A stretch of DNA of 63,885 nt, counting the filler, from Candidatus Fermentibacterota bacterium (lineage in GTDB: Bacteria; JAFGKV01), in the NCBI GenBank assembly GCA_016928395.1. It is 9 parts of 9 records of this genome, joined end to end, with 100 filler letters (N's around TTAATTAATTAA, not from the genome) between each part and the next. Parts side by side here need not be neighbours in the genome. Positions count along the whole stretch, not along the records: positions 8,489 to 22,632 come from JAFGKV010000338.1; 8 more parts are not named here. One strand, given 5' to 3'. Below the pieces are notes generated by a model. The model made no database searches, was not told the origin of the DNA, and saw only the letters and a program-made list of their open reading frames with translations. The stretch's first letter is position 1; every line of letters starts with the position of its first letter. Position numbers and translations under genes: made by a program. Of the stretch, positions 1 through 63,885 are shown one piece after another.

Positions 1-38
1 CTCCTCACTCCTATCTCCTCACTCCTATCTCCTCACTC
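1..38. repeat. Tandem repeat, 14-nt unit CTCCTCACTCCTAT x2.7
   Basis: Read directly: ctcctcactcctat ctcctcactcctat ctcctcactc. Confidence 0.9.
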
Positions 39-191
39 GACAGAGCCCTTTGAGCCTTTGTGGTGAAATGCCTTCCTCTGTGCCCTAGGCGTGCGTTCCG
101 GCCGTGTCGTTGGCCCTGAGCCTAGTCCATGGGCGCGAGATCCCCATTTCGGATTTCCCACGGGCCGAACGCCCCCGTCAGCGAGGGCCGG

Positions 192-977
192 CTAGTTCTG
201 GAGCACCTCGGTGAACAGGTCGCGCATGGCCTCCCAGGATCGGGCCTCTGCCTTGGCATCGTATCGTTGGGGATCGTGACGGTGGGTGAACCCGTGCACC
301 GCATTGCCGAGGATCATGAGATACCAATCCACCTCGGCGTTGCGCATCTCCTGGATGAACCCCATGAGCTCTTCGTCCGGCACCGCGGAGTCATTGCCGC
401 CGTGGCAGACCAGCACCGTACCCTTGATCTGGCGGGCATCCTCCGGATCAGGAGTTGCCAGCCCTCCGTGAAAGCTGACGGCCGCCTTGACATCCGCCCC
501 GCTGCGGGCCAGTTCCAGGGCGCCGGTGCCTCCGAAGCAGTAGCCGATGACCGCCAACCGCGTCGCATCGACCTCCGCCCGATCCCGCAGTACCTCGAGC
601 CCGCGCTGCAGGCGTCGGCGGTAGAGCGCCACATCGCCCTTGTACTTCCCGGAGGATTGCGCCGCCTCGGCACGGCCGTCGGGCATGTCGTCCGCACCGT
701 ATATATCACAGGCGAATGCCGCGTATCCTTCCTGTGCCAGCCGGTCGGCGACCTCCCTCTCATGGTCTGTCACCCCCAGCCACTGATGCACGATGAGGAT
801 GCCCGGCACCGGCTCGGCGCCCTGTTCAGGAAGCGCCAGGTACCCCTCCAACTGCGCGTCTTTATCTGCGTAACGGATTGTCACGGATGACTGGGCATGG
901 GCGCCGGTCAGGAGAAGAGCGGCGGCGAAAAGGGCACGCAGCGCCGCCCTTACGGGGGAGGATCGAAGAACCATCAT
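192..977 (-). CDS. Dienelactone hydrolase family protein with signal peptide
   Basis: GYCFGG nucleophile elbow, VSFHGGL, HGFT. ATG 977 has GAGGG upstream; the ORF track starts at 1019. Confidence 0.9.
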   Translation of the reverse strand: MMVLRSSPVRAALRALFAAALLLTGAHAQSSVTIRYADKDAQLEGYLALPEQGAEPVPGILIVHQWLGVTDHEREVADRLAQEGYAAFACDIYGADDMPDGRAEAAQSSGKYKGDVALYRRRLQRGLEVLRDRAEVDATRLAVIGYCFGGTGALELARSGADVKAAVSFHGGLATPDPEDARQIKGTVLVCHGGNDSAVPDEELMGFIQEMRNAEVDWYLMILGNAVHGFTHRHDPQRYDAKAEARSWEAMRDLFTEVLQN

Positions 978-1056
978 GACTACCCTCTCTGTGAAGCCAA
1001 GGTCACACTGCGGGTGCAATCACAGGGAATTGATCCATGCATATCGTGGGCCTGTC

Positions 1057-4000
1057 TCACCGTTGCGTTGCTGACTCCGGCCTGGGCTGCGCCTCGGCCT
1101 CCGACCGCGCTGTCCGATTCAGGGTAGCCGGCATCACATCTTGGATGTTCATCTGCGCGCCCCGCGCCATGGCCTCCTCCAAAGCTTCTGGGGTCAGCCG
1201 CTCCCGCAGGGCCGCCATCACGCCCTCGGCGTCGTGGGCGACTTCGGCATTGCTGCGAGGATGCCGCAGCGCAAGACCTAAGAGCTCGGCCGCCCCAATG
1301 GAATCACCTTCTCCCATGACGATTTCGGCCTTGCCCGCCAACGTCGAAAGGGCAACCCACACCGCGTCCACCGCCAAGGCCTCCTCGCAGGCGCGGGCAT
1401 AGCACGAAAGGGCCGTGGCCCGGTCGCCCAACCGGCAGTGGGCCTGGCCCACATTTGCCATGTCTATGGCGGCACTCCATCGATCACCAACCCTGCAGGC
1501 GAACTCATAGTCGGCCTCGTAGCAGCGGAGGGCTGCGTGATAGTCGCCCTGGGCCATGTAGACATTCCCAAGGTTAGCCCGGCATGTCGCAGTCTCGAAC
1601 GGGGCACCGGCTGCCTCCGCCAGGCGGATGCCCTCCAGGTAGTATCGTTCTGCCGCGGGATAGTCGGCAGTGTTCAACGCGGCATTCCCCAAGAGCGTGT
1701 ACGCCCGCGCCATGTGGTACTCATCGTGCGATCCGTGGGATAGTTCGAGGCACTCCTGCCCACACCGCGCAACACCGGCATAGTCACCCATGAAGAAGAG
1801 CACGTAGCCCATGGCGTACAGCGCGTTTCTGATGGTGGAGGGATCCTCCGTGCCCCGCGCCAATACGACGCCGCGCTCGCCAAGGCATCTTGCCTCCGCG
1901 ATATCCCCGCAAAGGCAGGCAATTCTACACAAAAGGCTGAGTGCGCGAGCAGCCAGCTCCCCATGAGAGCCTACCAAGTTCAGCCCCTCCTCAAGGTGCC
2001 CGCGAGCATCCGTGAACTCGCTGAGCTTCATACGCGCCTCTCCGAGCAGAATCTGAAGAGCGGCCTTCTTCTGGGGCGTGTCCGCCGCGGCCGCGCCGCG
2101 CGCAAGCAGCTCCAGTGCCCGTTCGGCGTCGGAAATGGCCTGACGGAGATCCGCGCTCTGGACTGCCGCATCGGCGGCCCTCTTGAGCCACTCCGCGGCA
2201 CAAGTCGCGCTGCCGGCTTTTTCATAGTGATCGGCGATGAGCGCGGCGAACTCCCGGGTTCGCTCACCGGTCTGACGCTCCAGCCACAATGCCGCGTGCT
2301 GGTGGTAGATGCGGCGAGAACGCAGAAGCACGGTCTCGTAGACTACCTCACGGAGCACAGCATGCTTGAAAAGATACTCACCTGCATCACAGAATCGGGA
2401 CGGGCAGTGAGGGAACACCAGGTTCTTACTCTGAACTTCACAAAGGCATGCTTCGATGTCGATCTGCTCCTCGCCGGCGTCCTGCATGGCGCGGATCGAT
2501 CCATCCCAGAAGTAACGCCCCACCACCGCAGCCCTCTGGAGTAGTACTCGTTCGTCCGGCGAGAGACCGTCGAAACGCGCCTGAAGGACCCCGGTGAGTG
2601 TAGTGGGCACCCGAAGGCCCTGAAGGCGGTCCGACTGCACCGACCATCTCTCTCTGCCCCGAATGATCACGCCGTCGTCGATCAGCATCTTGATAATCTC
2701 TTCGAGGTAGAAGGGATTTCCTTCGGCATGCCCGACGATCTGCTCGCACAGACTGGTGGGCAGATCGTCAACGTGAAGCAGGATATCGGCGACCAAGGTC
2801 TGGCTCTGGGAAGGCGTGAGGGGCGAGAGGGCCACATGCATGAACCCCGGCAGCCCATCCTGTCGCCAACTTGGGACGCGCTCGAACAGTGCCGGGCGTG
2901 CCGTGCCGATGAGCAGGAGCCGGCTATGAGGGAGATCACTCGTGATGCGAGCGATGAACTCCAGGGAGGGGAGGTCGGCCCAATGCAGGTCTTCCAGGAG
3001 GATGACAAGTGGCGTGTCCCGACTCAGATCCCGGAAATAGACCCATAGGTGAGAGAGGGCGGTCTGGGCGAACGTTGCGCTGTCAAGCAGGTGTCTCACG
3101 CCCGGCGCCGTGGAGAAATCGAAACCGAGCAAATGCCCCGTCACGTGAGCCTGTTCGGTGCTCAGATACGCCGCGGTATGTCTTTCGAACTTGCGCTGCA
3201 CCTCGGCCACAGCATCACTCTCCGTGATCGAGAAATGCGCACGGAGCAGATCGCGAAGCAACCCGTAGGGAGTCGTGGTCAACTCGGGAGAGGCCCGGCC
3301 GCGCACACAAAGCGCCACGGGGGCCTGACTCTGTCGCCATCGCTCGAATTCAAAAAGCAGTCTGGATTTTCCGATCCCCGCCTCTCCAAGGATTAGAGCG
3401 CTTCGGGCCTCCGGCCCCCCCATCGCGTGCCCGTACGCGCGTTGAAGCACATCAAGCTCATTCTCACGCCCCACCATGGGAGTCTCCACATCCTCCACAC
3501 ACCGCGCGGGCCTCGCCGTAGTAGAGGAGCGAAGACCAACAACAAGATAGGTGCGAAGAGGTTCGCTCTTGCCCTTCACCGAAAGCGGTTCCATGGCCCG
3601 CGCCTCAAACATCCCCCGCACGTGACGGTACGTTACATGAGCGATGAGCACGCCGCCGGGTGGTGCGGAAGTCTGGATGCGGGACGCGGTGTTGACGGCA
3701 TCACCTGCCACCGCAAACCCGTCTGCCCGATTCGAGTTGAAGCTGACTGCCACCAACCCCGTGTTGATCCCGATGCGAAGGCGAAGAGGGGCGGGAACGC
3801 AGCACGAAGCGTGCTCTTTGGGCGCACGACGTTCCGACCGAGTGCCGTCCTCGTTCCACCCCCAGTCTTGATTGAGTGCCGACATCGTGCGCTGGAGCTC
3901 CAGCCCGGTCAGCACCGCGTTCGACGGGTCAGTCTCCCGGGCCGCGGGGATGCCGAAGACTGCCACCACCGCGTCACCGATGAACTTCTCCACAACCCCG

Positions 4001-4299
4001 CCGTGCCGCTCAACCACCTCGCGGCACGCCTTGAAGAACGACGCCTGCATCTCGCCGACATCCTCGGGGTCCATCGCTTCAGCAATGGAAGTGAACCCTG
4101 CCAGGTCGGCGAACAGAATTGTGACCTGACGGCGTTCTTCCGTGGCAGCCTGCGCTCGAAGTGCCGCCAGCTTCTCCCGCAGGGTCCCAATAGCGGTATC
4201 CACCACCGCATCACCCAACACCGCGCGCTGGGTCTCCATGTGGACGAGGGCGTGCTGCAGGGCGTGGGCTTCGTCTGCGCCACCCTCGCTGCCCGACAT
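1057..4299 (-). CDS. Class III nucleotide cyclase + AAA/STAND-type ATPase + TPR protein
   Basis: ILFADLAGFT, EKFIGDAV, GDAVNTASR; GRENEL, Walker A GEAGIGKS, LLEDLHWAD, EGNPFYLEE; C-terminal TPRs. Start moved to 4299/4302 (CAGGAG SD). Confidence 0.88.
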   Translation of the reverse strand: MSGSEGGADEAHALQHALVHMETQRAVLGDAVVDTAIGTLREKLAALRAQAATEERRQVTILFADLAGFTSIAEAMDPEDVGEMQASFFKACREVVERHGGVVEKFIGDAVVAVFGIPAARETDPSNAVLTGLELQRTMSALNQDWGWNEDGTRSERRAPKEHASCCVPAPLRLRIGINTGLVAVSFNSNRADGFAVAGDAVNTASRIQTSAPPGGVLIAHVTYRHVRGMFEARAMEPLSVKGKSEPLRTYLVVGLRSSTTARPARCVEDVETPMVGRENELDVLQRAYGHAMGGPEARSALILGEAGIGKSRLLFEFERWRQSQAPVALCVRGRASPELTTTPYGLLRDLLRAHFSITESDAVAEVQRKFERHTAAYLSTEQAHVTGHLLGFDFSTAPGVRHLLDSATFAQTALSHLWVYFRDLSRDTPLVILLEDLHWADLPSLEFIARITSDLPHSRLLLIGTARPALFERVPSWRQDGLPGFMHVALSPLTPSQSQTLVADILLHVDDLPTSLCEQIVGHAEGNPFYLEEIIKMLIDDGVIIRGRERWSVQSDRLQGLRVPTTLTGVLQARFDGLSPDERVLLQRAAVVGRYFWDGSIRAMQDAGEEQIDIEACLCEVQSKNLVFPHCPSRFCDAGEYLFKHAVLREVVYETVLLRSRRIYHQHAALWLERQTGERTREFAALIADHYEKAGSATCAAEWLKRAADAAVQSADLRQAISDAERALELLARGAAAADTPQKKAALQILLGEARMKLSEFTDARGHLEEGLNLVGSHGELAARALSLLCRIACLCGDIAEARCLGERGVVLARGTEDPSTIRNALYAMGYVLFFMGDYAGVARCGQECLELSHGSHDEYHMARAYTLLGNAALNTADYPAAERYYLEGIRLAEAAGAPFETATCRANLGNVYMAQGDYHAALRCYEADYEFACRVGDRWSAAIDMANVGQAHCRLGDRATALSCYARACEEALAVDAVWVALSTLAGKAEIVMGEGDSIGAAELLGLALRHPRSNAEVAHDAEGVMAALRERLTPEALEEAMARGAQMNIQDVMPATLNRTARSEAEAQPRPESATQR

Positions 4300-4610
4300 C
4301 ACGAGGAGCTCCTGCTGGCCATCGGCCAGACCACGCGGTCGTGGGATGGACTCGAGACGGGGTACTGCGTCATCGTGATGGCGTACTGATGCATGGCCGG
4401 CTCCTTTGGTACTGGCGCCAAGACGCAATGCCACAGGCCATGAGTCAATAGCGTTGTTACCTGGTCGCTCCCGGCCCATCACTACTCAAGGGAATCGGCG
4501 ACCGTGGGGCCTTCCTTGGGAACGGATGGCGCCAGATAGGATTCACGGTTTCGCTCGCAGTTGGGAGGGTTGTGAGCTCAGGCCGGACTGCGGGCTTCGC
4601 CGTGCTGCGA

Positions 4611-4641
4611 AGTTCTCAGTTCTCACTTGTCGGTTCTCAGT
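4611..4641. repeat. Degenerate heptamer repeat (AGTTCTC)n
   Basis: agttctc agttctc acttgtc ggttctc agt. Confidence 0.6.
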
Positions 4642-4667
4642 CAAGCACAGACCGCTGACTGGCCTCC

Positions 4668-4696
4668 TTGACACCGCGCCATCGCTCGCCTACCAT
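4668..4696 (+). promoter_or_regulatory. Sigma70-type promoter for pgk-tpiA-secG
   Basis: TTGACA (4668-4673), 17 nt spacer, TACCAT (4691-4696). Confidence 0.7.
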
Positions 4697-4730
4697 CGGT
4701 TCAGTGATTCCGTACATGAGGAGGGTGAAG

Positions 4731-5939
4731 GTGGAACTGCAACGCATGACTGTTCGCGACGTGGATCTCGCGGGCACACGGGTGATCGCACGAGTTGATT
4801 ACAATGTGCCGTTGGATAGCGAAGGCCGCGTAACCGACGACCTGCGCATACGGGAAACGCTGCCCACGGTGCGATATGTGCTAGGCCACGGGGCTTCGCT
4901 GGTCTTGATGGCGCACCTGGGCCGGCCCAAGGGAAAGATCGTCCCCGGCCTGAGTTTGAGGCCGGTGGCCAACCGGCTCAGTGAATTGCTCAAGATCCCT
5001 GTGGCCATGGCACCAGATTGCGTGGGGCCTGAGACCGCGGTACTGGCCGCCGGTCTGAAGCCGGGCGGGATCCTGCTGCTGGAGAACCTCCGGTTCCACA
5101 AGGAGGAGGAGTCCAACGATCCGGATTTTGCCCGCCAACTGGCCACGTTCGGGGATGTCTACGTCAATGATGCCTTTGGAACTGCGCACCGCGCCCACGC
5201 CTCCACCGAGGGTATCACCCATCATCTCTCCACCTCGGTGGCCGGCTTCTTGATGGAAAGGGAGCTTGCGGCATTCCACGCCTTGCTGTCAGCGCCCCAA
5301 CGGCCCTTCCTGGCCATTCTCGGCGGCGCCAAGGTCAGCGATAAGATCGGCGTGCTGCAGAACCTCCTCCGTGTGGCCGATTCGGTGTTCGTGGGAGGCG
5401 CCATGGCGAACACGTTCCTGCTGGCCAAGGGATTCCGGGTGGGCGATTCACTGGTGGAAACCGCTGCCGTCGACACCGCGCGTGCCGTGATGGAAGACGC
5501 ATCCCGGATGGGCAAAGAGGTACTCCTGCCCGTCGATGTGGTGGTAGCCACCGAGCTATCGCGGGGTGCCGTGACCCGCGTGGTCCCCGGCGACGGCATT
5601 CCCGATGGGTGGAAGGCCCTGGACATCGGGCCACTGTCCATACAGGCAGTACGAGATTCCTGCGCCCATGCCGCCACGATTTTCTGGAATGGTCCCATGG
5701 GCGTCTTCGAAACGCCTCCCTTTGATGCGGGGACCATGGAGACCGCCCGGGCATTGGCGTCTGCGACATCCGCCGGAGTGGTCACGGTGGTCGGTGGCGG
5801 CGACTCGGGCGCGGCATTGCAGAAGGCGGGATTAGCTGCCGCGGTGACCCATCTTTCCACCGGCGGCGGCGCTAGTCTCGAACTGGTCGAAGGGCGTGAA
5901 CTTCCGGGCGTAATGGCCCTGCAGGCGGTCCAAGCATGA
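4731..5939 (+). CDS. pgk: Phosphoglycerate kinase
   Basis: RVDYNVP, HLGRPKG, LLENLRFH, NDAFGTAHRAH, GGAKVSDKI, WNGPMGVFE, STGGGASL; GTG start after GAGGAG. Confidence 0.98.
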   Translation: MELQRMTVRDVDLAGTRVIARVDYNVPLDSEGRVTDDLRIRETLPTVRYVLGHGASLVLMAHLGRPKGKIVPGLSLRPVANRLSELLKIPVAMAPDCVGPETAVLAAGLKPGGILLLENLRFHKEEESNDPDFARQLATFGDVYVNDAFGTAHRAHASTEGITHHLSTSVAGFLMERELAAFHALLSAPQRPFLAILGGAKVSDKIGVLQNLLRVADSVFVGGAMANTFLLAKGFRVGDSLVETAAVDTARAVMEDASRMGKEVLLPVDVVVATELSRGAVTRVVPGDGIPDGWKALDIGPLSIQAVRDSCAHAATIFWNGPMGVFETPPFDAGTMETARALASATSAGVVTVVGGGDSGAALQKAGLAAAVTHLSTGGGASLELVEGRELPGVMALQAVQA

Positions 5940-6706
5940 GAACTCCACTGGTTGTCGGCAACTGGAAGATGCATCTGAGCAGAGACGAGGCAGGCGCCTT
6001 GGCGGGCGAGATCCGAAACAAGCTCGACATCTCCCCCGATCAAGTGGGGGTCGCGGTGTGTCCGCCGTTCCCCTATCTCTCGGCGGTTCACGCCGTCCTC
6101 GCCGGCGGTCCGGTGGCGTTGGGGGCCCAAGATGGCCACTGGGCACCACAGGGTGCCTATACCGGCTGGGTCTCTATGCAAATGCTGGTTGACGTGGGAT
6201 GCCGCTATGTCATAATTGGTCACTCCGAACGTCGACAGTTCGCGCAGGAAACCGACACCGATATCGGCAAGAAGGTGAAGGCCGGCCTCGGGCAGGGTCT
6301 TGCGGTGATCCTCTGTGTTGGCGAGACGGGCCCCGAACGAGATGGCGGCATCACGTACGATGTCGTGATGCGACAGCTTTCGGGTGCATTGGAAGGCCTT
6401 TCGGGCGCTGAATGTGACAACTTGATCATCGCCTACGAGCCGGTCTGGGCAATTGGTACCGGCAAGACCGCGACACCCGCGATGGCACAGGAAGTCCATT
6501 CCTTCATCCGAAGCTGGATGGAGAAGAGGTGGGGTTTTGGCGCGGCCCAGAAGCTGATCATCCTGTATGGCGGAAGCGTCAAGCCTGACAACATGCGTAC
6601 CCTGGCCGCGATGCATGATATCGATGGAGCGCTGGTGGGAGGAGCCAGTCTCGGCGCACAGGGATTCCTTGAAATCGTCCGGCAGGCAGATGCCGGAAAG
6701 AGGTAG
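5936..6706 (+). CDS. tpiA: Triosephosphate isomerase
   Basis: GNWKM, GHSERR, AYEPVWAIGTG, LYGGSVKP, DGALVGGASL; ATGA overlap with pgk. Confidence 0.98.
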   Translation: MRTPLVVGNWKMHLSRDEAGALAGEIRNKLDISPDQVGVAVCPPFPYLSAVHAVLAGGPVALGAQDGHWAPQGAYTGWVSMQMLVDVGCRYVIIGHSERRQFAQETDTDIGKKVKAGLGQGLAVILCVGETGPERDGGITYDVVMRQLSGALEGLSGAECDNLIIAYEPVWAIGTGKTATPAMAQEVHSFIRSWMEKRWGFGAAQKLIILYGGSVKPDNMRTLAAMHDIDGALVGGASLGAQGFLEIVRQADAGKR

Positions 6707-6709
6707 TTG

Positions 6710-7090
6710 ATGTATACCATTCTCCTCATTCTTTTCGTGTTGATCTCCCTGCTACTCATGCTCGTCGTCCTCATTCAGTCCAGCAAGGGCGGCGGTCTCG
6801 GCGGGGCATTTGGAGGGGGAGGGGGCAGCCAGGCCGTCTTCGGCGGCAGGGGCGCGGCGCCTTTTCTGATCAAGGCCACGAGCTACCTTGCGACGGCTTA
6901 CTTCGTGCTGGCGCTGCTGCTCGGGATTGTGTCCGCTCGCCATCAGGGCGCCCGCAGTGCCATCGAACGGGAGCTGGCGGGAGTCGCTGGCGAATTGACA
7001 ACGCCCGGTGTGCCTGTATCTTCGGCTTTCGAGGTATTGTCATCTGACTCCGGTATCGCGGAGGACGTGGCGGACAGCGCCAGTCAGTAA
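6710..7090 (+). CDS. secG: Preprotein translocase subunit SecG
   Basis: TM-VLIQSSKGGGLGGAFGG-TM; conserved tpiA-secG-tRNA-Leu context. Confidence 0.93.
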   Translation: MYTILLILFVLISLLLMLVVLIQSSKGGGLGGAFGGGGGSQAVFGGRGAAPFLIKATSYLATAYFVLALLLGIVSARHQGARSAIERELAGVAGELTTPGVPVSSAFEVLSSDSGIAEDVADSASQ

Positions 7091-7098
7091 TCGCGCGT

Positions 7099-7184
7099 GC
7101 CGAGGTGGTGAAACATGGTAGACACGCCATCTTGAGGGGGTGGTGGGGAAACCCGTGCGGGTTCAAGTCCCGCCCTCGGCACCA
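7099..7184 (+). tRNA. tRNA-Leu(GAG)
   Basis: Acceptor GCCGAGG/CCTCGGC, anticodon arm CCATC-TTGAGGG-GGTGG, long variable arm, T-arm GCGGG-TTCAAGT-CCCGC, encoded ACCA. Confidence 0.96.
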
Positions 7185-7191
7185 GACGATG

Positions 7192-7232
7192 GGCCCGGCA
7201 TGCTCAGTGAGTATGCCGGGCCTCTTGTGGTT
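7192..7232 (+). terminator. Probable intrinsic terminator after tRNA-Leu
   Basis: Hairpin GGCCCGGCATGCTC-AGT-GAGTATGCCGGGCC followed by a weak U-rich tail TCTTGTGGTT. Confidence 0.6.
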
Positions 7233-7350
7233 ATGGCCTATCCGGATACCATTTCGCCGAAGACCGTATTCCGCCTCCGGTGCCGGCCCGGATCCCTTTC
7301 GCGTCTAACCTGTGAGCGTTCGCTCTTGATTGAATGAGAGGTACTGCCCA

Positions 7351-7944
7351 ATGGCGCACATGAATAGCGATTGCAGCGAGGGTCGTCCACGCGTATGGGA
7401 TCGCATCGAAGAGGAGTTCCTGCGAGCGAGGAGGGTGTTTCTCTGGGGCGTAGTAGAAGACGAGATGTCCGAAGACATCATCCGGCGTCTCCTCTACCTT
7501 GAGAGTCTCGACAAGGATTCCCCCATCACTCTCTATCTGAACAGCCCGGGAGGGGCCATCACATCGGGTTTCGCCATCTATGATACCATCCGCGGCATCA
7601 GCCCGCCGGTGCACACGGTCTGCCTCGGACTGGCTGCGAGCTTCGGGGCGGTGCTTCTGGCCGCGGGAGAGAAAGGCCATCGCTCCGCGTGGCCCCATGC
7701 CCGCATCTTGATTCACCAGCCTCTCATCCCGGGTCAGGTCATCGGCGCCGCATCAGACCTTGAGATCCAGGCCAAGGAGATGCTGCGAATGCGTGAGCGT
7801 CTCAATGAAGTTCTGGCTTTGCACTGCAGCCAGCCCCTCGAGAAGATCCGCCACGACACCGACAGGGATTTCTACATGAGTCCTGAAGAGGCGATGGAGT
7901 ACGGACTCATCGATCACGTCATGAACTACGAGAAACGCGGGTAG
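7351..7944 (+). CDS. clpP: ATP-dependent Clp protease proteolytic subunit
   Basis: YLNSPGG, GLAASFG (Ser), IHQP (His), DTDRDFYM (Asp); start uncertain between 7330 and 7360. Confidence 0.95.
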   Translation: MAHMNSDCSEGRPRVWDRIEEEFLRARRVFLWGVVEDEMSEDIIRRLLYLESLDKDSPITLYLNSPGGAITSGFAIYDTIRGISPPVHTVCLGLAASFGAVLLAAGEKGHRSAWPHARILIHQPLIPGQVIGAASDLEIQAKEMLRMRERLNEVLALHCSQPLEKIRHDTDRDFYMSPEEAMEYGLIDHVMNYEKRG

Positions 7945-8053
7945 CGTATCCAGGCAAGGGCTTGGCCCATGCCTGGGCATCTCGAAGAATCAAGCCTGCC
8001 GGGTGTGAACCTTCGAGGCGGGGGTAATGGAATACGTTGCGAAAGGGAAGATT

Positions 8054-8388
8054 ATGTACATCCTCGTGCTCAACTGCGGGAGTTCCTCCGTCAAGTTCCA
8101 GCTTGTTGGCGAGCAGTCTCAGAGATGCATGGCCAGAGGATTGGTGGAGCGGATCGGGCTTTCGAGGCCCCGGCTGGTGTATCGGTTGGGCGATGATGCT
8201 CCGATAAAGCGAGATCTCCAGATCCAAGACCACGCGGGCGCCATCAGCGTGGCGCTGGACATGCTCACCGACGCTGAGTATGGCGTGATGAAGAACACGG
8301 CCGAAGTCGTGGGCATCGGGCACAGGGTGGTGCACGGAGGAGAACGTTTTTCCGATTCGGTGCTCATCACCGAGGATGTCATCGGCGA
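8054..8388 (+). CDS. ackA: Acetate kinase, 5' part (cut by contig end)
   Basis: ILVLNCGSSSVKFQL, GLVERIG, GHRVVHGGE. Confidence 0.95.
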
Positions 8389-8488
8389 NNNNNNNNNNNN
8401 NNNNNNNNNNNNNNNNNNNNNNNNNNNNNNNNTTAATTAATTAANNNNNNNNNNNNNNNNNNNNNNNNNNNNNNNNNNNNNNNNNNNN
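8389..8488. other. Artificial contig linker. Others: 22633-22732, 32372-32471, 37861-37960, 41148-41247, 44118-44217, 52038-52137, 61255-61354
   Basis: Same N-run + TTAATTAATTAA (stops in six frames) + N-run at eight places. Confidence 0.99.
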
Positions 8489-8907
8489 GTACGCCGCTCC
8501 TACCCTCGCGATGCGGTGCACAGACAATGTAGGAGCGCTGTCAAGCGCGAACGGAGGGCAGTTGCGGGTTGTACTCGGGGGGTTCGCGGCGTATGCCGCT
8601 CCTACGTTGGGGGAATGCGGTACACAGACAATGTAGGAGCGCTGTCAGGCGCGAACAGCGGAGAGAGTTCCCTAACCCTCATGGTTTTCGTTGGGCCTGC
8701 AATCTCAACAGGATGGGAGGCGCTCGTTCGGAGATTGCAGAACAAGGTTTCGGCGGACGGAATCGCGCACTGGCGAGTCGGAGAGCCCCCCGGAATGGGG
8801 ACTATTCTAATATTAGAATAGTCCCCAGGAAGCCTTTACGAAGCCGGGGAAAAGGCTCAGGGCGCGAAGGGGCGAGGCTATGCATTCGCAGCTGAAGGCG
8901 CTCCTAC
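8489..8907. repeat. GTAG-type REP cluster (BIME/REPIN-like), five alternating REPs
   Basis: GTAGGA-GCGC-N6-GCGC-GAA on + at 8529-8551 and 8633-8655. On -: GTAGGA-GCGGC-ATAC-GCCGC-GAA at 8583-8605, a truncated copy at 8489-8503, a variant at 8885-8907. Confidence 0.85.
8797..8826. repeat. Perfect 30-bp AT-rich palindrome
   Basis: GGGGACTATTCTAATATTAGAATAGTCCCC equals its own reverse complement. Confidence 0.95.
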
Positions 8908-8982
8908 AGAGATGCCGCTGCACCGCGCACGTGCGATGCGCCGCACTCTCAACCCCGAAAAACCTGAGTGCGCCCCGCGCCC

Positions 8983-10086
8983 TCAGAGGCCTGGGGACTG
9001 GGGGCGGGGAATGGTGATGGTGAAGGTAGTTCCTTTGCCGGTTTCGGTGGAGAAGAGGATGGATCCGCCGTGCGCCTCGACAATGGTACGTGCGATGGCC
9101 ATACCCAGACCCGTGCCCTTGCGTTTGCCGTAGGTGACGAAGGGTTCGAATACGCGGGAACGGATGGGCTCCGGGATGCCCGGGCCTGAGTCGGCAATGT
9201 CGAATCTCACCATCGTGTCGTCTTCCAAGGAAGCGTGGATTGTTACGGACCCTTCCCCGTTGCCGAATGCTTCCACGGCATTGCTCAGAATGTTCTGGAA
9301 CACCCGCATGAATCGGGTTCGATCAATGTCGATCTCGGTGTCCGCGGAATGAAGCGTGAGTGTGACACGGCTGCGAGTGAGGAAATCCTCGTTGTATACC
9401 TGGAACTCATGCAGGAACTGCTCCACCGTCACTCGTTCCCTCTGAAGGTCGGTGGATCCGCGGGAATAGGCCAGGAGCTCCTCGGCCATGGCCACCATGC
9501 GATTCAGCTGGCCAAGAATGAGTGTGCAGTAGTGTTCGGTTGCCGGGTTCTCAGACGCCTGGTCGATCATCTCGATGCCAAGCTGGATGCTGGTTATGGG
9601 GTTCTTGAAGTCATGGATGATGGAGCTGGCCATCTCACCGACGACCTGCATGCGCTCCTTGTGGAGAACCTGCGCCATGAACCGGGCATTGGTGGTCCTC
9701 AGATAGTCTGACACCCGGTGGACGAAATGCAGACTCGCGGCGCTCGGCTCGGCCCTGAGAACCTCCATGAGCAGGGGGCCAGGAATGCGGGCCACGCAAG
9801 CCTCGGTCTTGGCACAGGCGGCTGCGCTGCGCCCCAGATTATCAATCACTCCCATCTCACCGAAGTACTCGCCGGAATGCACCTCGGCCAGTGTCTCGGT
9901 ATGCTCTCTCGCACGTTTGGTAAGGGCGATGGTGCCGGAGAGCACCAAGAATACGGCGTCCGGGGGGTCGTGCTCCTCGAAGAGGGTTTCTCCGGGCTCA
10001 TGGTGTGTCACGACCACCGAATCCATGAGCCGCTGGCGAGCCGGCTCGGTGAATGGGGAAAAGAAGGGGTTTTCCTCAAGCTGCAT
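8983..10086 (-). CDS. Cytoplasmic histidine kinase with N-terminal cyclic-nucleotide-binding domain
   Basis: cNMP domain GEYFGEMGVIDNLGRSAAA; H-box IIHDFKNP; N-box NILSNAVEA; DSGPGI; GTGLGM; no TM segment. Confidence 0.92.
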   Translation of the reverse strand: MQLEENPFFSPFTEPARQRLMDSVVVTHHEPGETLFEEHDPPDAVFLVLSGTIALTKRAREHTETLAEVHSGEYFGEMGVIDNLGRSAAACAKTEACVARIPGPLLMEVLRAEPSAASLHFVHRVSDYLRTTNARFMAQVLHKERMQVVGEMASSIIHDFKNPITSIQLGIEMIDQASENPATEHYCTLILGQLNRMVAMAEELLAYSRGSTDLQRERVTVEQFLHEFQVYNEDFLTRSRVTLTLHSADTEIDIDRTRFMRVFQNILSNAVEAFGNGEGSVTIHASLEDDTMVRFDIADSGPGIPEPIRSRVFEPFVTYGKRKGTGLGMAIARTIVEAHGGSILFSTETGKGTTFTITIPRPQSPGL

Positions 10087-10132
10087 TCGCCACCTCACCA
10101 GCGTGAAATGGGGTATCAGGGCTTTGTCTCAA

Positions 10133-11995
10133 CTATCCAGATGTCCTGGCGGCCATGGCTACCCAGCTTCGCGTATTCGCTGTGGTGAGTCGCGCCGCCA
10201 TCACCACCGGAACGCATGGTGGGACTTTAAACAACCTGCGCATGCTTCGCGAAAGGGTCTCGATAGTCCGCTCGGATGGGTCATCTGCCAGGGTCGGCAC
10301 CAGCACGACCACCGCCATCGCACAGGAATCGGGCAGGGCATCGATGAGCTTGCGCGCCTCGAGGACCCGCGGGCTCATGCTGTCAAGCACGACGAGGAAG
10401 ATGGGGGGCACATCGCCATCAAGCACTCGGGCCACCTCGTGGTCCTGCCGCCAGTCGGCGCTGGCGATGAGCAGCCATGACGGCGCGTCCCTTGACGCGC
10501 GAACCACGTAGGTCCACGCATCGCCTTGCGGAAGGTCCGCCGCGGTTTGACGGGATCCCGTCAGCATGTCGACGGTATCGATGGCCACGGCGGGGGAGGT
10601 GCCCAACACGATCACCGATTGCGCCTTGATGCCGGCCACGGCCAGAGCGGCATCGCGGGGAGTAGCGACGAGTCGCGTCAAAGGCGCCGCTGGCGTGAAT
10701 TCATCTCCCAGGAGGTCAATCGTCATGCGTGTATCGCGATCGTGGGATGTCGGTTCGCCGGTGAGCGATGGGTGAGTCTTGTCGGAGGGAGGGGGCGCGA
10801 CCGGCCCTTCCTTTGCCCCATATGTTCCATCGAAGGGCTCCTCATCGGGGCTGGTCAGGACCTCCGTTACGATGCTGTCGACTACATCCTTGGAGATTGT
10901 CGCGCCTGAGAGAGTCTTCATGGCGACCAGTCGCTTTGCCACGCCCTGAAGGGTTCGGAGGTCGCTTTCCAGTACCGAGGCCAGATGCGCGAGGATCTCA
11001 TCATCGATCGGCCAGTTGTTTCGTTGCGCCGTCGCGCGCAGAATGCTCGTGCGGAGAGTGGCATCCGGCTGATCGATACGTACGACCAGGCCCAACGCAA
11101 AAGAAGTACTGATCTCGGTAGTGATGGTATTGAGCTCTTCGGGACGGCGATCGCTGGAAATGACGATTTGATTGCCCTTGTCGTACATGACGGCGAGGAT
11201 GTCGGCGGCCACGGTCTGCATGCTGGGTGAGATGGCGAGGAATTGGATATCGTCAACCAGCATGACGTCGGCCTGGAGATACTGTTCCCGCAGCAGGGAA
11301 ACCTGTCGATCGCGATATGCATCCACTATCTGGGCGCTGAAGACTTCCGACGTCAGGTACAGAATCTTGACCCCGTTGCTCCGCCGGTAGACTTCGTTGG
11401 CCAGGGCGCACATGAGATGCGTCTTCCCCAGCCCAGGTCCGCCGTATAAGAACAACGGGTTGAAACGCTTTCCCGGGTCTTCCGACGCAGCCCGGCAGGC
11501 TTCGTAGGCGGAGCGGTTGCCGGTGCCGGGAACAAATGTATCGAACGTCAATTGGGCGAGATGCTCAAGGCCCCTTGCGGCGAAAGGACCCTGGGGCAAT
11601 GGGGCCCGCTGAGACCGGATCGTGTCGCGAAAACGGACCGTGCTGCGCACCCGGGCGACCAGTTCCTTGCCGCTGAAAGGCTTGGTCATGTAGTCGTTGG
11701 CGCCCAGGTCAAGGCCCTTGATCCTGTCCTCTTCCTCGCCCTTGGCGCTGAGGATGATCAGCGGTGTTCCGGCGATGAGAGGATCGGAACGCACCCTCTG
11801 AACGAGCTCGAACCCGTCCATCCTCGGCATCATGACGTCACTCAGCACCAGGTCAGGGTGCTCTCCCCGGATCACCTCAAGGGCCTCTACTCCGTCTCCG
11901 GCCTCCATGACGCTCATGCCTCCCTGAGCAAGCACGGCTTTGACCAACTCAAGCATCACGGGATCATCGTCAACGACCAGAATCCTCTCACTCAC
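10133..11995 (-). CDS. Response-regulator receiver fused to a DnaA domain III-like AAA+ ATPase and a C-terminal alpha/beta domain
   Basis: REC (VVDDD, LSDVMMP, KPF); TFDTFVPG, NPLFLYGGPGLGKTHL, LVDDIQFL, ISSDRRP, DLRTLQG; no DnaA domain I or IV. Confidence 0.88.
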   Translation of the reverse strand: MSERILVVDDDPVMLELVKAVLAQGGMSVMEAGDGVEALEVIRGEHPDLVLSDVMMPRMDGFELVQRVRSDPLIAGTPLIILSAKGEEEDRIKGLDLGANDYMTKPFSGKELVARVRSTVRFRDTIRSQRAPLPQGPFAARGLEHLAQLTFDTFVPGTGNRSAYEACRAASEDPGKRFNPLFLYGGPGLGKTHLMCALANEVYRRSNGVKILYLTSEVFSAQIVDAYRDRQVSLLREQYLQADVMLVDDIQFLAISPSMQTVAADILAVMYDKGNQIVISSDRRPEELNTITTEISTSFALGLVVRIDQPDATLRTSILRATAQRNNWPIDDEILAHLASVLESDLRTLQGVAKRLVAMKTLSGATISKDVVDSIVTEVLTSPDEEPFDGTYGAKEGPVAPPPSDKTHPSLTGEPTSHDRDTRMTIDLLGDEFTPAAPLTRLVATPRDAALAVAGIKAQSVIVLGTSPAVAIDTVDMLTGSRQTAADLPQGDAWTYVVRASRDAPSWLLIASADWRQDHEVARVLDGDVPPIFLVVLDSMSPRVLEARKLIDALPDSCAMAVVVLVPTLADDPSERTIETLSRSMRRLFKVPPCVPVVMAARLTTANTRSWVAMAARTSG

Positions 11996-12126
11996 AGTAC
12001 CCCTCCTCGTGCGATATTCTCAGCATACACCCTGGGGCCGCGCACTGGCAGGACAATTCGTCACCCATGGGCGGTCTGATCGACGGTCGACGAAACCCGG
12101 CGGTCGGCCTCTGCCTCCGCGTACGC

Positions 12127-12930
12127 CTACGTCTTCTCACCACGGTCCTGCATCACCGCGAAAATTTCCCTTACATCGCTCAACAGGGCAGCGAAGCGGT
12201 TGAAATCCAGAGATTGCAGCCCATCGGACAGGGCCTTGGCAGGGTTCGGGTGAACCTCGACCATCAACCCGTCGGCGCCGGCGGCGATGGCGGCACGAGC
12301 CATTGGTATCACAATGTCCGATCGGCCGGTGCCATGCGATGGATCTACGATGATGGGCAGGTCTGTCGCTATCCGCGCGATGGGAACAACGTTCAGATCC
12401 AGTGTATTCCGCGTCGCGCTTTCGAAGGTGCGAATACCACGTTCGCAGAGGATCACGGCATCATTGCCCTCGCGCCTCAGATACTCGGCCGCAAGGAAAA
12501 ACTCGTGGCTGTCGGCCATGAATCCTCGTTTCAGCAGCACCGGATTTGGCTGCGTTCCAAGACGCTTGAGAAGGGCATAATTGTCCATATTGCGGGTGCC
12601 GATCTGAAGAATCGCCGCCACGGACGAGAGGAGCGGGATCTGCTCGGCCTCCATGACCTCGCTCACCAAGAACACGCCGTGTCTTTCTCCTACGGCACGC
12701 ACCATGTCGACACCGTCCAGTCCGAGACCCTGGAAGGTGAATGGAGACGTCCGTGGCTTAAACACTCCAGCTCGGACCAGACGGATTCCGTGCTCGACCA
12801 GCATCGCCACGATCTCGTCGAACATCGACTCGCTCTCCACGGCGCACGGGCCCGCGATTATGAGGGGTTCACGTTCGGCTATGCGAAAGGATGCCTTCAA
12901 CTTCGACAGTGCGGGAGATGGCCGTCTCAT
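12127..12930 (-). CDS. aroF: DAHP synthase, type I-beta, without N-terminal regulatory domain
   Basis: IAGPCAVES, FKPRTSP, QIGTRNM, LLKRG, CERGIRTFE, DPSHGTG, EVHPNP..ALSDG; ATGA overlap with the upstream gene. Confidence 0.95.
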   Translation of the reverse strand: MRRPSPALSKLKASFRIAEREPLIIAGPCAVESESMFDEIVAMLVEHGIRLVRAGVFKPRTSPFTFQGLGLDGVDMVRAVGERHGVFLVSEVMEAEQIPLLSSVAAILQIGTRNMDNYALLKRLGTQPNPVLLKRGFMADSHEFFLAAEYLRREGNDAVILCERGIRTFESATRNTLDLNVVPIARIATDLPIIVDPSHGTGRSDIVIPMARAAIAAGADGLMVEVHPNPAKALSDGLQSLDFNRFAALLSDVREIFAVMQDRGEKT

Positions 12931-14702
12931 GTTCGCCTGCAGTGGTCGATGATGCACGTGAAGATCTCGCGAACTGAGTCATCGAAGAGCGGGCCGGTAT
13001 TGCTCCCAACCATCCTCTGTAGTACGGCTTCGTCCGCCGACAGAGGAGTCTCGTCACTCCGGGACGTCGAGGCGATCGACGATGCCCGTGTGTTGATCAA
13101 ACCGAGTAGGGCCTTGTCGATGGCATCGATGCCCATGGAAGGGAACCTGCCGGATGCGAGCGCTGACTTGTCGATTCTGCCATCCGGCATCCGAGGCAAT
13201 GCGGTCAAGATGTGAATCTGGGGAAGGTCGGATCTGAAGAACCGGCGAAGGCGTTCCACCATGGATGTGACGGAGAGGGGGCCCTCACCGTGCTCCACAT
13301 AGATTGTCGGAAGAGAGGGCTCGGTTTCGGTGATGATCGCGGCCGAGTCGGCAACTCCCGGTACCCGAGCCAGCGCGTTCTCCAGCCTCACCAAAGAGAT
13401 CGGTCGACCTTCGCGGAGGACAGCTTCACCAGGCCTACCGGCCAGGCGAAGACCGCCGTCGGCGGTTAACCGCGCCAGGTCGCCGGTGGCAAACCACCCC
13501 TCGGGCCCGCGCGCAGGCTGTTTGTCGAAATACGCGAGGCTCACGGCCTCGCCTCGAAGCAGCAATTCACCCTCTCTGCCGCCGCCATTTGATCGTAGCG
13601 ACGCTTCGTAGCCGGGGCAGGGAAGGCCGCATACGTCAAGGGTATCGGGAGTGATGGGTCCCATGAGGGCGATGCCCGACGTTTCCGCCGACCCCCACGC
13701 GTTCATCAGCCGCAATCCCGCCGCGGCCAAGCGGGAGATGAGACGCGGCTTGGCATAATCACCCACCAGAACAACGCCACTGACACCGCCCAGAGCTTCG
13801 GTGACGCGATCTCCGAACGGGAGCACTCCTTCCAGTACGCGGGGGGAGGCGATGACCCAGGTGGGGGAGTGCCTGTACAGAAGGGCGAGAATGGTCCGCG
13901 GATACGGGAAGTCTACCGCCACCGTCGTACATCCCGTAACTAGGCCTTTGCCCACAAGCTCGTGCGGGTGCTGCCACGCGGGAAACAGACATGCGACCGA
14001 ATCGTCTCCTCCCAGGCCCAGCACCTGGGCGGTGCCCGAGGCATTGCCCAGCACCATCGCGTGGGTGAGCACCGCGCCCCGAGGAAAAGCAGTCGCGCCG
14101 CCCCGGGTAAAGTCCACGGTCACCGGGCTGTTCTCAGCCGCAGACGAGGGCCAGGGACCCCCTGAGCGCGGTGTAGCCCGTTCACGCGAACTCCACGACA
14201 AGATCTTCCCCGCGCGTACAACTCTGGGAACCTCCAAACGGCCATCGGTGATAAGCACCGAGGCTCGAGAGGATACCTCGCGCAAGAACGCGCGCTGCCA
14301 TCGCGGGTTGAGCGGCATCTGCACCGCCTCGACCATGCCCGCAGCGCAGAGGCTGATCACATGGAAGGGTGCTGAAGTACCCCAGACAGCCACGGTAGAG
14401 CCCGGCCTCACGCCGGCGTCCACGAGGGCCTCGGTCATAGCCAGGGTTTGGAGGAAGAGATCCTCCCACGTGAACACCTCGCCATCCCACAGCAGGGCGG
14501 CATGTCTCGGCCGTCTGCGCGCAAGCCTGGCCAGGGCGTGATGAATTGTTCCGCTTGTGTACTGAGGTATGTTCAATCGAGGCTCCTTGTCTTCCTCTAC
14601 CGTGGCACGTTTCTCACCGCACTGCGGGGTTCGCTGCGCTGCCGTACTTCCTGTCTCGCCCGTCGTCATTTCCGAGGTGTTCCCTGAAGGCGAAATGAAC
14701 AC
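12927..14702 (-). CDS. AMP-binding (ANL) ligase-like protein fused to a C-terminal AroQ chorismate mutase-like domain
   Basis: NAWGSAETSG, GELLLRG, WFATGDLA, LPRMPDGRID; C-terminus IDAIDKALLGLINTRA...NTGPLFDDSVREIF; start uncertain between 14669 and 14702. Confidence 0.8.
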   Translation of the reverse strand: MFISPSGNTSEMTTGETGSTAAQRTPQCGEKRATVEEDKEPRLNIPQYTSGTIHHALARLARRRPRHAALLWDGEVFTWEDLFLQTLAMTEALVDAGVRPGSTVAVWGTSAPFHVISLCAAGMVEAVQMPLNPRWQRAFLREVSSRASVLITDGRLEVPRVVRAGKILSWSSRERATPRSGGPWPSSAAENSPVTVDFTRGGATAFPRGAVLTHAMVLGNASGTAQVLGLGGDDSVACLFPAWQHPHELVGKGLVTGCTTVAVDFPYPRTILALLYRHSPTWVIASPRVLEGVLPFGDRVTEALGGVSGVVLVGDYAKPRLISRLAAAGLRLMNAWGSAETSGIALMGPITPDTLDVCGLPCPGYEASLRSNGGGREGELLLRGEAVSLAYFDKQPARGPEGWFATGDLARLTADGGLRLAGRPGEAVLREGRPISLVRLENALARVPGVADSAAIITETEPSLPTIYVEHGEGPLSVTSMVERLRRFFRSDLPQIHILTALPRMPDGRIDKSALASGRFPSMGIDAIDKALLGLINTRASSIASTSRSDETPLSADEAVLQRMVGSNTGPLFDDSVREIFTCIIDHCRRT

Positions 14703-14746
14703 CTCCTGGTACGGCCACTACCGCCTCGGTGGTCAGCCCCACACCA

Positions 14747-17017
14747 TTAACGCTGGCTCCAGAGTGCCGGCATGCTTCGGAGTATGATCACCATATCCAG
14801 CAGCAGCGACCGATTCCTGAGATAGAAGAAATCATGCTCTACGTCAGATCCTACTCCAACATCGCCGGCTCTGCCCACGAGCCACATTCCGGTGAGGCCA
14901 GGACGGACTTCCAGCAGCAGTCGTTCCCAATACGGCGCATGGGCCATCCTCTCCGGGGGCTCACCTCTGGGGCCCACCAGGCTCATGTCTCCCCGAACCA
15001 CCCCCAATAGCCTCGGCACTCGGTCGAGGCCACTGCGACGAATACACCGATCAAGGAAACACATTCGGTCTGGCATGGCGAGTCTGGTGGTGGTGAAAGA
15101 GCGCCCTCCTCTCCCGATTCGTCTCTCGCAGACAAAAAGCGGCCGCCTCCCACGGAGTGCCGATGCGACTGTGTACAGGAGAAGTACCGGCGCGGTGGCG
15201 GCAAGGCCGAACAGCGCGACCGCGCGGTCGAAGATCGTCTTGATCGCCCCCTGGATGTATCCGAAACGGGGTCTGCTTAAGTCCAACACCGATAGACTGG
15301 TCAATGAGGTGACCTGTCTGCTGGCCGCGTCCATGGGTCCGGGGTTCGATACCGCTTTGCACGAGACTCCCGATGCGTCACACGCCAATGCCGCAGCCAT
15401 GGTCTCCACGGGAGAAAGCGTTGGATCGGCGATCAGCACTTCATCGACTGCCAGTGAGAGAGCAAGCGCAGGCATGCTCTCCGGCCTGCCAACCCAGGGG
15501 ATTGTCGAAGGCCTTGTCTTTGAAGGAGGATCGCGACTCACGAACCCTACGGGAGTATACCCCAGAGACGGATAGCGAAGCATTCTGTCCACCAGCGAGA
15601 ACGCAGTCTCCCCACCGCCGACCACCAGGCAGCGGGACGAGCGATACCCTTCCTGCAGCAGGCGGCGCTGCAGCGCGCGCACAAGCGATCTGAAGAAGAC
15701 TATGAGGGGCACGACCATGACGAAGAGCAAGAGCACAAGCACTCTGCTATAGTCGAATTTGGCTAGGAAAGACAGTGCCATGATCACCAGTAGCGAGAAG
15801 ACAGAACCGCGGGTAACCCGGATGAACTCAACAAAGGGAGTGGTATGTACGCGCACCGCATAGAGATTGAGATAGGAAAACGCTCCCAACCACAGACACA
15901 CGACGATCGGGAGCGGCCTGAGGTAGACGTCGATTCCGTGGGCAAACGGAGTCAGGGCATTGGCCACCACCCGTGTGCGAATGAGGAATGCTGCCAGAAA
16001 GGCCCCGACCACGGCAAAGGTGTCAGCGAGCACCAAGAGCGCAGGCACCAAAAGGTCCTTTTCCCGATGGGCCAAAGCTCCCGCCGCTCCGCCTGCGCCA
16101 AGGGCCAATGACCGGCCCAACGCGAGGGGGAAAAACATTGGCATGATGGCTGGGTCGGTGCGCAGCATGGAGGTCATGAGCGGCACCGTTGTTGCCACGA
16201 GCACTGCGAATGCCGCCACGGGAATCTGCCACGGCAGCACCCCCACGACCGCGATCAATGCCAGGAGCAGGCAGAGGGGCGCCAAGGCGGCCTGCACCTT
16301 CAGGAGTTGCGGGGTATAGCTATCTGCCAGAAGCTTGGCTGGATGCCGACGGTACACCATTGCCCGCCAATAGGCGCGGAGGAATTTGGTGCGGAGGTAT
16401 TTCGTCAGGGATTGCGGATGCCTGTGGTAGACTACCGCGTCCGGGGCGAATACCATGCGCGCTCCCCGGGCGGCCAGCTTGTACGAGAGATCGACATCTT
16501 CGTTGTTGGCCTTGGGAAATCGGAGATCAAAGCCTCCTGCTTCGCGGAAGGCTTGGGCTCGGATTGCCGCGGAATAGGTGTCGACGAAGTCGATGAACCG
16601 GTATCCCAAGAGCCGGCGGTATCGCTCCTCGAATTCCACCTGGGCGAACCGGGCCGCGATGGACCGCTGGCGCGTCTTGTAGGCGCCCTTCACCGCGATG
16701 ACCGCAGGGTCCGCCATGGGCGCCGTCAACTGGTCGAGCCACTGGGAATGCGGTTCGCAATCGCTATCGGTGAACACAAGCACATCGCCGCGAGCAGCCT
16801 CCGCTCCGTGGTTCCGCGCTGCAGCCGGCCCCGAGCGGGTCTGCGAGAGAACCCGATCGGCCAGACTCGCGGCAATGGTGGCGGTGGCATCGGTGGAACC
16901 ATCGTCAACTACGATGATCTCGAAGGAATCCCGCGGAACCGTCTGGTTATGAACGGCGCGCAAGGCACGCTCTATGGTGTCCTCGGCATTGTAGGCAGGT
17001 ATGATGACGCTGATCAT
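14747..17017 (-). CDS. GT2 glycosyltransferase fused to a WcaJ-like polyprenyl-phosphate phosphoglycosyltransferase
   Basis: ISVIIPAYN, VVDDGSTD, FTDSDC, NEDVDL; TM bundle, Rossmann-like LVVGGG, GDMSLVGPR, VRPGLTG, YLRNRSLLLD. Confidence 0.88.
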   Translation of the reverse strand: MISVIIPAYNAEDTIERALRAVHNQTVPRDSFEIIVVDDGSTDATATIAASLADRVLSQTRSGPAAARNHGAEAARGDVLVFTDSDCEPHSQWLDQLTAPMADPAVIAVKGAYKTRQRSIAARFAQVEFEERYRRLLGYRFIDFVDTYSAAIRAQAFREAGGFDLRFPKANNEDVDLSYKLAARGARMVFAPDAVVYHRHPQSLTKYLRTKFLRAYWRAMVYRRHPAKLLADSYTPQLLKVQAALAPLCLLLALIAVVGVLPWQIPVAAFAVLVATTVPLMTSMLRTDPAIMPMFFPLALGRSLALGAGGAAGALAHREKDLLVPALLVLADTFAVVGAFLAAFLIRTRVVANALTPFAHGIDVYLRPLPIVVCLWLGAFSYLNLYAVRVHTTPFVEFIRVTRGSVFSLLVIMALSFLAKFDYSRVLVLLLFVMVVPLIVFFRSLVRALQRRLLQEGYRSSRCLVVGGGETAFSLVDRMLRYPSLGYTPVGFVSRDPPSKTRPSTIPWVGRPESMPALALSLAVDEVLIADPTLSPVETMAAALACDASGVSCKAVSNPGPMDAASRQVTSLTSLSVLDLSRPRFGYIQGAIKTIFDRAVALFGLAATAPVLLLYTVASALRGRRPLFVCERRIGRGGRSFTTTRLAMPDRMCFLDRCIRRSGLDRVPRLLGVVRGDMSLVGPRGEPPERMAHAPYWERLLLEVRPGLTGMWLVGRAGDVGVGSDVEHDFFYLRNRSLLLDMVIILRSMPALWSQR

Positions 17018-18444
17018 GGGCGGAGCAGATGCCTCCAGAACGACCGGGTCGCCCGGAGGATTCGGGCACGCTCGCCGCCGTCAGTCACTACCCTTGCAGA
17101 TGACCGCAGGATGAACCGCGGGCGAAGGTAGAACCGACGTCGCGCATACGAACAGAATCGGGCTACATCCTCTGGCTCAAGTGAGCCCGTACGCGCCACT
17201 GCGGTGTGATGCCCCTGGGGGCTTAACCAATGGCTGAATTCATCTGAGACCAAGAGTCCCGCATCCCGCACCTCATCGTAGGCAGGGCTTCCCGGGTAGA
17301 CCATCAGGGGGTAGAATTGCGCCGTGTCCGGGTCAAGCTCGATGGCCAGCCCCAGGGTCTGTTCCATGGTCAAAGCGGTCTCGCCCGGCATACCTACGAC
17401 GAAGCACCCATGTACTTTGATGCCCGCGGACCGGGCATCGCTCATGAACCGACGCGCCCTGTCAACCTCGAGATGCTTCCCCATGCGGCGAAGCATCTCC
17501 GATGCACCGCTTTCAAAACCGACACACAGGCATCGGGCATGGGCGCGCTTCATGAGCCTCAGGGTCTCGCCATCCACATCGGCCCTGGCATTGGCGGTCC
17601 AACTGAGCCGGACGTCGCGGCGAATGATCTCTTCGCAGAGCGCATGCACATGGTCACGGCGCGCGGTCAGGGTATCATCCTCAAAGAACACCGCTTTAAC
17701 CCCGGGAAACAGCCGGACTATCTCCTCCATCTCATCGACGACGAGGCGGACATCTCTGCATCTCTGACGAAGACCAGTCATGGTGTACGGATACACGCAG
17801 AATGTGCAGCCATAGGGACAACCTCGGCTCGAAACTATTGTCACCATTGGGTAAAGAGCGTTTGGATTAAAGTAATCTCTGAAGTGCAGAAACCGGGCGT
17901 ATGTCCGAGATACCGGAGGAAGACCATCGAGATCCTCCAAGGGAGGACGGGGCGGATTATGGATCACCGCATCGTCGTCCTTCCAACTCAGGCCCGCAAC
18001 CGAATTCAGATCCTTGCGCCCTTCCAGGGCATCAGCAACGTCTGCCACTGTTTCATCGTACTCCCCGCGGGCTACTGAGTGGGCTGAGGATGACCGCAGG
18101 GTGTCCTCAGGGAGCGCGGTGACGTGTGGGCCTACGAGGCATACGTGGCAGCCGGCCCATCGTTCCGCCATGCGTGATGCGGTCTTCAGGTCGGCGGCAA
18201 TGCTGGGCGTCGACGTCTCCATGATCACCACGTGGGGCGGTGTCAGCCCGAGGATATCCTCGATACCGAGCCCGGCGGCCGGGGCATCGACCAGTTGCAC
18301 CCGGTGCCCTCGCGCCTCGGCGACGCCGGCGGCATAGGCCAACCACATGGGATAGTAGAGGGTACCACTCCTTGTCACCGCTGGGCTGCGCTGTGACCGG
18401 GAGTACTTCGGGAGATACGGAGGATTGAGAAACAGGATATCCAC
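17014..18444 (-). CDS. B12-binding radical SAM protein (HpnJ-like)
   Basis: YYPMWLAYAAG, GPHVT..P, RGEYD, SRGCPYGCTFC, FFEDDTL, GFESG. Confidence 0.88.
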   Translation of the reverse strand: MDILFLNPPYLPKYSRSQRSPAVTRSGTLYYPMWLAYAAGVAEARGHRVQLVDAPAAGLGIEDILGLTPPHVVIMETSTPSIAADLKTASRMAERWAGCHVCLVGPHVTALPEDTLRSSSAHSVARGEYDETVADVADALEGRKDLNSVAGLSWKDDDAVIHNPPRPPLEDLDGLPPVSRTYARFLHFRDYFNPNALYPMVTIVSSRGCPYGCTFCVYPYTMTGLRQRCRDVRLVVDEMEEIVRLFPGVKAVFFEDDTLTARRDHVHALCEEIIRRDVRLSWTANARADVDGETLRLMKRAHARCLCVGFESGASEMLRRMGKHLEVDRARRFMSDARSAGIKVHGCFVVGMPGETALTMEQTLGLAIELDPDTAQFYPLMVYPGSPAYDEVRDAGLLVSDEFSHWLSPQGHHTAVARTGSLEPEDVARFCSYARRRFYLRPRFILRSSARVVTDGGERARILRATRSFWRHLLRP

Positions 18445-18447
18445 AGG

Positions 18448-19404
18448 CTATCCCCCACTCTTCCGTGCACGGATCACGGCGCCCTCTTCGTATGCGGGAA
18501 CTTCTCCTCGATGTTCCTGACACCGGATAACGTACCAAATCCAATCAAGTTGGGCCAGATCACGGAGAACCTCGCCTTCGAAGATCCGGACGAGGTGATG
18601 AGTGAACGCCGGCAGGGCTTCACCTCTCTGCGGGGCCTCCAGCGGTTGATGAACTCGGACGTGGTGTAGGCCGTGACGGTCAACCAGGTCAACCACGGGC
18701 ACGACCGGCGCTCTGGTTGCCATGGCCAACCGGGCCGGGGCCGATGAGAACGCAATGTCCTCATTGAGGAATCGCTGGGGATGCCCGCGGGAGCCGCCAT
18801 ACCCACTGATCGCCATGAACACGACATTGCTGGCCGCAAGCTGGCGGTGTGCCCACCGGAGTGGTTCGTCCAGGAAGTGCACCGCATGATATCTCCTCGA
18901 GGAACGAAGCCGGGCTTCGCGTGCTCGTTTCCCATAGTCGTCGTAGCGGGCGCTGAGCAGGTGCACGGGGTAGCCCTTGAGACCCAGCGCCACATGGGCA
19001 ATCCTGGCATCGCCCACGTGAAGCGTGACCGCGATGGCCCCTGCTCCTGTGCTTCGCGCGGCGTCAAGAAAACCAAGCCCGTCATAGTGGATCAGGGCCT
19101 CAAGTTCGAGGGGCGGAAGGCGATCCACCGTAAAGAGGTCCAGAAACCGAAGCTGGTGGTAGAACCAGAAGCGGCCCAGAAGCCCATTCAATTCCTTGCG
19201 GGGCATCTCGGGAACGGCGTTGGCCATGTGCTCCAGAAATACACGGCGTGACTTCCGGGGGCCGACGTACCCGATCCACGAGCGAAGCATCCCCAGTGCG
19301 GCTGCCGTCTGTACCACCCGGGGGCGGCGAAACCCCACTGCCCGTAGCATAGTCTCGGTGCCGAGATAGTAGGCGTCCATGACGGTTCTCGATACGGCGT
19401 TCAT
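18448..19404 (-). CDS. Lipid A/lysophospholipid acyltransferase-like protein (LpxL-like)
   Basis: GLGFLDAARSTGAGAIAVTLHVG, FL...PARLAMATRAPVVPV, QLDWIW; ATGA overlap with GT9. Confidence 0.7.
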   Translation of the reverse strand: MNAVSRTVMDAYYLGTETMLRAVGFRRPRVVQTAAALGMLRSWIGYVGPRKSRRVFLEHMANAVPEMPRKELNGLLGRFWFYHQLRFLDLFTVDRLPPLELEALIHYDGLGFLDAARSTGAGAIAVTLHVGDARIAHVALGLKGYPVHLLSARYDDYGKRAREARLRSSRRYHAVHFLDEPLRWAHRQLAASNVVFMAISGYGGSRGHPQRFLNEDIAFSSAPARLAMATRAPVVPVVDLVDRHGLHHVRVHQPLEAPQRGEALPAFTHHLVRIFEGEVLRDLAQLDWIWYVIRCQEHRGEVPAYEEGAVIRARKSGG

Positions 19405-20432
19405 CTCACAACGCTCCGCACTTCCTCCCACACCGCATCCTCAGTGATTGCCTGCATGCACACCGGGGTGCCCCGACGGCATCCCGGGAATAGGCCATTC
19501 CCGTAACATGGACTACAGGAAGCGGTAGAACTTACACCCCGCTGGTGGTCGCGGCCAGTCGGAAGGAAGTTAGCGCATGATGTGGGCCCGAACAGCCCGA
19601 CCAGTGGCCGGTTCAAAGCTACCGCCATGTGCAGTGCCACAGAATCGATGGTCACCACGAGCGAGGCCTCCGCAATCAGCGCAGCCAGGGTACGGAGGTC
19701 CGTGGCGCCTGCCAGATTGCGAGGCGCCACGGACGAAGCCCGTAGTATTTGTGTTACTTGGGGAATGTCCTCATGGGCGCCCACCAGGACCGTCTCGAGA
19801 CCGATCTCGCGTGTGATGAGGTCACACAGCCGCCCCCATCTGGCGGCACGCCACCGTTTTGCCGGCACAGATTGCCGGGCATTCCGGCCGCCCCCGGCAG
19901 CTATGACCGCGAAGGGCGCTGCGCCGGCACGTTCTCGCGCGGCGGCGCGCTCATTGGGCTCCACGAAGAGCCTCGGATAGTGGGAGTGGGGGAGGGGCGT
20001 CGACACTGCCCGGCCTGCGAGCTCAAGGTAGGCGTCGGCTGTGTAGCGATCGAAGGGTGGCGGCCACGAATCGATATCGGATCTGTCCAGAGCGTGCACT
20101 TTCCGGGCCCCGCCCAGCCGTGCCACAAGCCGTGCAGCGGGCGATGCCTGGAAAACCACCGCCTGCGATGGTGCGGCGCGGCGAAGGGTCGGCAGCGCCC
20201 GCGCGGCCGACAGGTATGAGAGATTTGGCATGGTGATGACTGAGTCGATGTCGCCATTGCACTTCAGCAATGGCGCGCACTGTGTGGTGGTGAGGACCAG
20301 GAGTGTCGCCTCGGGGAAACCCGTTCGCAACAAGTGCAATGCAGGGGTTACCAGGAGCAGGTCTCCCAACGCGTGAGTCTTCACTGCCAAGACTGTCGGT
20401 ATGCCGATGGAGGGTGTTCTTGAACGCGGCAA
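19401..20432 (-). CDS. Glycosyltransferase family 9 (heptosyltransferase-like)
   Basis: ALGDLLLVTPAL, KRW, LAGATDL, IDSVALHMA..P.VGLFGPT, CSPC. Confidence 0.9.
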   Translation of the reverse strand: MPRSRTPSIGIPTVLAVKTHALGDLLLVTPALHLLRTGFPEATLLVLTTTQCAPLLKCNGDIDSVITMPNLSYLSAARALPTLRRAAPSQAVVFQASPAARLVARLGGARKVHALDRSDIDSWPPPFDRYTADAYLELAGRAVSTPLPHSHYPRLFVEPNERAAARERAGAAPFAVIAAGGGRNARQSVPAKRWRAARWGRLCDLITREIGLETVLVGAHEDIPQVTQILRASSVAPRNLAGATDLRTLAALIAEASLVVTIDSVALHMAVALNRPLVGLFGPTSCANFLPTGRDHQRGVSSTASCSPCYGNGLFPGCRRGTPVCMQAITEDAVWEEVRSVVR

Positions 20433-20527
20433 CCGCTACCTCTTTCCGTGTGAACAGGGATCTCACCATAGCAAGTATCGCCGGGGCCCCGCGTCAACTG
20501 CTTGCTGTCGTGACCCTGAGGATGTAA

Positions 20528-21469
20528 ATGGCATCGTGCCCATCATTCGATACCCTTAGGCCGGAGCGTTCCGTGAGTCAGACATCGACATCCTCGCTCA
20601 CCAGTCGTCTGCGGCTAGCCCTTCACGCGGGCGTCAGCCTCTTGCTGCTCGGGGCGGTGGTGCTTCTACTCCACCCACAGCGATACTGGGAGATTCTCCG
20701 GTCGATCTCGATGAGCTCGCTCCTGATTGCGGTGGGGATGGCGGTGGCGGGGTTCCTGGTGCGAGCCGTTCGTTGGCATTTCCTGGCCACGCAGGGGGTG
20801 CCCCTTCTCACCTGGGCAGAGACGGTGCGAAGCACGGTGATGGGGTGCAGAACGGCTCCGCTGGGGAATGCTTGGCAAGCCCGGATAGAGAGCGCGGAAG
20901 CTCTCAATGGTGAGAACCGGCTGGGCCTTGGCGGCCTTGCCCTGCTGGACGTCATGCTTGACGCCTTGGTGGCGGTGATCGCGGTGGCGCTGAATGTGTT
21001 CGGCCTCAATGCGCTGGCTGTCGTGGGTTTCCTGCTGGCTCTTTTCCTGTCCCTCATCGAACACGTACGACGCATGCAGTGGACAACCCAGGGCATCCTC
21101 CAGCGGATCGCCAGGGCCCTGGCCAAGACCAGTGTGGCCGATGTGCTGATCGCGCTTCTCTTGTCTGCCTTGATCTACGGTTGCGCCCTGCTCCAATTCC
21201 ACTTTCTTCTGGTCTCATGCGGAGCCGGTCGCCTGGATCTGGCAACCAAGGCGGGTCCCGTGGTCTTCTTGGTGTCCTACGTGCCCGTCGGTATCTTCCG
21301 GCTGGGTCTTCCCCAGATTGCCGCAGCAGCGACTCTGTCATCGTCGGGTCGAGCAGCTGAGGGTGTTGTGACCAGCCTTTTGTTCTTCTTGTTGAACCAT
21401 GCGCTACCCCGGCTGATCGCGTGCGCCATGGCGGGGGCTCGCGCATCGGGCACGAAGGAGGAAGCATGA
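20528..21469 (+). CDS. Lysylphosphatidylglycerol synthase TM/flippase-like membrane protein
   Basis: Multiple TMs, RAVRW, VPVGIFRLG pattern; sits next to glycosyltransferases. Confidence 0.6.
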   Translation: MASCPSFDTLRPERSVSQTSTSSLTSRLRLALHAGVSLLLLGAVVLLLHPQRYWEILRSISMSSLLIAVGMAVAGFLVRAVRWHFLATQGVPLLTWAETVRSTVMGCRTAPLGNAWQARIESAEALNGENRLGLGGLALLDVMLDALVAVIAVALNVFGLNALAVVGFLLALFLSLIEHVRRMQWTTQGILQRIARALAKTSVADVLIALLLSALIYGCALLQFHFLLVSCGAGRLDLATKAGPVVFLVSYVPVGIFRLGLPQIAAAATLSSSGRAAEGVVTSLLFFLLNHALPRLIACAMAGARASGTKEEA

Positions 21470-22479
21470 GCACTGTGGCTCTCTGCGATGCCCGCAAGGG
21501 CATCACGCGCGCTGTGGCCAGCGCCTTGGATGAGATTGGATGGCCGGCTCTGGTGGATCGCGGGGCACCAACGCTCTACAAAGTCAACCTCACCCATGAC
21601 CTTCTCCTGCCGGGCGCTATCGTGTCGCCGGCTGTGGTGCATGCCGCCCATCGCCACATGGCGTCGTATCTCGGCCCAGTCGTGATTGGCGAGACGAGTC
21701 AAGTCGTCACCGACGCCGATAAGGCGTACCGGGCATCCGGATTCGACCGGCTCTGTACGCATCTGGGCCTACAGTGGTGCAATATGACCCATCATGAGTG
21801 GATTGATGTCACCGCCCATGGTGAGACCTTGAAACTCCCGGTCATAACCCAGACTCACCAGGTCGTGAACCTCTGTGTCATGAAGACCCATTTCCGTTCG
21901 ACAATCTCCGGCGCCTTGAAGAACTTCTGGGGCTTCCTGGAAGGGGGACGAGAACGGTTTCACCCCGAGTTACCTACTAGGATCGCGCAGTTGCACACGC
22001 TCATCCCGTGCAGGCTGCATATCATGGATGCCGTCGTCGCCATGGAGGGCAATGGACCCAAGAGCGGAAGACCCAAGGAGGTCGGGCTTGTGCTCGCGTC
22101 GGCGGATCCGGTTGCCTTGGACGCGACCGCGGCACGACTCATGGGGTTTGATCCGGCGACCATCGAGCACATCCAAGTGTGCGCGCAACGGGGCTTGGGT
22201 AGCGCTGATCCGGCGCGCATTCACCTCGTGGGCGATGCGGCGGATGCACTCGCTATGCGCTTCGCCCCGGCTCGCCAGAACTTCATTGCCAGAGTCGAAG
22301 CACGAGTGCGGCAACTCAGAGGCGGCGGTGGCGGCGGCCTTCACGGCAGGCCCCTGGAGATCCTGGCGTGGGGAGCGCGACAGTGGTACAGATTCGCGTA
22401 TGAAGCGTTCGGAACCAGGCGAAGGGTAGAGCGATTCCTCCGGTCCACGGAGTTCGACGGCGAATGGAGGCGCCGGTAG
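21466..22479 (+). CDS. DUF362 domain protein
   Basis: KVNL, MKTH, SGALKNFWG, MEGNGP..G.P, ASADPVALD; GGAGG SD and ATGA overlap. Confidence 0.85.
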   Translation: MSTVALCDARKGITRAVASALDEIGWPALVDRGAPTLYKVNLTHDLLLPGAIVSPAVVHAAHRHMASYLGPVVIGETSQVVTDADKAYRASGFDRLCTHLGLQWCNMTHHEWIDVTAHGETLKLPVITQTHQVVNLCVMKTHFRSTISGALKNFWGFLEGGRERFHPELPTRIAQLHTLIPCRLHIMDAVVAMEGNGPKSGRPKEVGLVLASADPVALDATAARLMGFDPATIEHIQVCAQRGLGSADPARIHLVGDAADALAMRFAPARQNFIARVEARVRQLRGGGGGGLHGRPLEILAWGARQWYRFAYEAFGTRRRVERFLRSTEFDGEWRRR

Positions 22480-22494
22480 GGGAGACTCACCTGT

Positions 22495-22550
22495 ATCGGC
22501 TGTCAGCTATCGGCGGTTGGCTATCGGCTGTCAGCTTACTCCTATCTCCT
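22495..22550 (+). repeat. Heptamer repeats RTCRGCT followed by an ACTCCTATCTCCT unit
   Basis: atcggct gtcagct atcggcg gttggct atcggct gtcagct tactcctatctcct. Confidence 0.8.
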
Positions 22551-22632
22551 GGTCAAGTCAGAACATGGGTAACGTTTCAGGTTCAGAACATAGGTAACAC
22601 TTCGTCATTGCGCGGATGGCGATGGACTGGGA
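22551..22632. mobile_element. End of a multicopy IS, IS481-like
   Basis: 82 nt identical to 51953-52034, both at contig ends; internal repeat CAGAACATRGGTAAC x2 resembles IS481-family subterminal repeats. Confidence 0.7.
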
Positions 22633-22732
22633 NNNNNNNNNNNNNNNNNNNNNNNNNNNNNNNNNNNNNNNNNNNNTTAATTAATTAANNNNNNNNNNNN
22701 NNNNNNNNNNNNNNNNNNNNNNNNNNNNNNNN

Positions 22733-22816
22733 ACCATCGATCATCAGCCCGCCTGGTCACCAGATGGGCGGACCATCGCCCACACACACGGATGGAACCG
22801 CGCCGGTGCCCTTTTG
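22733..22816 (+). pseudogene. Fragment of a TolB/PD40-repeat gene cut at the RAYT end
   Basis: Translates TIDHQPAWSPDGRTIAHTH, like DPDWSPDGATIAYTH in 25558-26457. Confidence 0.6.
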
Positions 22817-23904
22817 GGGGTCAAATCTTTAATCTATAATCTTCGGTCGGAGTTGAGCTTCCAGGTCTCGGATTCGTTGGGCCACGGCGGGGTCCCCATC
22901 GATGGCGTCTGACACGCGCCGGCATGCATGGCTGACCGCGGCGGCCTTGATGCCGCCGAAGCGTTCGCCTATGGTGGCGTTGGTCAGGCGGCAGTGCCGC
23001 CACGTCAGATAGATCGCCACATCCCGTGCTTCGTCACCCTTTCTGCCTCGTCTTCGCAGGTGCTCTGCAGCGCACCCATAGGTTGTGCCGACGGCTCTGG
23101 CCACGGCCTCCGGATTCACCGACGCGGCCTCCACCATGCGAGACACCTCGGTATCGAGGGGCTTCTCCTCGAGTTGCATCCGCATCTGTCGGACGAAGTC
23201 CTCGCCCCCCAGTAGCGCCCCATGCACGACCGCATCAAGGGGAGATGGTTCGTCTGACGCCGTCAGGAACTGCAGGTAGCCTTCCCGCTGCTCCTGTGCG
23301 GTGCGCCCGAATCGCTCCAAGACCCATCCGGTGGTGAGCCACGGGGGTGGCTCGACCATGCCCAGATAGGCACGGCAGCTCGACCAGTCATACTTCCATG
23401 GACGCCTCACCATACCCGCTCTGACGGGATTGAGATGGATGTAGCGAGTGAGGGCCGAGAGATAGGATTCCGCCTCGATGACGGCGCTGTGGAACCGACC
23501 TTGGAACAGATACCCAGATCGTCGGTAACGCCGGTTAAATGCTGAGGCATAGGTCTCGTTGAGCCATTGCATACTGCGGCTGAGATGACCCTCGGGGGTC
23601 TCGAGCTCGAGATGATAGTGGGTATCCATGAGGCAGTAGGCGTGGACCAGCACGCCAAAGCGTTGACAGAGCTGCTGAAGTCTGGCGAGAAAGTCGAGGC
23701 GATCATCGTCGTCGCCGAAGATTGTGGTGCCGGCAACGCCGCGGGCGGTGATGTGGTAGTGGCCGCCAGGGAAGTCGATACGCAGTGGTCGGGCCATGGC
23801 GATCTCCAGAGGGAAGGCACAGGGGGAGGACACGTAAGGGACCTGGCAGGCATGTTAGGAGGAGTATCTGTCGCGTCAAGATTATAGATTGAAGATTTGA
23901 CCCC
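22817..23904 (-). mobile_element. RAYT/Y1 HUH transposase element bounded by 27-bp inverted repeats
   Basis: GGGGTCAAATCTTYAATCTATAATCTT at 22817-22843 and inverted at 23878-23904, one mismatch. Confidence 0.85.
22829..23797 (-). CDS. REP-associated tyrosine transposase (Y1_Tnp) with C-terminal DnaA_C/TrpR-like HTH
   Basis: MARPLR, YHITARG, AYCLMDTHYHL (HUH), GYLFQGRF, RYIHLNPVRAG, WSS; C-terminal ARDVAIYL..IGERFGG..VSH. Confidence 0.92.
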   Translation of the reverse strand: MARPLRIDFPGGHYHITARGVAGTTIFGDDDDRLDFLARLQQLCQRFGVLVHAYCLMDTHYHLELETPEGHLSRSMQWLNETYASAFNRRYRRSGYLFQGRFHSAVIEAESYLSALTRYIHLNPVRAGMVRRPWKYDWSSCRAYLGMVEPPPWLTTGWVLERFGRTAQEQREGYLQFLTASDEPSPLDAVVHGALLGGEDFVRQMRMQLEEKPLDTEVSRMVEAASVNPEAVARAVGTTYGCAAEHLRRRGRKGDEARDVAIYLTWRHCRLTNATIGERFGGIKAAAVSHACRRVSDAIDGDPAVAQRIRDLEAQLRPKIID

Positions 23905-24016
23905 ACGTGGACAGTGCAGCTCTGCGCAAGGACAGACCGGATCGGGTGGTAGACCCATGCGCACGGTGGACCTGGCACTCCAGCATGCCGACACCAACCC
24001 TCGCCTGATGACACAG

Positions 24017-24045
24017 ATTACACCATGGTTGACACATGGTGTAAT
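24017..24045 (+). promoter_or_regulatory. vapBC operator/promoter
   Basis: Perfect 11-bp IR ATTACACCATG-N7-CATGGTGTAAT enclosing TTGACA. Confidence 0.7.
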
Positions 24046-24089
24046 ACACCAATATTGCCATCAAGAACCGTCGAAAGGAGGACCATGCC

Positions 24090-24362
24090 ATGGCACTGAA
24101 TCTGAAGAACCGCCACGTCGAGATCCTGGCCGCCGAGGTCGCCGAGCTGACAGGCGAGACCAAGACCGAAGCCATTCGGCGCGCGCTCGAGGAACGTCGG
24201 GAACGGCTGCACTTCCGCGTGGTGCGGCGAGACCGGAGAAACGACCTGCGGAGGTTTCTGGAGACAGAGGTGTGGCCGTGCATCCCCCGCGAGGTGCTCG
24301 GCACACCCCTGGCTCGTGCGGAGGAGAATGCCATTCTGGGGTATGGGGAGCAGGGGGTATGA
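24090..24362 (+). CDS. vapB: VapB antitoxin (Rv0623-like)
   Basis: MALNLKN..LAAEVAELTGETKTEAIRRALEER; AGGAGG SD. Confidence 0.9.
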   Translation: MALNLKNRHVEILAAEVAELTGETKTEAIRRALEERRERLHFRVVRRDRRNDLRRFLETEVWPCIPREVLGTPLARAEENAILGYGEQGV

Positions 24363-24745
24363 TTCTCGACACATCGGCCGTGCTAGCGATCATCGTCAGA
24401 GAGCCGGGATGGGAGGCCCTCTTCGACAAGATCGTGGCCGCACCAAGAGCCGGCATCGGCGCTCCCACTGTAGCCGAGGCTGGCATCGTGCTGAGGGCTC
24501 GTCTGGGCGCCTCGGGAGTCTCAGTGCTGACGCGGTTCCTCCAGGAGTTCCGTATCGAGACCGTTTTGTTCGGTGAGGAGCACTGGCGTGCGGCAGTCGA
24601 GGCATACGGCGCCTTCGGTAAGGGGCATCATCCCGCCGGACTGAACTACGGAGACTGCATGGCATACGCCACGGCGCGATTGGCGGCACTCCCGCTCCTG
24701 TGCAAAGGGGAGGACTTCCCGCTCACCGACATCCCTCTCGCATAG
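24359..24745 (+). CDS. vapC: VapC PIN-domain toxin
   Basis: MILDTSAVLAI, HPAGLNYGDC.AYA, LLCKGEDF..TD; ATGA overlap. Confidence 0.93.
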   Translation: MILDTSAVLAIIVREPGWEALFDKIVAAPRAGIGAPTVAEAGIVLRARLGASGVSVLTRFLQEFRIETVLFGEEHWRAAVEAYGAFGKGHHPAGLNYGDCMAYATARLAALPLLCKGEDFPLTDIPLA

Positions 24746-25038
24746 ACACGCCGATCCCGCCGCCTGCCGAACGGGAATAGGCGCACGGAGGGCTGCGGCC
24801 GACAGCACGTGACCACGGGCGAGTACTTCGTTGTGGGATCTGTGGGCCTTCAGAGGCGGCTGCATGCGGCCGCGCTCAGGCACAGCAGCGAAGGACAGCC
24901 AGTGAGGAGAAAGGAGAACGACGCACGCAGCCCGTCTTCTCCGGCCGCTTGACCGGGCGGTTCCTCTCCCTTCTCTTCCCTCGTGCTGTTTAGAGAATCG
25001 CCCTCTCCGTGAGGGCTGTGATGTGCGGAGATGCTCGG

Positions 25039-25221
25039 TCAGGCGCACATCCTGGGTGGGTGTGCGGGTGGGGATCCCGAGACATTTCCTCCCGACTGCC
25101 TTGTTCTCTTCACTCCATAGGGATCGAAGGCCGCATCGCGGCTCACAATCGTGAGATCATCAACAAGGCACTGCGCAGCCAGCATACGGTCAAGAGGATC
25201 GCGATGGAGGAACGGGAGCAT
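25039..25221 (-). pseudogene. C-terminal remnant of a PIN/VapC toxin
   Basis: LP..HRDPLDRMLAAQ..DLTIVSRDAAFDPYGV with no N-terminal half. Confidence 0.7.
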
Positions 25222-25372
25222 CTCGCGGGGTCAGGGGATGGCATGTGAGCGCACCCGCTCCCCTTGCTCGTCGAGGACTCGCGGTCACCCTGGATCGCGG
25301 CGCGGAGGCCAGGCCGGGAATCCTCGGGCACTCGTGGAGGGTTCCCGCTCGGCAAGGATCAGAGGTTCTCCA

Positions 25373-25487
25373 CGCGGGGTACCATGTCGTGCTGTGCGAC
25401 GCCAGTGAGTTCCCGAATGGAGTGTATGTCTACACGATGCGGACACCGGTGTTCTGTGACTCCAGGCGGATGATAGTATCCCGGTGA
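25373..25487 (+). pseudogene. Remnant of a FlgD/Por-type C-terminal domain
   Basis: AGYHVVLCDASEFPNGVYVYTM..DSRRMIVSR*; no matching upstream gene body. Confidence 0.5.
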
Positions 25488-25557
25488 GAGCAGTCGAGAT
25501 AGGCCAGGGGCACCGGCGCGGCTTCGCGCGCTCAGGGCGAGAGCCTTGGAGGAGAGG

Positions 25558-26457
25558 ATGAAGAGCGCACTAGCGCTGATGATCGTGCTCTGGATGGTGG
25601 CCCTGGGCGGGTGCGCCAGCGACGAACTATTCCTCGATCCAGAGCCGCCTGTCGAGGTTGAAGTTGATCCAGACTGGTCGCCCGATGGCGCCACCATCGC
25701 GTACACCCACTCCCTGGATGAGGTCTGGCTCTTGGACCTTCAGACCACGGAGAGACGCTTCCTCACGAAGGGCATGTGGCCAGTATGGTCTCCGGAGGGG
25801 AAGCGGATCGCCTATGTCAAAGCGAATGACGTCCATGTCATTGAAGTGGAGACTGAAGAGATAACCCGTCTGACGGACTGGGGGGAATGCTACTTCCCGT
25901 CGTGGTCGCCCGATGGGACAAGGATTTGCTACGATGTGATTGCCGTGCCTGCGGACTCCCTGGGTCTTTGGATCATGAACTCGGATGGGTCGGGGAAGAC
26001 CCGGGTAGTCCGTGGGCGCGCGCCGGACTGGTCTCCTGATGGCGCCACTCTCGCATACGTCGGAGGGCCCGGCTCGGCCGCCCGCACGGAATCGCAGATC
26101 TGGCTGGTCCGCACAGACGGGACCGAGGAGACACAGCTCACGGAGCGCGCAGTCGCCAATCGTTACCCATGTTGGTCGCCCGACGGGGCGAGAATCGCGT
26201 GGAACTCCTTTGGCAGCCGGAATGACTCGTCCAATGGGATCTGGATCATGAATGCGGACGGGACGAACCAGCGGAAGGTCGTGCGCGATGGCAGCTTTGG
26301 AGGCAGGCCGTCATGGTCGCCTGACGGCGAACGGATCGTGTATCCTGGACACAACAAGGATTCCGACACCGTGACCCTGTGGATCGTGAACGCCGATGGA
26401 ACAGATGCCCGGCCTCTGACCCGTCCGGAAGACTACGGGACGCCCGGCGGAACCTGA
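25558..26457 (+). CDS. TolB-like PD40 beta-propeller lipoprotein
   Basis: Lipobox LGGC; six P.WSP[DE]G repeats. Confidence 0.88.
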   Translation: MKSALALMIVLWMVALGGCASDELFLDPEPPVEVEVDPDWSPDGATIAYTHSLDEVWLLDLQTTERRFLTKGMWPVWSPEGKRIAYVKANDVHVIEVETEEITRLTDWGECYFPSWSPDGTRICYDVIAVPADSLGLWIMNSDGSGKTRVVRGRAPDWSPDGATLAYVGGPGSAARTESQIWLVRTDGTEETQLTERAVANRYPCWSPDGARIAWNSFGSRNDSSNGIWIMNADGTNQRKVVRDGSFGGRPSWSPDGERIVYPGHNKDSDTVTLWIVNADGTDARPLTRPEDYGTPGGT

Positions 26458-26946
26458 GGGCACCGGGAGAGACAGCGGGGCGGAGATGCGGGAGGCACAG
26501 AGGCGCAGTGGTGCCTTGGGGTCACCCATTAGAGGGCGGGTCAACGAAAGACATTCCTCCCTGAGAAGACCGCACTCTCCTCGCGCGACCTTCTCCTCTC
26601 CCGCAGGTAGGTTCGAGTCCCTCGTCGTTCATCGCACCCGTTACATCTCTGAGATGGGGTAACGATCAGCTTCTGCTGATCCGCGCCAGTCACCCATCGG
26701 GTTCAAGGCTCGTGGAGGGCGATCGTGCCCGGTTCACTGCCCCTGGTCCATCTGGATCCCAGATGATCATCGGTTCCATGCCGTGGCCCAAGTGGTAGTG
26801 CAGATCTCGTGGTTGTGTCCCAACCCTTGTGTGACTCGCGGCATAGGCGAATCAGACTCGAAAGACTCGCACCCCTCTCTTGTGCACAGACCAATCTCGG
26901 CCCTACCCACCGACCTGTCAAATCGCGATGGCCCTCTGTATGATTA

Positions 26947-26969
26947 TCAGATCTTCAATCTGCAATCTT
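26947..26969 (+). repeat. Degenerate solo copy of the RAYT end motif
   Basis: TCAGATCTTCAATCTGCAATCTT versus TCAAATCTTCAATCTATAATCTT. Confidence 0.65.
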
Positions 26970-27140
26970 CGCGTACCACACCACTCCTGTGCCTCGTTCT
27001 CGTGGGGACGGCGGCGCACAGGCCACCGTGCGTACAGGACATTGGAAGAATGTCAACGTGCGGTGCGATAGATCTTCCCACACAAGGCCACCAGGCCGGC
27101 TGCAGCACGCCGAACGGCACAGCGTGGCCCTGATCCGAGG

Positions 27141-27166
27141 TATTCTAAACTTGGAATAGTGGCCCC
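27141..27166. repeat. Degenerate relative of the 8797-8826 palindrome
   Basis: TATTCTAAACTTGGAATAGTGGCCCC. Confidence 0.5.
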
Positions 27167-27526
27167 ACGGGCTGTTGCGGGGACGCTTCGGGGAAACGCT
27201 GGAGCACCGCAGGGTAGTCGGCGAGTCTCTATGTGGGAGTCCCCGACGTGCCACGCATGCGTGCCTCCCTGTTCCGTTGACCGGGAGGCAACGGTTTGGG
27301 AAATCGTACTGCCGCACGGAGTTGACTGAAGCCTCCCACCGGGCGGGTGCACGCTCCGGGTGCACCTCCTCATCACACTACGGCCTCGCACACACAACGT
27401 CGACAGTGCCATCTCTCCGACTTCCGCCGACGCCACCTGATCATCCGATGTGACGGAAGCGAACCAGCGTGGTGTTATTCATTCGTAGGAACCCGCCACT
27501 AGTGGCATCGCTTTCCAGGAGGAACC

Positions 27527-29404
27527 ATGCGCGTGCAACTCATCGGAGTGTGTGTCGTCTCCCTCATTGTCTCATCGCCCTCGGTGCGTGCACAGCCCCG
27601 CGACGTCGTGCTCAACGGATCATTCGAGAACGGCCTCGCCTGGGACGGGCTTCGGCCTCAGTACTGGACGGTGGGTTTCCCCGGAGAAGCTCCTATTGAT
27701 TCTCTGGGAACATGGGATCTTGACGGCACGGCAGCAGCCTCGGGCACCGTGAGCCTGCATCTCACCTCCCACACAACTGAGGAGTGGTATTTCCTGGCCC
27801 AAGCGCTTGATGCACCCACGTTCGATCTTGAGGGCAAAGAGGTGTCATTCTCGCTCCAGGTGAAGACCAACGATTCCACCGGTGTCTATGCCCTGGTCGC
27901 GGCCTTCAATCCCGACGTGCCTGACACCGGCGACTTCGGTTCATCCGTTGGGCATGTCATCCTGGCGCCCTCGCCATCCGATTCGGGATTCACCCGTCTC
28001 GAGGGATCCTTCGTGGCCTGGGATGCGGCTGCGGCGTTGGCCTTAGTATTGGCCGTCGAGGGCAACGGCACCGAGGCATGGTTCGATGACGTCGCGGTGA
28101 TATTCGAGCCGGCGGTGCCCGGGCCCGGACCTGACTGGTCAGAGGTTGAAGACCCCTTGGGCGGGCAGCAGAGGACGTTTCACCTGGGGACCGTCTCGGA
28201 GCTGGCGCGCAACCTCTCCGAAGCGGCGTACGAAGACCTGCCCCTCGAGGTCAGCGAAGCCGGTGACATGATCAACGTGTTCACGCACATACAGTGGAAC
28301 TCGTTGCGCGGTGCACCCCTGCTGGAGGGTCATGACAGGCCCCTCCAGATCGCATCTCGGGCAGAGGCATTGGGGCTAAGCCGTATGCTCACCTTCGATT
28401 TCACCCATGACGATCCGGAGGGTGTGGGGTACATCAACCCCATGCCCGACGGCACGCCTGTCACCGCGCTGACTGGCGAGGTGCGACGTGCTTACGTGGA
28501 CGAACTCGTGGCGTTGGTTGAGGCCGTTGCTCCGGAAATCGTGAGCGTCGGGATCGAAACCAACATCTTCCAGACATTCTGCCCAGGCCAGTGGCCGGAC
28601 TTCCTCCTGATGATGCAAGAGGCCCGCGCCGCCCTCTCCGTGTACCCGGATCTCCACGTGACCACCTACTGCACCCTGGATGCCGTGCTCACCCTCGATG
28701 GCAGGGTTCTCAGTCCGCAGGAGTCTCCCTGGCTGCAGGTGCTTCCCTACTGCGACTCGGTTGCCTACAGCTTCTACCCACAACTCGCCGACACCACGGT
28801 CCTGCACATCGACGGCTACTTCGCCCGTCCGCAACTGGCTGCGCCGGGCACACCGCTGCTGATCCCGGAATTCGGCTGCCGGTCAGATACCGCACAGGGG
28901 TTCTCGGAATCGCTCCAATGCCGGCTCCTGTCGAAGGTCGTGCAGGATGTGGCATCCCTGGAACCCCACACCGAAGCAGTCATCTGGTTTGCGCTGTATG
29001 ACTTCCAGTACCTGGGTGCTCCTCCCTGGTTCAAGGAGAACTTCGCCACGCTGGGATTGCGGGACTATGCGGGGACACCGAAAGCCTCGCACGTGGCATT
29101 CCAGAAGATGAGAGCGCATCCGCTGGGCGGGCTGGGGAGACCCCCGATACCCGAGATCGCTTCGATCGAAGCGTCCCCCAATCCCTGTGACGGTGCATGC
29201 ACGATCCGTCTCGCCGCCGTGTTCCCTGGCCAGCGGGACCTGCACGTCTACGACATGGCTGGTCGCCTGCACACCACGGTGCCCGTGCCTCCGGCCCACC
29301 ACAGCGTTCGATGGACCACGGCCACCATGCCCATCGGCGCGTATCTGATCCGATCCGGGAACGGGGATGACACGGCCCACGCGCTCATCACCGTGATCCA
29401 TTGA
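27527..29404 (+). CDS. Secreted CBM-like + clan-A glycoside hydrolase-like protein with C-terminal sorting domain
   Basis: Signal peptide; LNGSFE..WFDDV; GIETN and LIPEFG glutamates; SPNP..VYDMAGR..G.Y C-terminus. Confidence 0.65.
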   Translation: MRVQLIGVCVVSLIVSSPSVRAQPRDVVLNGSFENGLAWDGLRPQYWTVGFPGEAPIDSLGTWDLDGTAAASGTVSLHLTSHTTEEWYFLAQALDAPTFDLEGKEVSFSLQVKTNDSTGVYALVAAFNPDVPDTGDFGSSVGHVILAPSPSDSGFTRLEGSFVAWDAAAALALVLAVEGNGTEAWFDDVAVIFEPAVPGPGPDWSEVEDPLGGQQRTFHLGTVSELARNLSEAAYEDLPLEVSEAGDMINVFTHIQWNSLRGAPLLEGHDRPLQIASRAEALGLSRMLTFDFTHDDPEGVGYINPMPDGTPVTALTGEVRRAYVDELVALVEAVAPEIVSVGIETNIFQTFCPGQWPDFLLMMQEARAALSVYPDLHVTTYCTLDAVLTLDGRVLSPQESPWLQVLPYCDSVAYSFYPQLADTTVLHIDGYFARPQLAAPGTPLLIPEFGCRSDTAQGFSESLQCRLLSKVVQDVASLEPHTEAVIWFALYDFQYLGAPPWFKENFATLGLRDYAGTPKASHVAFQKMRAHPLGGLGRPPIPEIASIEASPNPCDGACTIRLAAVFPGQRDLHVYDMAGRLHTTVPVPPAHHSVRWTTATMPIGAYLIRSGNGDDTAHALITVIH

Positions 29405-29428
29405 GGATTGCACCGAGCGTCTGGATCC

Positions 29429-29848
29429 CTATAGCAGAACGAACGCACGGCCATTCGGGAGACGGTAGCGCGTGAAATCGGCAACGTCGGTGGTCATGAT
29501 CACCACGATGCCTGTCTCGCACGCAAGCCAGTACAGCGATGCATCGGCAAGATCCATTTCTCGCCTCGCCACCTCGGCGTATCGCTCCATCCAGCTCACC
29601 ATCTCGCCTAAGTGACGTTCCTCGAACGGGTACACCACCGCGCCTCCAGCCTCCAGCCAGCGCAGCAGCTCATAGCGCTGCGGCACGGTGAGGAGGTAGG
29701 ATGCCTCGACTACGCACGGCCACGTCGTCATCAATTGAAGACCATGCCGTGACAATTCTGTCACGAGGGTATCGAAACGCCTATGATGGTGATCATCGAC
29801 GGCGAAAAGCGCGATGAGAGGCCCTGCATCAATCAGAACGCTTCGCAC
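29429..29848 (-). CDS. vapC: VapC PIN-domain toxin
   Basis: VLIDAGPLIAL, TTWPCVVEASY, MDLADASL, TTD..DF..YR. Confidence 0.9.
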   Translation of the reverse strand: MRSVLIDAGPLIALFAVDDHHHRRFDTLVTELSRHGLQLMTTWPCVVEASYLLTVPQRYELLRWLEAGGAVVYPFEERHLGEMVSWMERYAEVARREMDLADASLYWLACETGIVVIMTTDVADFTRYRLPNGRAFVLL

Positions 29849-30068
29849 GCAGCTTCGCTCTTACTTGCGCCGAGACGTCTTCCGAGGCGCTCGGGGCTCC
29901 CATTGGCGTCAAGCTCCGGATCTCCCGCAGCAGACGGGCAGGATCCTTGAGGCCCAAGGCACGCTCGAGTGCGTCGATCACCAAAGCAGATTTCGTAACC
30001 CCGCGTCGACGAGCCTCTTGCTCCACGCGCGCCTCCAGTGTGGCATCCAGTCTGACCGACATTGGCAT
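29829..30068 (-). CDS. Ribbon-helix-helix antitoxin
   Basis: SVRLD..LEARV..EARRRGVTKSALVIDALE; overlaps the toxin start. Confidence 0.85.
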   Translation of the reverse strand: MPMSVRLDATLEARVEQEARRRGVTKSALVIDALERALGLKDPARLLREIRSLTPMGAPSASEDVSAQVRAKLRAKRSD

Positions 30069-30099
30069 GGGTCCCTCCAGAGAAGCGTACTACCGTACT

Positions 30100-30128
30100 A
30101 CAGTAATCACAGCCGTGCGGCATGTCAA
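30100..30128 (-). promoter_or_regulatory. Promoter of the RHH-VapC module
   Basis: On the minus strand TTGACA-17nt-TACTGT, overlapping tandem GTAGTAC repeats. Confidence 0.6.
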
Positions 30129-30379
30129 GCATGGGAGGCATGGTCACAGCGACTACGCAGGGTCACCAATCAGCCCCCTCCCGGCAGAGCAGATGCAGCA
30201 GGGTGTCGTAGGGTTGGCTGCGGGGTCGGGCATCGCCCTGCTGCATTCTCGGGGAGCTGCACGGGGGCGTGACATGTGACCGACTGCACAGCCTGCCGCA
30301 GGCAGGGTGACGTCAGGGTCTCCGGCGAGTATCGTCCAAGTACACAAGGGCTCTTTGATGTACACAAAAGGAGGAATCC

Positions 30380-30793
30380 ATGACCATGAATACGGTGGGC
30401 GTCCGGGATCTGCGCCAGAAGCTCAGCACGTACCTGGACGTCGCCAAGGCCGGACACAAGGTGGCGATCACCGAGCGCGGCCGCATAGTGGCACGGCTTG
30501 TGCCGCCGGAGGTGGACCCAGGAGACCGGTTGGAGGCTCTCAGGAATGCCGGATTGATCAGGTGGTCCGGTAGGCGGCTGCCTCCAGCTGAACCCGTGGC
30601 CCGGCTTCGTGGCAGGAAGCTTGTGGCGGAGCTCGTGTCGGGGGGGACCCTGTTGGGTCAAATCTTGAATCTACAATCTTCCCGTCCCGCCTCCGTGGCA
30701 TTCGCGTCCCGTGTCCGGATCTCTCTCCATACCAGCCTGGATTGCGCGAACCAGCCGGGCAATGACGGGGCGTTGAGAGTGAGCACCAAGTAG
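30380..30793 (+). CDS. Orphan Phd/YefM antitoxin; native 3' end replaced from about 30640-30655
   Basis: VGVRDLRQKLSTYL..G..VAITERGRIVARLVP; reads through a RAYT end motif; no toxin follows. Confidence 0.8.
   Translation: MTMNTVGVRDLRQKLSTYLDVAKAGHKVAITERGRIVARLVPPEVDPGDRLEALRNAGLIRWSGRRLPPAEPVARLRGRKLVAELVSGGTLLGQILNLQSSRPASVAFASRVRISLHTSLDCANQPGNDGALRVSTK
30655..30680 (+). repeat. Solo copy of the RAYT end motif
   Basis: GGGTCAAATCTTGAATCTACAATCTT. Confidence 0.8.
30737..30766. repeat. Half of a GTCAT...ATGAC palindromic repeat family
   Basis: CTGGATTGCGCGAACCAGCCGGGCAATGAC, similar to 58003-58032. Confidence 0.55.
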
Positions 30794-30899
30794 CGAAGTG
30801 CCGACGCCGGCACGACCCGTGTTGGGATCGCCGGTGAGGGCCTTCCCCGGGGGAAGACGCCCAGCCGTCTGGAGTTCTCAGCAGTCGCGCGCCGTGTGG

Positions 30900-32289
30900 T
30901 CAGGGTGAGGCTTTGAATTCCCACTCGCCCGGCGCTACACCGAAGAAAAGGTGCGTGGGGCTCGGCGTGTCGAATTCGACTCCTTCGAGATGCCCGTGGC
31001 GCCCGCCGCGCCCCCACACGGGATACCCATTCGCGGTAATGCGTTCCCACGAGACGGCGTGATACCGCGGAATGCCCACCATTGCGGCTGTGCCCGGAGG
31101 CGAATGCATGCGCAGTATGAACGAAGAGTCGGCCCGCTCGAGATGCACCACGATGGGGCCCTTGATCGTGGGAACGGTCGCGTCGACGGAGCGAAGAGGC
31201 CCCATCTGGGGCATGAGGCGATAGCGCCCATACCCGGGCTCAAGGGGAGCAACCCCCAGCACATACTGAGACAGCAGAGTCAGCGGCCCCCCGGCCCAGC
31301 CGTGATTGTAGCTTTCCCCTACCCGGTACCAGTGTTCCCAGAGGGTCGTGAGATCGCTCTCCACCATGCCCGCGTAGCGGCGCTTCATCCGGGCGAGACC
31401 GCCGAACGCGTCGCCCATCACGAAGAAGGCTTCCAGCACATACTTTTCCATGTAGGGGCTCGCGTGTGACTGGCGAGCCAGCAGCCGACGCAACGAACCC
31501 CACTTCGATCGATCCGCGATGCCCGCAACGACTGCCAGCCCATTCGCACGGTCGTCGGCGCTGGAGATGTGGCGGGGTGAACGATACCCGCTCCGCCTGC
31601 GCCACCACCGTCGGTTGACGCTCCTGATCAGGCCTGCCCGTCTCTTGGGGAAGGCTCGCGCATCGGCGGTGTCGCCGCAGACTGTGGCCATCCTTTCGGC
31701 GGATTCCAGCGCCATGCAGTACCATGCAACTTCGATCATGTCGCGATCCTGGTTGTCGCCCCAGTCAACCCAATCCCAATCTCCCGCTCGAGGCACGAGC
31801 AGGCCGTCGCCCCCGATGCTCCACAGGTTCAGGTAGCCGCGCACGTGAGGGTAGACGTAGCGGATGGTCTCCTTGTCGCCGGTGGCCATGTAGTAGGTCC
31901 AGAATCCCTGGATCCCGACCGCAGCAAGCATCTGACAGGGGACTTCCTTGTTCCACGAGCCGGACGGGACCGGCGAGTACAGCACACCGTCCGCGCGGCG
32001 CCAATCGACAAGATTGCGCATCGCCTTCCTGACGAGGGAGTGTGCGCGTGTGTCACAGCAGTAGAAGATCTGCCCCGCGATGGTGACTGCGTCTCCCCAC
32101 CACTGCGCCCGCTCCCTGTCGGGATCCTGAATGCCGTCGCGCATCGAGACACGGAGGGTGTTCGCTGCCTTGTGCCACAGCGCGGTGTAAAACGAGTCGT
32201 CGCAGGCAAAAGAGCCCGTGAACTCCGTGGCGAAGCTCGTCTCACGGTATCCGAGCCTGAGGATTTCAACACCGGGGGGGATGTCATAG
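30900..32289 (-). pseudogene. Alpha-L-rhamnosidase (GH78)-like gene, 5' part cut off by an IS end
   Basis: DPDRERAQWWGD, WVDWG, TTLWEHW, NHGWAG, GVAPLEPGY, VPTIKG; the ORF-track start MKYPG comes from the IS end. Confidence 0.8.
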
Positions 32290-32371
32290 CCCGGATATTT
32301 CATGAGGGGTTGGGATCGGGGGTAAAAGAGGGGTGGAGCCTGGCCAGACGAGACCGAGCCGCGATCGCCTC
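32290..32371. mobile_element. End of a multicopy IS, IS1380-like
   Basis: 82 nt identical to 37779-37860; begins CCCGGATATTTCAT; interrupts a gene; at a contig end. Confidence 0.7.
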
Positions 32372-32472
32372 NNNNNNNNNNNNNNNNNNNNNNNNNNNNN
32401 NNNNNNNNNNNNNNNTTAATTAATTAANNNNNNNNNNNNNNNNNNNNNNNNNNNNNNNNNNNNNNNNNNNNC

Positions 32473-34131
32473 ATGGCCAGCGGTTTAGTGCCGGGGACGG
32501 AGGTGAGCGGATCGGTCGACTCGGGCACGCAAGCCGCCATCAGGGCCACGAATACGGCCACCACGGGCACGGCGTACGGGGTCTATGGCCTCAGTTCCTC
32601 CACGGCCGGCAGAGGCGTCTATGGAGCAGTCTCCTCCCCCACGGGGTTCACATACGGGGTCGTGGGCACGACCGCCTCCAGCCAGGGCGCCGGAGTATTT
32701 GGTTCGGCCTCCGCCTCAGCGGGCGGAACGTATGGCGGTCGGTTCGAGAGCTCCTCCACCAGCGGAATTGGCGTCTATGGCCGGACCTATGCGACTGATG
32801 GCGTCACCTATGGAGTACGCGCCGAATGCTCGTCTACCGGCGCACGTGGCGTGTACGCCTGGGCCTCAGCCACGAGTGGCCAGACCTACGGCGGGTGGTT
32901 CGAGTGCAATTCCACCTCAGGCACCGGAGTCATCGCCTATTCCAACGCCACTTCGGGCACCACGTACGGTGGCCGGTTTCAGAGCTCCTCCTCGGCAGGC
33001 AGAGGCGTCTGCGGATACGCTTCTGCAATCTCCGGCACCACGTACGGCGTGCACGGCTACAGTGCTTCCACATCAGGCACGGGCGTGTACGGCAGGGCCT
33101 CGGCTACGTCGGGCACGACCTGCGGGGTCTACGGGTCCAGCGCATCAACCGCCGGCACCGGTGTCCGCGGGACTGCCGACACCTCCACTGGCGTTACGTA
33201 CGGTGGATCGTTCGAGAGTGCCTCGATCGCCGGCACCGGTGTCCGCGGCATAGCCTCGGCTACGTCCGGCACAAACTATGGGGTCGTGGGCGTGAACTAC
33301 TCTCTGACCGGCACGGGCGTGTATGGGGTAGCGTATTCGACCTCCGGCTTCCCCTACGGAGTCTATGGGCTGATCTACTCCACGGCGGGCAAAGGGGTCT
33401 TAGGCATCAGCAACGCAAGTACCGGTACCGCCAGCGGCGTGTACGGCCAGGGCAACTCATCCTCCGGCTTCGGCGTGTACTACGCCGGCAATCTGGCCGG
33501 CAGCGGCAGCAAGAGCTGCGTCGTCAGAACCTCCAAGGGACCGACCCTCATGTACTGCCAGGAGAGCCCCGAGAACTGGTTCGAAGACTTCGGGAGTGCT
33601 CGACTCGTGAACGGTCAAGCGAGGGTCGATCTGGATCCGCTGTTCCTCGAAACCGTGACGGTCGGCGAAGCCAACCCAATGCACGTCTTCGTGCAGCCCC
33701 AGGATCCCAGGTGCAAGGGGCTGGCCGTCATGCCCGGCTCTGCAGGGTTTGAGGTGGTGGAACTCTTGGAGGGCGCCTCAAACGGCGTCTTCTCATACCG
33801 CGTGGTCGCGAAGCGCAAAGGCTTCGAAGCGAAACGTCTTGACTACTGCAAAGCCGCGGAGCGAGACTCGTATCTGTATCCGGAACTGAGGGAGAAGGAA
33901 CGGGCCGAGCTGGAGGCGCATCGGGCGCGGCACGAGGAGGAACGGGCGAGACGTGGAAATGAGCCGACGCCGGTCGAGCGTGCACACTCGAGGGTAAAGG
34001 AAATAGCTGAGGAGGCCGACATCTGGGCCACGGATGCCCCCGCATACGGGGAGCTTTCGGCCAGAGAATCGAGACCACAGAGCAGCGAGGAGACCGAAGG
34101 GGCGAGCAGGAGACGCGTATGCCGGCCCTAG
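32473..34131 (+). CDS. G/S/T-rich 26-aa repeat fibre-like protein, 5' end missing
   Basis: About 12 repeats of S.ST.G.GV.G.A.A.SG.TYG...; C-terminal ESPENWFEDFGSARLVNG..VDLDP.F domain and charged coil. Confidence 0.75.
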   Translation: MASGLVPGTEVSGSVDSGTQAAIRATNTATTGTAYGVYGLSSSTAGRGVYGAVSSPTGFTYGVVGTTASSQGAGVFGSASASAGGTYGGRFESSSTSGIGVYGRTYATDGVTYGVRAECSSTGARGVYAWASATSGQTYGGWFECNSTSGTGVIAYSNATSGTTYGGRFQSSSSAGRGVCGYASAISGTTYGVHGYSASTSGTGVYGRASATSGTTCGVYGSSASTAGTGVRGTADTSTGVTYGGSFESASIAGTGVRGIASATSGTNYGVVGVNYSLTGTGVYGVAYSTSGFPYGVYGLIYSTAGKGVLGISNASTGTASGVYGQGNSSSGFGVYYAGNLAGSGSKSCVVRTSKGPTLMYCQESPENWFEDFGSARLVNGQARVDLDPLFLETVTVGEANPMHVFVQPQDPRCKGLAVMPGSAGFEVVELLEGASNGVFSYRVVAKRKGFEAKRLDYCKAAERDSYLYPELREKERAELEAHRARHEEERARRGNEPTPVERAHSRVKEIAEEADIWATDAPAYGELSARESRPQSSEETEGASRRRVCRP

Positions 34132-34259
34132 CGGCAGCAGCCCGGCTCCCCTATTGTGCTGGGGGGCAACGGCCCCTCCTTCGACCGTGACCCGAAATGG
34201 AAGACCGGGAAAGACCTGCGGCGAACCGCGATCCGTGAACCCTCACCAAGGAGTCTGTC

Positions 34260-35489
34260 ATGAGATTCGTTCTGTGTGCCCTTCTGATTCTCCCCGCATC
34301 GTGTTTCGCCTTCACGTGGACGGCGTTCGGGCCGGACGAGGCCAGCATCACCGGCTGGTGTTTTCACCAGGAACCGCCCACGTATTCCGTGCTGGCCACG
34401 ACGACTGGAATCCTCCTCGATCAGGGCTCCGGCTGGGTGCCCTTCACCTATGGCGCCCTCCCCTGCGAAGGCGCTGCCCATCTCGATGCTGAACGAATGC
34501 TGGTGGCGCTGGCCGACAGCTCCTGGTCGGACGGCATCTACACCTTCGACCTGACCACCCACCAGTTTCTGGTGGTTACATGGTGTATCCATCCCAGGTT
34601 TCTGGTGCACTACCCTGATCTGGGAGCGTACTACGCAGGGTATGACCCCGGGCTTCTTGTGTCCACGGACGGGCTGAACTGGGCTGACGTTCCCGGTGTC
34701 GGCAGTGAGCGCTGCCTCGCCATGGCGCAGCATGGGAACCATCTCGTGGTGGCGGGGGAAACCTTGATCCACTGGTCAGATGACGCAGGGGTGACATGGC
34801 ATCAGGCCCAGCCAGATGCACCACACCTCTGTGATCTTGAGTTCTCGCAAGATGGCACCCTCTTCGGCATTGGCCCGGGCAAGGGGATGTACTCCGGTCT
34901 CTGGTCATCGCGCGACTTCGGCGACACGTGGGAAAGGGATTTTTGGGGCCTGTTCATGTCATCGGTGACGGTCGACTGCGACGGCACCGTGTTTGCCGGG
35001 TGGAACAATCCCGGTTCGGGCGGCTTCATCGACTGTGGCGTGGCGATGTGGAACCCTGTCAGCCATGAGCTGATCTACCTCAATGCGGGGCTGCCCGATT
35101 CGTTGGTCAATGCATTGGGGAGCAATCCACTGGTGGATTGCCGTTCGATCATGTGCGGCACCGCGGCCGGGGCGCACTATCTCACCGGCTACCTCACGGC
35201 CCCTCAGCTCGGCATCGAACTGACAGCGCCGTCCGCTGCCCGGCTTTCCTGGGCCCCGGGAGGAAGCCCTGACTACTTCGACATCTACCGGAGCCAGAAC
35301 CCCTTCCCGACCGGCACCGGATCCGCGTGGGCCACGGTCGAGGGAACGGTACTCCAGTATTACCTCACCGACGGCATCGGCGACGAGTCTATAGACTACT
35401 ACTACGTCATCCGGGGCCGTGACGCCATGCAGACATCTCCGAAATCGGGCACGGTCGGGGATGCCGACTTCGCGACGAACATCCCGTGA
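34260..35489 (+). CDS. Secreted Asp-box/BNR beta-propeller protein with FN3-like C-terminus
   Basis: Signal peptide; STDGLNW, SDDAGVTW, SRDFGDTW. Confidence 0.7.
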   Translation: MRFVLCALLILPASCFAFTWTAFGPDEASITGWCFHQEPPTYSVLATTTGILLDQGSGWVPFTYGALPCEGAAHLDAERMLVALADSSWSDGIYTFDLTTHQFLVVTWCIHPRFLVHYPDLGAYYAGYDPGLLVSTDGLNWADVPGVGSERCLAMAQHGNHLVVAGETLIHWSDDAGVTWHQAQPDAPHLCDLEFSQDGTLFGIGPGKGMYSGLWSSRDFGDTWERDFWGLFMSSVTVDCDGTVFAGWNNPGSGGFIDCGVAMWNPVSHELIYLNAGLPDSLVNALGSNPLVDCRSIMCGTAAGAHYLTGYLTAPQLGIELTAPSAARLSWAPGGSPDYFDIYRSQNPFPTGTGSAWATVEGTVLQYYLTDGIGDESIDYYYVIRGRDAMQTSPKSGTVGDADFATNIP

Positions 35490-35575
35490 GGGGCGCGGCG
35501 CCGACAAGAATGCCTCGGGAACGCGCGAGGAATCGAGGCATCAGGTGACTGAGAAGGCCTAGAGAGGCGAAACCG

Positions 35576-36337
35576 GTGCCTTTTCTTGCTCGAGACACAT
35601 GGCCGGGAATCGCGGCCTTGATCATCGTGGCGGGCGCTGCGGTCATTGCCTATCGTGGGATGCGATTCGAGGACACCGGCATCGATGCCCGGCTGGGGTG
35701 TTTTCGTCCCGTACGGATGGTCAATGTGTTCGAGGCCGACCTGGCCATCGGCAGGTCGCTCATACAGCAAGCGGCAAGTTGGTCAGCACGGCATGATGAC
35801 TATGCGGTGGTGGTGGACAAGAGCGCCTACACGCTCTTCGTCTACAAGGGCGGTGACACTGTAGCCGTCTTCCCGGTGGAACTGGGGCGCGACCCTGTCG
35901 ACCCCAAGGATCGTGAAGGGGATGGGCGAACGCCGGAGGGCTTCTATCGGATCGTGGCCCGCAAAGACCGGGGACAGACGATCTTCTACCGGGCGTTTCT
36001 CATCGACTACCCCACTGCACAAGACCGGGCCGCCGGGCGAACAGGCGGCGCCATCGAGATCCATGGATCAGGTTCCGGCATCAGGCCCAGGGAGGGCTGG
36101 TTCAGCCCTCCGCCCCGCCAGGTCGGCACAAACTGGACCGCCGGCTGCGTCGGGCTTCACGATGCCCATGTCGATAGCCTCTTCGGGTTCAGTGCGGGAG
36201 TCAGGCATATCGGCATCGGCACGCCGGTGTCTATCGTCTATGCCGGCTCGCTACCGGATTCACTCTATCGGATCGTGGCTGCCCCCACAAAGCGTGGACC
36301 TGTGTCCTTCCTGGTCTCCTGTCGCGAGGCTGCCTAG
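35576..36337 (+). CDS. L,D-transpeptidase (YkuD family)
   Basis: VVDKS..L, K.REGDGRTPEG.Y, IDYP, IEIHG, WTAGCVGL. Confidence 0.9.
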   Translation: MPFLARDTWPGIAALIIVAGAAVIAYRGMRFEDTGIDARLGCFRPVRMVNVFEADLAIGRSLIQQAASWSARHDDYAVVVDKSAYTLFVYKGGDTVAVFPVELGRDPVDPKDREGDGRTPEGFYRIVARKDRGQTIFYRAFLIDYPTAQDRAAGRTGGAIEIHGSGSGIRPREGWFSPPPRQVGTNWTAGCVGLHDAHVDSLFGFSAGVRHIGIGTPVSIVYAGSLPDSLYRIVAAPTKRGPVSFLVSCREAA

Positions 36338-36498
36338 TCCGCCTTAGACCGCGTGCGGTTGCGTGCCGCCGGGCAGGGCTGCCCATGGTATCCTTCTCCC
36401 TGTCCCCTTTACCTTCGCCTGTTCTCGGCGTTCCTTGCGTGCGTTGACCTTGACAGGCTCCACCATCGGAGCCGCACACCGCATGAAGGGAGCCCTCC

Positions 36499-36987
36499 AT
36501 GAAACACCTGTACATCATGCGCCACGCAGAGGCTGAGGACCTGGAAACCGGCGGCGACGACGCAGAACGCCCGCTCACCAAGAGGGGCAGGAAGGCCGCC
36601 CGCGCCATGGGGCGATGGATAACAGGCCAGGGAATCTCCCCCGAGGTCATTGCGACGAGCCCTCTGAAGCGGGCGATGCAGACCGCCAGAGCCGTGCGCA
36701 AAGCCATGGCCGGGCCGAAGCCGATGCTCATCCCCGAGCTGGCTGGGGAGTGTCCAGCCAAAGACCTGGCCGTCAGCCTGATGCCGGTGTTCGAAGGTGC
36801 GGAGACCGTGCTGGTGGTCGGCCACCAGCCCCAGCTTGCGCAGTTGGTCTCGCTCTTGGTCACGGGCGGGATCTACGGCCGGTTCGACCTCAAGAAGGGC
36901 TCGCTCTGTCGTATCGAGATGGAGACGCTCCTGCCCGCCAAGTGCGGCTCGCTGGACCTGGTCGTCACTCCCGAATCGATTCGCTAG
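36499..36987 (+). CDS. sixA: Phosphohistidine phosphatase SixA
   Basis: LYIMRHAEAE, D.ERPLT..G, TSPLKRA.QTA, LVVGHQP, KKGS. Confidence 0.9.
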   Translation: MKHLYIMRHAEAEDLETGGDDAERPLTKRGRKAARAMGRWITGQGISPEVIATSPLKRAMQTARAVRKAMAGPKPMLIPELAGECPAKDLAVSLMPVFEGAETVLVVGHQPQLAQLVSLLVTGGIYGRFDLKKGSLCRIEMETLLPAKCGSLDLVVTPESIR

Positions 36988-37257
36988 CCCGCGCCTCGGG
37001 ATCTGCCGGGACCGAGTGCCGCCTCTGAAGGCCGGGGCGCCCGCATTCATGGGGTGTGCGATTACGGAAAGCCAAAACGGTGGAGTGATGGAAGGTTGGA
37101 TGAAGGGATGGTTCGAGGGGGCAATACTTCGGAATGCCGGATTCGGGCTCCCTATTTGAGCGTACAGGCAACGCTCGTACAGGTACCCGTACTCGACTAC
37201 CCCAGCTCGTCGATTACGATTACGACAACGATATCGATACCGAACTCTCTCCCCCGC

Positions 37258-37331
37258 GGGCGACCAGGGACGGTCGCCCCTCCAAGGTGGATTGACATCG
37301 TCTCCGTAGGGGAGGGCGTCCCTGCCCTCCC
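37258..37331. repeat. Pair of GTAGGGG-type REP-like hairpins within a cluster of short repeats
   Basis: Minus GGAGGGGCGACC-GTCCCT-GGTCGCCC (37258-37283); plus GTAGGGGAGGGC-GTCCCT-GCCCTCCC (37306-37331). Confidence 0.7.
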
Positions 37332-37369
37332 GCACGCCGCTGGGCACCTCTTGATGCTGGCCGGGCTTG

Positions 37370-37402
37370 GCAGCCGATAGCTGACTGCTGATAGCTGACT
37401 GC
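37370..37402 (-). repeat. Heptamer repeats RTCRGCW
   Basis: Minus strand gtcagct atcagca gtcagct atcggct. Confidence 0.75.
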
Positions 37403-37406
37403 GTGG

Positions 37407-37778
37407 TCACGCCTTTCGATTGCCGCGCGTTACGAAGCGCGGATCAAAGGCATACGGTCTGATCTCTGCGATGCGCACGTGCGCCATCTCGTGGTGAGCC
37501 TGATTGATGCGCACATCGAATTCCCCGGCTACTACGGCTGACGGCACGCGGAGCAGAAGAGACGCAACGCTGCGGACCCAGGCTGACCCAAGGTCCGCCA
37601 GGATGCCGGCGGCGGGATACCGGTTCCAGCCTGAGGGCAGCTCGCTCATCTGAACCTCCCGCAGGCTGACCCCGTCCTCGATGGTGACGGTCGCAACGGA
37701 GAGGGTGGGTGGTTCGTAGAGCAATGGAACATGCACCAGGAACTCCAAGGTCGCGAGGGAAGAAGAGATCCCTTCTAG
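37407..37778 (-). pseudogene. RES-domain toxin, 5' part cut off by an IS end
   Basis: SSSLATLEFLVH, LPSGW, G.AW..SLLLRVPSAVV.GE, FDPR. Confidence 0.8.
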
Positions 37779-37860
37779 CCCGGATATTTCATGAGGGGTT
37801 GGGATCGGGGGTAAAAGAGGGGTGGAGCCTGGCCAGACGAGACCGAGCCGCGATCGCCTC
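37779..37860. mobile_element. End of a multicopy IS, IS1380-like (second copy)
   Basis: Identical to 32290-32371. Confidence 0.7.
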
Positions 37861-37962
37861 NNNNNNNNNNNNNNNNNNNNNNNNNNNNNNNNNNNNNNNN
37901 NNNNTTAATTAATTAANNNNNNNNNNNNNNNNNNNNNNNNNNNNNNNNNNNNNNNNNNNNAG

Positions 37963-38580
37963 CAGAAGACCGACAATCGCTGCCTGCAAACGGGATTTCT
38001 CCTCGCCGCACAGCCGGCATTCCTCGCAAAAGCTATAGCACTCCCCAAGATGGGTCGATGGGCGCACCGCTTTGGCCCCAAGTCACTTCTCTGGATTGGT
38101 GGAATCGGCATAGTTCCCCTGCCCGCGCTATGGCTCCTCTCCTCGGCGACTATGCTGCTCGTCCTACAGATCGTCGGCGGCGTGGTGTGGGCGTGCTACG
38201 AGTTCGCAACGTTCCTTCTGCTCTTCGAGACTATTCGGGATGCAGAGCGGACAAGCATCCTGACCTCCTTCAACCTACTCAATGCTGTGGCAATCGCCGC
38301 AGGTTCGGCCCTGGGCGGTCTGGTGCTGAGACTGGCGGGTGAGGGTCAGGGCGCATACATGTTACTGTTCCTGGCCTCTTCTGCGGGCCGCCTGTTTACG
38401 CTCCCGCTGTTGCGCACCGTGGCTGAAGTACCACCAAGCCCGTTCCACATGGGATTCCGGCCGCTTGCGGTCCGCCTGTCCGCCGGGTCCGTGGACCGCC
38501 CGATTCTTGCTACTTTGCAGAAGCCCGTGAATGGGAACGACGCAGAAACCGTCGAGGATCGTGAGGGCAATGGCACGTAG
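37963..38580 (+). CDS. MFS transporter, C-terminal part
   Basis: GRWAHRFGPK motif A-like sequence and several TMs; frame open to the contig start. Confidence 0.7.
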   Translation, partial: QKTDNRCLQTGFLLAAQPAFLAKAIALPKMGRWAHRFGPKSLLWIGGIGIVPLPALWLLSSATMLLVLQIVGGVVWACYEFATFLLLFETIRDAERTSILTSFNLLNAVAIAAGSALGGLVLRLAGEGQGAYMLLFLASSAGRLFTLPLLRTVAEVPPSPFHMGFRPLAVRLSAGSVDRPILATLQKPVNGNDAETVEDREGNGT

Positions 38581-38719
38581 TTAGGAAGCCGGGTCTGTGA
38601 CCACCTGGCACCGACGAAGACCCCTTGAGCATGGGTCCGTTTACGAACCATTCAACATGGATCGTTGTCCACGCTGTCGGAGAAGCTGATCCAACAGAAA
38701 ACTTAGGCTGGCGAGAGCA

Positions 38720-39982
38720 TCACCTCACGGAGGGCCCGTCGGGCTTAACGGCGCGAGCCAGCGCTGTCGCCACGACCCAGGCGCTCGCCCAAGCCCACTG
38801 GAAATTGAATCCCCCGATCCGCCCGTCGACATCGAGGATTTCGCCGGCGAAGTAAAGACCGGGGCATTTCCGTGAGCCAAGGCTGCGGGCATCAACCTCG
38901 GTCAAGGGAACACCACCCGCCGTGACTTCGGCGTGAGAGTAACCCCGGCTGTCCCGCACGGGCAGGGGCCAGCGGACCAGTGCCCTTGCCACGTGGCGCC
39001 GGAACTCCTTTGGAAGGTGGGCCATCAGGATCGTTCCGGGTATCCCCAGCGCACCCAAGAGAGCGTCCGCGACACGCGCGGGGAGCAGACGCGCAAGGGC
39101 GTTGTGCAATTGGAGTCGGGGCTGCGCCGAAGCAAGGGCCAGCAGTCGGCCTTCTAATCCGTCAGGGTCGTCGCCGGGTACGAGGTTTGCGAACATGGCA
39201 ACGTCGCGTTGCTCAAGGCGCGCTCGATGCCAGTGTCGGGATACGTCCAGAACAGCCGGCCCGCTCACACCGAAATGCGTCCACAGCAACACTCCGCAGA
39301 CACGAACGGGTTTCCGGCCAGCGGCCTGCACCGTCAGCTCGACGTTGTGTGAGATCCCCGACAGCGGGACATGAAAATCACCGTCCATAACCAACGGCAC
39401 GAGGGCGGGCGTAGGTGGAACCAGGGTATGACCAAGCTCTTCGGCCAGTCGGTAGCCCGAGCCGTCGCTGCCTGTCTTCGGGAACGACTGGCCTCCTGTC
39501 GCCAGCACAACTTTGCCCGCGAACAGACTGTTGGCGCCCGCGGCGATATGGAACCCACTTGCACCACGCCGCATGTTGGACACACGATGTCTGGGGAGAA
39601 TGCGCACCCCGAGGCGGACAGCTTCCCCCACCATCGCCTCGAGCACGGTGGGGGCCCGATTCGTCTTGGGAAAGAGCTTGCCGTCGTCCTCCTCGTACAG
39701 CTCGACGCCGATCTCCTGGAAGAACGCCACCGTGTGCGCGACCGGAAAGGTGGCCAGAACTTGCTTTATCAAGTGTGGGCTTCCGCCACAGAAATCGGCA
39801 GCCGTGACAACGCGGTTTGTGACGTTACAACGACCACCACCCGAGACAAGGATCTTGGCCCCGAGCTTGCCAGCCCCGTCGAGCACGACCACGGAACGCA
39901 GCGGCATCAGCCTTGCGGCAAAGATCCCCGTTGCCAACCCGGCTGCCCCGCCCCCCACAATCGCAATGTCCGCAGCGTTCGT
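38720..39982 (-). CDS. HI0933/BaiN-family flavoprotein
   Basis: DIAIVGGGAAG, KILVSGGGRCNVTN, LATGG.S.P.TGSDG.GY, THFGVSGP, VTAGGV, GEILDVDG.IGGFNFQ.A; start codon problematic (see findings). Confidence 0.92.
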   Translation of the reverse strand, partial: TNAADIAIVGGGAAGLATGIFAARLMPLRSVVVLDGAGKLGAKILVSGGGRCNVTNRVVTAADFCGGSPHLIKQVLATFPVAHTVAFFQEIGVELYEEDDGKLFPKTNRAPTVLEAMVGEAVRLGVRILPRHRVSNMRRGASGFHIAAGANSLFAGKVVLATGGQSFPKTGSDGSGYRLAEELGHTLVPPTPALVPLVMDGDFHVPLSGISHNVELTVQAAGRKPVRVCGVLLWTHFGVSGPAVLDVSRHWHRARLEQRDVAMFANLVPGDDPDGLEGRLLALASAQPRLQLHNALARLLPARVADALLGALGIPGTILMAHLPKEFRRHVARALVRWPLPVRDSRGYSHAEVTAGGVPLTEVDARSLGSRKCPGLYFAGEILDVDGRIGGFNFQWAWASAWVVATALARAVKPDGPSVR

Positions 39983-40491
39983 AATCGAACCCTCACTTGA
40001 AACGTGATCGTGCCGGCTTTCACCGTTGCATCAGCCCGGTGGATCTGTATGCGGCCTGCCGTATGCGACTTCCCGCTGCCTGGCTCCTACGCCGACCGTA
40101 CCGTGCACGGCCTGGTGTAGGCTACAATACCCTGTACATGCCGAAAACGTCATCCGTCCCCTGTGGAGCGGCCAACGCTGGGGCGGGTGATTCTGCGCGG
40201 AACAAGCGCGCCACGCCATTACACGTCGCCAAGGACTCCGAGGCGCCAGTTCTTGCGGGATCAGTGCGGAATCTCCACGTGCCACTGATTCGCGAATGGA
40301 AAGTGCCACTGTTTCAGGCTGTCCGCGTGTGGCGGTGGCATGAAGAGCACCCCCGCTGCACTCAGTGGGCCGAATCAGCTATGAGTCGGCACCATTCACT
40401 ACATGTCGGCCAGGCACGTCCATTACGTGTGTAGAGTCAAAGTAACGAGCAACGGTTCGGACCGAGGATCTCTCATCCTCTGCGGCCCCAA

Positions 40492-40923
40492 CTACCCCAC
40501 CCTATACAAACTCCCCCGCCTCTTGCCCTTGATCGCCTGCCGCTTGAGCTTCTTCTCCTTCACGAGAGTGCCGATTGTGTTGTAGCATCCTGCGCCACGG
40601 CCCTCGGCCTTCCAGTGCTTCGTGATATCGCTGCTGGTTACGCCCTTCTTGCCGGCGTTCTTGACAAACGCCAGCACCGAGGCAGCCGCGCTCATCTTGA
40701 ACTTCTTCCGCCGCCGCGCCTTCTTGGCGACCCTCTTCTCGCCGACTTTCCTCCCTGCGGTTGCCTTCTTCCCCCCGCGAGGTCGTCCCCGCCGCTTGGG
40801 CGGCTTGATCCCCAGCGAGCTGAATGCGTTATCAATGTCCGCGATCGCGTCCAGGTGGGCTTGCCGCTGATCCTGGAGCTTCCTGATAAGTGCCTGAAGA
40901 TCGTTGATGGCTGTTTTTGACAT
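40492..40923 (-). CDS. Small basic putative DNA-binding protein (coiled coil + AT-hook + winged-helix-like)
   Basis: N-terminal heptad helix, PKRRGRPR, K/R-rich linker, compact C-terminal domain; GAGGG SD. Confidence 0.7.
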   Translation of the reverse strand: MSKTAINDLQALIRKLQDQRQAHLDAIADIDNAFSSLGIKPPKRRGRPRGGKKATAGRKVGEKRVAKKARRRKKFKMSAAASVLAFVKNAGKKGVTSSDITKHWKAEGRGAGCYNTIGTLVKEKKLKRQAIKGKRRGSLYRVG

Positions 40924-41247
40924 GGCTGTTCCCTCTCGAAAAACCGTGATCGCAAGGATGGGACTGTACATGGAGGCAATGAGATTGTCACCCCGTGGGA
41001 TCGTGGCTGGCTATCTCGGCTCCCCTCCAGCCTGTGCCCACATCCTCCACCAGCAGGCCAACAACCGCATCCTCCAACTCGTAATACTCTGAGCCGTACA
41101 AACACGCCTCTTCGTCCCTGCCTTCTCGATCGTCGGAGGGCACCATGNNNNNNNNNNNNNNNNNNNNNNNNNNNNNNNNNNNNNNNNNNNNTTAATTAAT
41201 TAANNNNNNNNNNNNNNNNNNNNNNNNNNNNNNNNNNNNNNNNNNNN

Positions 41248-42035
41248 CAGCCCGTCGTCGTGATTGTCCACCCTTGAACCCCCGTATATCCTTCGCCGTG
41301 AACGCCATAACCGTCGGGTGACCCACACCACGCCTGAACACCTGCGGTCTGGCCTGCCGTGGCGGTCGTCCTCGCATAGACTCCCGCGCCCCAAGTCGAA
41401 GTGGACACCGCATAGACACCCCGCGCACCCTCCCCATAGACCCCCACCCCATCATCGGAATCACTGGTCCCCTTCACGCCACATACATCTCCCGTAGTCG
41501 AGACGGCGTGTCCCCATACGCCGCTCCCCTCCGTGGATTCGATCTGGCCGGACACTCCGTATGCCGTATCGCTCGCCTCGGTATTGAACGCGGTGAATGC
41601 CCCGCCGTCGTGTACCGCGCCCACAACCTCGGTCCCCGGAACCAGCCCGCTGGCCATGTAGGCATACCCCACCGACGCCAGCGGCCGGCGGGGTGACTGA
41701 ACATCACCCTCGATGACCACTTCAAGCCAGAGGTCGACCTGGAACTGAAGCCCAAGGGCCGGCTGAGGCGATTCACCCAACAGCACGCTGAAGATGCCGC
41801 CCACTACCGTCACCGTACGGGCGCCGCTGTCCCAAAGAGGGCTGCCGCCCTCGTCCACTTCGTAGATCCTGAATTGCATCGAGTACGGTCCATCCGCGAC
41901 CGGAGCGCCCCCCGTGTCCGTCACCTTCCCCTGGTAGCTGATCATCAGAGGGATCTCGGCCTGGACCGGTCGCGGTAGTGCCAGCGAGGCCAGAATCACA
42001 AGCAAGGTCAAGGGCCACGTACGACTCGGAACCAT
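41248..42035 (-). CDS. Secreted fibre-like protein paralogous to 32473-34131, 3' end missing
   Basis: Signal peptide, IPLMISYQGKVTD..G.P domain, ASVGYAYMASGLVPGTEV, then GV.G repeats; GAGGAGG SD. Confidence 0.8.
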
Positions 42036-42553
42036 GGAAACCTCCTCAGTTGCTCCGCCATCGGCGGATCCCGACGTACGACACCTGCTGTAACGAAACG
42101 ATTCAGTAGGTGCGAGGGACCGAAGCGCCGCCCTTGACGCAGCGGAGTCAACAGCCCCGGGCGAGTGGGCGCAAGCCTCACGAAGTGATCCGGAACCGGT
42201 GGGGTGTACGAAAGCCGACGGCGGAGAGGCACGAGCGTGGTCGATGTGGGCCATTTCGTTGCATGTTGCGGGATACGTACCCTGAGGCATGCGCATCCGG
42301 AGGATCTCTCCAGACAGTCATCCTGACCACGTCGAGACTCCCGCGTCAGTGCCGCTGTGCGGAGTGGGATTCAGCCGCACTGGTGGAAATCCGGTATCAT
42401 GGGGCTCGAGTTCTTGTCTTGCATTGGTGGGTACGCGCCGGTATCCTGTAGTTGCTCGACAGGGTCGGAGCCTGTGGAGCTGGCATATCGATCTCCGCAG
42501 GATCCAGGGTGGATCCCGCGGTGGCACAGACAGTCGACCGAGAGGAGACGACC

Positions 42554-43657
42554 ATGCGTGACTTGGTTCACTGGCGTCCGACAGCAGCGCCCACGGTTGC
42601 CGTTCTTGCGTGCCTGGTGCTCTCCATAGCATCCTGCAGTTCGCCGCAGAAGCCGTCGATGACCGTGCAGGACGCGTACGCGCTTCGCATGGCTGGGCAC
42701 GCCGACTCGGCCAGAGTAGGCTTGGAATCGATTCTGGCGACGGATTCGACCGATGCCGCAGCGTGGTATGAGCTGGCGCGGACCCAGCACCACATCGCCC
42801 TTGGGAATCCGCGAGAGCTGCTCGATCGCCTGGAGCAGATAGACCAGGCCGCCGGCAAGGCCGTGGCATACGCGCCCCAGAACGCCACCTACGCGTTCTA
42901 CAGAGGGTATGTCGCGTGTGTCCGCGCGTATGCCTCGCTCATGCGTCAGCAGCCTGACGCGGGGGAGCGGGCCAAGGGCGCGGTCGCGGCGCTGGAGACG
43001 GTGGTGAGCCTGAAGCCCGACTATGCCGAACCGATGCTCTTCCTCGTCGAACTACTGTCGATTCCGGCGGAGATGGGCGGCGACTCAGCGAGGGCTGAGG
43101 AGTATGCTGCGAAGCTTGAGGCGCGCGATGAGGTACTCGGCGCCAAGGCCCGGGAGATGCTCCTGCCGGAGGAGACCGACCGCGTCGAGTTCTGGCAGGC
43201 AGTTCTGGCGAAGCACGTGGACAACCCCGAGGCACTCGAACAGCTCGGACGCGCCTACCTCCACCGCGAGGATGCGGAGCAGGGCACGGAGAACCTCCGG
43301 AAGGCGGTCGCTGCGGACCCGAAGCGACAGACAGCGCTCCTGGATCTTGCCAGGTTCCATATGATGCGTGCGAGGAGCAACGAGCATGTGCGTGACAGCG
43401 CGATGGTGGCGGCAGACGGGCTCATCAAAGAGTTTGTCGATTCCAAGCCGATCCCATCACTGCAGGCGTATGCGCTGGGCCTCTCGTTCATGGTCGAGTC
43501 GGCGAAGGGCGATACCGCCAAGGCACGCGAGCTGCGCACACAGGCCGAGGCCCTTGACCCCAACTTCTCCAAGGCGTTCGGGGTGCCTCCTGCCCTGCTC
43601 TTCACGGGGTTGGATGAAGTCCCCCACTACCACAGCCACTTCTTCAGACCGTTCTGA
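42554..43657 (+). CDS. TPR-repeat lipoprotein
   Basis: Lipobox IASC, helical repeats (AWYELAR, ALEQLGRAY); GAGGAG SD. Confidence 0.75.
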   Translation: MRDLVHWRPTAAPTVAVLACLVLSIASCSSPQKPSMTVQDAYALRMAGHADSARVGLESILATDSTDAAAWYELARTQHHIALGNPRELLDRLEQIDQAAGKAVAYAPQNATYAFYRGYVACVRAYASLMRQQPDAGERAKGAVAALETVVSLKPDYAEPMLFLVELLSIPAEMGGDSARAEEYAAKLEARDEVLGAKAREMLLPEETDRVEFWQAVLAKHVDNPEALEQLGRAYLHREDAEQGTENLRKAVAADPKRQTALLDLARFHMMRARSNEHVRDSAMVAADGLIKEFVDSKPIPSLQAYALGLSFMVESAKGDTAKARELRTQAEALDPNFSKAFGVPPALLFTGLDEVPHYHSHFFRPF

Positions 43658-43694
43658 GAGGACCGCCCCGAGAGGATGACAGAGCCGCCGAATT

Positions 43695-44114
43695 TCACCC
43701 AGGCGGGGCTGCTGTGGCAGGCTCCGCGACGTCGGCATGTGTGTCCCGTGCTCTCGTAGCGACCCCGTAGATGAGAGAGAGGATCGCCCAAGCGGCGAAG
43801 ACCAGAATCGGCGGCGGCACGTCGCTGTCGCCCAGGACCACGATGAGTCCGGCGCTGAACCCCGCCAGGCATCCCAGGCTCACGGCGTCACCCAAGATCT
43901 GCCGACGCCATCCCACGAGCAGCCCGGCGCACACGCCGAACGGGAACAGTGCGAGCCCGACCCACTCTGAGGCCGAGGGTGACGATCCTCTCGAATTGAC
44001 AGACTCACCGATGACGAAGAGCAGAATGAATGCGACGAGAATCGCGCTGATGATCCGGGCAGCCCAGAGGATCACGCGACACGCCCTTCGGGCGCGAGGT
44101 TGCAGACCTTCCAT
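43695..44114 (-). CDS. Small four-TM membrane protein
   Basis: W.ARI.S, hydrophobic segments, GLLVGWRR. Confidence 0.6.
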   Translation of the reverse strand: MEGLQPRARRACRVILWAARIISAILVAFILLFVIGESVNSRGSSPSASEWVGLALFPFGVCAGLLVGWRRQILGDAVSLGCLAGFSAGLIVVLGDSDVPPPILVFAAWAILSLIYGVATRARDTHADVAEPATAAPPG

Positions 44115-44274
44115 GTCNNNNNNNNNNNNNNNNNNNNNNNNNNNNNNNNNNNNNNNNNNNNTTAATTAATTAANNNNNNNNNNNNNNNNNNNNNNNNNNN
44201 NNNNNNNNNNNNNNNNNGTCGCACTCGGTCGCTCATGACAACCTCCTTCCCGTGTCTCTAACACGGATCCCAGG

Positions 44275-44784
44275 TTGTCTCGTTCCGCCGGAGGCAAAAC
44301 AGCAGTGGAGCAGCGCGAGGGGTACCTGAGAGTCATCGTTTCGTCCGATGACTCGAGTCCGTTCGAGACCCTGGCGCATGGCGCCATACTGGGGGGCGAG
44401 GAGTTCGTGCAGGAGATGAGGGGGAAGCTCCGTGGCAAGGCTGTCGACACTGAAGTATCTCGCATGGTCGCCGCCGTCGCCGTAGACGAGGATGACGTGG
44501 CGCGGGCAGTGGGGGCGGCGTATGACTGTGCCGCGGAGCACCTGCGGCGACGAGGCAGAAAGCGACATGAGGCGCGGGATGTGGCGATCTATCTGAGTTG
44601 GCGGCTCTCGCGTCACACGAACGCCCAGATAGGAGATCGTTTCGGCGGCATCAAGGCGGCGGCGGTCAGCCACGCATGCCGGCGAGTCTCAGAAGCGATC
44701 CGAGCAGATACCGGCCTGGCCGACCGAGTTCGCGACCTGGAGGCACAACTTCGACCAAACATTAAAGATTAAAGATTTGACCCC
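44275..44784 (+). pseudogene. 5'-truncated second RAYT copy with its 3' inverted repeat
   Basis: Close similarity to the C-terminal half of 22829-23797 (DTEVSRMV, CAAEHLRRRGRK, FGGIKAAAVSHACRRVS); IR at 44758-44784; HUH domain absent; an unrelated divergent gene starts at 44236. Confidence 0.85.
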
Positions 44785-44830
44785 ACTGTGGCTCATGGTG
44801 TTCCCTGTCTGAGTCTCGCCTCGCCAGAAC

Positions 44831-45505
44831 TCAACCGACAACCCGATACGCCCCACAGCAGCCCCCAGCGCCCTGCCCCGTCGTACTCGTTCGAGGGTCG
44901 CGCGCATTGACCCACACATCCACAGGTCCATGGAGATGCACGAGGCTATCACCCTGGAGCTGGGTGGTGGTCCCCTGGCGATAGACCCTCGCCTCGTGGA
45001 TGATCGGTTGAGCAAAGTCATTGAAGGGCGTCAGGCCTCCCTCCCTCAGAGGATTCAGCCAGTGCCCTCCGGGTGGTAGGCCGGGCCCGCCGGCTATGAA
45101 CACTACATCACACTCCCCGAGATGCAGATGGGTTTGGGAAGTACCGATACTCGTCACGGTCTCAACATGTGTGCCGTCAATTCCTGGGGGGATTCCGTCT
45201 AGATGGTAGTACCTGAAGTGGCCGATATTCACTCCGTGCTGTGCGCCATCGACGTGCGCCACACCCGGCTCGATAGGATAGACACTCACGCCGGCTCTGC
45301 CGATATCAACACCGTTGTGGAAATGCGCTGGGGTACTGCCCGCTTCGCTTCTGTACTCGCCCAGCGTGGCAGTGATGATGTGCTGCCCAATCCGAGGTCT
45401 GACCGGCCACTCATAGGCTGAGGACGACACGACCCCAGTCACGGCAACCAGAATCCAAACACAGCGCAGCTTGCGCGACGGACAGGGGAACCTTTCGGTA
45501 ATCAC
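44831..45505 (-). CDS. Secreted M23 metallopeptidase-like protein, possibly 3'-truncated
   Basis: HFHNGVDI (HxxxD), YYHL, HLH, NPL; GTGA overlap with the upstream gene. Confidence 0.7.
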   Translation of the reverse strand: MITERFPCPSRKLRCVWILVAVTGVVSSSAYEWPVRPRIGQHIITATLGEYRSEAGSTPAHFHNGVDIGRAGVSVYPIEPGVAHVDGAQHGVNIGHFRYYHLDGIPPGIDGTHVETVTSIGTSQTHLHLGECDVVFIAGGPGLPPGGHWLNPLREGGLTPFNDFAQPIIHEARVYRQGTTTQLQGDSLVHLHGPVDVWVNARDPRTSTTGQGAGGCCGAYRVVG

Positions 45506-46662
45506 AGGCCACCTTCCATGATCTCGACCCATCGTACGCCCTTTGGCGATGTGATCTCCAGATAGTTCCCCGTCCCGATGCTCTGGACGCGCGGCGTCCC
45601 GTCGAAGGGTGCCTTGAGTTTGCGGTAGAGCCCTTCGGGGTCGAGCACTGCAAGATAGGTTGCGACCGTCGGATGATTGACGCTCGGTAGTCCGACTGTC
45701 ATGCCGACGAGGGCAGTTCGATTGGCGAGTATTGCGCAGTCCCAGAATGCCACCCCCAAATCGCTATCGATGTGGGAGAGAATGGTCCGCCCATCTACGG
45801 TGTCTAGAACAAGGATCTCGTTGCCGTGACAGATTGCGGCGAACCGCTCGGATGCGTCATGAGTGAAGGCAACTTTGGGGACGCCGACTCCGCCGATAGC
45901 GATCTTCGCGATACGTCGGCCATCGACGTCCAGCAAGTTCGCGAAGCGTTGGTGAGTTATGCTGTCTTTGGAGGGTGCGACAATGAAGTTCAGACGAGGC
46001 GAAATGGCCAGGCCTGGACCCGTGAGTCCTTCATCGAGCGCTGTGCTCCAAGCCACGGTGCCATCGGGGCGAAGCAGTATCGCTTGTGCCGTCTTCTCGC
46101 CTTCTTGGGGCCCCGCCATCATTGTGAAACACGAGCCGTCCATCGCCACATCGAGCGCAGGACCCGAGCCTGCATACCCCAGATGGCGGATCTCCCTCAG
46201 CTCCCCGCCCTGACCCTGAAGAACCGCGATCCCGAAGAATGGCTGGTCGACTGCCTCAGTTACCACCAGCACAGTCTTCCCATCGCCAAGCGGATTGGCA
46301 TAGCGATCGTACAGGCTCAACGGCTCGGACGCTGCGATCAGCTGACCCAGTTGGTCGTACAGAGAGAGGCGGTACTTCACATAGATATCACAGTCGCCTA
46401 CCGGCTCCCTGATGACGACGTTCTGCTTGTTCCTCGACACAACGGGATAGTTGCACGGAAGCTCCAGCGTGATCTCCTTCACAATCGTCCCGTGCTCGTC
46501 GTAGAACGCGACGACCTTGGCCTCTCTCCTCCGCTCCACCTCAATGCATGACCGGGGGGTGGGCCGCTCAGTCGGTACGAGCCGGAACCGTTCTGCTCCA
46601 ACGGCACTGCCCGCGACCAGTGTCGCCAGCAAAGGCAGCATCGTCACAATCGTGACTCTCAT
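45502..46662 (-). CDS. Secreted hypothetical beta-propeller-like protein
   Basis: Signal peptide after GGAGG SD; beta-rich D..G repeats. Confidence 0.6.
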   Translation of the reverse strand: MRVTIVTMLPLLATLVAGSAVGAERFRLVPTERPTPRSCIEVERRREAKVVAFYDEHGTIVKEITLELPCNYPVVSRNKQNVVIREPVGDCDIYVKYRLSLYDQLGQLIAASEPLSLYDRYANPLGDGKTVLVVTEAVDQPFFGIAVLQGQGGELREIRHLGYAGSGPALDVAMDGSCFTMMAGPQEGEKTAQAILLRPDGTVAWSTALDEGLTGPGLAISPRLNFIVAPSKDSITHQRFANLLDVDGRRIAKIAIGGVGVPKVAFTHDASERFAAICHGNEILVLDTVDGRTILSHIDSDLGVAFWDCAILANRTALVGMTVGLPSVNHPTVATYLAVLDPEGLYRKLKAPFDGTPRVQSIGTGNYLEITSPKGVRWVEIMEGGL

Positions 46663-47393
46663 GATTCCTCCTGGGTGAAACCCTTGGTGCGTTCGTTTAG
46701 AATGAGGGCCGACATCGTCCAACCCGGTGAAACGGGGTGAGAGACCGTCGGGTCCCTGGCATGCCGCCATTGTGCCTCCTTGCTTGGGAAACCCTGGGCC
46801 ATGGTGGAAAGCTGCGCTGCTCCTGCACGGCGCATGGCCCACACTCGCATTGAGATAAGATACTGCTAGAACCCACGAACAGCGGGGCTCGGCACGGCGG
46901 GCTGCGGGGGGGGTTGGAGGTCGCTATTCGGGGGATGGAGAGGGAGAAGCGTGAAGCGTGAAGCGTCACAATGCGTGGCGGCGCCGCTGTGCGGCGGGGG
47001 CCGCCAGAGGCTTCGTGCAGTGTCTGAGTCTCGTCGAAAGCAACCCATGCCTACCACCCGCGAAGCTGACTACCATATCGCGGAACACCATCACCATGCA
47101 CATACACCGAAGGAAGCACCTTCCCTTCGCGCGTCAAGCACTCTCTCACTCGTACGCTGAACGCGGTGCCGGGAATCATGAAGGCTATGATCCTGACCGA
47201 CGCGGGGGAACTTGCGCGGGCCCGGCGGCGTGATGACATTCGAACGTCGAACGAGACGGATGATTCGCACGGGTGTGGTTCCCATCCGATGGCGCGAGAG
47301 TACGCGCGGTTTCCCGAAGAACGGTTGAATGGGCATCGCTGCCGGAGCTTTAGTGGCCCACCTCAAGGACCGTGACGAGGAGGAGAACGTCAG

Positions 47394-48191
47394 ATGAGCC
47401 TTCGCAGCACGTTCCTGAAGGAGGTTGCCCGGCTCGATCTGCCGGTGGCGCAGGCACCCTGTCCGGCAATCACGGAAGGCGACATCGCCTCGCTGCCTGA
47501 TCCGGCCCGTCGCTACCTGCGTTTCATGGGGGTGGTGGGCCGGCCCCGTGACTGGTCCGTCCGCATGCACTTTCGGGGCCGATTTAAGATGCATCGCGAG
47601 GCGTCGTGGAGGCCCTGCGAGGTACTGCAATACAATAGCGGTCTTGTCGTCGCTCGGGTGTTCGTCATGCAGCTCGCCTTCGGCAACATCATTCCGGTAA
47701 TCGCGTGCGATACCTATTGTGCCGGGCGTGGCCGCATGGTCGGGCGGCTTCTCGGCCTCTTCACGGTCATCGACGGCAGCGGGGAAGAATATGACATCGG
47801 CGAGTTGGTGACCTACCTCAACGACCTAGTCTTGCTCGCACCCTCCATGCTCCTGACGCCGGCCGTTGTGTGGGAACCCGTTGACACGGAGTCGTTCGAC
47901 CTGATCCTCTCCGATCATGGGCTCACCGTGCGCGCACGGGTCTTCATCGACTCCTTCGGCGCGCCGAGGGACTTCGAGACCCGCGACCGGTTCTGTGAAG
48001 ACCCCGGGGATCGAAAACGGCTCATGAGAACACGCTGGACAACGCCGATCGACGAGCTTCGGTGTAGTGACGGAAGGCATCTGGTGACCCGTGGCCACGC
48101 GGTGTGGCACCCTCCGGAGGGCGCGTTCCCCTACGTCGATTTCACTTTGGATCCCGCCGAGATTGCGTACAATGTCGCCCCCGGAGAGTGA
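47394..48191 (+). CDS. DUF6544-like conserved protein
   Basis: ITEGDIASLPDPARRYLRFMGVVGRP, ELVTYLND..LAP; GAGGAG SD. Confidence 0.7.
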   Translation: MSLRSTFLKEVARLDLPVAQAPCPAITEGDIASLPDPARRYLRFMGVVGRPRDWSVRMHFRGRFKMHREASWRPCEVLQYNSGLVVARVFVMQLAFGNIIPVIACDTYCAGRGRMVGRLLGLFTVIDGSGEEYDIGELVTYLNDLVLLAPSMLLTPAVVWEPVDTESFDLILSDHGLTVRARVFIDSFGAPRDFETRDRFCEDPGDRKRLMRTRWTTPIDELRCSDGRHLVTRGHAVWHPPEGAFPYVDFTLDPAEIAYNVAPGE

Positions 48192-48195
48192 TGCC

Positions 48196-48636
48196 ATGCC
48201 ATATGACGTGCCTATCCGGACCCGCTGCGGGATGCGGTGTGATTTCTGCCCCGCCTTCGGGCCGAACCGAACCGGCGCGAACCTGCAGCGGGCCAGCATC
48301 GTATGGGCAGAGGTGTTCGATGTGCATATCCCGCCCGAGGCGATCGCCTGCGGCGGGTGTCGGGGACGCGAGCGCGATCTTCTGGATCAGGAGTGCCCTG
48401 TCAGGCCGTGTGTGCTGGCAAAGGGGCTCGACGACTGCGGTCAGTGCCCGGACATGCCCTGCGACACACTGCTGCGGCGATGGGTCAGTCGAGAGGAAGT
48501 TGAGGCGACGCTCGGCCGCTCCCTGACGGAAGATGACTACCGCCGTTATGTGCTTCCCTTTGAGAACGCCCCGTATCTCAGCGCCCGCGTAGGGCGCTCG
48601 AAGACTGCCGAGAAGGAGCGCCCAAGGCGTGGCTGA
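48196..48636 (+). CDS. DUF3795-like Cys-rich protein
   Basis: CG..C..C.A, C.GC, C.VR.C...KG...CGQC...PC. Confidence 0.8.
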   Translation: MPYDVPIRTRCGMRCDFCPAFGPNRTGANLQRASIVWAEVFDVHIPPEAIACGGCRGRERDLLDQECPVRPCVLAKGLDDCGQCPDMPCDTLLRRWVSREEVEATLGRSLTEDDYRRYVLPFENAPYLSARVGRSKTAEKERPRRG

Positions 48637-48771
48637 GCGTGCCAAGGCGGACTCAGCCGTGATGCGGGGCTCGGGATTTCGGGTCTTTCACCGAGAGAGC
48701 CCTCGTCGGGTTCCCAAACCCCCGACCCTGAAGCCCGCGACCGGGGCAGCCACCGCGAATGGTTCCTGAGC

Positions 48772-49530
48772 ATGCACCCCATAGACTGCGCCGAACTCTA
48801 TGCCGACGGCCGGCACTATGATCTGGAGAATGAGGGGTTCACCGAGGATATCCCATTCTACCTTCGCCTGGCCGCGCGGCACGGCGGGCCGATCCTCGAG
48901 TTGGGATGCGGAACCGGGCGTATCGCCATCCCCCTGGCCCAGGCGGGCCATGACGTCACCGGGCTCGACATGTCAGAGCCCATGCTCCGGCATGCCCGAA
49001 GCAAGCTGGCCGAATCCTCCGCAGCGCTCACGTTGATCCAAGGAGACTGCCGAGACTTCGCCTTCGATCGCCTGTTCCGGCTCATCCTCTTTCCGTTCAA
49101 TGCCATCGCCCATCTCCACGACCGGGAGAGCGTTGACGCGTGCTTCGCCGCGGTGCGCCGCCATTTGGCGCCCGAGGGGCGATTCGTCATCGACATGTTC
49201 AACCCCCGGCTCGACTACCTCGACCGCGAGCCCCTGCAGCGTTTTCCCGTCACGGAGTATGCCGATCCCGACGGCCGGGGTCTCGTGGTGATCACCGAGA
49301 GCAGCATGTATGACCGGGCAACCCAGATCAACCACATAGTCTGGCACTACCGCATCGGCCAGATCGAGGATGCGATGGCGGTACCGAACAACATGCGGAT
49401 ATTCTTTCCCCAGGAGCTGGCTGCGCTTCTGCACTACAACGGGTTTTGCGTCGAGTGCGTTCTTGGCGACTTTGACGAAAGCCCGTTCCAGTCAGACTCG
49501 CCGAAGCAGATCATCGTCGCCGCCGGCTGA
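48772..49530 (+). CDS. Class I SAM-dependent methyltransferase
   Basis: ILELGCGTGR, GLDMSEPML, GDCRDF, HLAPEG. Confidence 0.92.
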   Translation: MHPIDCAELYADGRHYDLENEGFTEDIPFYLRLAARHGGPILELGCGTGRIAIPLAQAGHDVTGLDMSEPMLRHARSKLAESSAALTLIQGDCRDFAFDRLFRLILFPFNAIAHLHDRESVDACFAAVRRHLAPEGRFVIDMFNPRLDYLDREPLQRFPVTEYADPDGRGLVVITESSMYDRATQINHIVWHYRIGQIEDAMAVPNNMRIFFPQELAALLHYNGFCVECVLGDFDESPFQSDSPKQIIVAAG

Positions 49531-49538
49531 TTCCTTCG

Positions 49539-50846
49539 ATGCAGCATACCGACGGCGCGTCCGGCCGAGCCACGGTCCTGGGGTGGGCGCTGTATGACTG
49601 GGCGAACTCGGCCTTCACCACCACGGTGATGGCGGGTTTCTTCCCGCTGTTCTTCAAGCAGGTCTGGTCTTCTGGCACCGATCCGGCAGTGTCCACGGCC
49701 AGACTGGGTATGGCCAACTCGGTGGCGGGGCTCCTGGTGGCCTTGGCCGCGCCCTTGCTGGGAGCCATGGCCGACAAGGGAAATGCCCGAAAGCGCTTCC
49801 TCCTGGGCTTCGCCGCGGTGGGGATCATCATGACGGCGTGCCTCGCCCATACTCCCCACGGCGCGTGGAGAGCGGCGGCCGCCTTGTATGTGGCGGCCTC
49901 CATAGGCTTTGCCGCGGCCAATGTGATGTACGATTCCCTGCTCCCGGCAGTGGCCCGGGGGCGCAGCCAGGATGTCGTCTCCGCCCTCGGGTACTCGCTG
50001 GGATACCTGGGCGGCGGCCTGCTCTTCGCGGCCAATGTACTCATGGTACGCAACCCCGCGATGTTCGGGCTGCCCGATATGGAAGCGGCGGTGCGGGTCT
50101 CGTTTCTCCTGGTGGCGGCGTGGTGGGCGGTGTTCTCGCTGCCGCTCTTGCTCGGGGTAAAGGAGGCCAGGGCCGCGAGTGTCTCGATGCCGGCCATGGC
50201 CCGGCGGGGGATGCACGAGCTGGCAGCCACGTTTCGTCGGGTGCGCCGGCTCAGGCACATCTGGCTGTTTCTTCTCGCGTACTGGCTCTATATCGACGGG
50301 GTGGATACCATCGTGCGCATGGCGGTTGACTACGGGATCTCTCTGGGGTTCGACTCGAACGATCTCATCCTCGCCCTTCTCCTGACCCAGTTCGTCGGCT
50401 TCCCCTGCGCCTTGGCCTTCGGCCATCTGGGCCGCCGAATCGGCACCCGGCGCGCCATCTTCCTGGGCCTGGCTGTCTATCTCGTGGTGTGCGGGTGGGG
50501 GGCTGCGATCCGCACCGAAACCGAGTTCTTCATCCTTGCCGGCCTCATCGGCGTGGTACAGGGAGGCGTGCAGGCCCTGAGCCGCTCCTTCTACGCGCGG
50601 TTAATCCCGGCGGACCGTCCCGCTGAGTTCTTCGGATTCTACAACATGGTAGGCAAGTTCGCGGCGGTGATCGGGCCAGCCCTCATGGGGGGCGTCGCGT
50701 TGGCGATCCGGGGAGCGGGGTTTCCGAGTACCACCGCATCACGGGCAAGTATCGCGTCCGTGGCCATTCTGTTCGTGGCGGGTGGGGCCTTGCTGACGCG
50801 GGTCAAGGAGCCTGGCGTTCCCAGTGCCGCAGGATCGGCGCCATGA
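49539..50846 (+). CDS. MFS transporter (UMF1/Atg22-like)
   Basis: WALYDWANSAF, GYSLGYLGG, QALSRS, EFFGFY..GK. Confidence 0.9.
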   Translation: MQHTDGASGRATVLGWALYDWANSAFTTTVMAGFFPLFFKQVWSSGTDPAVSTARLGMANSVAGLLVALAAPLLGAMADKGNARKRFLLGFAAVGIIMTACLAHTPHGAWRAAAALYVAASIGFAAANVMYDSLLPAVARGRSQDVVSALGYSLGYLGGGLLFAANVLMVRNPAMFGLPDMEAAVRVSFLLVAAWWAVFSLPLLLGVKEARAASVSMPAMARRGMHELAATFRRVRRLRHIWLFLLAYWLYIDGVDTIVRMAVDYGISLGFDSNDLILALLLTQFVGFPCALAFGHLGRRIGTRRAIFLGLAVYLVVCGWGAAIRTETEFFILAGLIGVVQGGVQALSRSFYARLIPADRPAEFFGFYNMVGKFAAVIGPALMGGVALAIRGAGFPSTTASRASIASVAILFVAGGALLTRVKEPGVPSAAGSAP

Positions 50847-51877
50847 TCCGGCTGTTCGTGCCCGGGCGTCTCTGCCTCTTCGGGGAGCACTCCGATTGGG
50901 CGGGTGGATACCGTGTGGTACGCCCCGAGGTCGAGCCTGGGTTGTGCATCACGGCCGGGACGCACCAGGGGATCACCGCTACGGCCGGGCCATGCCCGGG
51001 AAGGTTCCGGGCCGGCTCCTTCGTCGAAGGCGCACCGGCGTCACTGGATGTGCCATACTCGGCCGAGGCCCTGGCTCCCTTGGCGGCAGAGGGAGGCTTC
51101 TGGAGCTATGCTGCGGGCACGGCTCTGGCCATGCTCCATGACACGGGGGTAGACGGAATCGAGCTGGCCTCCTCCATGGACCTTCCCCTGCGCAAGGGGC
51201 TTTCGTCATCAGCGGCCATCTGCGTCTGCGTGGCCCGCGCGTTCAATCAGGTGCACGGGCTTGGCCTGACAACGGATGCGGAGATGGATCTGGCCTACCG
51301 GGGGGAGACGCTGACCCCCTCCCGGTGCGGCCGGATGGATCAGGTGTGCGCCTTGGGACGCACGACGAACCTCCTCACCTTCGATGGCGACACCATGCGG
51401 GTCGAACCCATCGCCGTGGGAGGGGTCTTCTACCTGCTCATCGTGGATCTCGGCGGCGCCAAGGACACGGTCAAGATCCTCAAGAGTCTGAACGCCTGCT
51501 TTGCCGACAGGCACGACCCCATCGCGTCAGGAGTCAGGCAGGCGTTGGGCTCTCTGAATCACGAAATCGCCGGCTCGGCCAGAGCCGCTTTGGAGGCCGG
51601 CGACGCGTCGGGCCTCGGTTCACTCATGGACCGGGCGCAGGAGGCCTTCGACCGCCTCATTGCCCCCGCGTGCCCCGATGAGCTCACCTCGCCTCTCCTT
51701 CACCGCGTGCTGGCGTACCGCTCCCTCCGAGATCTCATCCACGGCGGCAAAGGTGTCGGCTCCCAAGGAGATGGCTGTGCCCAACTGGTCTGCCGCGGCC
51801 AGGAAGAACGCGAATCCGTCAGGCGCATCCTTCAGCACAAGCTGGGCATGGCCAGCTTCGACCTGACGCTGGGATGA
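50843..51877 (+). CDS. GHMP family kinase
   Basis: PGRLCLFGEHSD, LP..KGLSSSAA, CGRMDQ, GKGVGSQGDG. Confidence 0.88.
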   Translation: MIRLFVPGRLCLFGEHSDWAGGYRVVRPEVEPGLCITAGTHQGITATAGPCPGRFRAGSFVEGAPASLDVPYSAEALAPLAAEGGFWSYAAGTALAMLHDTGVDGIELASSMDLPLRKGLSSSAAICVCVARAFNQVHGLGLTTDAEMDLAYRGETLTPSRCGRMDQVCALGRTTNLLTFDGDTMRVEPIAVGGVFYLLIVDLGGAKDTVKILKSLNACFADRHDPIASGVRQALGSLNHEIAGSARAALEAGDASGLGSLMDRAQEAFDRLIAPACPDELTSPLLHRVLAYRSLRDLIHGGKGVGSQGDGCAQLVCRGQEERESVRRILQHKLGMASFDLTLG

Positions 51878-51952
51878 TGGGTGAAGAAGTGAAGGAGTCG
51901 GCAGTCAGCAGTCGGCAGTCGGCAGTAGGCAGTCGGCAGTCAGCAGTCAGTC
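51878..51952 (+). repeat. Octamer (GRRGTGAA) then heptamer (GTCRGCA)n repeats
   Basis: gggtgaa gaagtgaa gga gtcggca gtcagca gtcggca gtcggca gtaggca gtcggca gtcagca. Confidence 0.85.
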
Positions 51953-52037
51953 GGTCAAGTCAGAACATGGGTAACGTTTCAGGTTCAGAACATAGGTAAC
52001 ACTTCGTCATTGCGCGGATGGCGATGGACTGGGACGA
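51953..52037. mobile_element. End of a multicopy IS, IS481-like (second copy)
   Basis: First 82 nt identical to 22551-22632. Confidence 0.7.
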
Positions 52038-52138
52038 NNNNNNNNNNNNNNNNNNNNNNNNNNNNNNNNNNNNNNNNNNNNTTAATTAATTAANNNNNNN
52101 NNNNNNNNNNNNNNNNNNNNNNNNNNNNNNNNNNNNNC

Positions 52139-52318
52139 GGTCACCGATGGATCTGGAGGCCCGGGTTCAGCGGTGTGCTCCGGTTCGGCTACGGTATCCC
52201 GCTGGTCGACATCGTGTGGGAGGATACGCGACCCTCCGAGCACCCCGATGCCGTCAAAGGCCTCCTCACTTTCATCCAGGGGTTCGACGCCGAGATCTCC
52301 ATCGGCTATTGCTTCTGA
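52139..52318 (+). CDS. 3' end of an outer-membrane beta-barrel-like protein (not in the ORF track)
   Basis: GHRWIWRPGFSGVLRFGYG...EISIGYCF*, with a terminal Y-x-F beta-signal. Confidence 0.55.
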   Translation, partial: GHRWIWRPGFSGVLRFGYGIPLVDIVWEDTRPSEHPDAVKGLLTFIQGFDAEISIGYCF

Positions 52319-52438
52319 ATCAAGACGCGATTCCTCGCGTCCGTCTGAAGAGGCTTTCGGCGATCCTTGACAGTGGATGTTGGGAGCACGAAGCTGGCCC
52401 CGTGCTTTCCCACTCCAGCCCCGCACCACGGAGGAACC

Positions 52439-54472
52439 ATGCACCGGCGTCTGCTGCTCGCCCTCCCCCTTCTTGTCATCTGTACGAGCTTCGCATGGGC
52501 AAGCCCACGGCGGATCGTGCTCCTTGAAGAGGCAACCAATGCCAGTTGCGCGCCCTGCGCCCAGAACAACCCCAAGCTGCAGGAGTTCTTCTCGACGCAC
52601 TTCGGCGGGGTGGTCTCCGTGCGATACCATGCCTGGTGGCCCGGTGCCAATGATCCCATGTACCTTGAAAACACCGTCGACAACCGGGATCGGATCGGGT
52701 ACTACGGCATCAGCGGCGTACCCAACTACGTCATGGACGGAACGAACTATGGGGTTCCCGGCGATCCCGATGCCATGGTCAGCCAGATGTGGGAGCGGCT
52801 GAATGTGCCTCCACCGGTGAAGATCGTCGTGGAGCGCATTGCAGGGCGCGACAGTCTGCTCTGCAACGTGACGGTCATCGGGGACGAAGCAATCGCGGGG
52901 AACCTGTTCCTTCGTACTGCTGTCATCGAGCGGCTGATCGTCTATCCCACCCCGCCTGGGAACAATGGCGAGACCGAGTTCGCCGATGTGATGCGCAAGA
53001 TGCTGCCCGATGCCACCGGGATACCCGTGGCATCCATCGCGGCGGGAGATACGCTGCGCTTTTCCCTCGGCTGCGAGATCGGCGCAAGCTGGAATCCTGC
53101 GGATCTTGCCGTGGTGGCGTGGCTTCAGGATGACGCCACCAAGGAAGTGTTCCAGGCAGGCATCGATCTTCCCACCTACATCGTGGAGACCTCGGATCCG
53201 GTGGCGGACTGGCTGGAGCCAAACCAGAGCTATTCCAAGCACTACTGGATCGGCAATGACAATCCAACTCCCCTGAACATCCAGGTCTCGCTGGAACTGC
53301 TCGGGCTGGTGCCTGGCTGGTCGTGCGAGCTGATAATGGACTCGGTCGCCCATGACACCCTTGACCTGATCCTGCCGCCGGGCGACTCGGCGGCCTTCGA
53401 TCTCGCGATCCAGACCGGTGACATGCCAGGCTCTGTCAAGACCAAGCTCTTCGGCAGGAACCTCGATGACGCCTATGGCTACGGTTTCAGCCAGGGCTAC
53501 GTCGGCGTCGTTCGCAGCGGCGACATCCTCTTTGTCGATGATGATGGCGGCGAGGCGTTCGAGACGCTGTACTACGGATTTTTCGATAGCGCCGGGGTCG
53601 CGTTCACCAGCATAACCGAGCCGGACTTGCTTCCTCTGGCTTCCGGCGTCGACACGACCCTGTTCAAGAGCATCTTCTGGAACGTCTCATGGGGATTTCC
53701 GGCCTTCGTCCCCGAGGACATCGCTCTGCTCGCCGGCTATCTTGATGGGGGCGGCAATCTCTACCTGGCCGGGCAGGATATAGGCTGGGACATCTTCGAC
53801 CCCAGCGGCAATAGCTATTTCCCGGAGGCGCAGGCGTTCTACACCACCTACCTCGATGCCCGCTACCTCAACGACAATTCGGGCGTCAACAGCATGGAGG
53901 GTGTCCCCGGCGATCCCATTACCGACGGGCTCGCCTTCAATGTCACCACTGTCTATTCCAGGTATCCCGAGTGGGTCGAGAGCTACTCAGGATCGTCGAT
54001 ACCGATTCTCATGTATACCAACTCGACGAAGATCGGCGCCCTGCGCTACGACAACGGGACCTACAAGACCGTCTACCTCGGCGTGGGACTCGAGCAGATG
54101 AGCGATCAGAGCGCCGCCGAAGCCATCATCCTGCGCACGCTGGAGTGGTTCGCGGACAGCGTAGTCTCGGGTGACCACAGCATCGGTCTCCCGCACAGCC
54201 TCGGTCTCTGGTCGTGCGAGCCCAACCCCTTCAGCACCGAGACGACAATCAAGTACGATGTGCCGCGGGCCGGGGATGTTCGATTGGCGGTGCATGATCT
54301 GCTTGGTCGGGAAGTGCGGGTCGTGGTCGACGCCCAGCATGAGCCCGGCACGTTTGCCGCACGGTGGAATGGGCGCGATGGGCAGGGAACCCCCGTTGCA
54401 GCCGGGGTCTACGTGTGCACGTTGCAGGCAGACGGGGATCGCCACAGCCGTATGGTGGTACGCATCAGATAG
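52439..54472 (+). CDS. Omp28-like thioredoxin-fold secreted protein with FlgD/Por-type C-terminal domain
   Basis: VLLEEAT..SCAPC, YH.WWP...DPMY, YYGI.GVP; PNPF..TTI.Y..DLLGREV..WNGRD..GVY. Confidence 0.8.
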   Translation: MHRRLLLALPLLVICTSFAWASPRRIVLLEEATNASCAPCAQNNPKLQEFFSTHFGGVVSVRYHAWWPGANDPMYLENTVDNRDRIGYYGISGVPNYVMDGTNYGVPGDPDAMVSQMWERLNVPPPVKIVVERIAGRDSLLCNVTVIGDEAIAGNLFLRTAVIERLIVYPTPPGNNGETEFADVMRKMLPDATGIPVASIAAGDTLRFSLGCEIGASWNPADLAVVAWLQDDATKEVFQAGIDLPTYIVETSDPVADWLEPNQSYSKHYWIGNDNPTPLNIQVSLELLGLVPGWSCELIMDSVAHDTLDLILPPGDSAAFDLAIQTGDMPGSVKTKLFGRNLDDAYGYGFSQGYVGVVRSGDILFVDDDGGEAFETLYYGFFDSAGVAFTSITEPDLLPLASGVDTTLFKSIFWNVSWGFPAFVPEDIALLAGYLDGGGNLYLAGQDIGWDIFDPSGNSYFPEAQAFYTTYLDARYLNDNSGVNSMEGVPGDPITDGLAFNVTTVYSRYPEWVESYSGSSIPILMYTNSTKIGALRYDNGTYKTVYLGVGLEQMSDQSAAEAIILRTLEWFADSVVSGDHSIGLPHSLGLWSCEPNPFSTETTIKYDVPRAGDVRLAVHDLLGREVRVVVDAQHEPGTFAARWNGRDGQGTPVAAGVYVCTLQADGDRHSRMVVRIR

Positions 54473-54480
54473 GAGCTCAC

Positions 54481-55365
54481 ACGAAGGAACACCACGCAAG
54501 GGACAGGTCGGATCGTACTGCCCTGGTGACGCTTCCCGTCGTCATTCTGCTCGGGTTCGTCATAGCCTTTGCCGGCAGTCAAGGCGGGACCTCCTCCTTC
54601 GGCCTTCCCATCTTCGCCCTCGGTGTCGGGCTGATCTTCCTAATCCAGTGGCTGGCCTTCATCCCTGCGTACCTATTCCAGACCGAGAAGCACTTCGACC
54701 TCACCGGGAGCCTCACCTATGTCTCTGTGACCGCGCTGGCTGTCACCTTGAGCCCCCACATTGACGCCCGGTCGATCCTGCTCCTCGTGCTCGTGGTCGT
54801 CTGGGCGGCTCGCCTGGGCACCTATCTCTTTCGGCGCATCCGCCATGCCGGGAAAGACGCCCGTTTCGACGAGATCAAGCTTTCGTTCATTCGCTTCCTG
54901 AACACGTGGACCCTGCAGGGGCTGTGGGTCAGCCTGACGCTGGCCGCCGCGCTGGCCGCCATCACGACCATCAACCGAAAGGGATTGGATCTGTTCGCGT
55001 TGGTCGGCTTCCTGGTGTGGCTCTTCGGATTCACCATCGAAGCCACCGCCGACTTTCAGAAAAGCCGCTTCCGGGCCGATCGGGCCAACAGGGGGAAATT
55101 CATTCACACCGGCCTCTGGGCGCGGTCGCGCCACCCAAACTACCTCGGCGAAATCGTGCTCTGGATCGGCGTCGCCATCATTGCCCTGCCCGTGCTCCGA
55201 GGCTGGCAGTGGGTGACATTGATCTCCCCTGTGTTCGTTGCCCTGTTGCTCACCCGCGTCAGCGGCGTCCCTCTCCTGGAGAAGAGGGCCGATGAGAAAT
55301 GGAGCGGCCAGGAAGACTACGAGGCCTACAAGGCTCGCACTCCGGTGCTGATCCCCCGTCTCTAA
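54481..55365 (+). CDS. DUF1295 membrane protein (steroid reductase-like)
   Basis: EKHFDLTGS, WAARLG.YLF.RI, D.RF, ADFQK, GLW..SRHPNY.GE, SGVPLLE; start uncertain (ACG 54481 or GTG 54526). Confidence 0.88.
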   Translation, partial: TKEHHARDRSDRTALVTLPVVILLGFVIAFAGSQGGTSSFGLPIFALGVGLIFLIQWLAFIPAYLFQTEKHFDLTGSLTYVSVTALAVTLSPHIDARSILLLVLVVVWAARLGTYLFRRIRHAGKDARFDEIKLSFIRFLNTWTLQGLWVSLTLAAALAAITTINRKGLDLFALVGFLVWLFGFTIEATADFQKSRFRADRANRGKFIHTGLWARSRHPNYLGEIVLWIGVAIIALPVLRGWQWVTLISPVFVALLLTRVSGVPLLEKRADEKWSGQEDYEAYKARTPVLIPRL

Positions 55366-55385
55366 GAAGGCCCCCGGGGCTTGGG

Positions 55386-57725
55386 CTACGGCACGATGAT
55401 CAGGGGAGCTCCGACATGGGCCGAGGAACCTTCCGCCCGGACCTGCAGGTAGTACATGCCTGCCGGGGGTCTCATCCCCGGGCCGTTCATCGGGATCGGA
55501 ACTTGATGCACTCCCCCCGGGAGCCGGTGGAAAGACGCGCCTACCTCGCGGCCGCCCAGGTCGAACAACCGGAGGCTGATGAGCTGGGCGCCGGGATCCT
55601 CTGAACGAATGCTGAACGAAGCGCTGGCCCTCGTTGAAGCCGGGTTGGGGCTGAGCCAGAGGAGCCTGAGCGCAGCGGGCCCGACTATGCCTCCTTCCCA
55701 GGAATCGGCGGCGACTGCATCCGCCCACGCGTACATCAGGTCACCCCGGGTCTCGTCATAGTAGATCACATGGGGGCGACCCATAGTATCCACCACCAGC
55801 CGTGACCACTCCCCAACCCTACCTTCGCTGGCGATGGTCGACGAATGCCAGGTTCCGTCGTCACGATAGGCGAACCGCAAATCGACTGCCTGGCCATACA
55901 GGTAGCTCACGCAGGGCCGCCCTTCGGGATCGATGGCCAACGACGTAAACTTGCCGACATCACTTTGCGAATCCACCGTTTCCACGTGCCATCCCTGGGC
56001 ATCCTTGTACGCGTAGCGAATATCGTCGGGGAAGTTGTCGAAGTAGGTCATGTGAGGGAATCCGGCCTCGTCCAGTGCCAAAGAACAGTACATCCCTCCC
56101 TCGCCGTAGTTGTCGGCGACCTCCGTATGCCAGCCGGAACCATCCTGATATGTGTAGCACATCCGATCGGCCCACGAATGGTGGGCAATATGGGGATAAC
56201 CTGCCGTGTCAAGCTTGAGGCTCGTGTAGAACCCCTGATCCGGCGTCACCGTCTCGACCATCCAGCCCGAATCGGCATTGACGGCATACATGAGTTCGCG
56301 GTTGACCCGATAGGCCATGCGCACGATTCCGTCAGTACCCACGGCGATGGAGGTATACCCGCCACCCGTCCAAAGATCCGGTTGGACCGTCTCCATATGC
56401 CAGCCGGAATCGTCCATGAACGAATAGCATACGGCATCGGCCTCGTCGTCGTAGAAGCCGATATGCGGGTATCCCAGCGGATCAAGGGCCATGGAAAGAT
56501 CGATGCCGACCTGTCCCACGGCCTGTACATCCCACCCGTCACCAGTCTGCACCGCGCAGCGAATGTCTCCACCCTCAGCATTCCCATAGCAGGCGTGGAG
56601 TAGACCGCTGGAGTCCATGGAAAAGGCCGTGTAGATCCCCACAACCTCGGCCTGGGATACCGTGTCCGTCGTCCACACCCCCTGAGCCTTCGCGGACAGC
56701 CGCAACTCCCGGATCCCGCCGAACGGCTCATCCACATGGTAGCTGAAGAACACACCGCCTGCATCGTCAATAGCCAGGGACGCGTAGTCTGCCGCCCCGG
56801 CGAGCGTTTCCTCAACCCAGGTCGAGCCATCATGATAGGCATGCACCGGCCCGCTGGTCGTGCAGAAACCGATATGGGGCAACCCCTGTGCGTCCAGGGC
56901 CAATGATGTCCAGTCGCCACCCCGACCCAACGGGTCGATCTGCCAGCCGGCAGGATCCTTGCGGGCATACACGACGCTGTACTGCCAGCCGTCATAGTAG
57001 CTGATGTGGGGCCGGCCCGTGTCATCAATGGCGATGGATGAGTGCCACCCCACGTTGCCCTGCTCCGCAATGGTTTCCGTGTGCCAACCTTCGCCGTCCT
57101 TGAAGGAGTAGAGCAGATTGTCGAGAATCATCTCGTAGTGGCTGATGTGGGGCCTCCCGTCCCCGTCCAAAGCCAGGGAAGAAAAGCCTCCCGGCGCGTA
57201 GTGCACGTCGATGACCTCGATCTGCCACCCGTCGTCGTTCTTCCAAGCATAGTTGAGATCCTCTTCCTGATAGGTAACGTGGGGGCGGCCCTGAACATCG
57301 AGGACTATCGAAGTGAACTTCCCACCGGTGCCGACCACCTCAATCTGCCACCCCGCGCCCTCGTATCGCGCGTATCGAAGGTTCTGGTTCAGATCGTCGA
57401 AGTAGGCGATGTGCAGAGACCCATCCGTGCCGGCTGCAATGGAGGCGTGCTCTCCGACGCCCGGCGAAGGATCCACGGTTTCCACGACCCACTCGGTGCC
57501 GTTTAGCCACCCGTGGTAGAGGTGATCCTGCCCGAAGGCAAGGTGGGGATTCCCCTGGGCATCCAGACACAGGCTGCGGTCGGTCATCCAGCTAAACACC
57601 CGGGGAGACTCCACCGGCTCGATCTGCCAGGAACGGGGTTGCGCAGCGCATGGGCTCAAGCTCGCCGCCATCAGGAACAAGGCTGCGAACAGTGAGTACG
57701 GGGCGAAACGGAAAAGACGTGACAA
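55386..57725 (-). CDS. Secreted repeat beta-propeller protein with C-terminal sorting domain
   Basis: Many repeats of SLALD..G.PHISY...L.YA.....W..E.VD; SPNP..FDLGGREV..GMY tail. Confidence 0.8.
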   Translation of the reverse strand: MSRLFRFAPYSLFAALFLMAASLSPCAAQPRSWQIEPVESPRVFSWMTDRSLCLDAQGNPHLAFGQDHLYHGWLNGTEWVVETVDPSPGVGEHASIAAGTDGSLHIAYFDDLNQNLRYARYEGAGWQIEVVGTGGKFTSIVLDVQGRPHVTYQEEDLNYAWKNDDGWQIEVIDVHYAPGGFSSLALDGDGRPHISHYEMILDNLLYSFKDGEGWHTETIAEQGNVGWHSSIAIDDTGRPHISYYDGWQYSVVYARKDPAGWQIDPLGRGGDWTSLALDAQGLPHIGFCTTSGPVHAYHDGSTWVEETLAGAADYASLAIDDAGGVFFSYHVDEPFGGIRELRLSAKAQGVWTTDTVSQAEVVGIYTAFSMDSSGLLHACYGNAEGGDIRCAVQTGDGWDVQAVGQVGIDLSMALDPLGYPHIGFYDDEADAVCYSFMDDSGWHMETVQPDLWTGGGYTSIAVGTDGIVRMAYRVNRELMYAVNADSGWMVETVTPDQGFYTSLKLDTAGYPHIAHHSWADRMCYTYQDGSGWHTEVADNYGEGGMYCSLALDEAGFPHMTYFDNFPDDIRYAYKDAQGWHVETVDSQSDVGKFTSLAIDPEGRPCVSYLYGQAVDLRFAYRDDGTWHSSTIASEGRVGEWSRLVVDTMGRPHVIYYDETRGDLMYAWADAVAADSWEGGIVGPAALRLLWLSPNPASTRASASFSIRSEDPGAQLISLRLFDLGGREVGASFHRLPGGVHQVPIPMNGPGMRPPAGMYYLQVRAEGSSAHVGAPLIIVP

Positions 57726-57928
57726 GGCTACCTCCTAAGGTGGGACAGGAGAGTCCAATCGTCTTCGCGGATGTCGATACTCAGAGCGGTACATGGAAGG
57801 CCCCTGCACCGGCCATGTCAAATCCCCGCGCTCTACGCGTTTGGGAATCCGGGAGGAGTACAAGTTCAGGGAGGCCGCAGATCCACCAATGACTAGAACA
57901 GGGGGACGAGGGCAGCGAGACTCGCAAG

Positions 57929-58032
57929 TGTCATCATCCGGCTTGGCCCCGCACCCAACGCTTTGGGTGCTGTGGCTTGACCGAGTGATCCAGATACTCT
58001 GGCTGGATTGTCCGGACACGCCGGGCAATGCC
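57929..58032. repeat. TGTCAT...ATGCC palindromic repeat with an inserted hairpin
   Basis: TGTCATCATCCGGCTTG[gccccgcacccaacgctttgggtgctgtggcttg]ACCGAGTGATCCAG...CTGGATTGTCCGGACACGCCGGGCAATGCC. Confidence 0.55.
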
Positions 58033-58083
58033 AGGGGCAAGGGCGGAGGTTACACCATGCATCGTCCGGACCGCCCGGGGCCC

Positions 58084-58131
58084 CCACCTCTTCACTTCTT
58101 CACCCCTTCATTTTTCTACTTCTTCACCCCC
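58084..58131 (-). repeat. Octamer repeats GRRGTGAA
   Basis: Minus strand ggggtgaa gaagtaga aaaatgaa ggggtgaa gaagtgaa gaggtggg. Confidence 0.65.
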
Positions 58132-58135
58132 CTCA

Positions 58136-58873
58136 TCAGACGATCCACCTCCTCTGAATGTTCCGCAGGCTGATGAGAAACAGGAGGACGCAGAAGCCCG
58201 CCAGAATGGCCAGGTTGAGGGTCACGGGCCGCTGCGTTGTCCCGTTCACCGCGCCATGGAGGGCATCGGCGCCGTAGGTCAGCGGCAGCAGGTACGACAG
58301 TGGGCGCAGGAATACTGGGAGCTTCGTGACCGGGTAGAACAACCCGCACAAAAACACCATGGGGAAGCGGAAGAAGTTCGAGAACGTCTGTGCCTCGAAC
58401 ACTTCGCTGACCGACACGGCGATGAAGAGGCCCAGAAAGGTCGAGCTGACGGCAATCAAGGCAACGGCCGCTCCCATCTGCCACCAGATCATGCCTCCCA
58501 AGTCGACAATGAACGAGGCCATGATCACCGGGACAAACGCATTGACGATGCCGAACACCACCGCGCCCGAGGTCTTGGCAAGCATAAGCACCCACAGGGG
58601 GATCGGTGCCAGGAGCAAGCGCTCAAACGACCGGCCTTTCCGCTCGAACGTGACCGTCACGGCCAGCATGGACGTGGTGCCAAATAGGATCGAGAGGGCC
58701 ATGACCCCAGGCAGGATCGATCGGGCTTCGCCGAACCCCGAGCCCGACTTGATGAAGAACATCAGAGTCCACGCCAGGGGGAAGATGATGCCCCAGCTCA
58801 GGTTCGGCGGCTTGAGGTAGTACGTGCGCATATCCTTCCGGAGGATGCTCCAGAACGCGATCCAGGCCCTCAC
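58136..58873 (-). CDS. ABC-2 type exporter permease
   Basis: PG...S.LF, ER...FERLL.AP, PMVFLCG.FYP..LP..L. Confidence 0.9.
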   Translation of the reverse strand: MRAWIAFWSILRKDMRTYYLKPPNLSWGIIFPLAWTLMFFIKSGSGFGEARSILPGVMALSILFGTTSMLAVTVTFERKGRSFERLLLAPIPLWVLMLAKTSGAVVFGIVNAFVPVIMASFIVDLGGMIWWQMGAAVALIAVSSTFLGLFIAVSVSEVFEAQTFSNFFRFPMVFLCGLFYPVTKLPVFLRPLSYLLPLTYGADALHGAVNGTTQRPVTLNLAILAGFCVLLFLISLRNIQRRWIV

Positions 58874-59871
58874 GAACCCCCTCCCTTCGGCCCGCGTTCC
58901 TTCTCCCGGCGCATCTGTTCCGCGGCGATGCCCGTGACTCGCACAAACACGTCTTCCAGGGAAGGACGAATGGCCTTTGCTTCGGTGACATCAACTCCGC
59001 GATCTTCGAAGAATCGGACCACCGGCGCCAGAGCCAGGGTCTCGCGAGTATGGGCGCGAAGTGCAGCGCCTCCGGCGGATTCAAACTCGACGCCGGGGAA
59101 AGCCTCGCGCAGCGGTCCCATAAACTCCATCAGGACTTGAGGCCCCAAGCCTTCCAAAGCCCGGCTCAGCGCCAACTCGATCACCCGTTGCCCCTGCACG
59201 TCTCGGATGAGGTGTGCCAGGGTGTCCACCTGGGCCAGCTTCCCTCCGACGATAAAGGCGATACGGTCGCAGAGTCGCTCCGCCTCCTCGATGTAGTGGG
59301 TAGTAAGAAAGACCGTCGTCCCCGCCTTGTTCAGGCCGGAGAGCAACTGCCGGATCTGTCGAGCGCTGGCCACATCGATGCCGGTCGTCGGTTCGTCAAG
59401 GAAGAGAATCTGCGGGCGGTGGATGAGACCGGCGGCAATGGTGAGTTTCCGCTTCATTCCGCGGGAGTAGCCGGCGAACTTGCGGTGCGCCGCATCAGCC
59501 AGGCCGAATGTATCCAGCAGCTCGCGGGCACGGGCCGCGCGCTCATGCCCGCGCATACCGTAGAGAGCCCCGCAGAAGCAGAGGTTGTCAAAGCCGCTGA
59601 GTTCGGGCCAGAGATTGCTCTCATCGGGTACGACCCCCATGAGATGCTGGGCTTTCTTGACGTCAGACGTGTACTCCCGACCCAGAAACCTGATGGTCCC
59701 CGCATCGGGCCGGGCCAGGCCGGTGAGCATGTTGATGGTCGTTGTCTTCCCCGCACCATTGGGACCGAGGAAGCCGAACACCTCGCCCTCCCGCACATCG
59801 AAATCAACACCTGCAACGGCCTCGATGTCACCGAAGCGCTTGACGAGACCGCGCGCCTCAATGGCGACCAT
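58870..59871 (-). CDS. ABC-2 type exporter ATP-binding protein
   Basis: GPNGAGKT, YSRGM, LFLDEPT, TTH, SLEDVF. Confidence 0.95.
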   Translation of the reverse strand: MVAIEARGLVKRFGDIEAVAGVDFDVREGEVFGFLGPNGAGKTTTINMLTGLARPDAGTIRFLGREYTSDVKKAQHLMGVVPDESNLWPELSGFDNLCFCGALYGMRGHERAARARELLDTFGLADAAHRKFAGYSRGMKRKLTIAAGLIHRPQILFLDEPTTGIDVASARQIRQLLSGLNKAGTTVFLTTHYIEEAERLCDRIAFIVGGKLAQVDTLAHLIRDVQGQRVIELALSRALEGLGPQVLMEFMGPLREAFPGVEFESAGGAALRAHTRETLALAPVVRFFEDRGVDVTEAKAIRPSLEDVFVRVTGIAAEQMRREKERGPKGGGS

Positions 59872-59890
59872 GTCGCCCGGCGCCTCCCGA

Positions 59891-60175
59891 TCAACCCGCA
59901 GCATGTCTCTCCCGGGACAGCCTGTGGGTCACCACCCCATGCGGACAGGTGACGTCGAAGCCGTCCTTCGTCTCCCACTCCATCTTGTCGGTCAGCGCCA
60001 GGGCCAGCTTCATGGCAGCGATGGCCCCCACTGCCTGAAAGCACATGCTCTTGCCTTCAGGCGTACGCGGGCCCAGCATGAAAACCTCGCCGCGCACGGT
60101 CTTGGCCAGTCCCAGGCAGATGCCTGACTCGGTCTTCACGTGAATGGCCTCACAGCGAATCTGGTTGTAGGTCAT
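59891..60175 (-). CDS. Small Cys-containing protein, TIGR04076-like
   Basis: C...G..F.....P..MC..A...CP pattern; GGAGGAG SD. Confidence 0.6.
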   Translation of the reverse strand: MTYNQIRCEAIHVKTESGICLGLAKTVRGEVFMLGPRTPEGKSMCFQAVGAIAAMKLALALTDKMEWETKDGFDVTCPHGVVTHRLSRERHAAG

Positions 60176-60199
60176 GGCCCGCCTACGCTCCTCCCCTGC

Positions 60200-60358
60200 T
60201 CACGCGTAGCCTTCGTGGCTCACCTGCCGGCCCATGCACGGATGGTGCTGGGCAGTGCCGTGGCATTTCTCGATCTGCTCGGGGGCACACTCCTCAGGCG
60301 TGTCTTTCAGGTTCTCTGGCTTCTGGCAGCCCTGGTTCTTCTCGTTACAGCAGCACAT
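60200..60358 (-). CDS. 52-aa Cys/His-rich peptide, metallothionein-like (below the ORF-track cutoff)
   Basis: AAAGGAG SD then MCCCNEKNQGCQKPENLKDTPEECAPEQIEKCHGTAQHHPCMGRQVSHEGYA*. Confidence 0.75.
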   Translation of the reverse strand: MCCCNEKNQGCQKPENLKDTPEECAPEQIEKCHGTAQHHPCMGRQVSHEGYA

Positions 60359-60669
60359 GGGAGTGCTCCTTTCGTGTCCGCGCCGGCCTCCGGTGAGTCC
60401 AGCAGCTCATCAATCACCTCTCGCCATGCGGCGAGAGTCTCCTGGTTCAGGCGATAGTGCGTGAAGTAGCCGTGCTTCTCATCAACGACCAGCCCGGCGT
60501 CGCGCATGATGCGTAGGTGTTGCGACACCGCGCCCTGCGTCACGCCAAGCCGGGCGGCCAGCGCGTTCACGCAGAGCGGTCGCTCCTTGAGGAGCTGCAC
60601 GATCCGGACTCGCGCGTCGGCCGACAGCACCTTCATCAGTCTCGCGAGGTCTCTTGCAGTATTCACCAT
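60307..60669 (-). CDS. ArsR/SmtB family transcriptional regulator
   Basis: KVLS...RVRIVQLL..PLCVNALA..LGVTQ.AVSQHLRI.RDAGLV. Confidence 0.93.
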   Translation of the reverse strand: MVNTARDLARLMKVLSADARVRIVQLLKERPLCVNALAARLGVTQGAVSQHLRIMRDAGLVVDEKHGYFTHYRLNQETLAAWREVIDELLDSPEAGADTKGALPCAAVTRRTRAARSQRT

Positions 60670-60670
60670 T

Positions 60671-60714
60671 TTAGTCTCCGCTAATATACTATCATACCCG
60701 CGGGTGGAAGTCAA
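60671..60714 (-). promoter_or_regulatory. ArsR operon promoter with overlapping operator
   Basis: On the minus strand TTGACT-17nt-TAGTAT, then TTAG-N6-CTAA IR (60671-60684) directly before the ATG. Confidence 0.75.
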
Positions 60715-60911
60715 GGGGAGATTCGGCGAGACTCCAGTCGACGGTTCCCGGCTTCCCTCGGCGCGAGCGGACGAACGCAGTAAGCCTCAGCATGGAAACA
60801 AGCAGTGGCGCTTCGCAATCGGGCCGGTGGTGCCCGATGAGGCGGGCCTTCTGCCCGGAGTATGACGAATGCGTGTTCGGTGGAGCGACGACGGAATACG
60901 GGACGCGTCAT

Positions 60912-60931
60912 ATATAGGACATGTCCTATAT
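60912..60931. promoter_or_regulatory. Perfect 20-bp palindrome upstream of the integrase
   Basis: ATATAGGACATGTCCTATAT. Confidence 0.6.
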
Positions 60932-61085
60932 TATCGTCGTTCTGCGCGCTCGCGGGCCGATCTTCATCCCGCAGGAAGGTTGTGCGGCAGGTTGCGACTC
61001 CACAGCCCGCCTGCTTGACGCGCACCCGCCAGGCGGCTTCTTCTCGGCTGTCTCAACCGAGAATCACCTTCACCGTGGGGCAGTG

Positions 61086-61254
61086 ATGGACGCAACGGAA
61101 CATCGCGCACCTGTCTCCCGCTCGCGGGGAATCGCATCGCTACCCGCCCGCACCATACCGGAGTCGGTCGCCCCTGCGTCGAGTCCCCGCAGCATGAAGT
61201 CCAAGCTCCTCACTCAGATGCGGGAAGCAATGCGGGCCCGGCACTACAGCCCCC
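61086..61254 (+). CDS. intI: Integron integrase-like tyrosine recombinase, N-terminus only (cut by contig end)
   Basis: KSKLLTQMREAMRARHYSP matches the IntI N-terminal pattern KLL..R...R.RHYS; start at 61086 or 61194. Confidence 0.7.
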
Positions 61255-61354
61255 NNNNNNNNNNNNNNNNNNNNNNNNNNNNNNNNNNNNNNNNNNNNTT
61301 AATTAATTAANNNNNNNNNNNNNNNNNNNNNNNNNNNNNNNNNNNNNNNNNNNN

Positions 61355-62152
61355 ATGATGCCAGACGGCGAGACGATTCGCGATGCGGGATATCAGGCGT
61401 TTCTCGCGTCAATCCTCAGCGATCGGGAGCAATTCTTCAGTGACGTGGTAGGGGACAGAGGATTGTCACGCAAGCTCCGGTACGCCATGCTCACGATCCT
61501 GACCCTCTCGGCCTTCTACGGCGCCGTAGCCGGCAGTTACGCCGGCGCGCTCCAGGCCCTGAGCGCGGCGGTAAAGCTGCCCTTCCTCTTTGTCACGACA
61601 TTCGTCATCTGTTTCCCCGCCCTCTTCGTGGTGCAAATCCTCGTGGGATCGAAGCTGAAGCTGCTCCAAGTCGTCATACTCGTGGCCGGGGCCCTGGCGT
61701 TGACCACCGTGCTTCTGGCGGCCTTCGTGCCCATCGTGGCGTTCTTCCTGGTCACCGGCGCCAACTACTACTTCCTGGAGCTGCTGCACCTTTTGATCGT
61801 CTTGGTCTGCGGATCCCTGGGCATGTATGCCCTGCACGAGGGGCTCTCCTATGTCTGCGAGAAGCATGGCATCTATCCGCGAAAGGCATTGACGATTCTG
61901 CGGGTTTGGGTTGTCCTGTTTGCGTTCGTCGGCGTGCAGATGTCCTGGAACCTCAGGCCGTTTCTCGGGGATCGGAACGAGCCATTCCAGGTCTTCAGGC
62001 ATTATGAAGGCAACTTCTACACCGCCGTGGTCTATTCGTTCAACAAGCTTCTAAAGGGGGAGGGGCAATCGAAGGGGCACGATTCCCTGAGTGATGACTT
62101 CAGAGGAGCCGACATGGATACACTGATGTGGAATCGAGCGCTGGGGAAATGA
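61355..62152 (+). CDS. Conserved multi-pass membrane protein (may be 5'-incomplete)
   Basis: SAAVKLP.LF..T..IC.P, VG.Q..W.LRPF, EGNFY. Confidence 0.65.
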   Translation: MMPDGETIRDAGYQAFLASILSDREQFFSDVVGDRGLSRKLRYAMLTILTLSAFYGAVAGSYAGALQALSAAVKLPFLFVTTFVICFPALFVVQILVGSKLKLLQVVILVAGALALTTVLLAAFVPIVAFFLVTGANYYFLELLHLLIVLVCGSLGMYALHEGLSYVCEKHGIYPRKALTILRVWVVLFAFVGVQMSWNLRPFLGDRNEPFQVFRHYEGNFYTAVVYSFNKLLKGEGQSKGHDSLSDDFRGADMDTLMWNRALGK

Positions 62153-62409
62153 TTCTCCAGGAAGGCCATGGCCTCAACGAGATCATGACCATCGAGGAGG
62201 TCGCTTCCTACTTGCGCCTGAAACCACAGACCATCTACAAGTGGGCGCAGGAGAAGCGCATCCCCGCGGCGAAGTTAGGCAAGGAGTGGCGGTTCCGCCG
62301 CAGCGTCATCGACCTGTGGCTCGATGAGCAGATGTTTGGTCAGGACTCTCAGTTCACCCATCTGCGGGAGAAGCGAACCGCACCACTCCGACCGGAGGGG
62401 AGATCATGA
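62149..62409 (+). CDS. Excisionase-family (HTH_17) DNA-binding protein
   Basis: IMTIEEVASYLRL...TIYKWAQE.RIPA.K.G.EWRF; ATGA overlap. Confidence 0.88.
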   Translation: MILQEGHGLNEIMTIEEVASYLRLKPQTIYKWAQEKRIPAAKLGKEWRFRRSVIDLWLDEQMFGQDSQFTHLREKRTAPLRPEGRS

Positions 62410-62783
62410 CCCCATTCGACAGCTTCATCACCTTTGGCGCGACGACCGATCTTGCGGCGACCTCGGCATTCTACGGCGAGGTGCTCGGCCTCCCGCTGGT
62501 GCTCGACCAGGGACGATGCCGGATCTGGCGAGCCGCCCGGGCGGGATATGTCGGGTTCTGCCTACGCGATTCGGTGAGCACCCAAGGGGTCATCCTGACC
62601 CTGGTGAGTGACGATGTCGATGGGTGGCACCGGAGACTCGTCGACCATGGAGTGCCCATCGAGAAGGCGCCGGCACTCAACCCGGAATACGGGATCTACC
62701 ACCTGTTCTGCCGGGATCCCAACGGCTACCTGGTAGAGATCCAGCGGTTCGAGGATCCGAACTGGAGAGGATCCGGGATCTGA
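62406..62783 (+). CDS. VOC/glyoxalase family protein
   Basis: DL.....FY.EVLGL, DDVD, F.RDPNGYLVEIQ. Confidence 0.88.
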   Translation: MTPFDSFITFGATTDLAATSAFYGEVLGLPLVLDQGRCRIWRAARAGYVGFCLRDSVSTQGVILTLVSDDVDGWHRRLVDHGVPIEKAPALNPEYGIYHLFCRDPNGYLVEIQRFEDPNWRGSGI

Positions 62784-62913
62784 GACCCTTCCCGGCTACT
62801 CCAGAGGCCCCGGTACTTCCCCGGCTCCCTCGTTCGGCGTCTGTGAAAGGGAAGTAACCCTACGAGAATCTCGTGAGCCGACGCAGGGCGTCTCGATGAA
62901 CGGGTCGAAGCCA

Positions 62914-63885
62914 TCAGCAACGGTCGTCGGCCAGGATCTCCTTGGCCAGTCCATCCAGGGTCAGGGTCCTGCATTGTTCCTCGATGCTCTCCAGTTCTCT
63001 CTTTGAGAGTCTCGCAGACACCCGGGGAAGTCTCTCGGTTGCGTACTGCTTCGTCCTCTGCCCCGCGGCCGGGTGCGTGGCGAGCATGCGGAAGATCCTG
63101 ACACATGCCGCATCCTCCCCGAGCGCATCGAGGAGCTTCCCGTAACCTTCGCAGGCCTCAAGCATGAGCCTGTCGACCTTGATATCCAGGGCTAGCAGAA
63201 GGGCCTCACGCAGGGCCTCACGCCCCTTCCGCCGATCTCCGAGTTCAAGGCATGCCGCGCCCAACGTACTAAGGGTGTCCGCCAGGCCCCAGCGCTCACC
63301 GATGTCCCTGAAGAGCTGTTCACTCTCTCTGTAGCACCGCTGGGCATCTTCCACTTGATGACGGGCCTGAAGTACCCTGCCCAGCGCAGTCAGAGTGAGG
63401 CCCTGGCCTCTCCTCTCGCCCGTCCGACGGTGGATCGCCAGGCTCTCGCGGTGGAGCCTCTCGGCTTCCTCAAAATCATCTTGCTCGAACGCCACAACCC
63501 CCATCTGGTACAGTGCATGCGCCATCCCATGATCGGTGCCGATCTCCCTGGCAACCTGCAGGCTCTCGCGGTAGAGCTCTTGTGCCTCGGAGTACTTGCC
63601 CAGCATCAAGGCCACATTACCCAGGTTGCCGAGCGCGGTACGCAGACTCGGCTTGTAGCCGGTAGTCCTGTTCAACTCGACGGCCTGACGGTAGGACTCA
63701 AAGGCCGCGTCCAAGTGCCCCAGGCAGTATGCATCATTGCCAAGGTTGTTCAGCACTACGGCAACCATGTGTGTATTCCCAATGGTTTGTGCGCGTTCGA
63801 GACAACGCTGATGAAGCGACTGTGCGCGAGCATAGTCTCCCCGATACATCGCTGTGGTGCCGAGGATATCCAGAGCCCTTGACTC
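62914..63885 (-). CDS. TPR-repeat protein, C-terminal part (frame open to the window end)
   Basis: Repeated LNNLG/LGNLG...A...Y.ESL...R.IG units. Confidence 0.85.
   Translation of the reverse strand, partial: ESRALDILGTTAMYRGDYARAQSLHQRCLERAQTIGNTHMVAVVLNNLGNDAYCLGHLDAAFESYRQAVELNRTTGYKPSLRTALGNLGNVALMLGKYSEAQELYRESLQVAREIGTDHGMAHALYQMGVVAFEQDDFEEAERLHRESLAIHRRTGERRGQGLTLTALGRVLQARHQVEDAQRCYRESEQLFRDIGERWGLADTLSTLGAACLELGDRRKGREALREALLLALDIKVDRLMLEACEGYGKLLDALGEDAACVRIFRMLATHPAAGQRTKQYATERLPRVSARLSKRELESIEEQCRTLTLDGLAKEILADDRC

Follow-up and report, generated by a model that had tools for sequence, protein, structure and literature searches.

What does the ATPase domain of a replication initiator do when it is placed behind the receiver domain of a response regulator? 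Domain III of DnaA is considered specific to the initiation of replication and to the direct control of that step, in DnaA itself and in Hda. A gene in which this domain is instead joined to a receiver was found in the window, by which we mean the whole stretch of DNA analyzed here, 63,885 nucleotides (filler included) from a Candidatus Fermentibacterota bacterium (GenBank assembly GCA_016928395.1), made up of contigs joined by runs of N. Below, we describe the protein and its family, examine its possible connection to replication, and weigh the functions that could be assigned to it.

The regulator locus

The regulator gene and a histidine kinase gene that starts 34 nt downstream of it on the same strand both lie on the contig piece spanning positions 8489–22632, so the DNA to the left of 8489 is unlinked to the regulator. 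The features are as follows.

10133–11995, minus strand: gene for the 620-aa response regulator (ORF call, stop codon included; N-terminus aligned to 32 homologues)
11645–11983, minus strand: receiver domain, residues 5–117 (Pfam Response_reg)
11837–11839, minus strand: codon of the phospho-acceptor D53, within the receiver domain
10850–11560, minus strand: DnaA domain III (AAA+ core and lid), residues 146–382 (extent of the TIGR00362 match)
11099–11116, minus strand: box VII remnant EISTSF, residues 294–299, opposite RLRSRF of B. subtilis DnaA
10694–10849, minus strand: linker, residues 383–434 (low pLDDT, variable among homologues)
10136–10693, minus strand: C-terminal domain, residues 435–620 (AF2 fold, Foldseek, and ESM Atlas)
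8983–10098, minus strand: gene for the cNMP-binding histidine kinase, 371 aa (ORF call and Pfam)
9754–10005, minus strand: kinase cNMP_binding domain, residues 32–115 (Pfam)
9457–9639, minus strand: kinase HisKA domain, residues 154–214 (Pfam)
9001–9324, minus strand: kinase HATPase_c domain, residues 259–366 (Pfam)

Searched by tblastn with the protein, the whole window yielded no other copy of the regulator, and PADLOC, run on four proteins, detected no defence system, its matches being only to generic P-loop, REC, or cNMP-domain models. Between positions 8489 and 12400, one promoter-like site was predicted, against an average of 1.1 in shuffled sequences, and no terminator, against an average of 2.0, counts that carry no information on how the genes are grouped into operons. 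One 266-nt contig from a metatranscriptomic run matched positions 9070–9335 inside the kinase gene, such libraries being able to contain DNA; the number of sequencing-run contigs on the regulator gene was 0, an absence that proves nothing about expression.

A receiver domain joined to a DnaA-derived ATPase

The receiver is a strong match to Response_reg (E = 3.6e-32; 111.3 bits, cut-off 30.2), and residues 1–121 of the regulator align to residues 1–121 of PhoB chains. Its catalytic residues D9, D10, D53, S83, and K105 are all present; in an alignment of 33 sequences, D9 is invariant and the other four are at least 90% conserved. In the neighboring kinase, the cNMP_binding, HisKA, and HATPase_c domains score 62.2, 34.7, and 98.5 bits (cut-offs 27.5, 26.9, and 26.4). 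The kinase looks soluble, because the protein begins directly with the cNMP domain, and its sequence contains FGEMG...GRSA, which resembles the phosphate-binding cassette. At the orthologous locus L001, a kinase 74% identical to that of the window occupies the same position. A histidine kinase adjoins the family gene in five of the nine loci examined (the window, L001, L006, L106, and L104). Co-occurrence with cNMP kinases, a check proposed in the initial annotation of this DNA, is limited to the window and its L001 orthologue, the other paralogues having different kinases or none adjacent. The adjacent cNMP kinase is a cognate-looking candidate partner for the receiver domain.

Downstream of the receiver, Pfam Bac_DnaA matches residues 148–305 (E = 2.5e-48), and the TIGR00362 DnaA model covers residues 146–382, corresponding to profile positions 105–341 of 437, with a score (236.1 bits) below the model's cut-off of 343.9. 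Neither DnaA_N nor Bac_DnaA_C (PF08299) was matched in the Pfam and TIGR scans, and by these scans the regulator is without DnaA domains I and IV. The closest solved structure is B. subtilis DnaA (8bv3/8btg; E = 4e-49, ungapped phmmer alignment), to which residues 148–374 align without gaps, so that there is no indel opposite the initiator-specific helices. The motifs GGPGLGKT, LVDD, SDR, EISTSF, and DLRTL begin at residues 185, 246, 281, 294, and 345, and the ATP-pocket residues are kept: K191 of Walker A, D248 and D249 of Walker B, D282 and R283 of sensor I, and R347 of sensor II. K191, D248, D249, and R347 are found in all 52 distinct family sequences.

The other face of the module has been rewritten. 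In the phmmer alignment, EISTSF stands opposite RLRSRF and ISPSMQTVAAD opposite GKEQTQEEFFH of B. subtilis DnaA, so that E294 occupies the site equivalent to R281 and S298 the site equivalent to R285, the arginine finger; the positions matching R227, K243, and R245 of E. coli DnaA are also replaced, none by a basic residue. How E. coli DnaA uses R281, R285, R227, and K243 in trans and on single-stranded DNA is described in PMC5742627. Among the 52 family sequences, 45 have E at the R281-equivalent, six have G, one has D, and none has R; seven have R at the finger position; none has R at the R227-equivalent; and all 52 have S at the K243-equivalent. In 10 of 10 canonical DnaAs, the R281, R285, R227, and K243 positions are occupied by R, R, R, and K. 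The replacing residues are themselves conserved (S256 in 52/52, E294 in 45/52), and the DnaA-invariant helix QEEFFHTFN is altered in the family, yet conserved in its new form as Q260, V262, and A263. Leucine is retained at L303 (the L290-equivalent) in 42 of the 52, and the V211-equivalent is hydrophobic in most.

These results bear out the structural description in the initial annotation, namely an intact receiver fused to a DnaA domain III (by the Pfam and TIGR scans and the catalytic residues), a soluble cNMP-binding histidine kinase as the next gene (three Pfam domains above their cut-offs), Walker A, Walker B, sensor I, and sensor II where it had placed them, the EISTSF and QTVAAD replacements, and the absence of domains I and IV. 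Its suggestion that the protein could bind ATP and receive an arginine finger without donating one also fits the sequence, with the pocket kept in 52/52 and a finger R in 7/52. It had further named retention of the box VII arginines among homologues as an argument against its reading; with R at the finger position in 7 of 52 sequences, that argument applies to a minority clade, and the R281-equivalent, which is never R, agrees with the reading.

A predicted GTPase-like fold at the C-terminus

Residues 383–620, which had been missed in the initial annotation, comprise a linker of about 50 aa followed by a conserved folded domain. The linker (383–434) is acidic, proline-rich, and predicted to be disordered, with a length and sequence that vary across the family and pLDDT below 50 at residues 383–424 of the full-length model. 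That model (pTM 0.46) has no confident packing between domains. Modeled by itself, the C-terminal domain (435–620) reached an AF2 pLDDT of 90.4 and a pTM of 0.89, and Foldseek returned 97 PDB matches at E ≤ 1e-3, those listed being GTPases or GTPase G-domains; they included Rac1, RhoA, Rheb, FeoB, EngB, and Nog1 G-domains at E of about 1e-4. The alignments to GTPase structures have TM scores of 0.38–0.56, rmsd of 5–8.5 Å, and identities of 8–20%. In the ESM Atlas, the domain lies nearest to clusters of MMR_HSR1/Dynamin_N GTPases (0.88–0.90), a likeness that counts as a lead only. The domain is therefore predicted to be an alpha/beta domain, small-GTPase-like, with the resemblance holding at the level of the fold only.

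The sequence hallmarks of GTPases were not seen in the domain. The P-loop GxxxxGK[ST] is absent, the first strand and loop reading LGTSPAVAIDT, and the aligned family has the consensus VVVLGxSxALVxDTVEAL after the first strand, without GK[ST]; inspection of the alignment by eye found no NKxD motif, and no Pfam GTPase family matched the regulator. The tryptophans W494, W507, W515, and W611 are invariant or nearly so. The domain's pI is 7.1, against 5.0 for the whole regulator, and it has no likeness to any DnaA domain, with an hhalign probability of 0.2% against full-length DnaA. Among 1.84 billion representative sequences, a profile of the domain matched only 14 clusters at E ≤ 1e-10, and by this search it is confined to the regulator family. 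Weak profile matches to CWB2, S-layer, and other unrelated proteins (E of 1e-5 to 5e-4) were set aside as chance or remote fold likeness.

Distribution and evolution of the family

About 50 clusters hold full-length homologues of the regulator, the records bearing the name Ca. Eisenbacteria or Ca. Fermentibacteria, and the alignment of these homologues has 57 invariant columns; judged from these clusters, the family is small, rare, and lineage-restricted. Among the related loci, of which the genome scan gives a minimum, a Chloroflexota locus (L072) considered as a further REC...DnaA fusion was rejected, since it consists of two separate ORFs (3872–5029 and 5065–6537).

Two related genomes, G001 and G002, were searched for DnaA paralogues, and the DnaA and paralogue count of the host are extrapolated from them. 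There were 10 Bac_DnaA matches in G001 and 12 in G002, and only one gene in each genome also had a strong Bac_DnaA_C match, giving the single canonical DnaA of each; the separate canonical dnaA that the initial annotation asked for is accordingly present in both. Beside it, G001 carries seven and G002 carries 10 DnaA-III paralogue genes that are not initiators, in which the domain is joined to REC or to MshEN, the c-di-GMP receptor domain. Exactly four genes in each genome encode the C-terminal domain, and the remaining paralogues are REC-DnaAIII or MshEN-DnaAIII proteins without it; together with the regulator family, the MshEN- and short REC-fused paralogues form one clade (SH-aLRT 96). The paralogues are spread over different contigs rather than gathered in a single operon. 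One of the four copies in each genome retains the finger R (L003 of G001, EISVRF; L004 of G002, EISRRF), a pattern that rests on two genomes, and in the tree, the two four-copy sets belong to different subclades and are not one-to-one orthologues. Given multiple REC- and MshEN-fused DnaA-III paralogues beside one DnaA, this lineage has co-opted domain III for signaling output.

A literature search found no published description of REC-DnaA or MshEN-DnaA fusions, in agreement with the initial impression that this was not a described system. In PMC5013675, the paper on MshEN, the main text mentions 'DnaA' 0 times; the supplementary architecture tables of that paper might list such fusions.

Against the closest orthologue, dN/dS was 0.08 for REC, 0.085 for DnaA-III, 0.23 for the C-terminal domain, and 0.74 for the linker, ratios that are rough because dS, at 1.0–1.6, is near saturation. 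Purifying selection acts on all three folded domains; relaxed selection, which had been put forward as grounds for doubting the protein, was not seen in them (0.08–0.23).

Neighborhoods and a modeled complex with DnaA

Neither dnaA, dnaN, nor any other replication gene lies beside a family gene in the nine neighborhoods, which hold envelope, protease, or other non-replication genes; in G001, one paralogue shares a contig with dnaA at a distance of about 12 kb. The link from cNMP signaling to replication proposed in the initial annotation fared poorly here, the regulator being one of 7 or 10 paralogues and replication genes occurring in none of the neighborhoods.

Domain III of the G001 DnaA was modeled with domain III of the L001 orthologue and two ATP. 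The heterodimer scored 0.34, against 0.00 for the best control, which corresponds to 'weak support'; at least 81% of contacts were shared by the three runs, and partner pLDDT was at least 84. In the calibration, 58 of 80 solved complexes and two of 110 mismatched pairs passed, with scores of 0.60 or less in seven of the 80 solved complexes and in both passing mismatches. Unless the pairing was likely beforehand, so low a passing score is stated to mislead more often than not; our run differed from the calibration in using our own alignments and ATP ligands. Since the model passed, though weakly, DnaA is a possible partner. The pass may merely mirror the solved DnaA-DnaA filaments.

Discussion

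The regulator has in common with DnaA the AAA+ core and lid, Walker A and B, and sensors I and II, whereas REC takes the place of domains I/II, the linker and predicted GTPase-fold domain take that of domain IV, and the equivalents of R281, R285, R227, K243, and R245 are not basic. Like Hda/HdaA, it is a DnaA-III paralogue without domain IV that coexists with DnaA (for the regulator, in its relatives), and NCBI labels several family members 'DnaA/Hda family protein'; its score against the Hda equivalog TIGR03420 is 82.8 bits, below the cut-off of 194.8. Hda keeps its arginine finger and an N-terminal clamp-binding motif, whereas the regulator has an N-terminal REC, an extra C-terminal domain, and S298 at the finger position. 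NtrC-type regulators, in which AAA+ assembly is controlled by phosphorylation and the arginine fingers are kept, likewise carry a receiver N-terminal to the ATPase, but the AAA+ domain here is of the initiator (DnaA) rather than the Sigma54_activat type and there is no HTH, neither PF00158 nor HTH models being matched by the regulator at E ≤ 0.1 in Pfam. Ras-like/TRAFAC GTPases and pseudo-GTPases have folds similar to that predicted for the C-terminal domain, from which the P-loop is missing. The MshEN- and short REC-fused paralogues share the placement of domain III behind a signal-receiving domain and lack the GTPase-fold domain, and one giant MshEN paralogue retains RLRSRF in both of its DnaA-III modules.

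The reading that we favor, while holding it at somewhat less than an even chance, is that of a response regulator whose DnaA-derived AAA+ output has been turned into a signaling part, acting by phosphorylation-gated assembly. Most likely, what assembles is an ATP-bound module that is unable to donate an arginine finger. The kinase would phosphorylate D53 once its cNMP site fills or empties, and by analogy with REC-AAA+ regulators, this phosphorylation would free or block the ATP-bound module for head-to-tail association. Because it has no arginine to donate, the module would enter an assembly solely through its ATP face and could not extend it, and its own ATP would be hydrolyzed only where a partner supplied the finger. 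Association would then position or cluster the GTPase-fold domain, which would act as the effector surface and points to an output other than DnaA; the likeliest partners would be fellow paralogues, one per genome bearing a finger, rather than the origin complex. The NtrC-type logic of this scheme is an analogy.

The principal alternative connecting the protein to replication, that it docks its ATP face on the finger face of DnaA and caps or poisons the oriC filament under the control of the cNMP kinase, seems to us unlikely. Its domain III is closest to DnaA itself and free of gaps (B. subtilis DnaA, E = 4e-49), its complete ATP pocket and crippled donor side are what a cap requires, L303 is kept in 42/52, and the model with G001 DnaA reached 'weak support' at 0.34; however, so weak a pass is usually wrong unless the pairing was likely beforehand and may reflect likeness to the DnaA filament, the DnaA-invariant QEEFFHTFN helix is rewritten, replication genes adjoin the family gene in 0 of 9 neighborhoods, and the conserved C-terminal domain is left without a role. 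The cap put forward in the initial annotation is weakly favored by the modeled heterodimer and disfavored by a C-terminal domain that suggests another output. The reading could be extended, with the other REC- and MshEN-fused paralogues feeding further signals into initiation, although 7–10 paralogues per genome with separate inputs exceed what a single cap needs. A more general form, in which domain III is a plug-in and 7–10 signal-gated protomers per genome, most of them without an arginine finger to donate, insert into or cap the oriC DnaA oligomer, we consider quite unlikely; if true, kinase signals (here cNMP-sensing) and c-di-GMP signals through MshEN would be summed on the initiator filament, and we know of no bacterium in which many signals are summed directly in this way.

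The paralogues could also join one another in a mixed, ORC- or clamp-loader-like AAA+ assembly that integrates two-component inputs toward a non-replication target and clusters the C-terminal domains, the finger-less members serving as regulatory subunits and the finger-bearing member providing catalysis. Exactly four C-terminal-domain genes per genome, one with the finger R (L003, L004), near-invariant tryptophans (W494, W507, W515, W611) that would suit a protein-protein surface, and different kinases flanking different paralogues are what such an assembly would lead one to expect; its basis, however, is two genomes, the paralogues lie on different contigs instead of in one operon, and the subfamilies differ between G001 and G002, whereas stoichiometric complexes usually keep one-to-one orthologues, so that we rate it as improbable. 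A true or alternative initiator, whose C-terminal domain would be a novel DNA-binding domain substituting for domain IV, would make sense of the retained DnaA-type core and of a C-terminal domain without an assigned function, but is made very improbable by a canonical DnaA with Bac_DnaA_C in both relatives, four regulator-type copies per genome, the loss of the ssDNA-binding and trans-acting residue equivalents, and a C-terminal domain with a predicted GTPase-like fold and a pI of 7.1 in a protein of pI 5.0. Hardly credible is a decaying, functionless dnaA duplicate: the lost catalytic arginines and missing domains I and IV could be read as decay, but the folded domains have dN/dS of 0.08–0.23, about 50 full-length homologues share 57 invariant columns, the ATP pocket is kept in 52/52, and the substitutes are conserved (S256 in 52/52, E294 in 45/52).

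In this lineage, then, DnaA domain III is the output of two-component signaling and, in sister paralogues, of c-di-GMP signaling, and it is present in multiple copies per genome from which the donor face and the DNA-contact residues have consistently been removed. If the regulator acts on DnaA, it would provide a direct route by which cyclic-nucleotide and two-component signals reach initiation. If it does not, an initiator-type AAA+ module would be reusable as a generic ATP-dependent assembly switch, and the family would represent a new class of response-regulator output together with a P-loop-less GTPase-fold domain that is itself new. In both cases, this is an undescribed family of a size that biochemistry can tackle.

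Gene organization and domain architecture

Eight pairs of 44-base N runs, at 8389-8488, 22633-22732, 32372-32471, 37861-37960, 41148-41247, 44118-44217, 52038-52137 and 61255-61354, mark the window as nine contigs end to end, so gene order over these joints is meaningless; an acetate-kinase-like ORF (8027-8440) extends into the first of them. The two genes considered here both lie within the piece 8489-22632 (14,144 nt). The product of one, the regulator, combines a receiver domain (REC), a DnaA domain III (DnaA-III), a linker and a C-terminal domain (CTD), and the other encodes a histidine kinase.

10133-11995, minus strand: regulator gene, ORF of 620 aa
8983-10098, minus strand: kinase gene, ORF of 371 aa, starting 34 nt beyond the regulator gene
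Regulator residues 5-117: Response_reg (Pfam, E 3.6e-32)
Regulator residues 148-305: Bac_DnaA (Pfam, E 2.5e-48)
Regulator residues 146-382: TIGR00362 DnaA match (NCBIfam; profile positions 105-341 of 437)
Kinase residues 32-115, 154-214 and 259-366: cNMP_binding, HisKA and HATPase_c (Pfam/NCBIfam)

The initial annotation had described a receiver-DnaA fusion followed by a soluble cNMP-binding histidine kinase, and the ORFs and the Pfam and NCBIfam domains agree with this account of both genes; the kinase domains begin at the N-terminus and leave no space for a membrane anchor. Pfam and NCBIfam scans found neither DnaA_N nor Bac_DnaA_C in the regulator, and its TIGR00362 score of 236 bits is below the equivalog cut-off of 343.9. 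A 266-nt metatranscriptomic contig from the probable source study maps with one mismatch to 9070-9335, inside the kinase gene, which is a weak hint that this gene is transcribed, DNA carry-over being possible.

Residues of DnaA domain III

Among all solved chains, the closest to the regulator by phmmer is B. subtilis DnaA (8bv3/8btg, E 4e-49), against which residues 148-374 align without gaps, EISTSF (294-299) being placed opposite RLRSRF and ISPSMQTVAAD opposite GKEQTQEEFFH. Residues were counted in a domain III alignment of 52 distinct members of the family of REC-DnaAIII-CTD proteins, 10 canonical DnaAs and other paralogues. E. coli DnaA was not in the alignment; adding 13 to its residue numbers throughout, with Walker A, Walker B, box VII and sensor II as anchor points, gave the regulator positions, with K191 and D248/D249 of the regulator set against what we take to be K178 and the Walker B residues of the E. 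coli protein.

Domain III residues by regulator position, with the E. coli equivalent in brackets
K191, D248, D249, R347 (K178, D235, D236, R334): family 52/52; canonical DnaA 10/10
294 (R281): family E 45, G 6, D 1, R 0 (n=52); canonical R 10/10
298 (R285, finger): family G 20, A 12, S 7, R 7, other 6 (n=52); canonical R 10/10
240 (R227, AID-1): family R 0/52; canonical R 10/10
256 (K243): family S 52/52; canonical K 10/10
258 (R245, B motif): family S 47, G 4, T 1 (n=52); canonical R 5, S 3, G 2
303 (L290): family L 42/52; canonical L 8/10

For E. coli DnaA, the review PMC5742627 assigns to R285 recognition of the ATP bound by the adjacent protomer, to R281, R227, L290 and K243 a part in the interaction between domains III, to V211 and R245 binding of single-stranded DNA, and to R334 the role of sensor 2. 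Taken with these roles, the residue counts indicate that the ATP pocket is whole in the regulator and its family, and that residues of the donor face, and the basic ones that contact DNA, have been systematically replaced, often by conserved residues. The finger arginine is kept in one well-supported subclade (P0029, P0030, P0033, P0035 and P0037) and in P0041 and P0051. P0051 (617 aa), which has DnaA-III and the CTD and reads EVTARF in box VII, gave no Pfam REC match in its first 100 residues.

The C-terminal domain

REC and DnaA-III had been correctly assigned in the initial annotation, but residues 383-620 had been missed, and these hold a folded domain and not a tail. An alignment of 33 full-length homologues covers 99% of the regulator's length, with conserved tryptophans, D538, R548, R586 and R609 in the last 190 residues; given this alignment as input, the full-length AlphaFold2 model (mean pLDDT 86.5) is disordered at 383-424 and folded at 435-620, and the CTD modelled by itself reached a pLDDT of 90.4 and a pTM of 0.89. 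Foldseek returned 97 PDB matches at E<=1e-3, and those listed are GTPases or G-domains (Rac1, RhoA, Cdc42, Rheb, Rap1B, Rab1b, FeoB, EngB and Nog1), at modest scores (E ~1e-4, TMq 0.38-0.56, identity 8-20%). Evidence of a separate kind, at lead level, came from the ESM Atlas, where the neighbours of the CTD are GTPase clusters only (MMR_HSR1 and Dynamin_N, 0.88-0.90). The P-loop is absent as read in the alignment, the loop past the first strand being LGTSPAVAIDT. Searched against 1.84 billion representative proteins, the CTD profile matched only 19 at E<=1e-3, and the 14 of these that pass E<=1e-10 are all family members or their fragments. By hhalign, the CTD has no likeness to any DnaA domain (probability 0.2%). 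We read the CTD as a putative lineage-specific, nucleotide-free GTPase-fold domain.

Paralogues and canonical DnaA in related genomes

About 50 full-length clusters share 42-70% identity with the regulator; the names on them are Ca. Eisenbacteria and Ca. Fermentibacteria, their products are called 'DnaA/Hda family protein' or 'response regulator', and the next matches are ordinary DnaAs that cover 38% of the query. Full-length matches occur in at least two of 185,579 species genomes, G001 (named Ca. Eisenbacteria) and G002 (named Ca. Fermentibacteria), which were treated as one phylum in the genome search. In each of these relatives of the window genome, a single gene combines Bac_DnaA with a strong match to Bac_DnaA_C; this is the real dnaA, the separate canonical gene whose presence the initial annotation had wanted confirmed. 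CTD-bearing genes number exactly four in G001 and four in G002, and non-initiator paralogues, counting all those fused to REC or MshEN, number 7 and 10, respectively. The further DnaA-III genes without domain IV include, besides a run of three MshEN genes in G002 described below:

REC-DnaAIII, 390-407 aa
REC-DnaAIII with an unassigned extension of ~100 aa, 490-506 aa
MshEN-DnaAIII, ~400-440 aa

According to PMC5013675, MshEN is a c-di-GMP receptor domain. These sister architectures are rare, MshEN-DnaAIII accounting for 15 clusters in the protein collection and REC-DnaAIII of 390-407 aa for 18. Box VII arginines are found in none of the shorter REC-DnaAIII proteins, of either length class, without a CTD at loci L105 (3595-4815), L101 (4085-5254), L008 (1850-3319) and L007 (7971-9488). 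At L099 (G002:C14), three consecutive MshEN-DnaAIII genes (4309-7257, 8694-9920 and 9942-15920) encode 983, 409 and 1993 aa, the last protein having two DnaA-III modules, both with RLRSRF as box VII.

When 71 domain III sequences were placed in a quick maximum-likelihood tree, it united all receiver-fused paralogues without a canonical box VII in one clade (58 rows, SH-aLRT 96), with the CTD family as a subgroup (51 rows, SH-aLRT 87), and placed the modules that keep RLRSRF near canonical DnaA, these placements being provisional because long branches are present. More than 100 clusters of ~640-690-aa proteins (P0149-P0253), the few named ones being Gemmatimonadota, have Bac_DnaA without Bac_DnaA_C; the four scanned (P0052, P0149, P0159 and P0165) all have a tandem pair of Bac_DnaA and none has Bac_DnaA_C, and these proteins look like another undescribed DnaA-III paralogue family.

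Selection and gene neighbourhoods

Nei-Gojobori dN/dS ratios between the regulator and its orthologue at L001 in G001 (69% identity) were 0.08 for REC, 0.085 for DnaA-III, 0.23 for the CTD and 0.74 for the linker, values that are approximate because dS (1.0-1.6) is near saturation; even so, the linker stands clearly apart from the folded domains. The initial annotation had raised relaxed selection as a concern, and the ratios point instead to purifying selection on a gene that is not decaying.

The suggested association with cNMP kinases did not extend beyond the closest relative: among nine loci, the window and L001 alone have such a kinase downstream of the regulator (the two kinases being 74% identical), and the other paralogues have different kinases or none adjacent. 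A plain HisKA kinase is immediately upstream of the paralogue at L006 and L106, and a hybrid kinase-REC-REC-Hpt gene is directly upstream at L104, giving an adjacent kinase at 5/9 loci; no kinase is adjacent at L002, L003 and L107, and at L004 a contig end cuts the upstream side and a sulfatase gene lies downstream. The window and L001 share as neighbours a DAHP/KDO8P-synthase-family gene, an AMP-binding enzyme and a glycosyltransferase-sugar transferase fusion, and further upstream in the window, in a region not annotated in L001, are a B12-radical-SAM enzyme, a lipid A acyltransferase-like protein and a heptosyltransferase. Neighbours elsewhere include an amidohydrolase and a subtilase (L006 and L106), a rhomboid, signal peptidase, CDP-alcohol phosphatidyltransferase and S41 protease (L107), and an FG-GAP protein, TPR-zincin protein and sulfatase (L003 and L004).

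In the window, the DAHP_synth_1-family gene (12130-12957, minus strand) overlaps the AMP-binding enzyme gene (12930-14702, minus strand), whose product has a weak C-terminal chorismate-mutase match (CM_2, E 9.6e-5, under cut-off); the synthase may make DAHP instead of KDO8P. L106 (G001:C384, 4958-11718) and L006 (G002:C253, 6564-13483) have in common a four-gene block of histidine kinase, REC-DnaAIII-CTD, amidohydrolase (462/466 aa) and subtilase (802/821 aa), and their regulators belong to different subclades of the domain III tree. L104 (G001:C168) holds a REC-DnaAIII-CTD paralogue (2189-4042) and, ~12 kb away on that contig, the canonical dnaA (16425-17828).

Proposed mechanism and alternatives

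The regulator has a competent-looking receiver and a paired kinase, a DnaA-type ATP pocket and a tethered domain of predicted GTPase fold; it is without donor arginines, basic DNA-contact residues and a DNA-binding domain, and in related genomes multiple paralogues exist next to a normal DnaA. By analogy with other REC-AAA+ regulators, phosphorylation of D53 may gate association of the ATP-bound AAA+ module, which would offer its ATP face only and would therefore end, rather than extend, an initiator-type head-to-tail assembly. Hydrolysis of its ATP would require a partner supplying the arginine, and the CTD would be the effector surface placed by the assembly. In this general form, with a partner that is another paralogue or some protein not belonging to the origin complex, we give the mechanism somewhat less than an even chance. 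A complex of mixed paralogues, a more specific version of the same mechanism, seems rather unlikely to us; one of the four copies in each genome bears the finger (L003 in G001, L004 in G002), in a comparison of two genomes only.

We consider it equally unlikely that the regulator instead docks on canonical DnaA filaments as a phosphorylation-switched cap linking cNMP signalling to replication initiation, as the initial annotation proposed; among the annotated neighbours of family genes at the nine loci there are no replication genes. The heterodimer suggested in that annotation, modelled here as DnaA domain III and the L001 orthologue's domain III with two ATP, both proteins from G001, was predicted with a score of 0.34 (best control 0.00), just past the mark of 0.32, which 58 of 80 solved complexes and 2 of 110 mismatches attain; the runs share 81% or more of their contacts, and the partner pLDDT is at least 84. 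Scores of 0.60 or less were obtained by only 7 of the 80 solved complexes and by both passing mismatches, and because DnaA filaments have been solved, the pass may reflect likeness only. The prediction gives weak support to the cap, which it neither establishes nor removes.

Relation to known systems

The regulator has every feature of a response regulator that could be examined. It is not a DnaA, being below the equivalog cut-off and without domain IV or the box VII arginines, nor an Hda, scoring 82.8 bits where 194.8 are required and having no finger, nor NtrC-type, as Sigma54_activat is absent; the CTD, without a P-loop, is not a P-loop GTPase. We found no description of REC-DnaA or MshEN-DnaA fusions in the literature, including the main text of the MshEN paper (PMC5013675), and the NCBI names for family proteins are generic. 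We see in these proteins both a response-regulator output class and a DnaA-paralogue family that are new. The regulator gene is one of many paralogues, and any link to replication is hypothetical; an initiator ATPase recruited for signalling several times over in one genome would be unexpected to specialists and is open to direct test.
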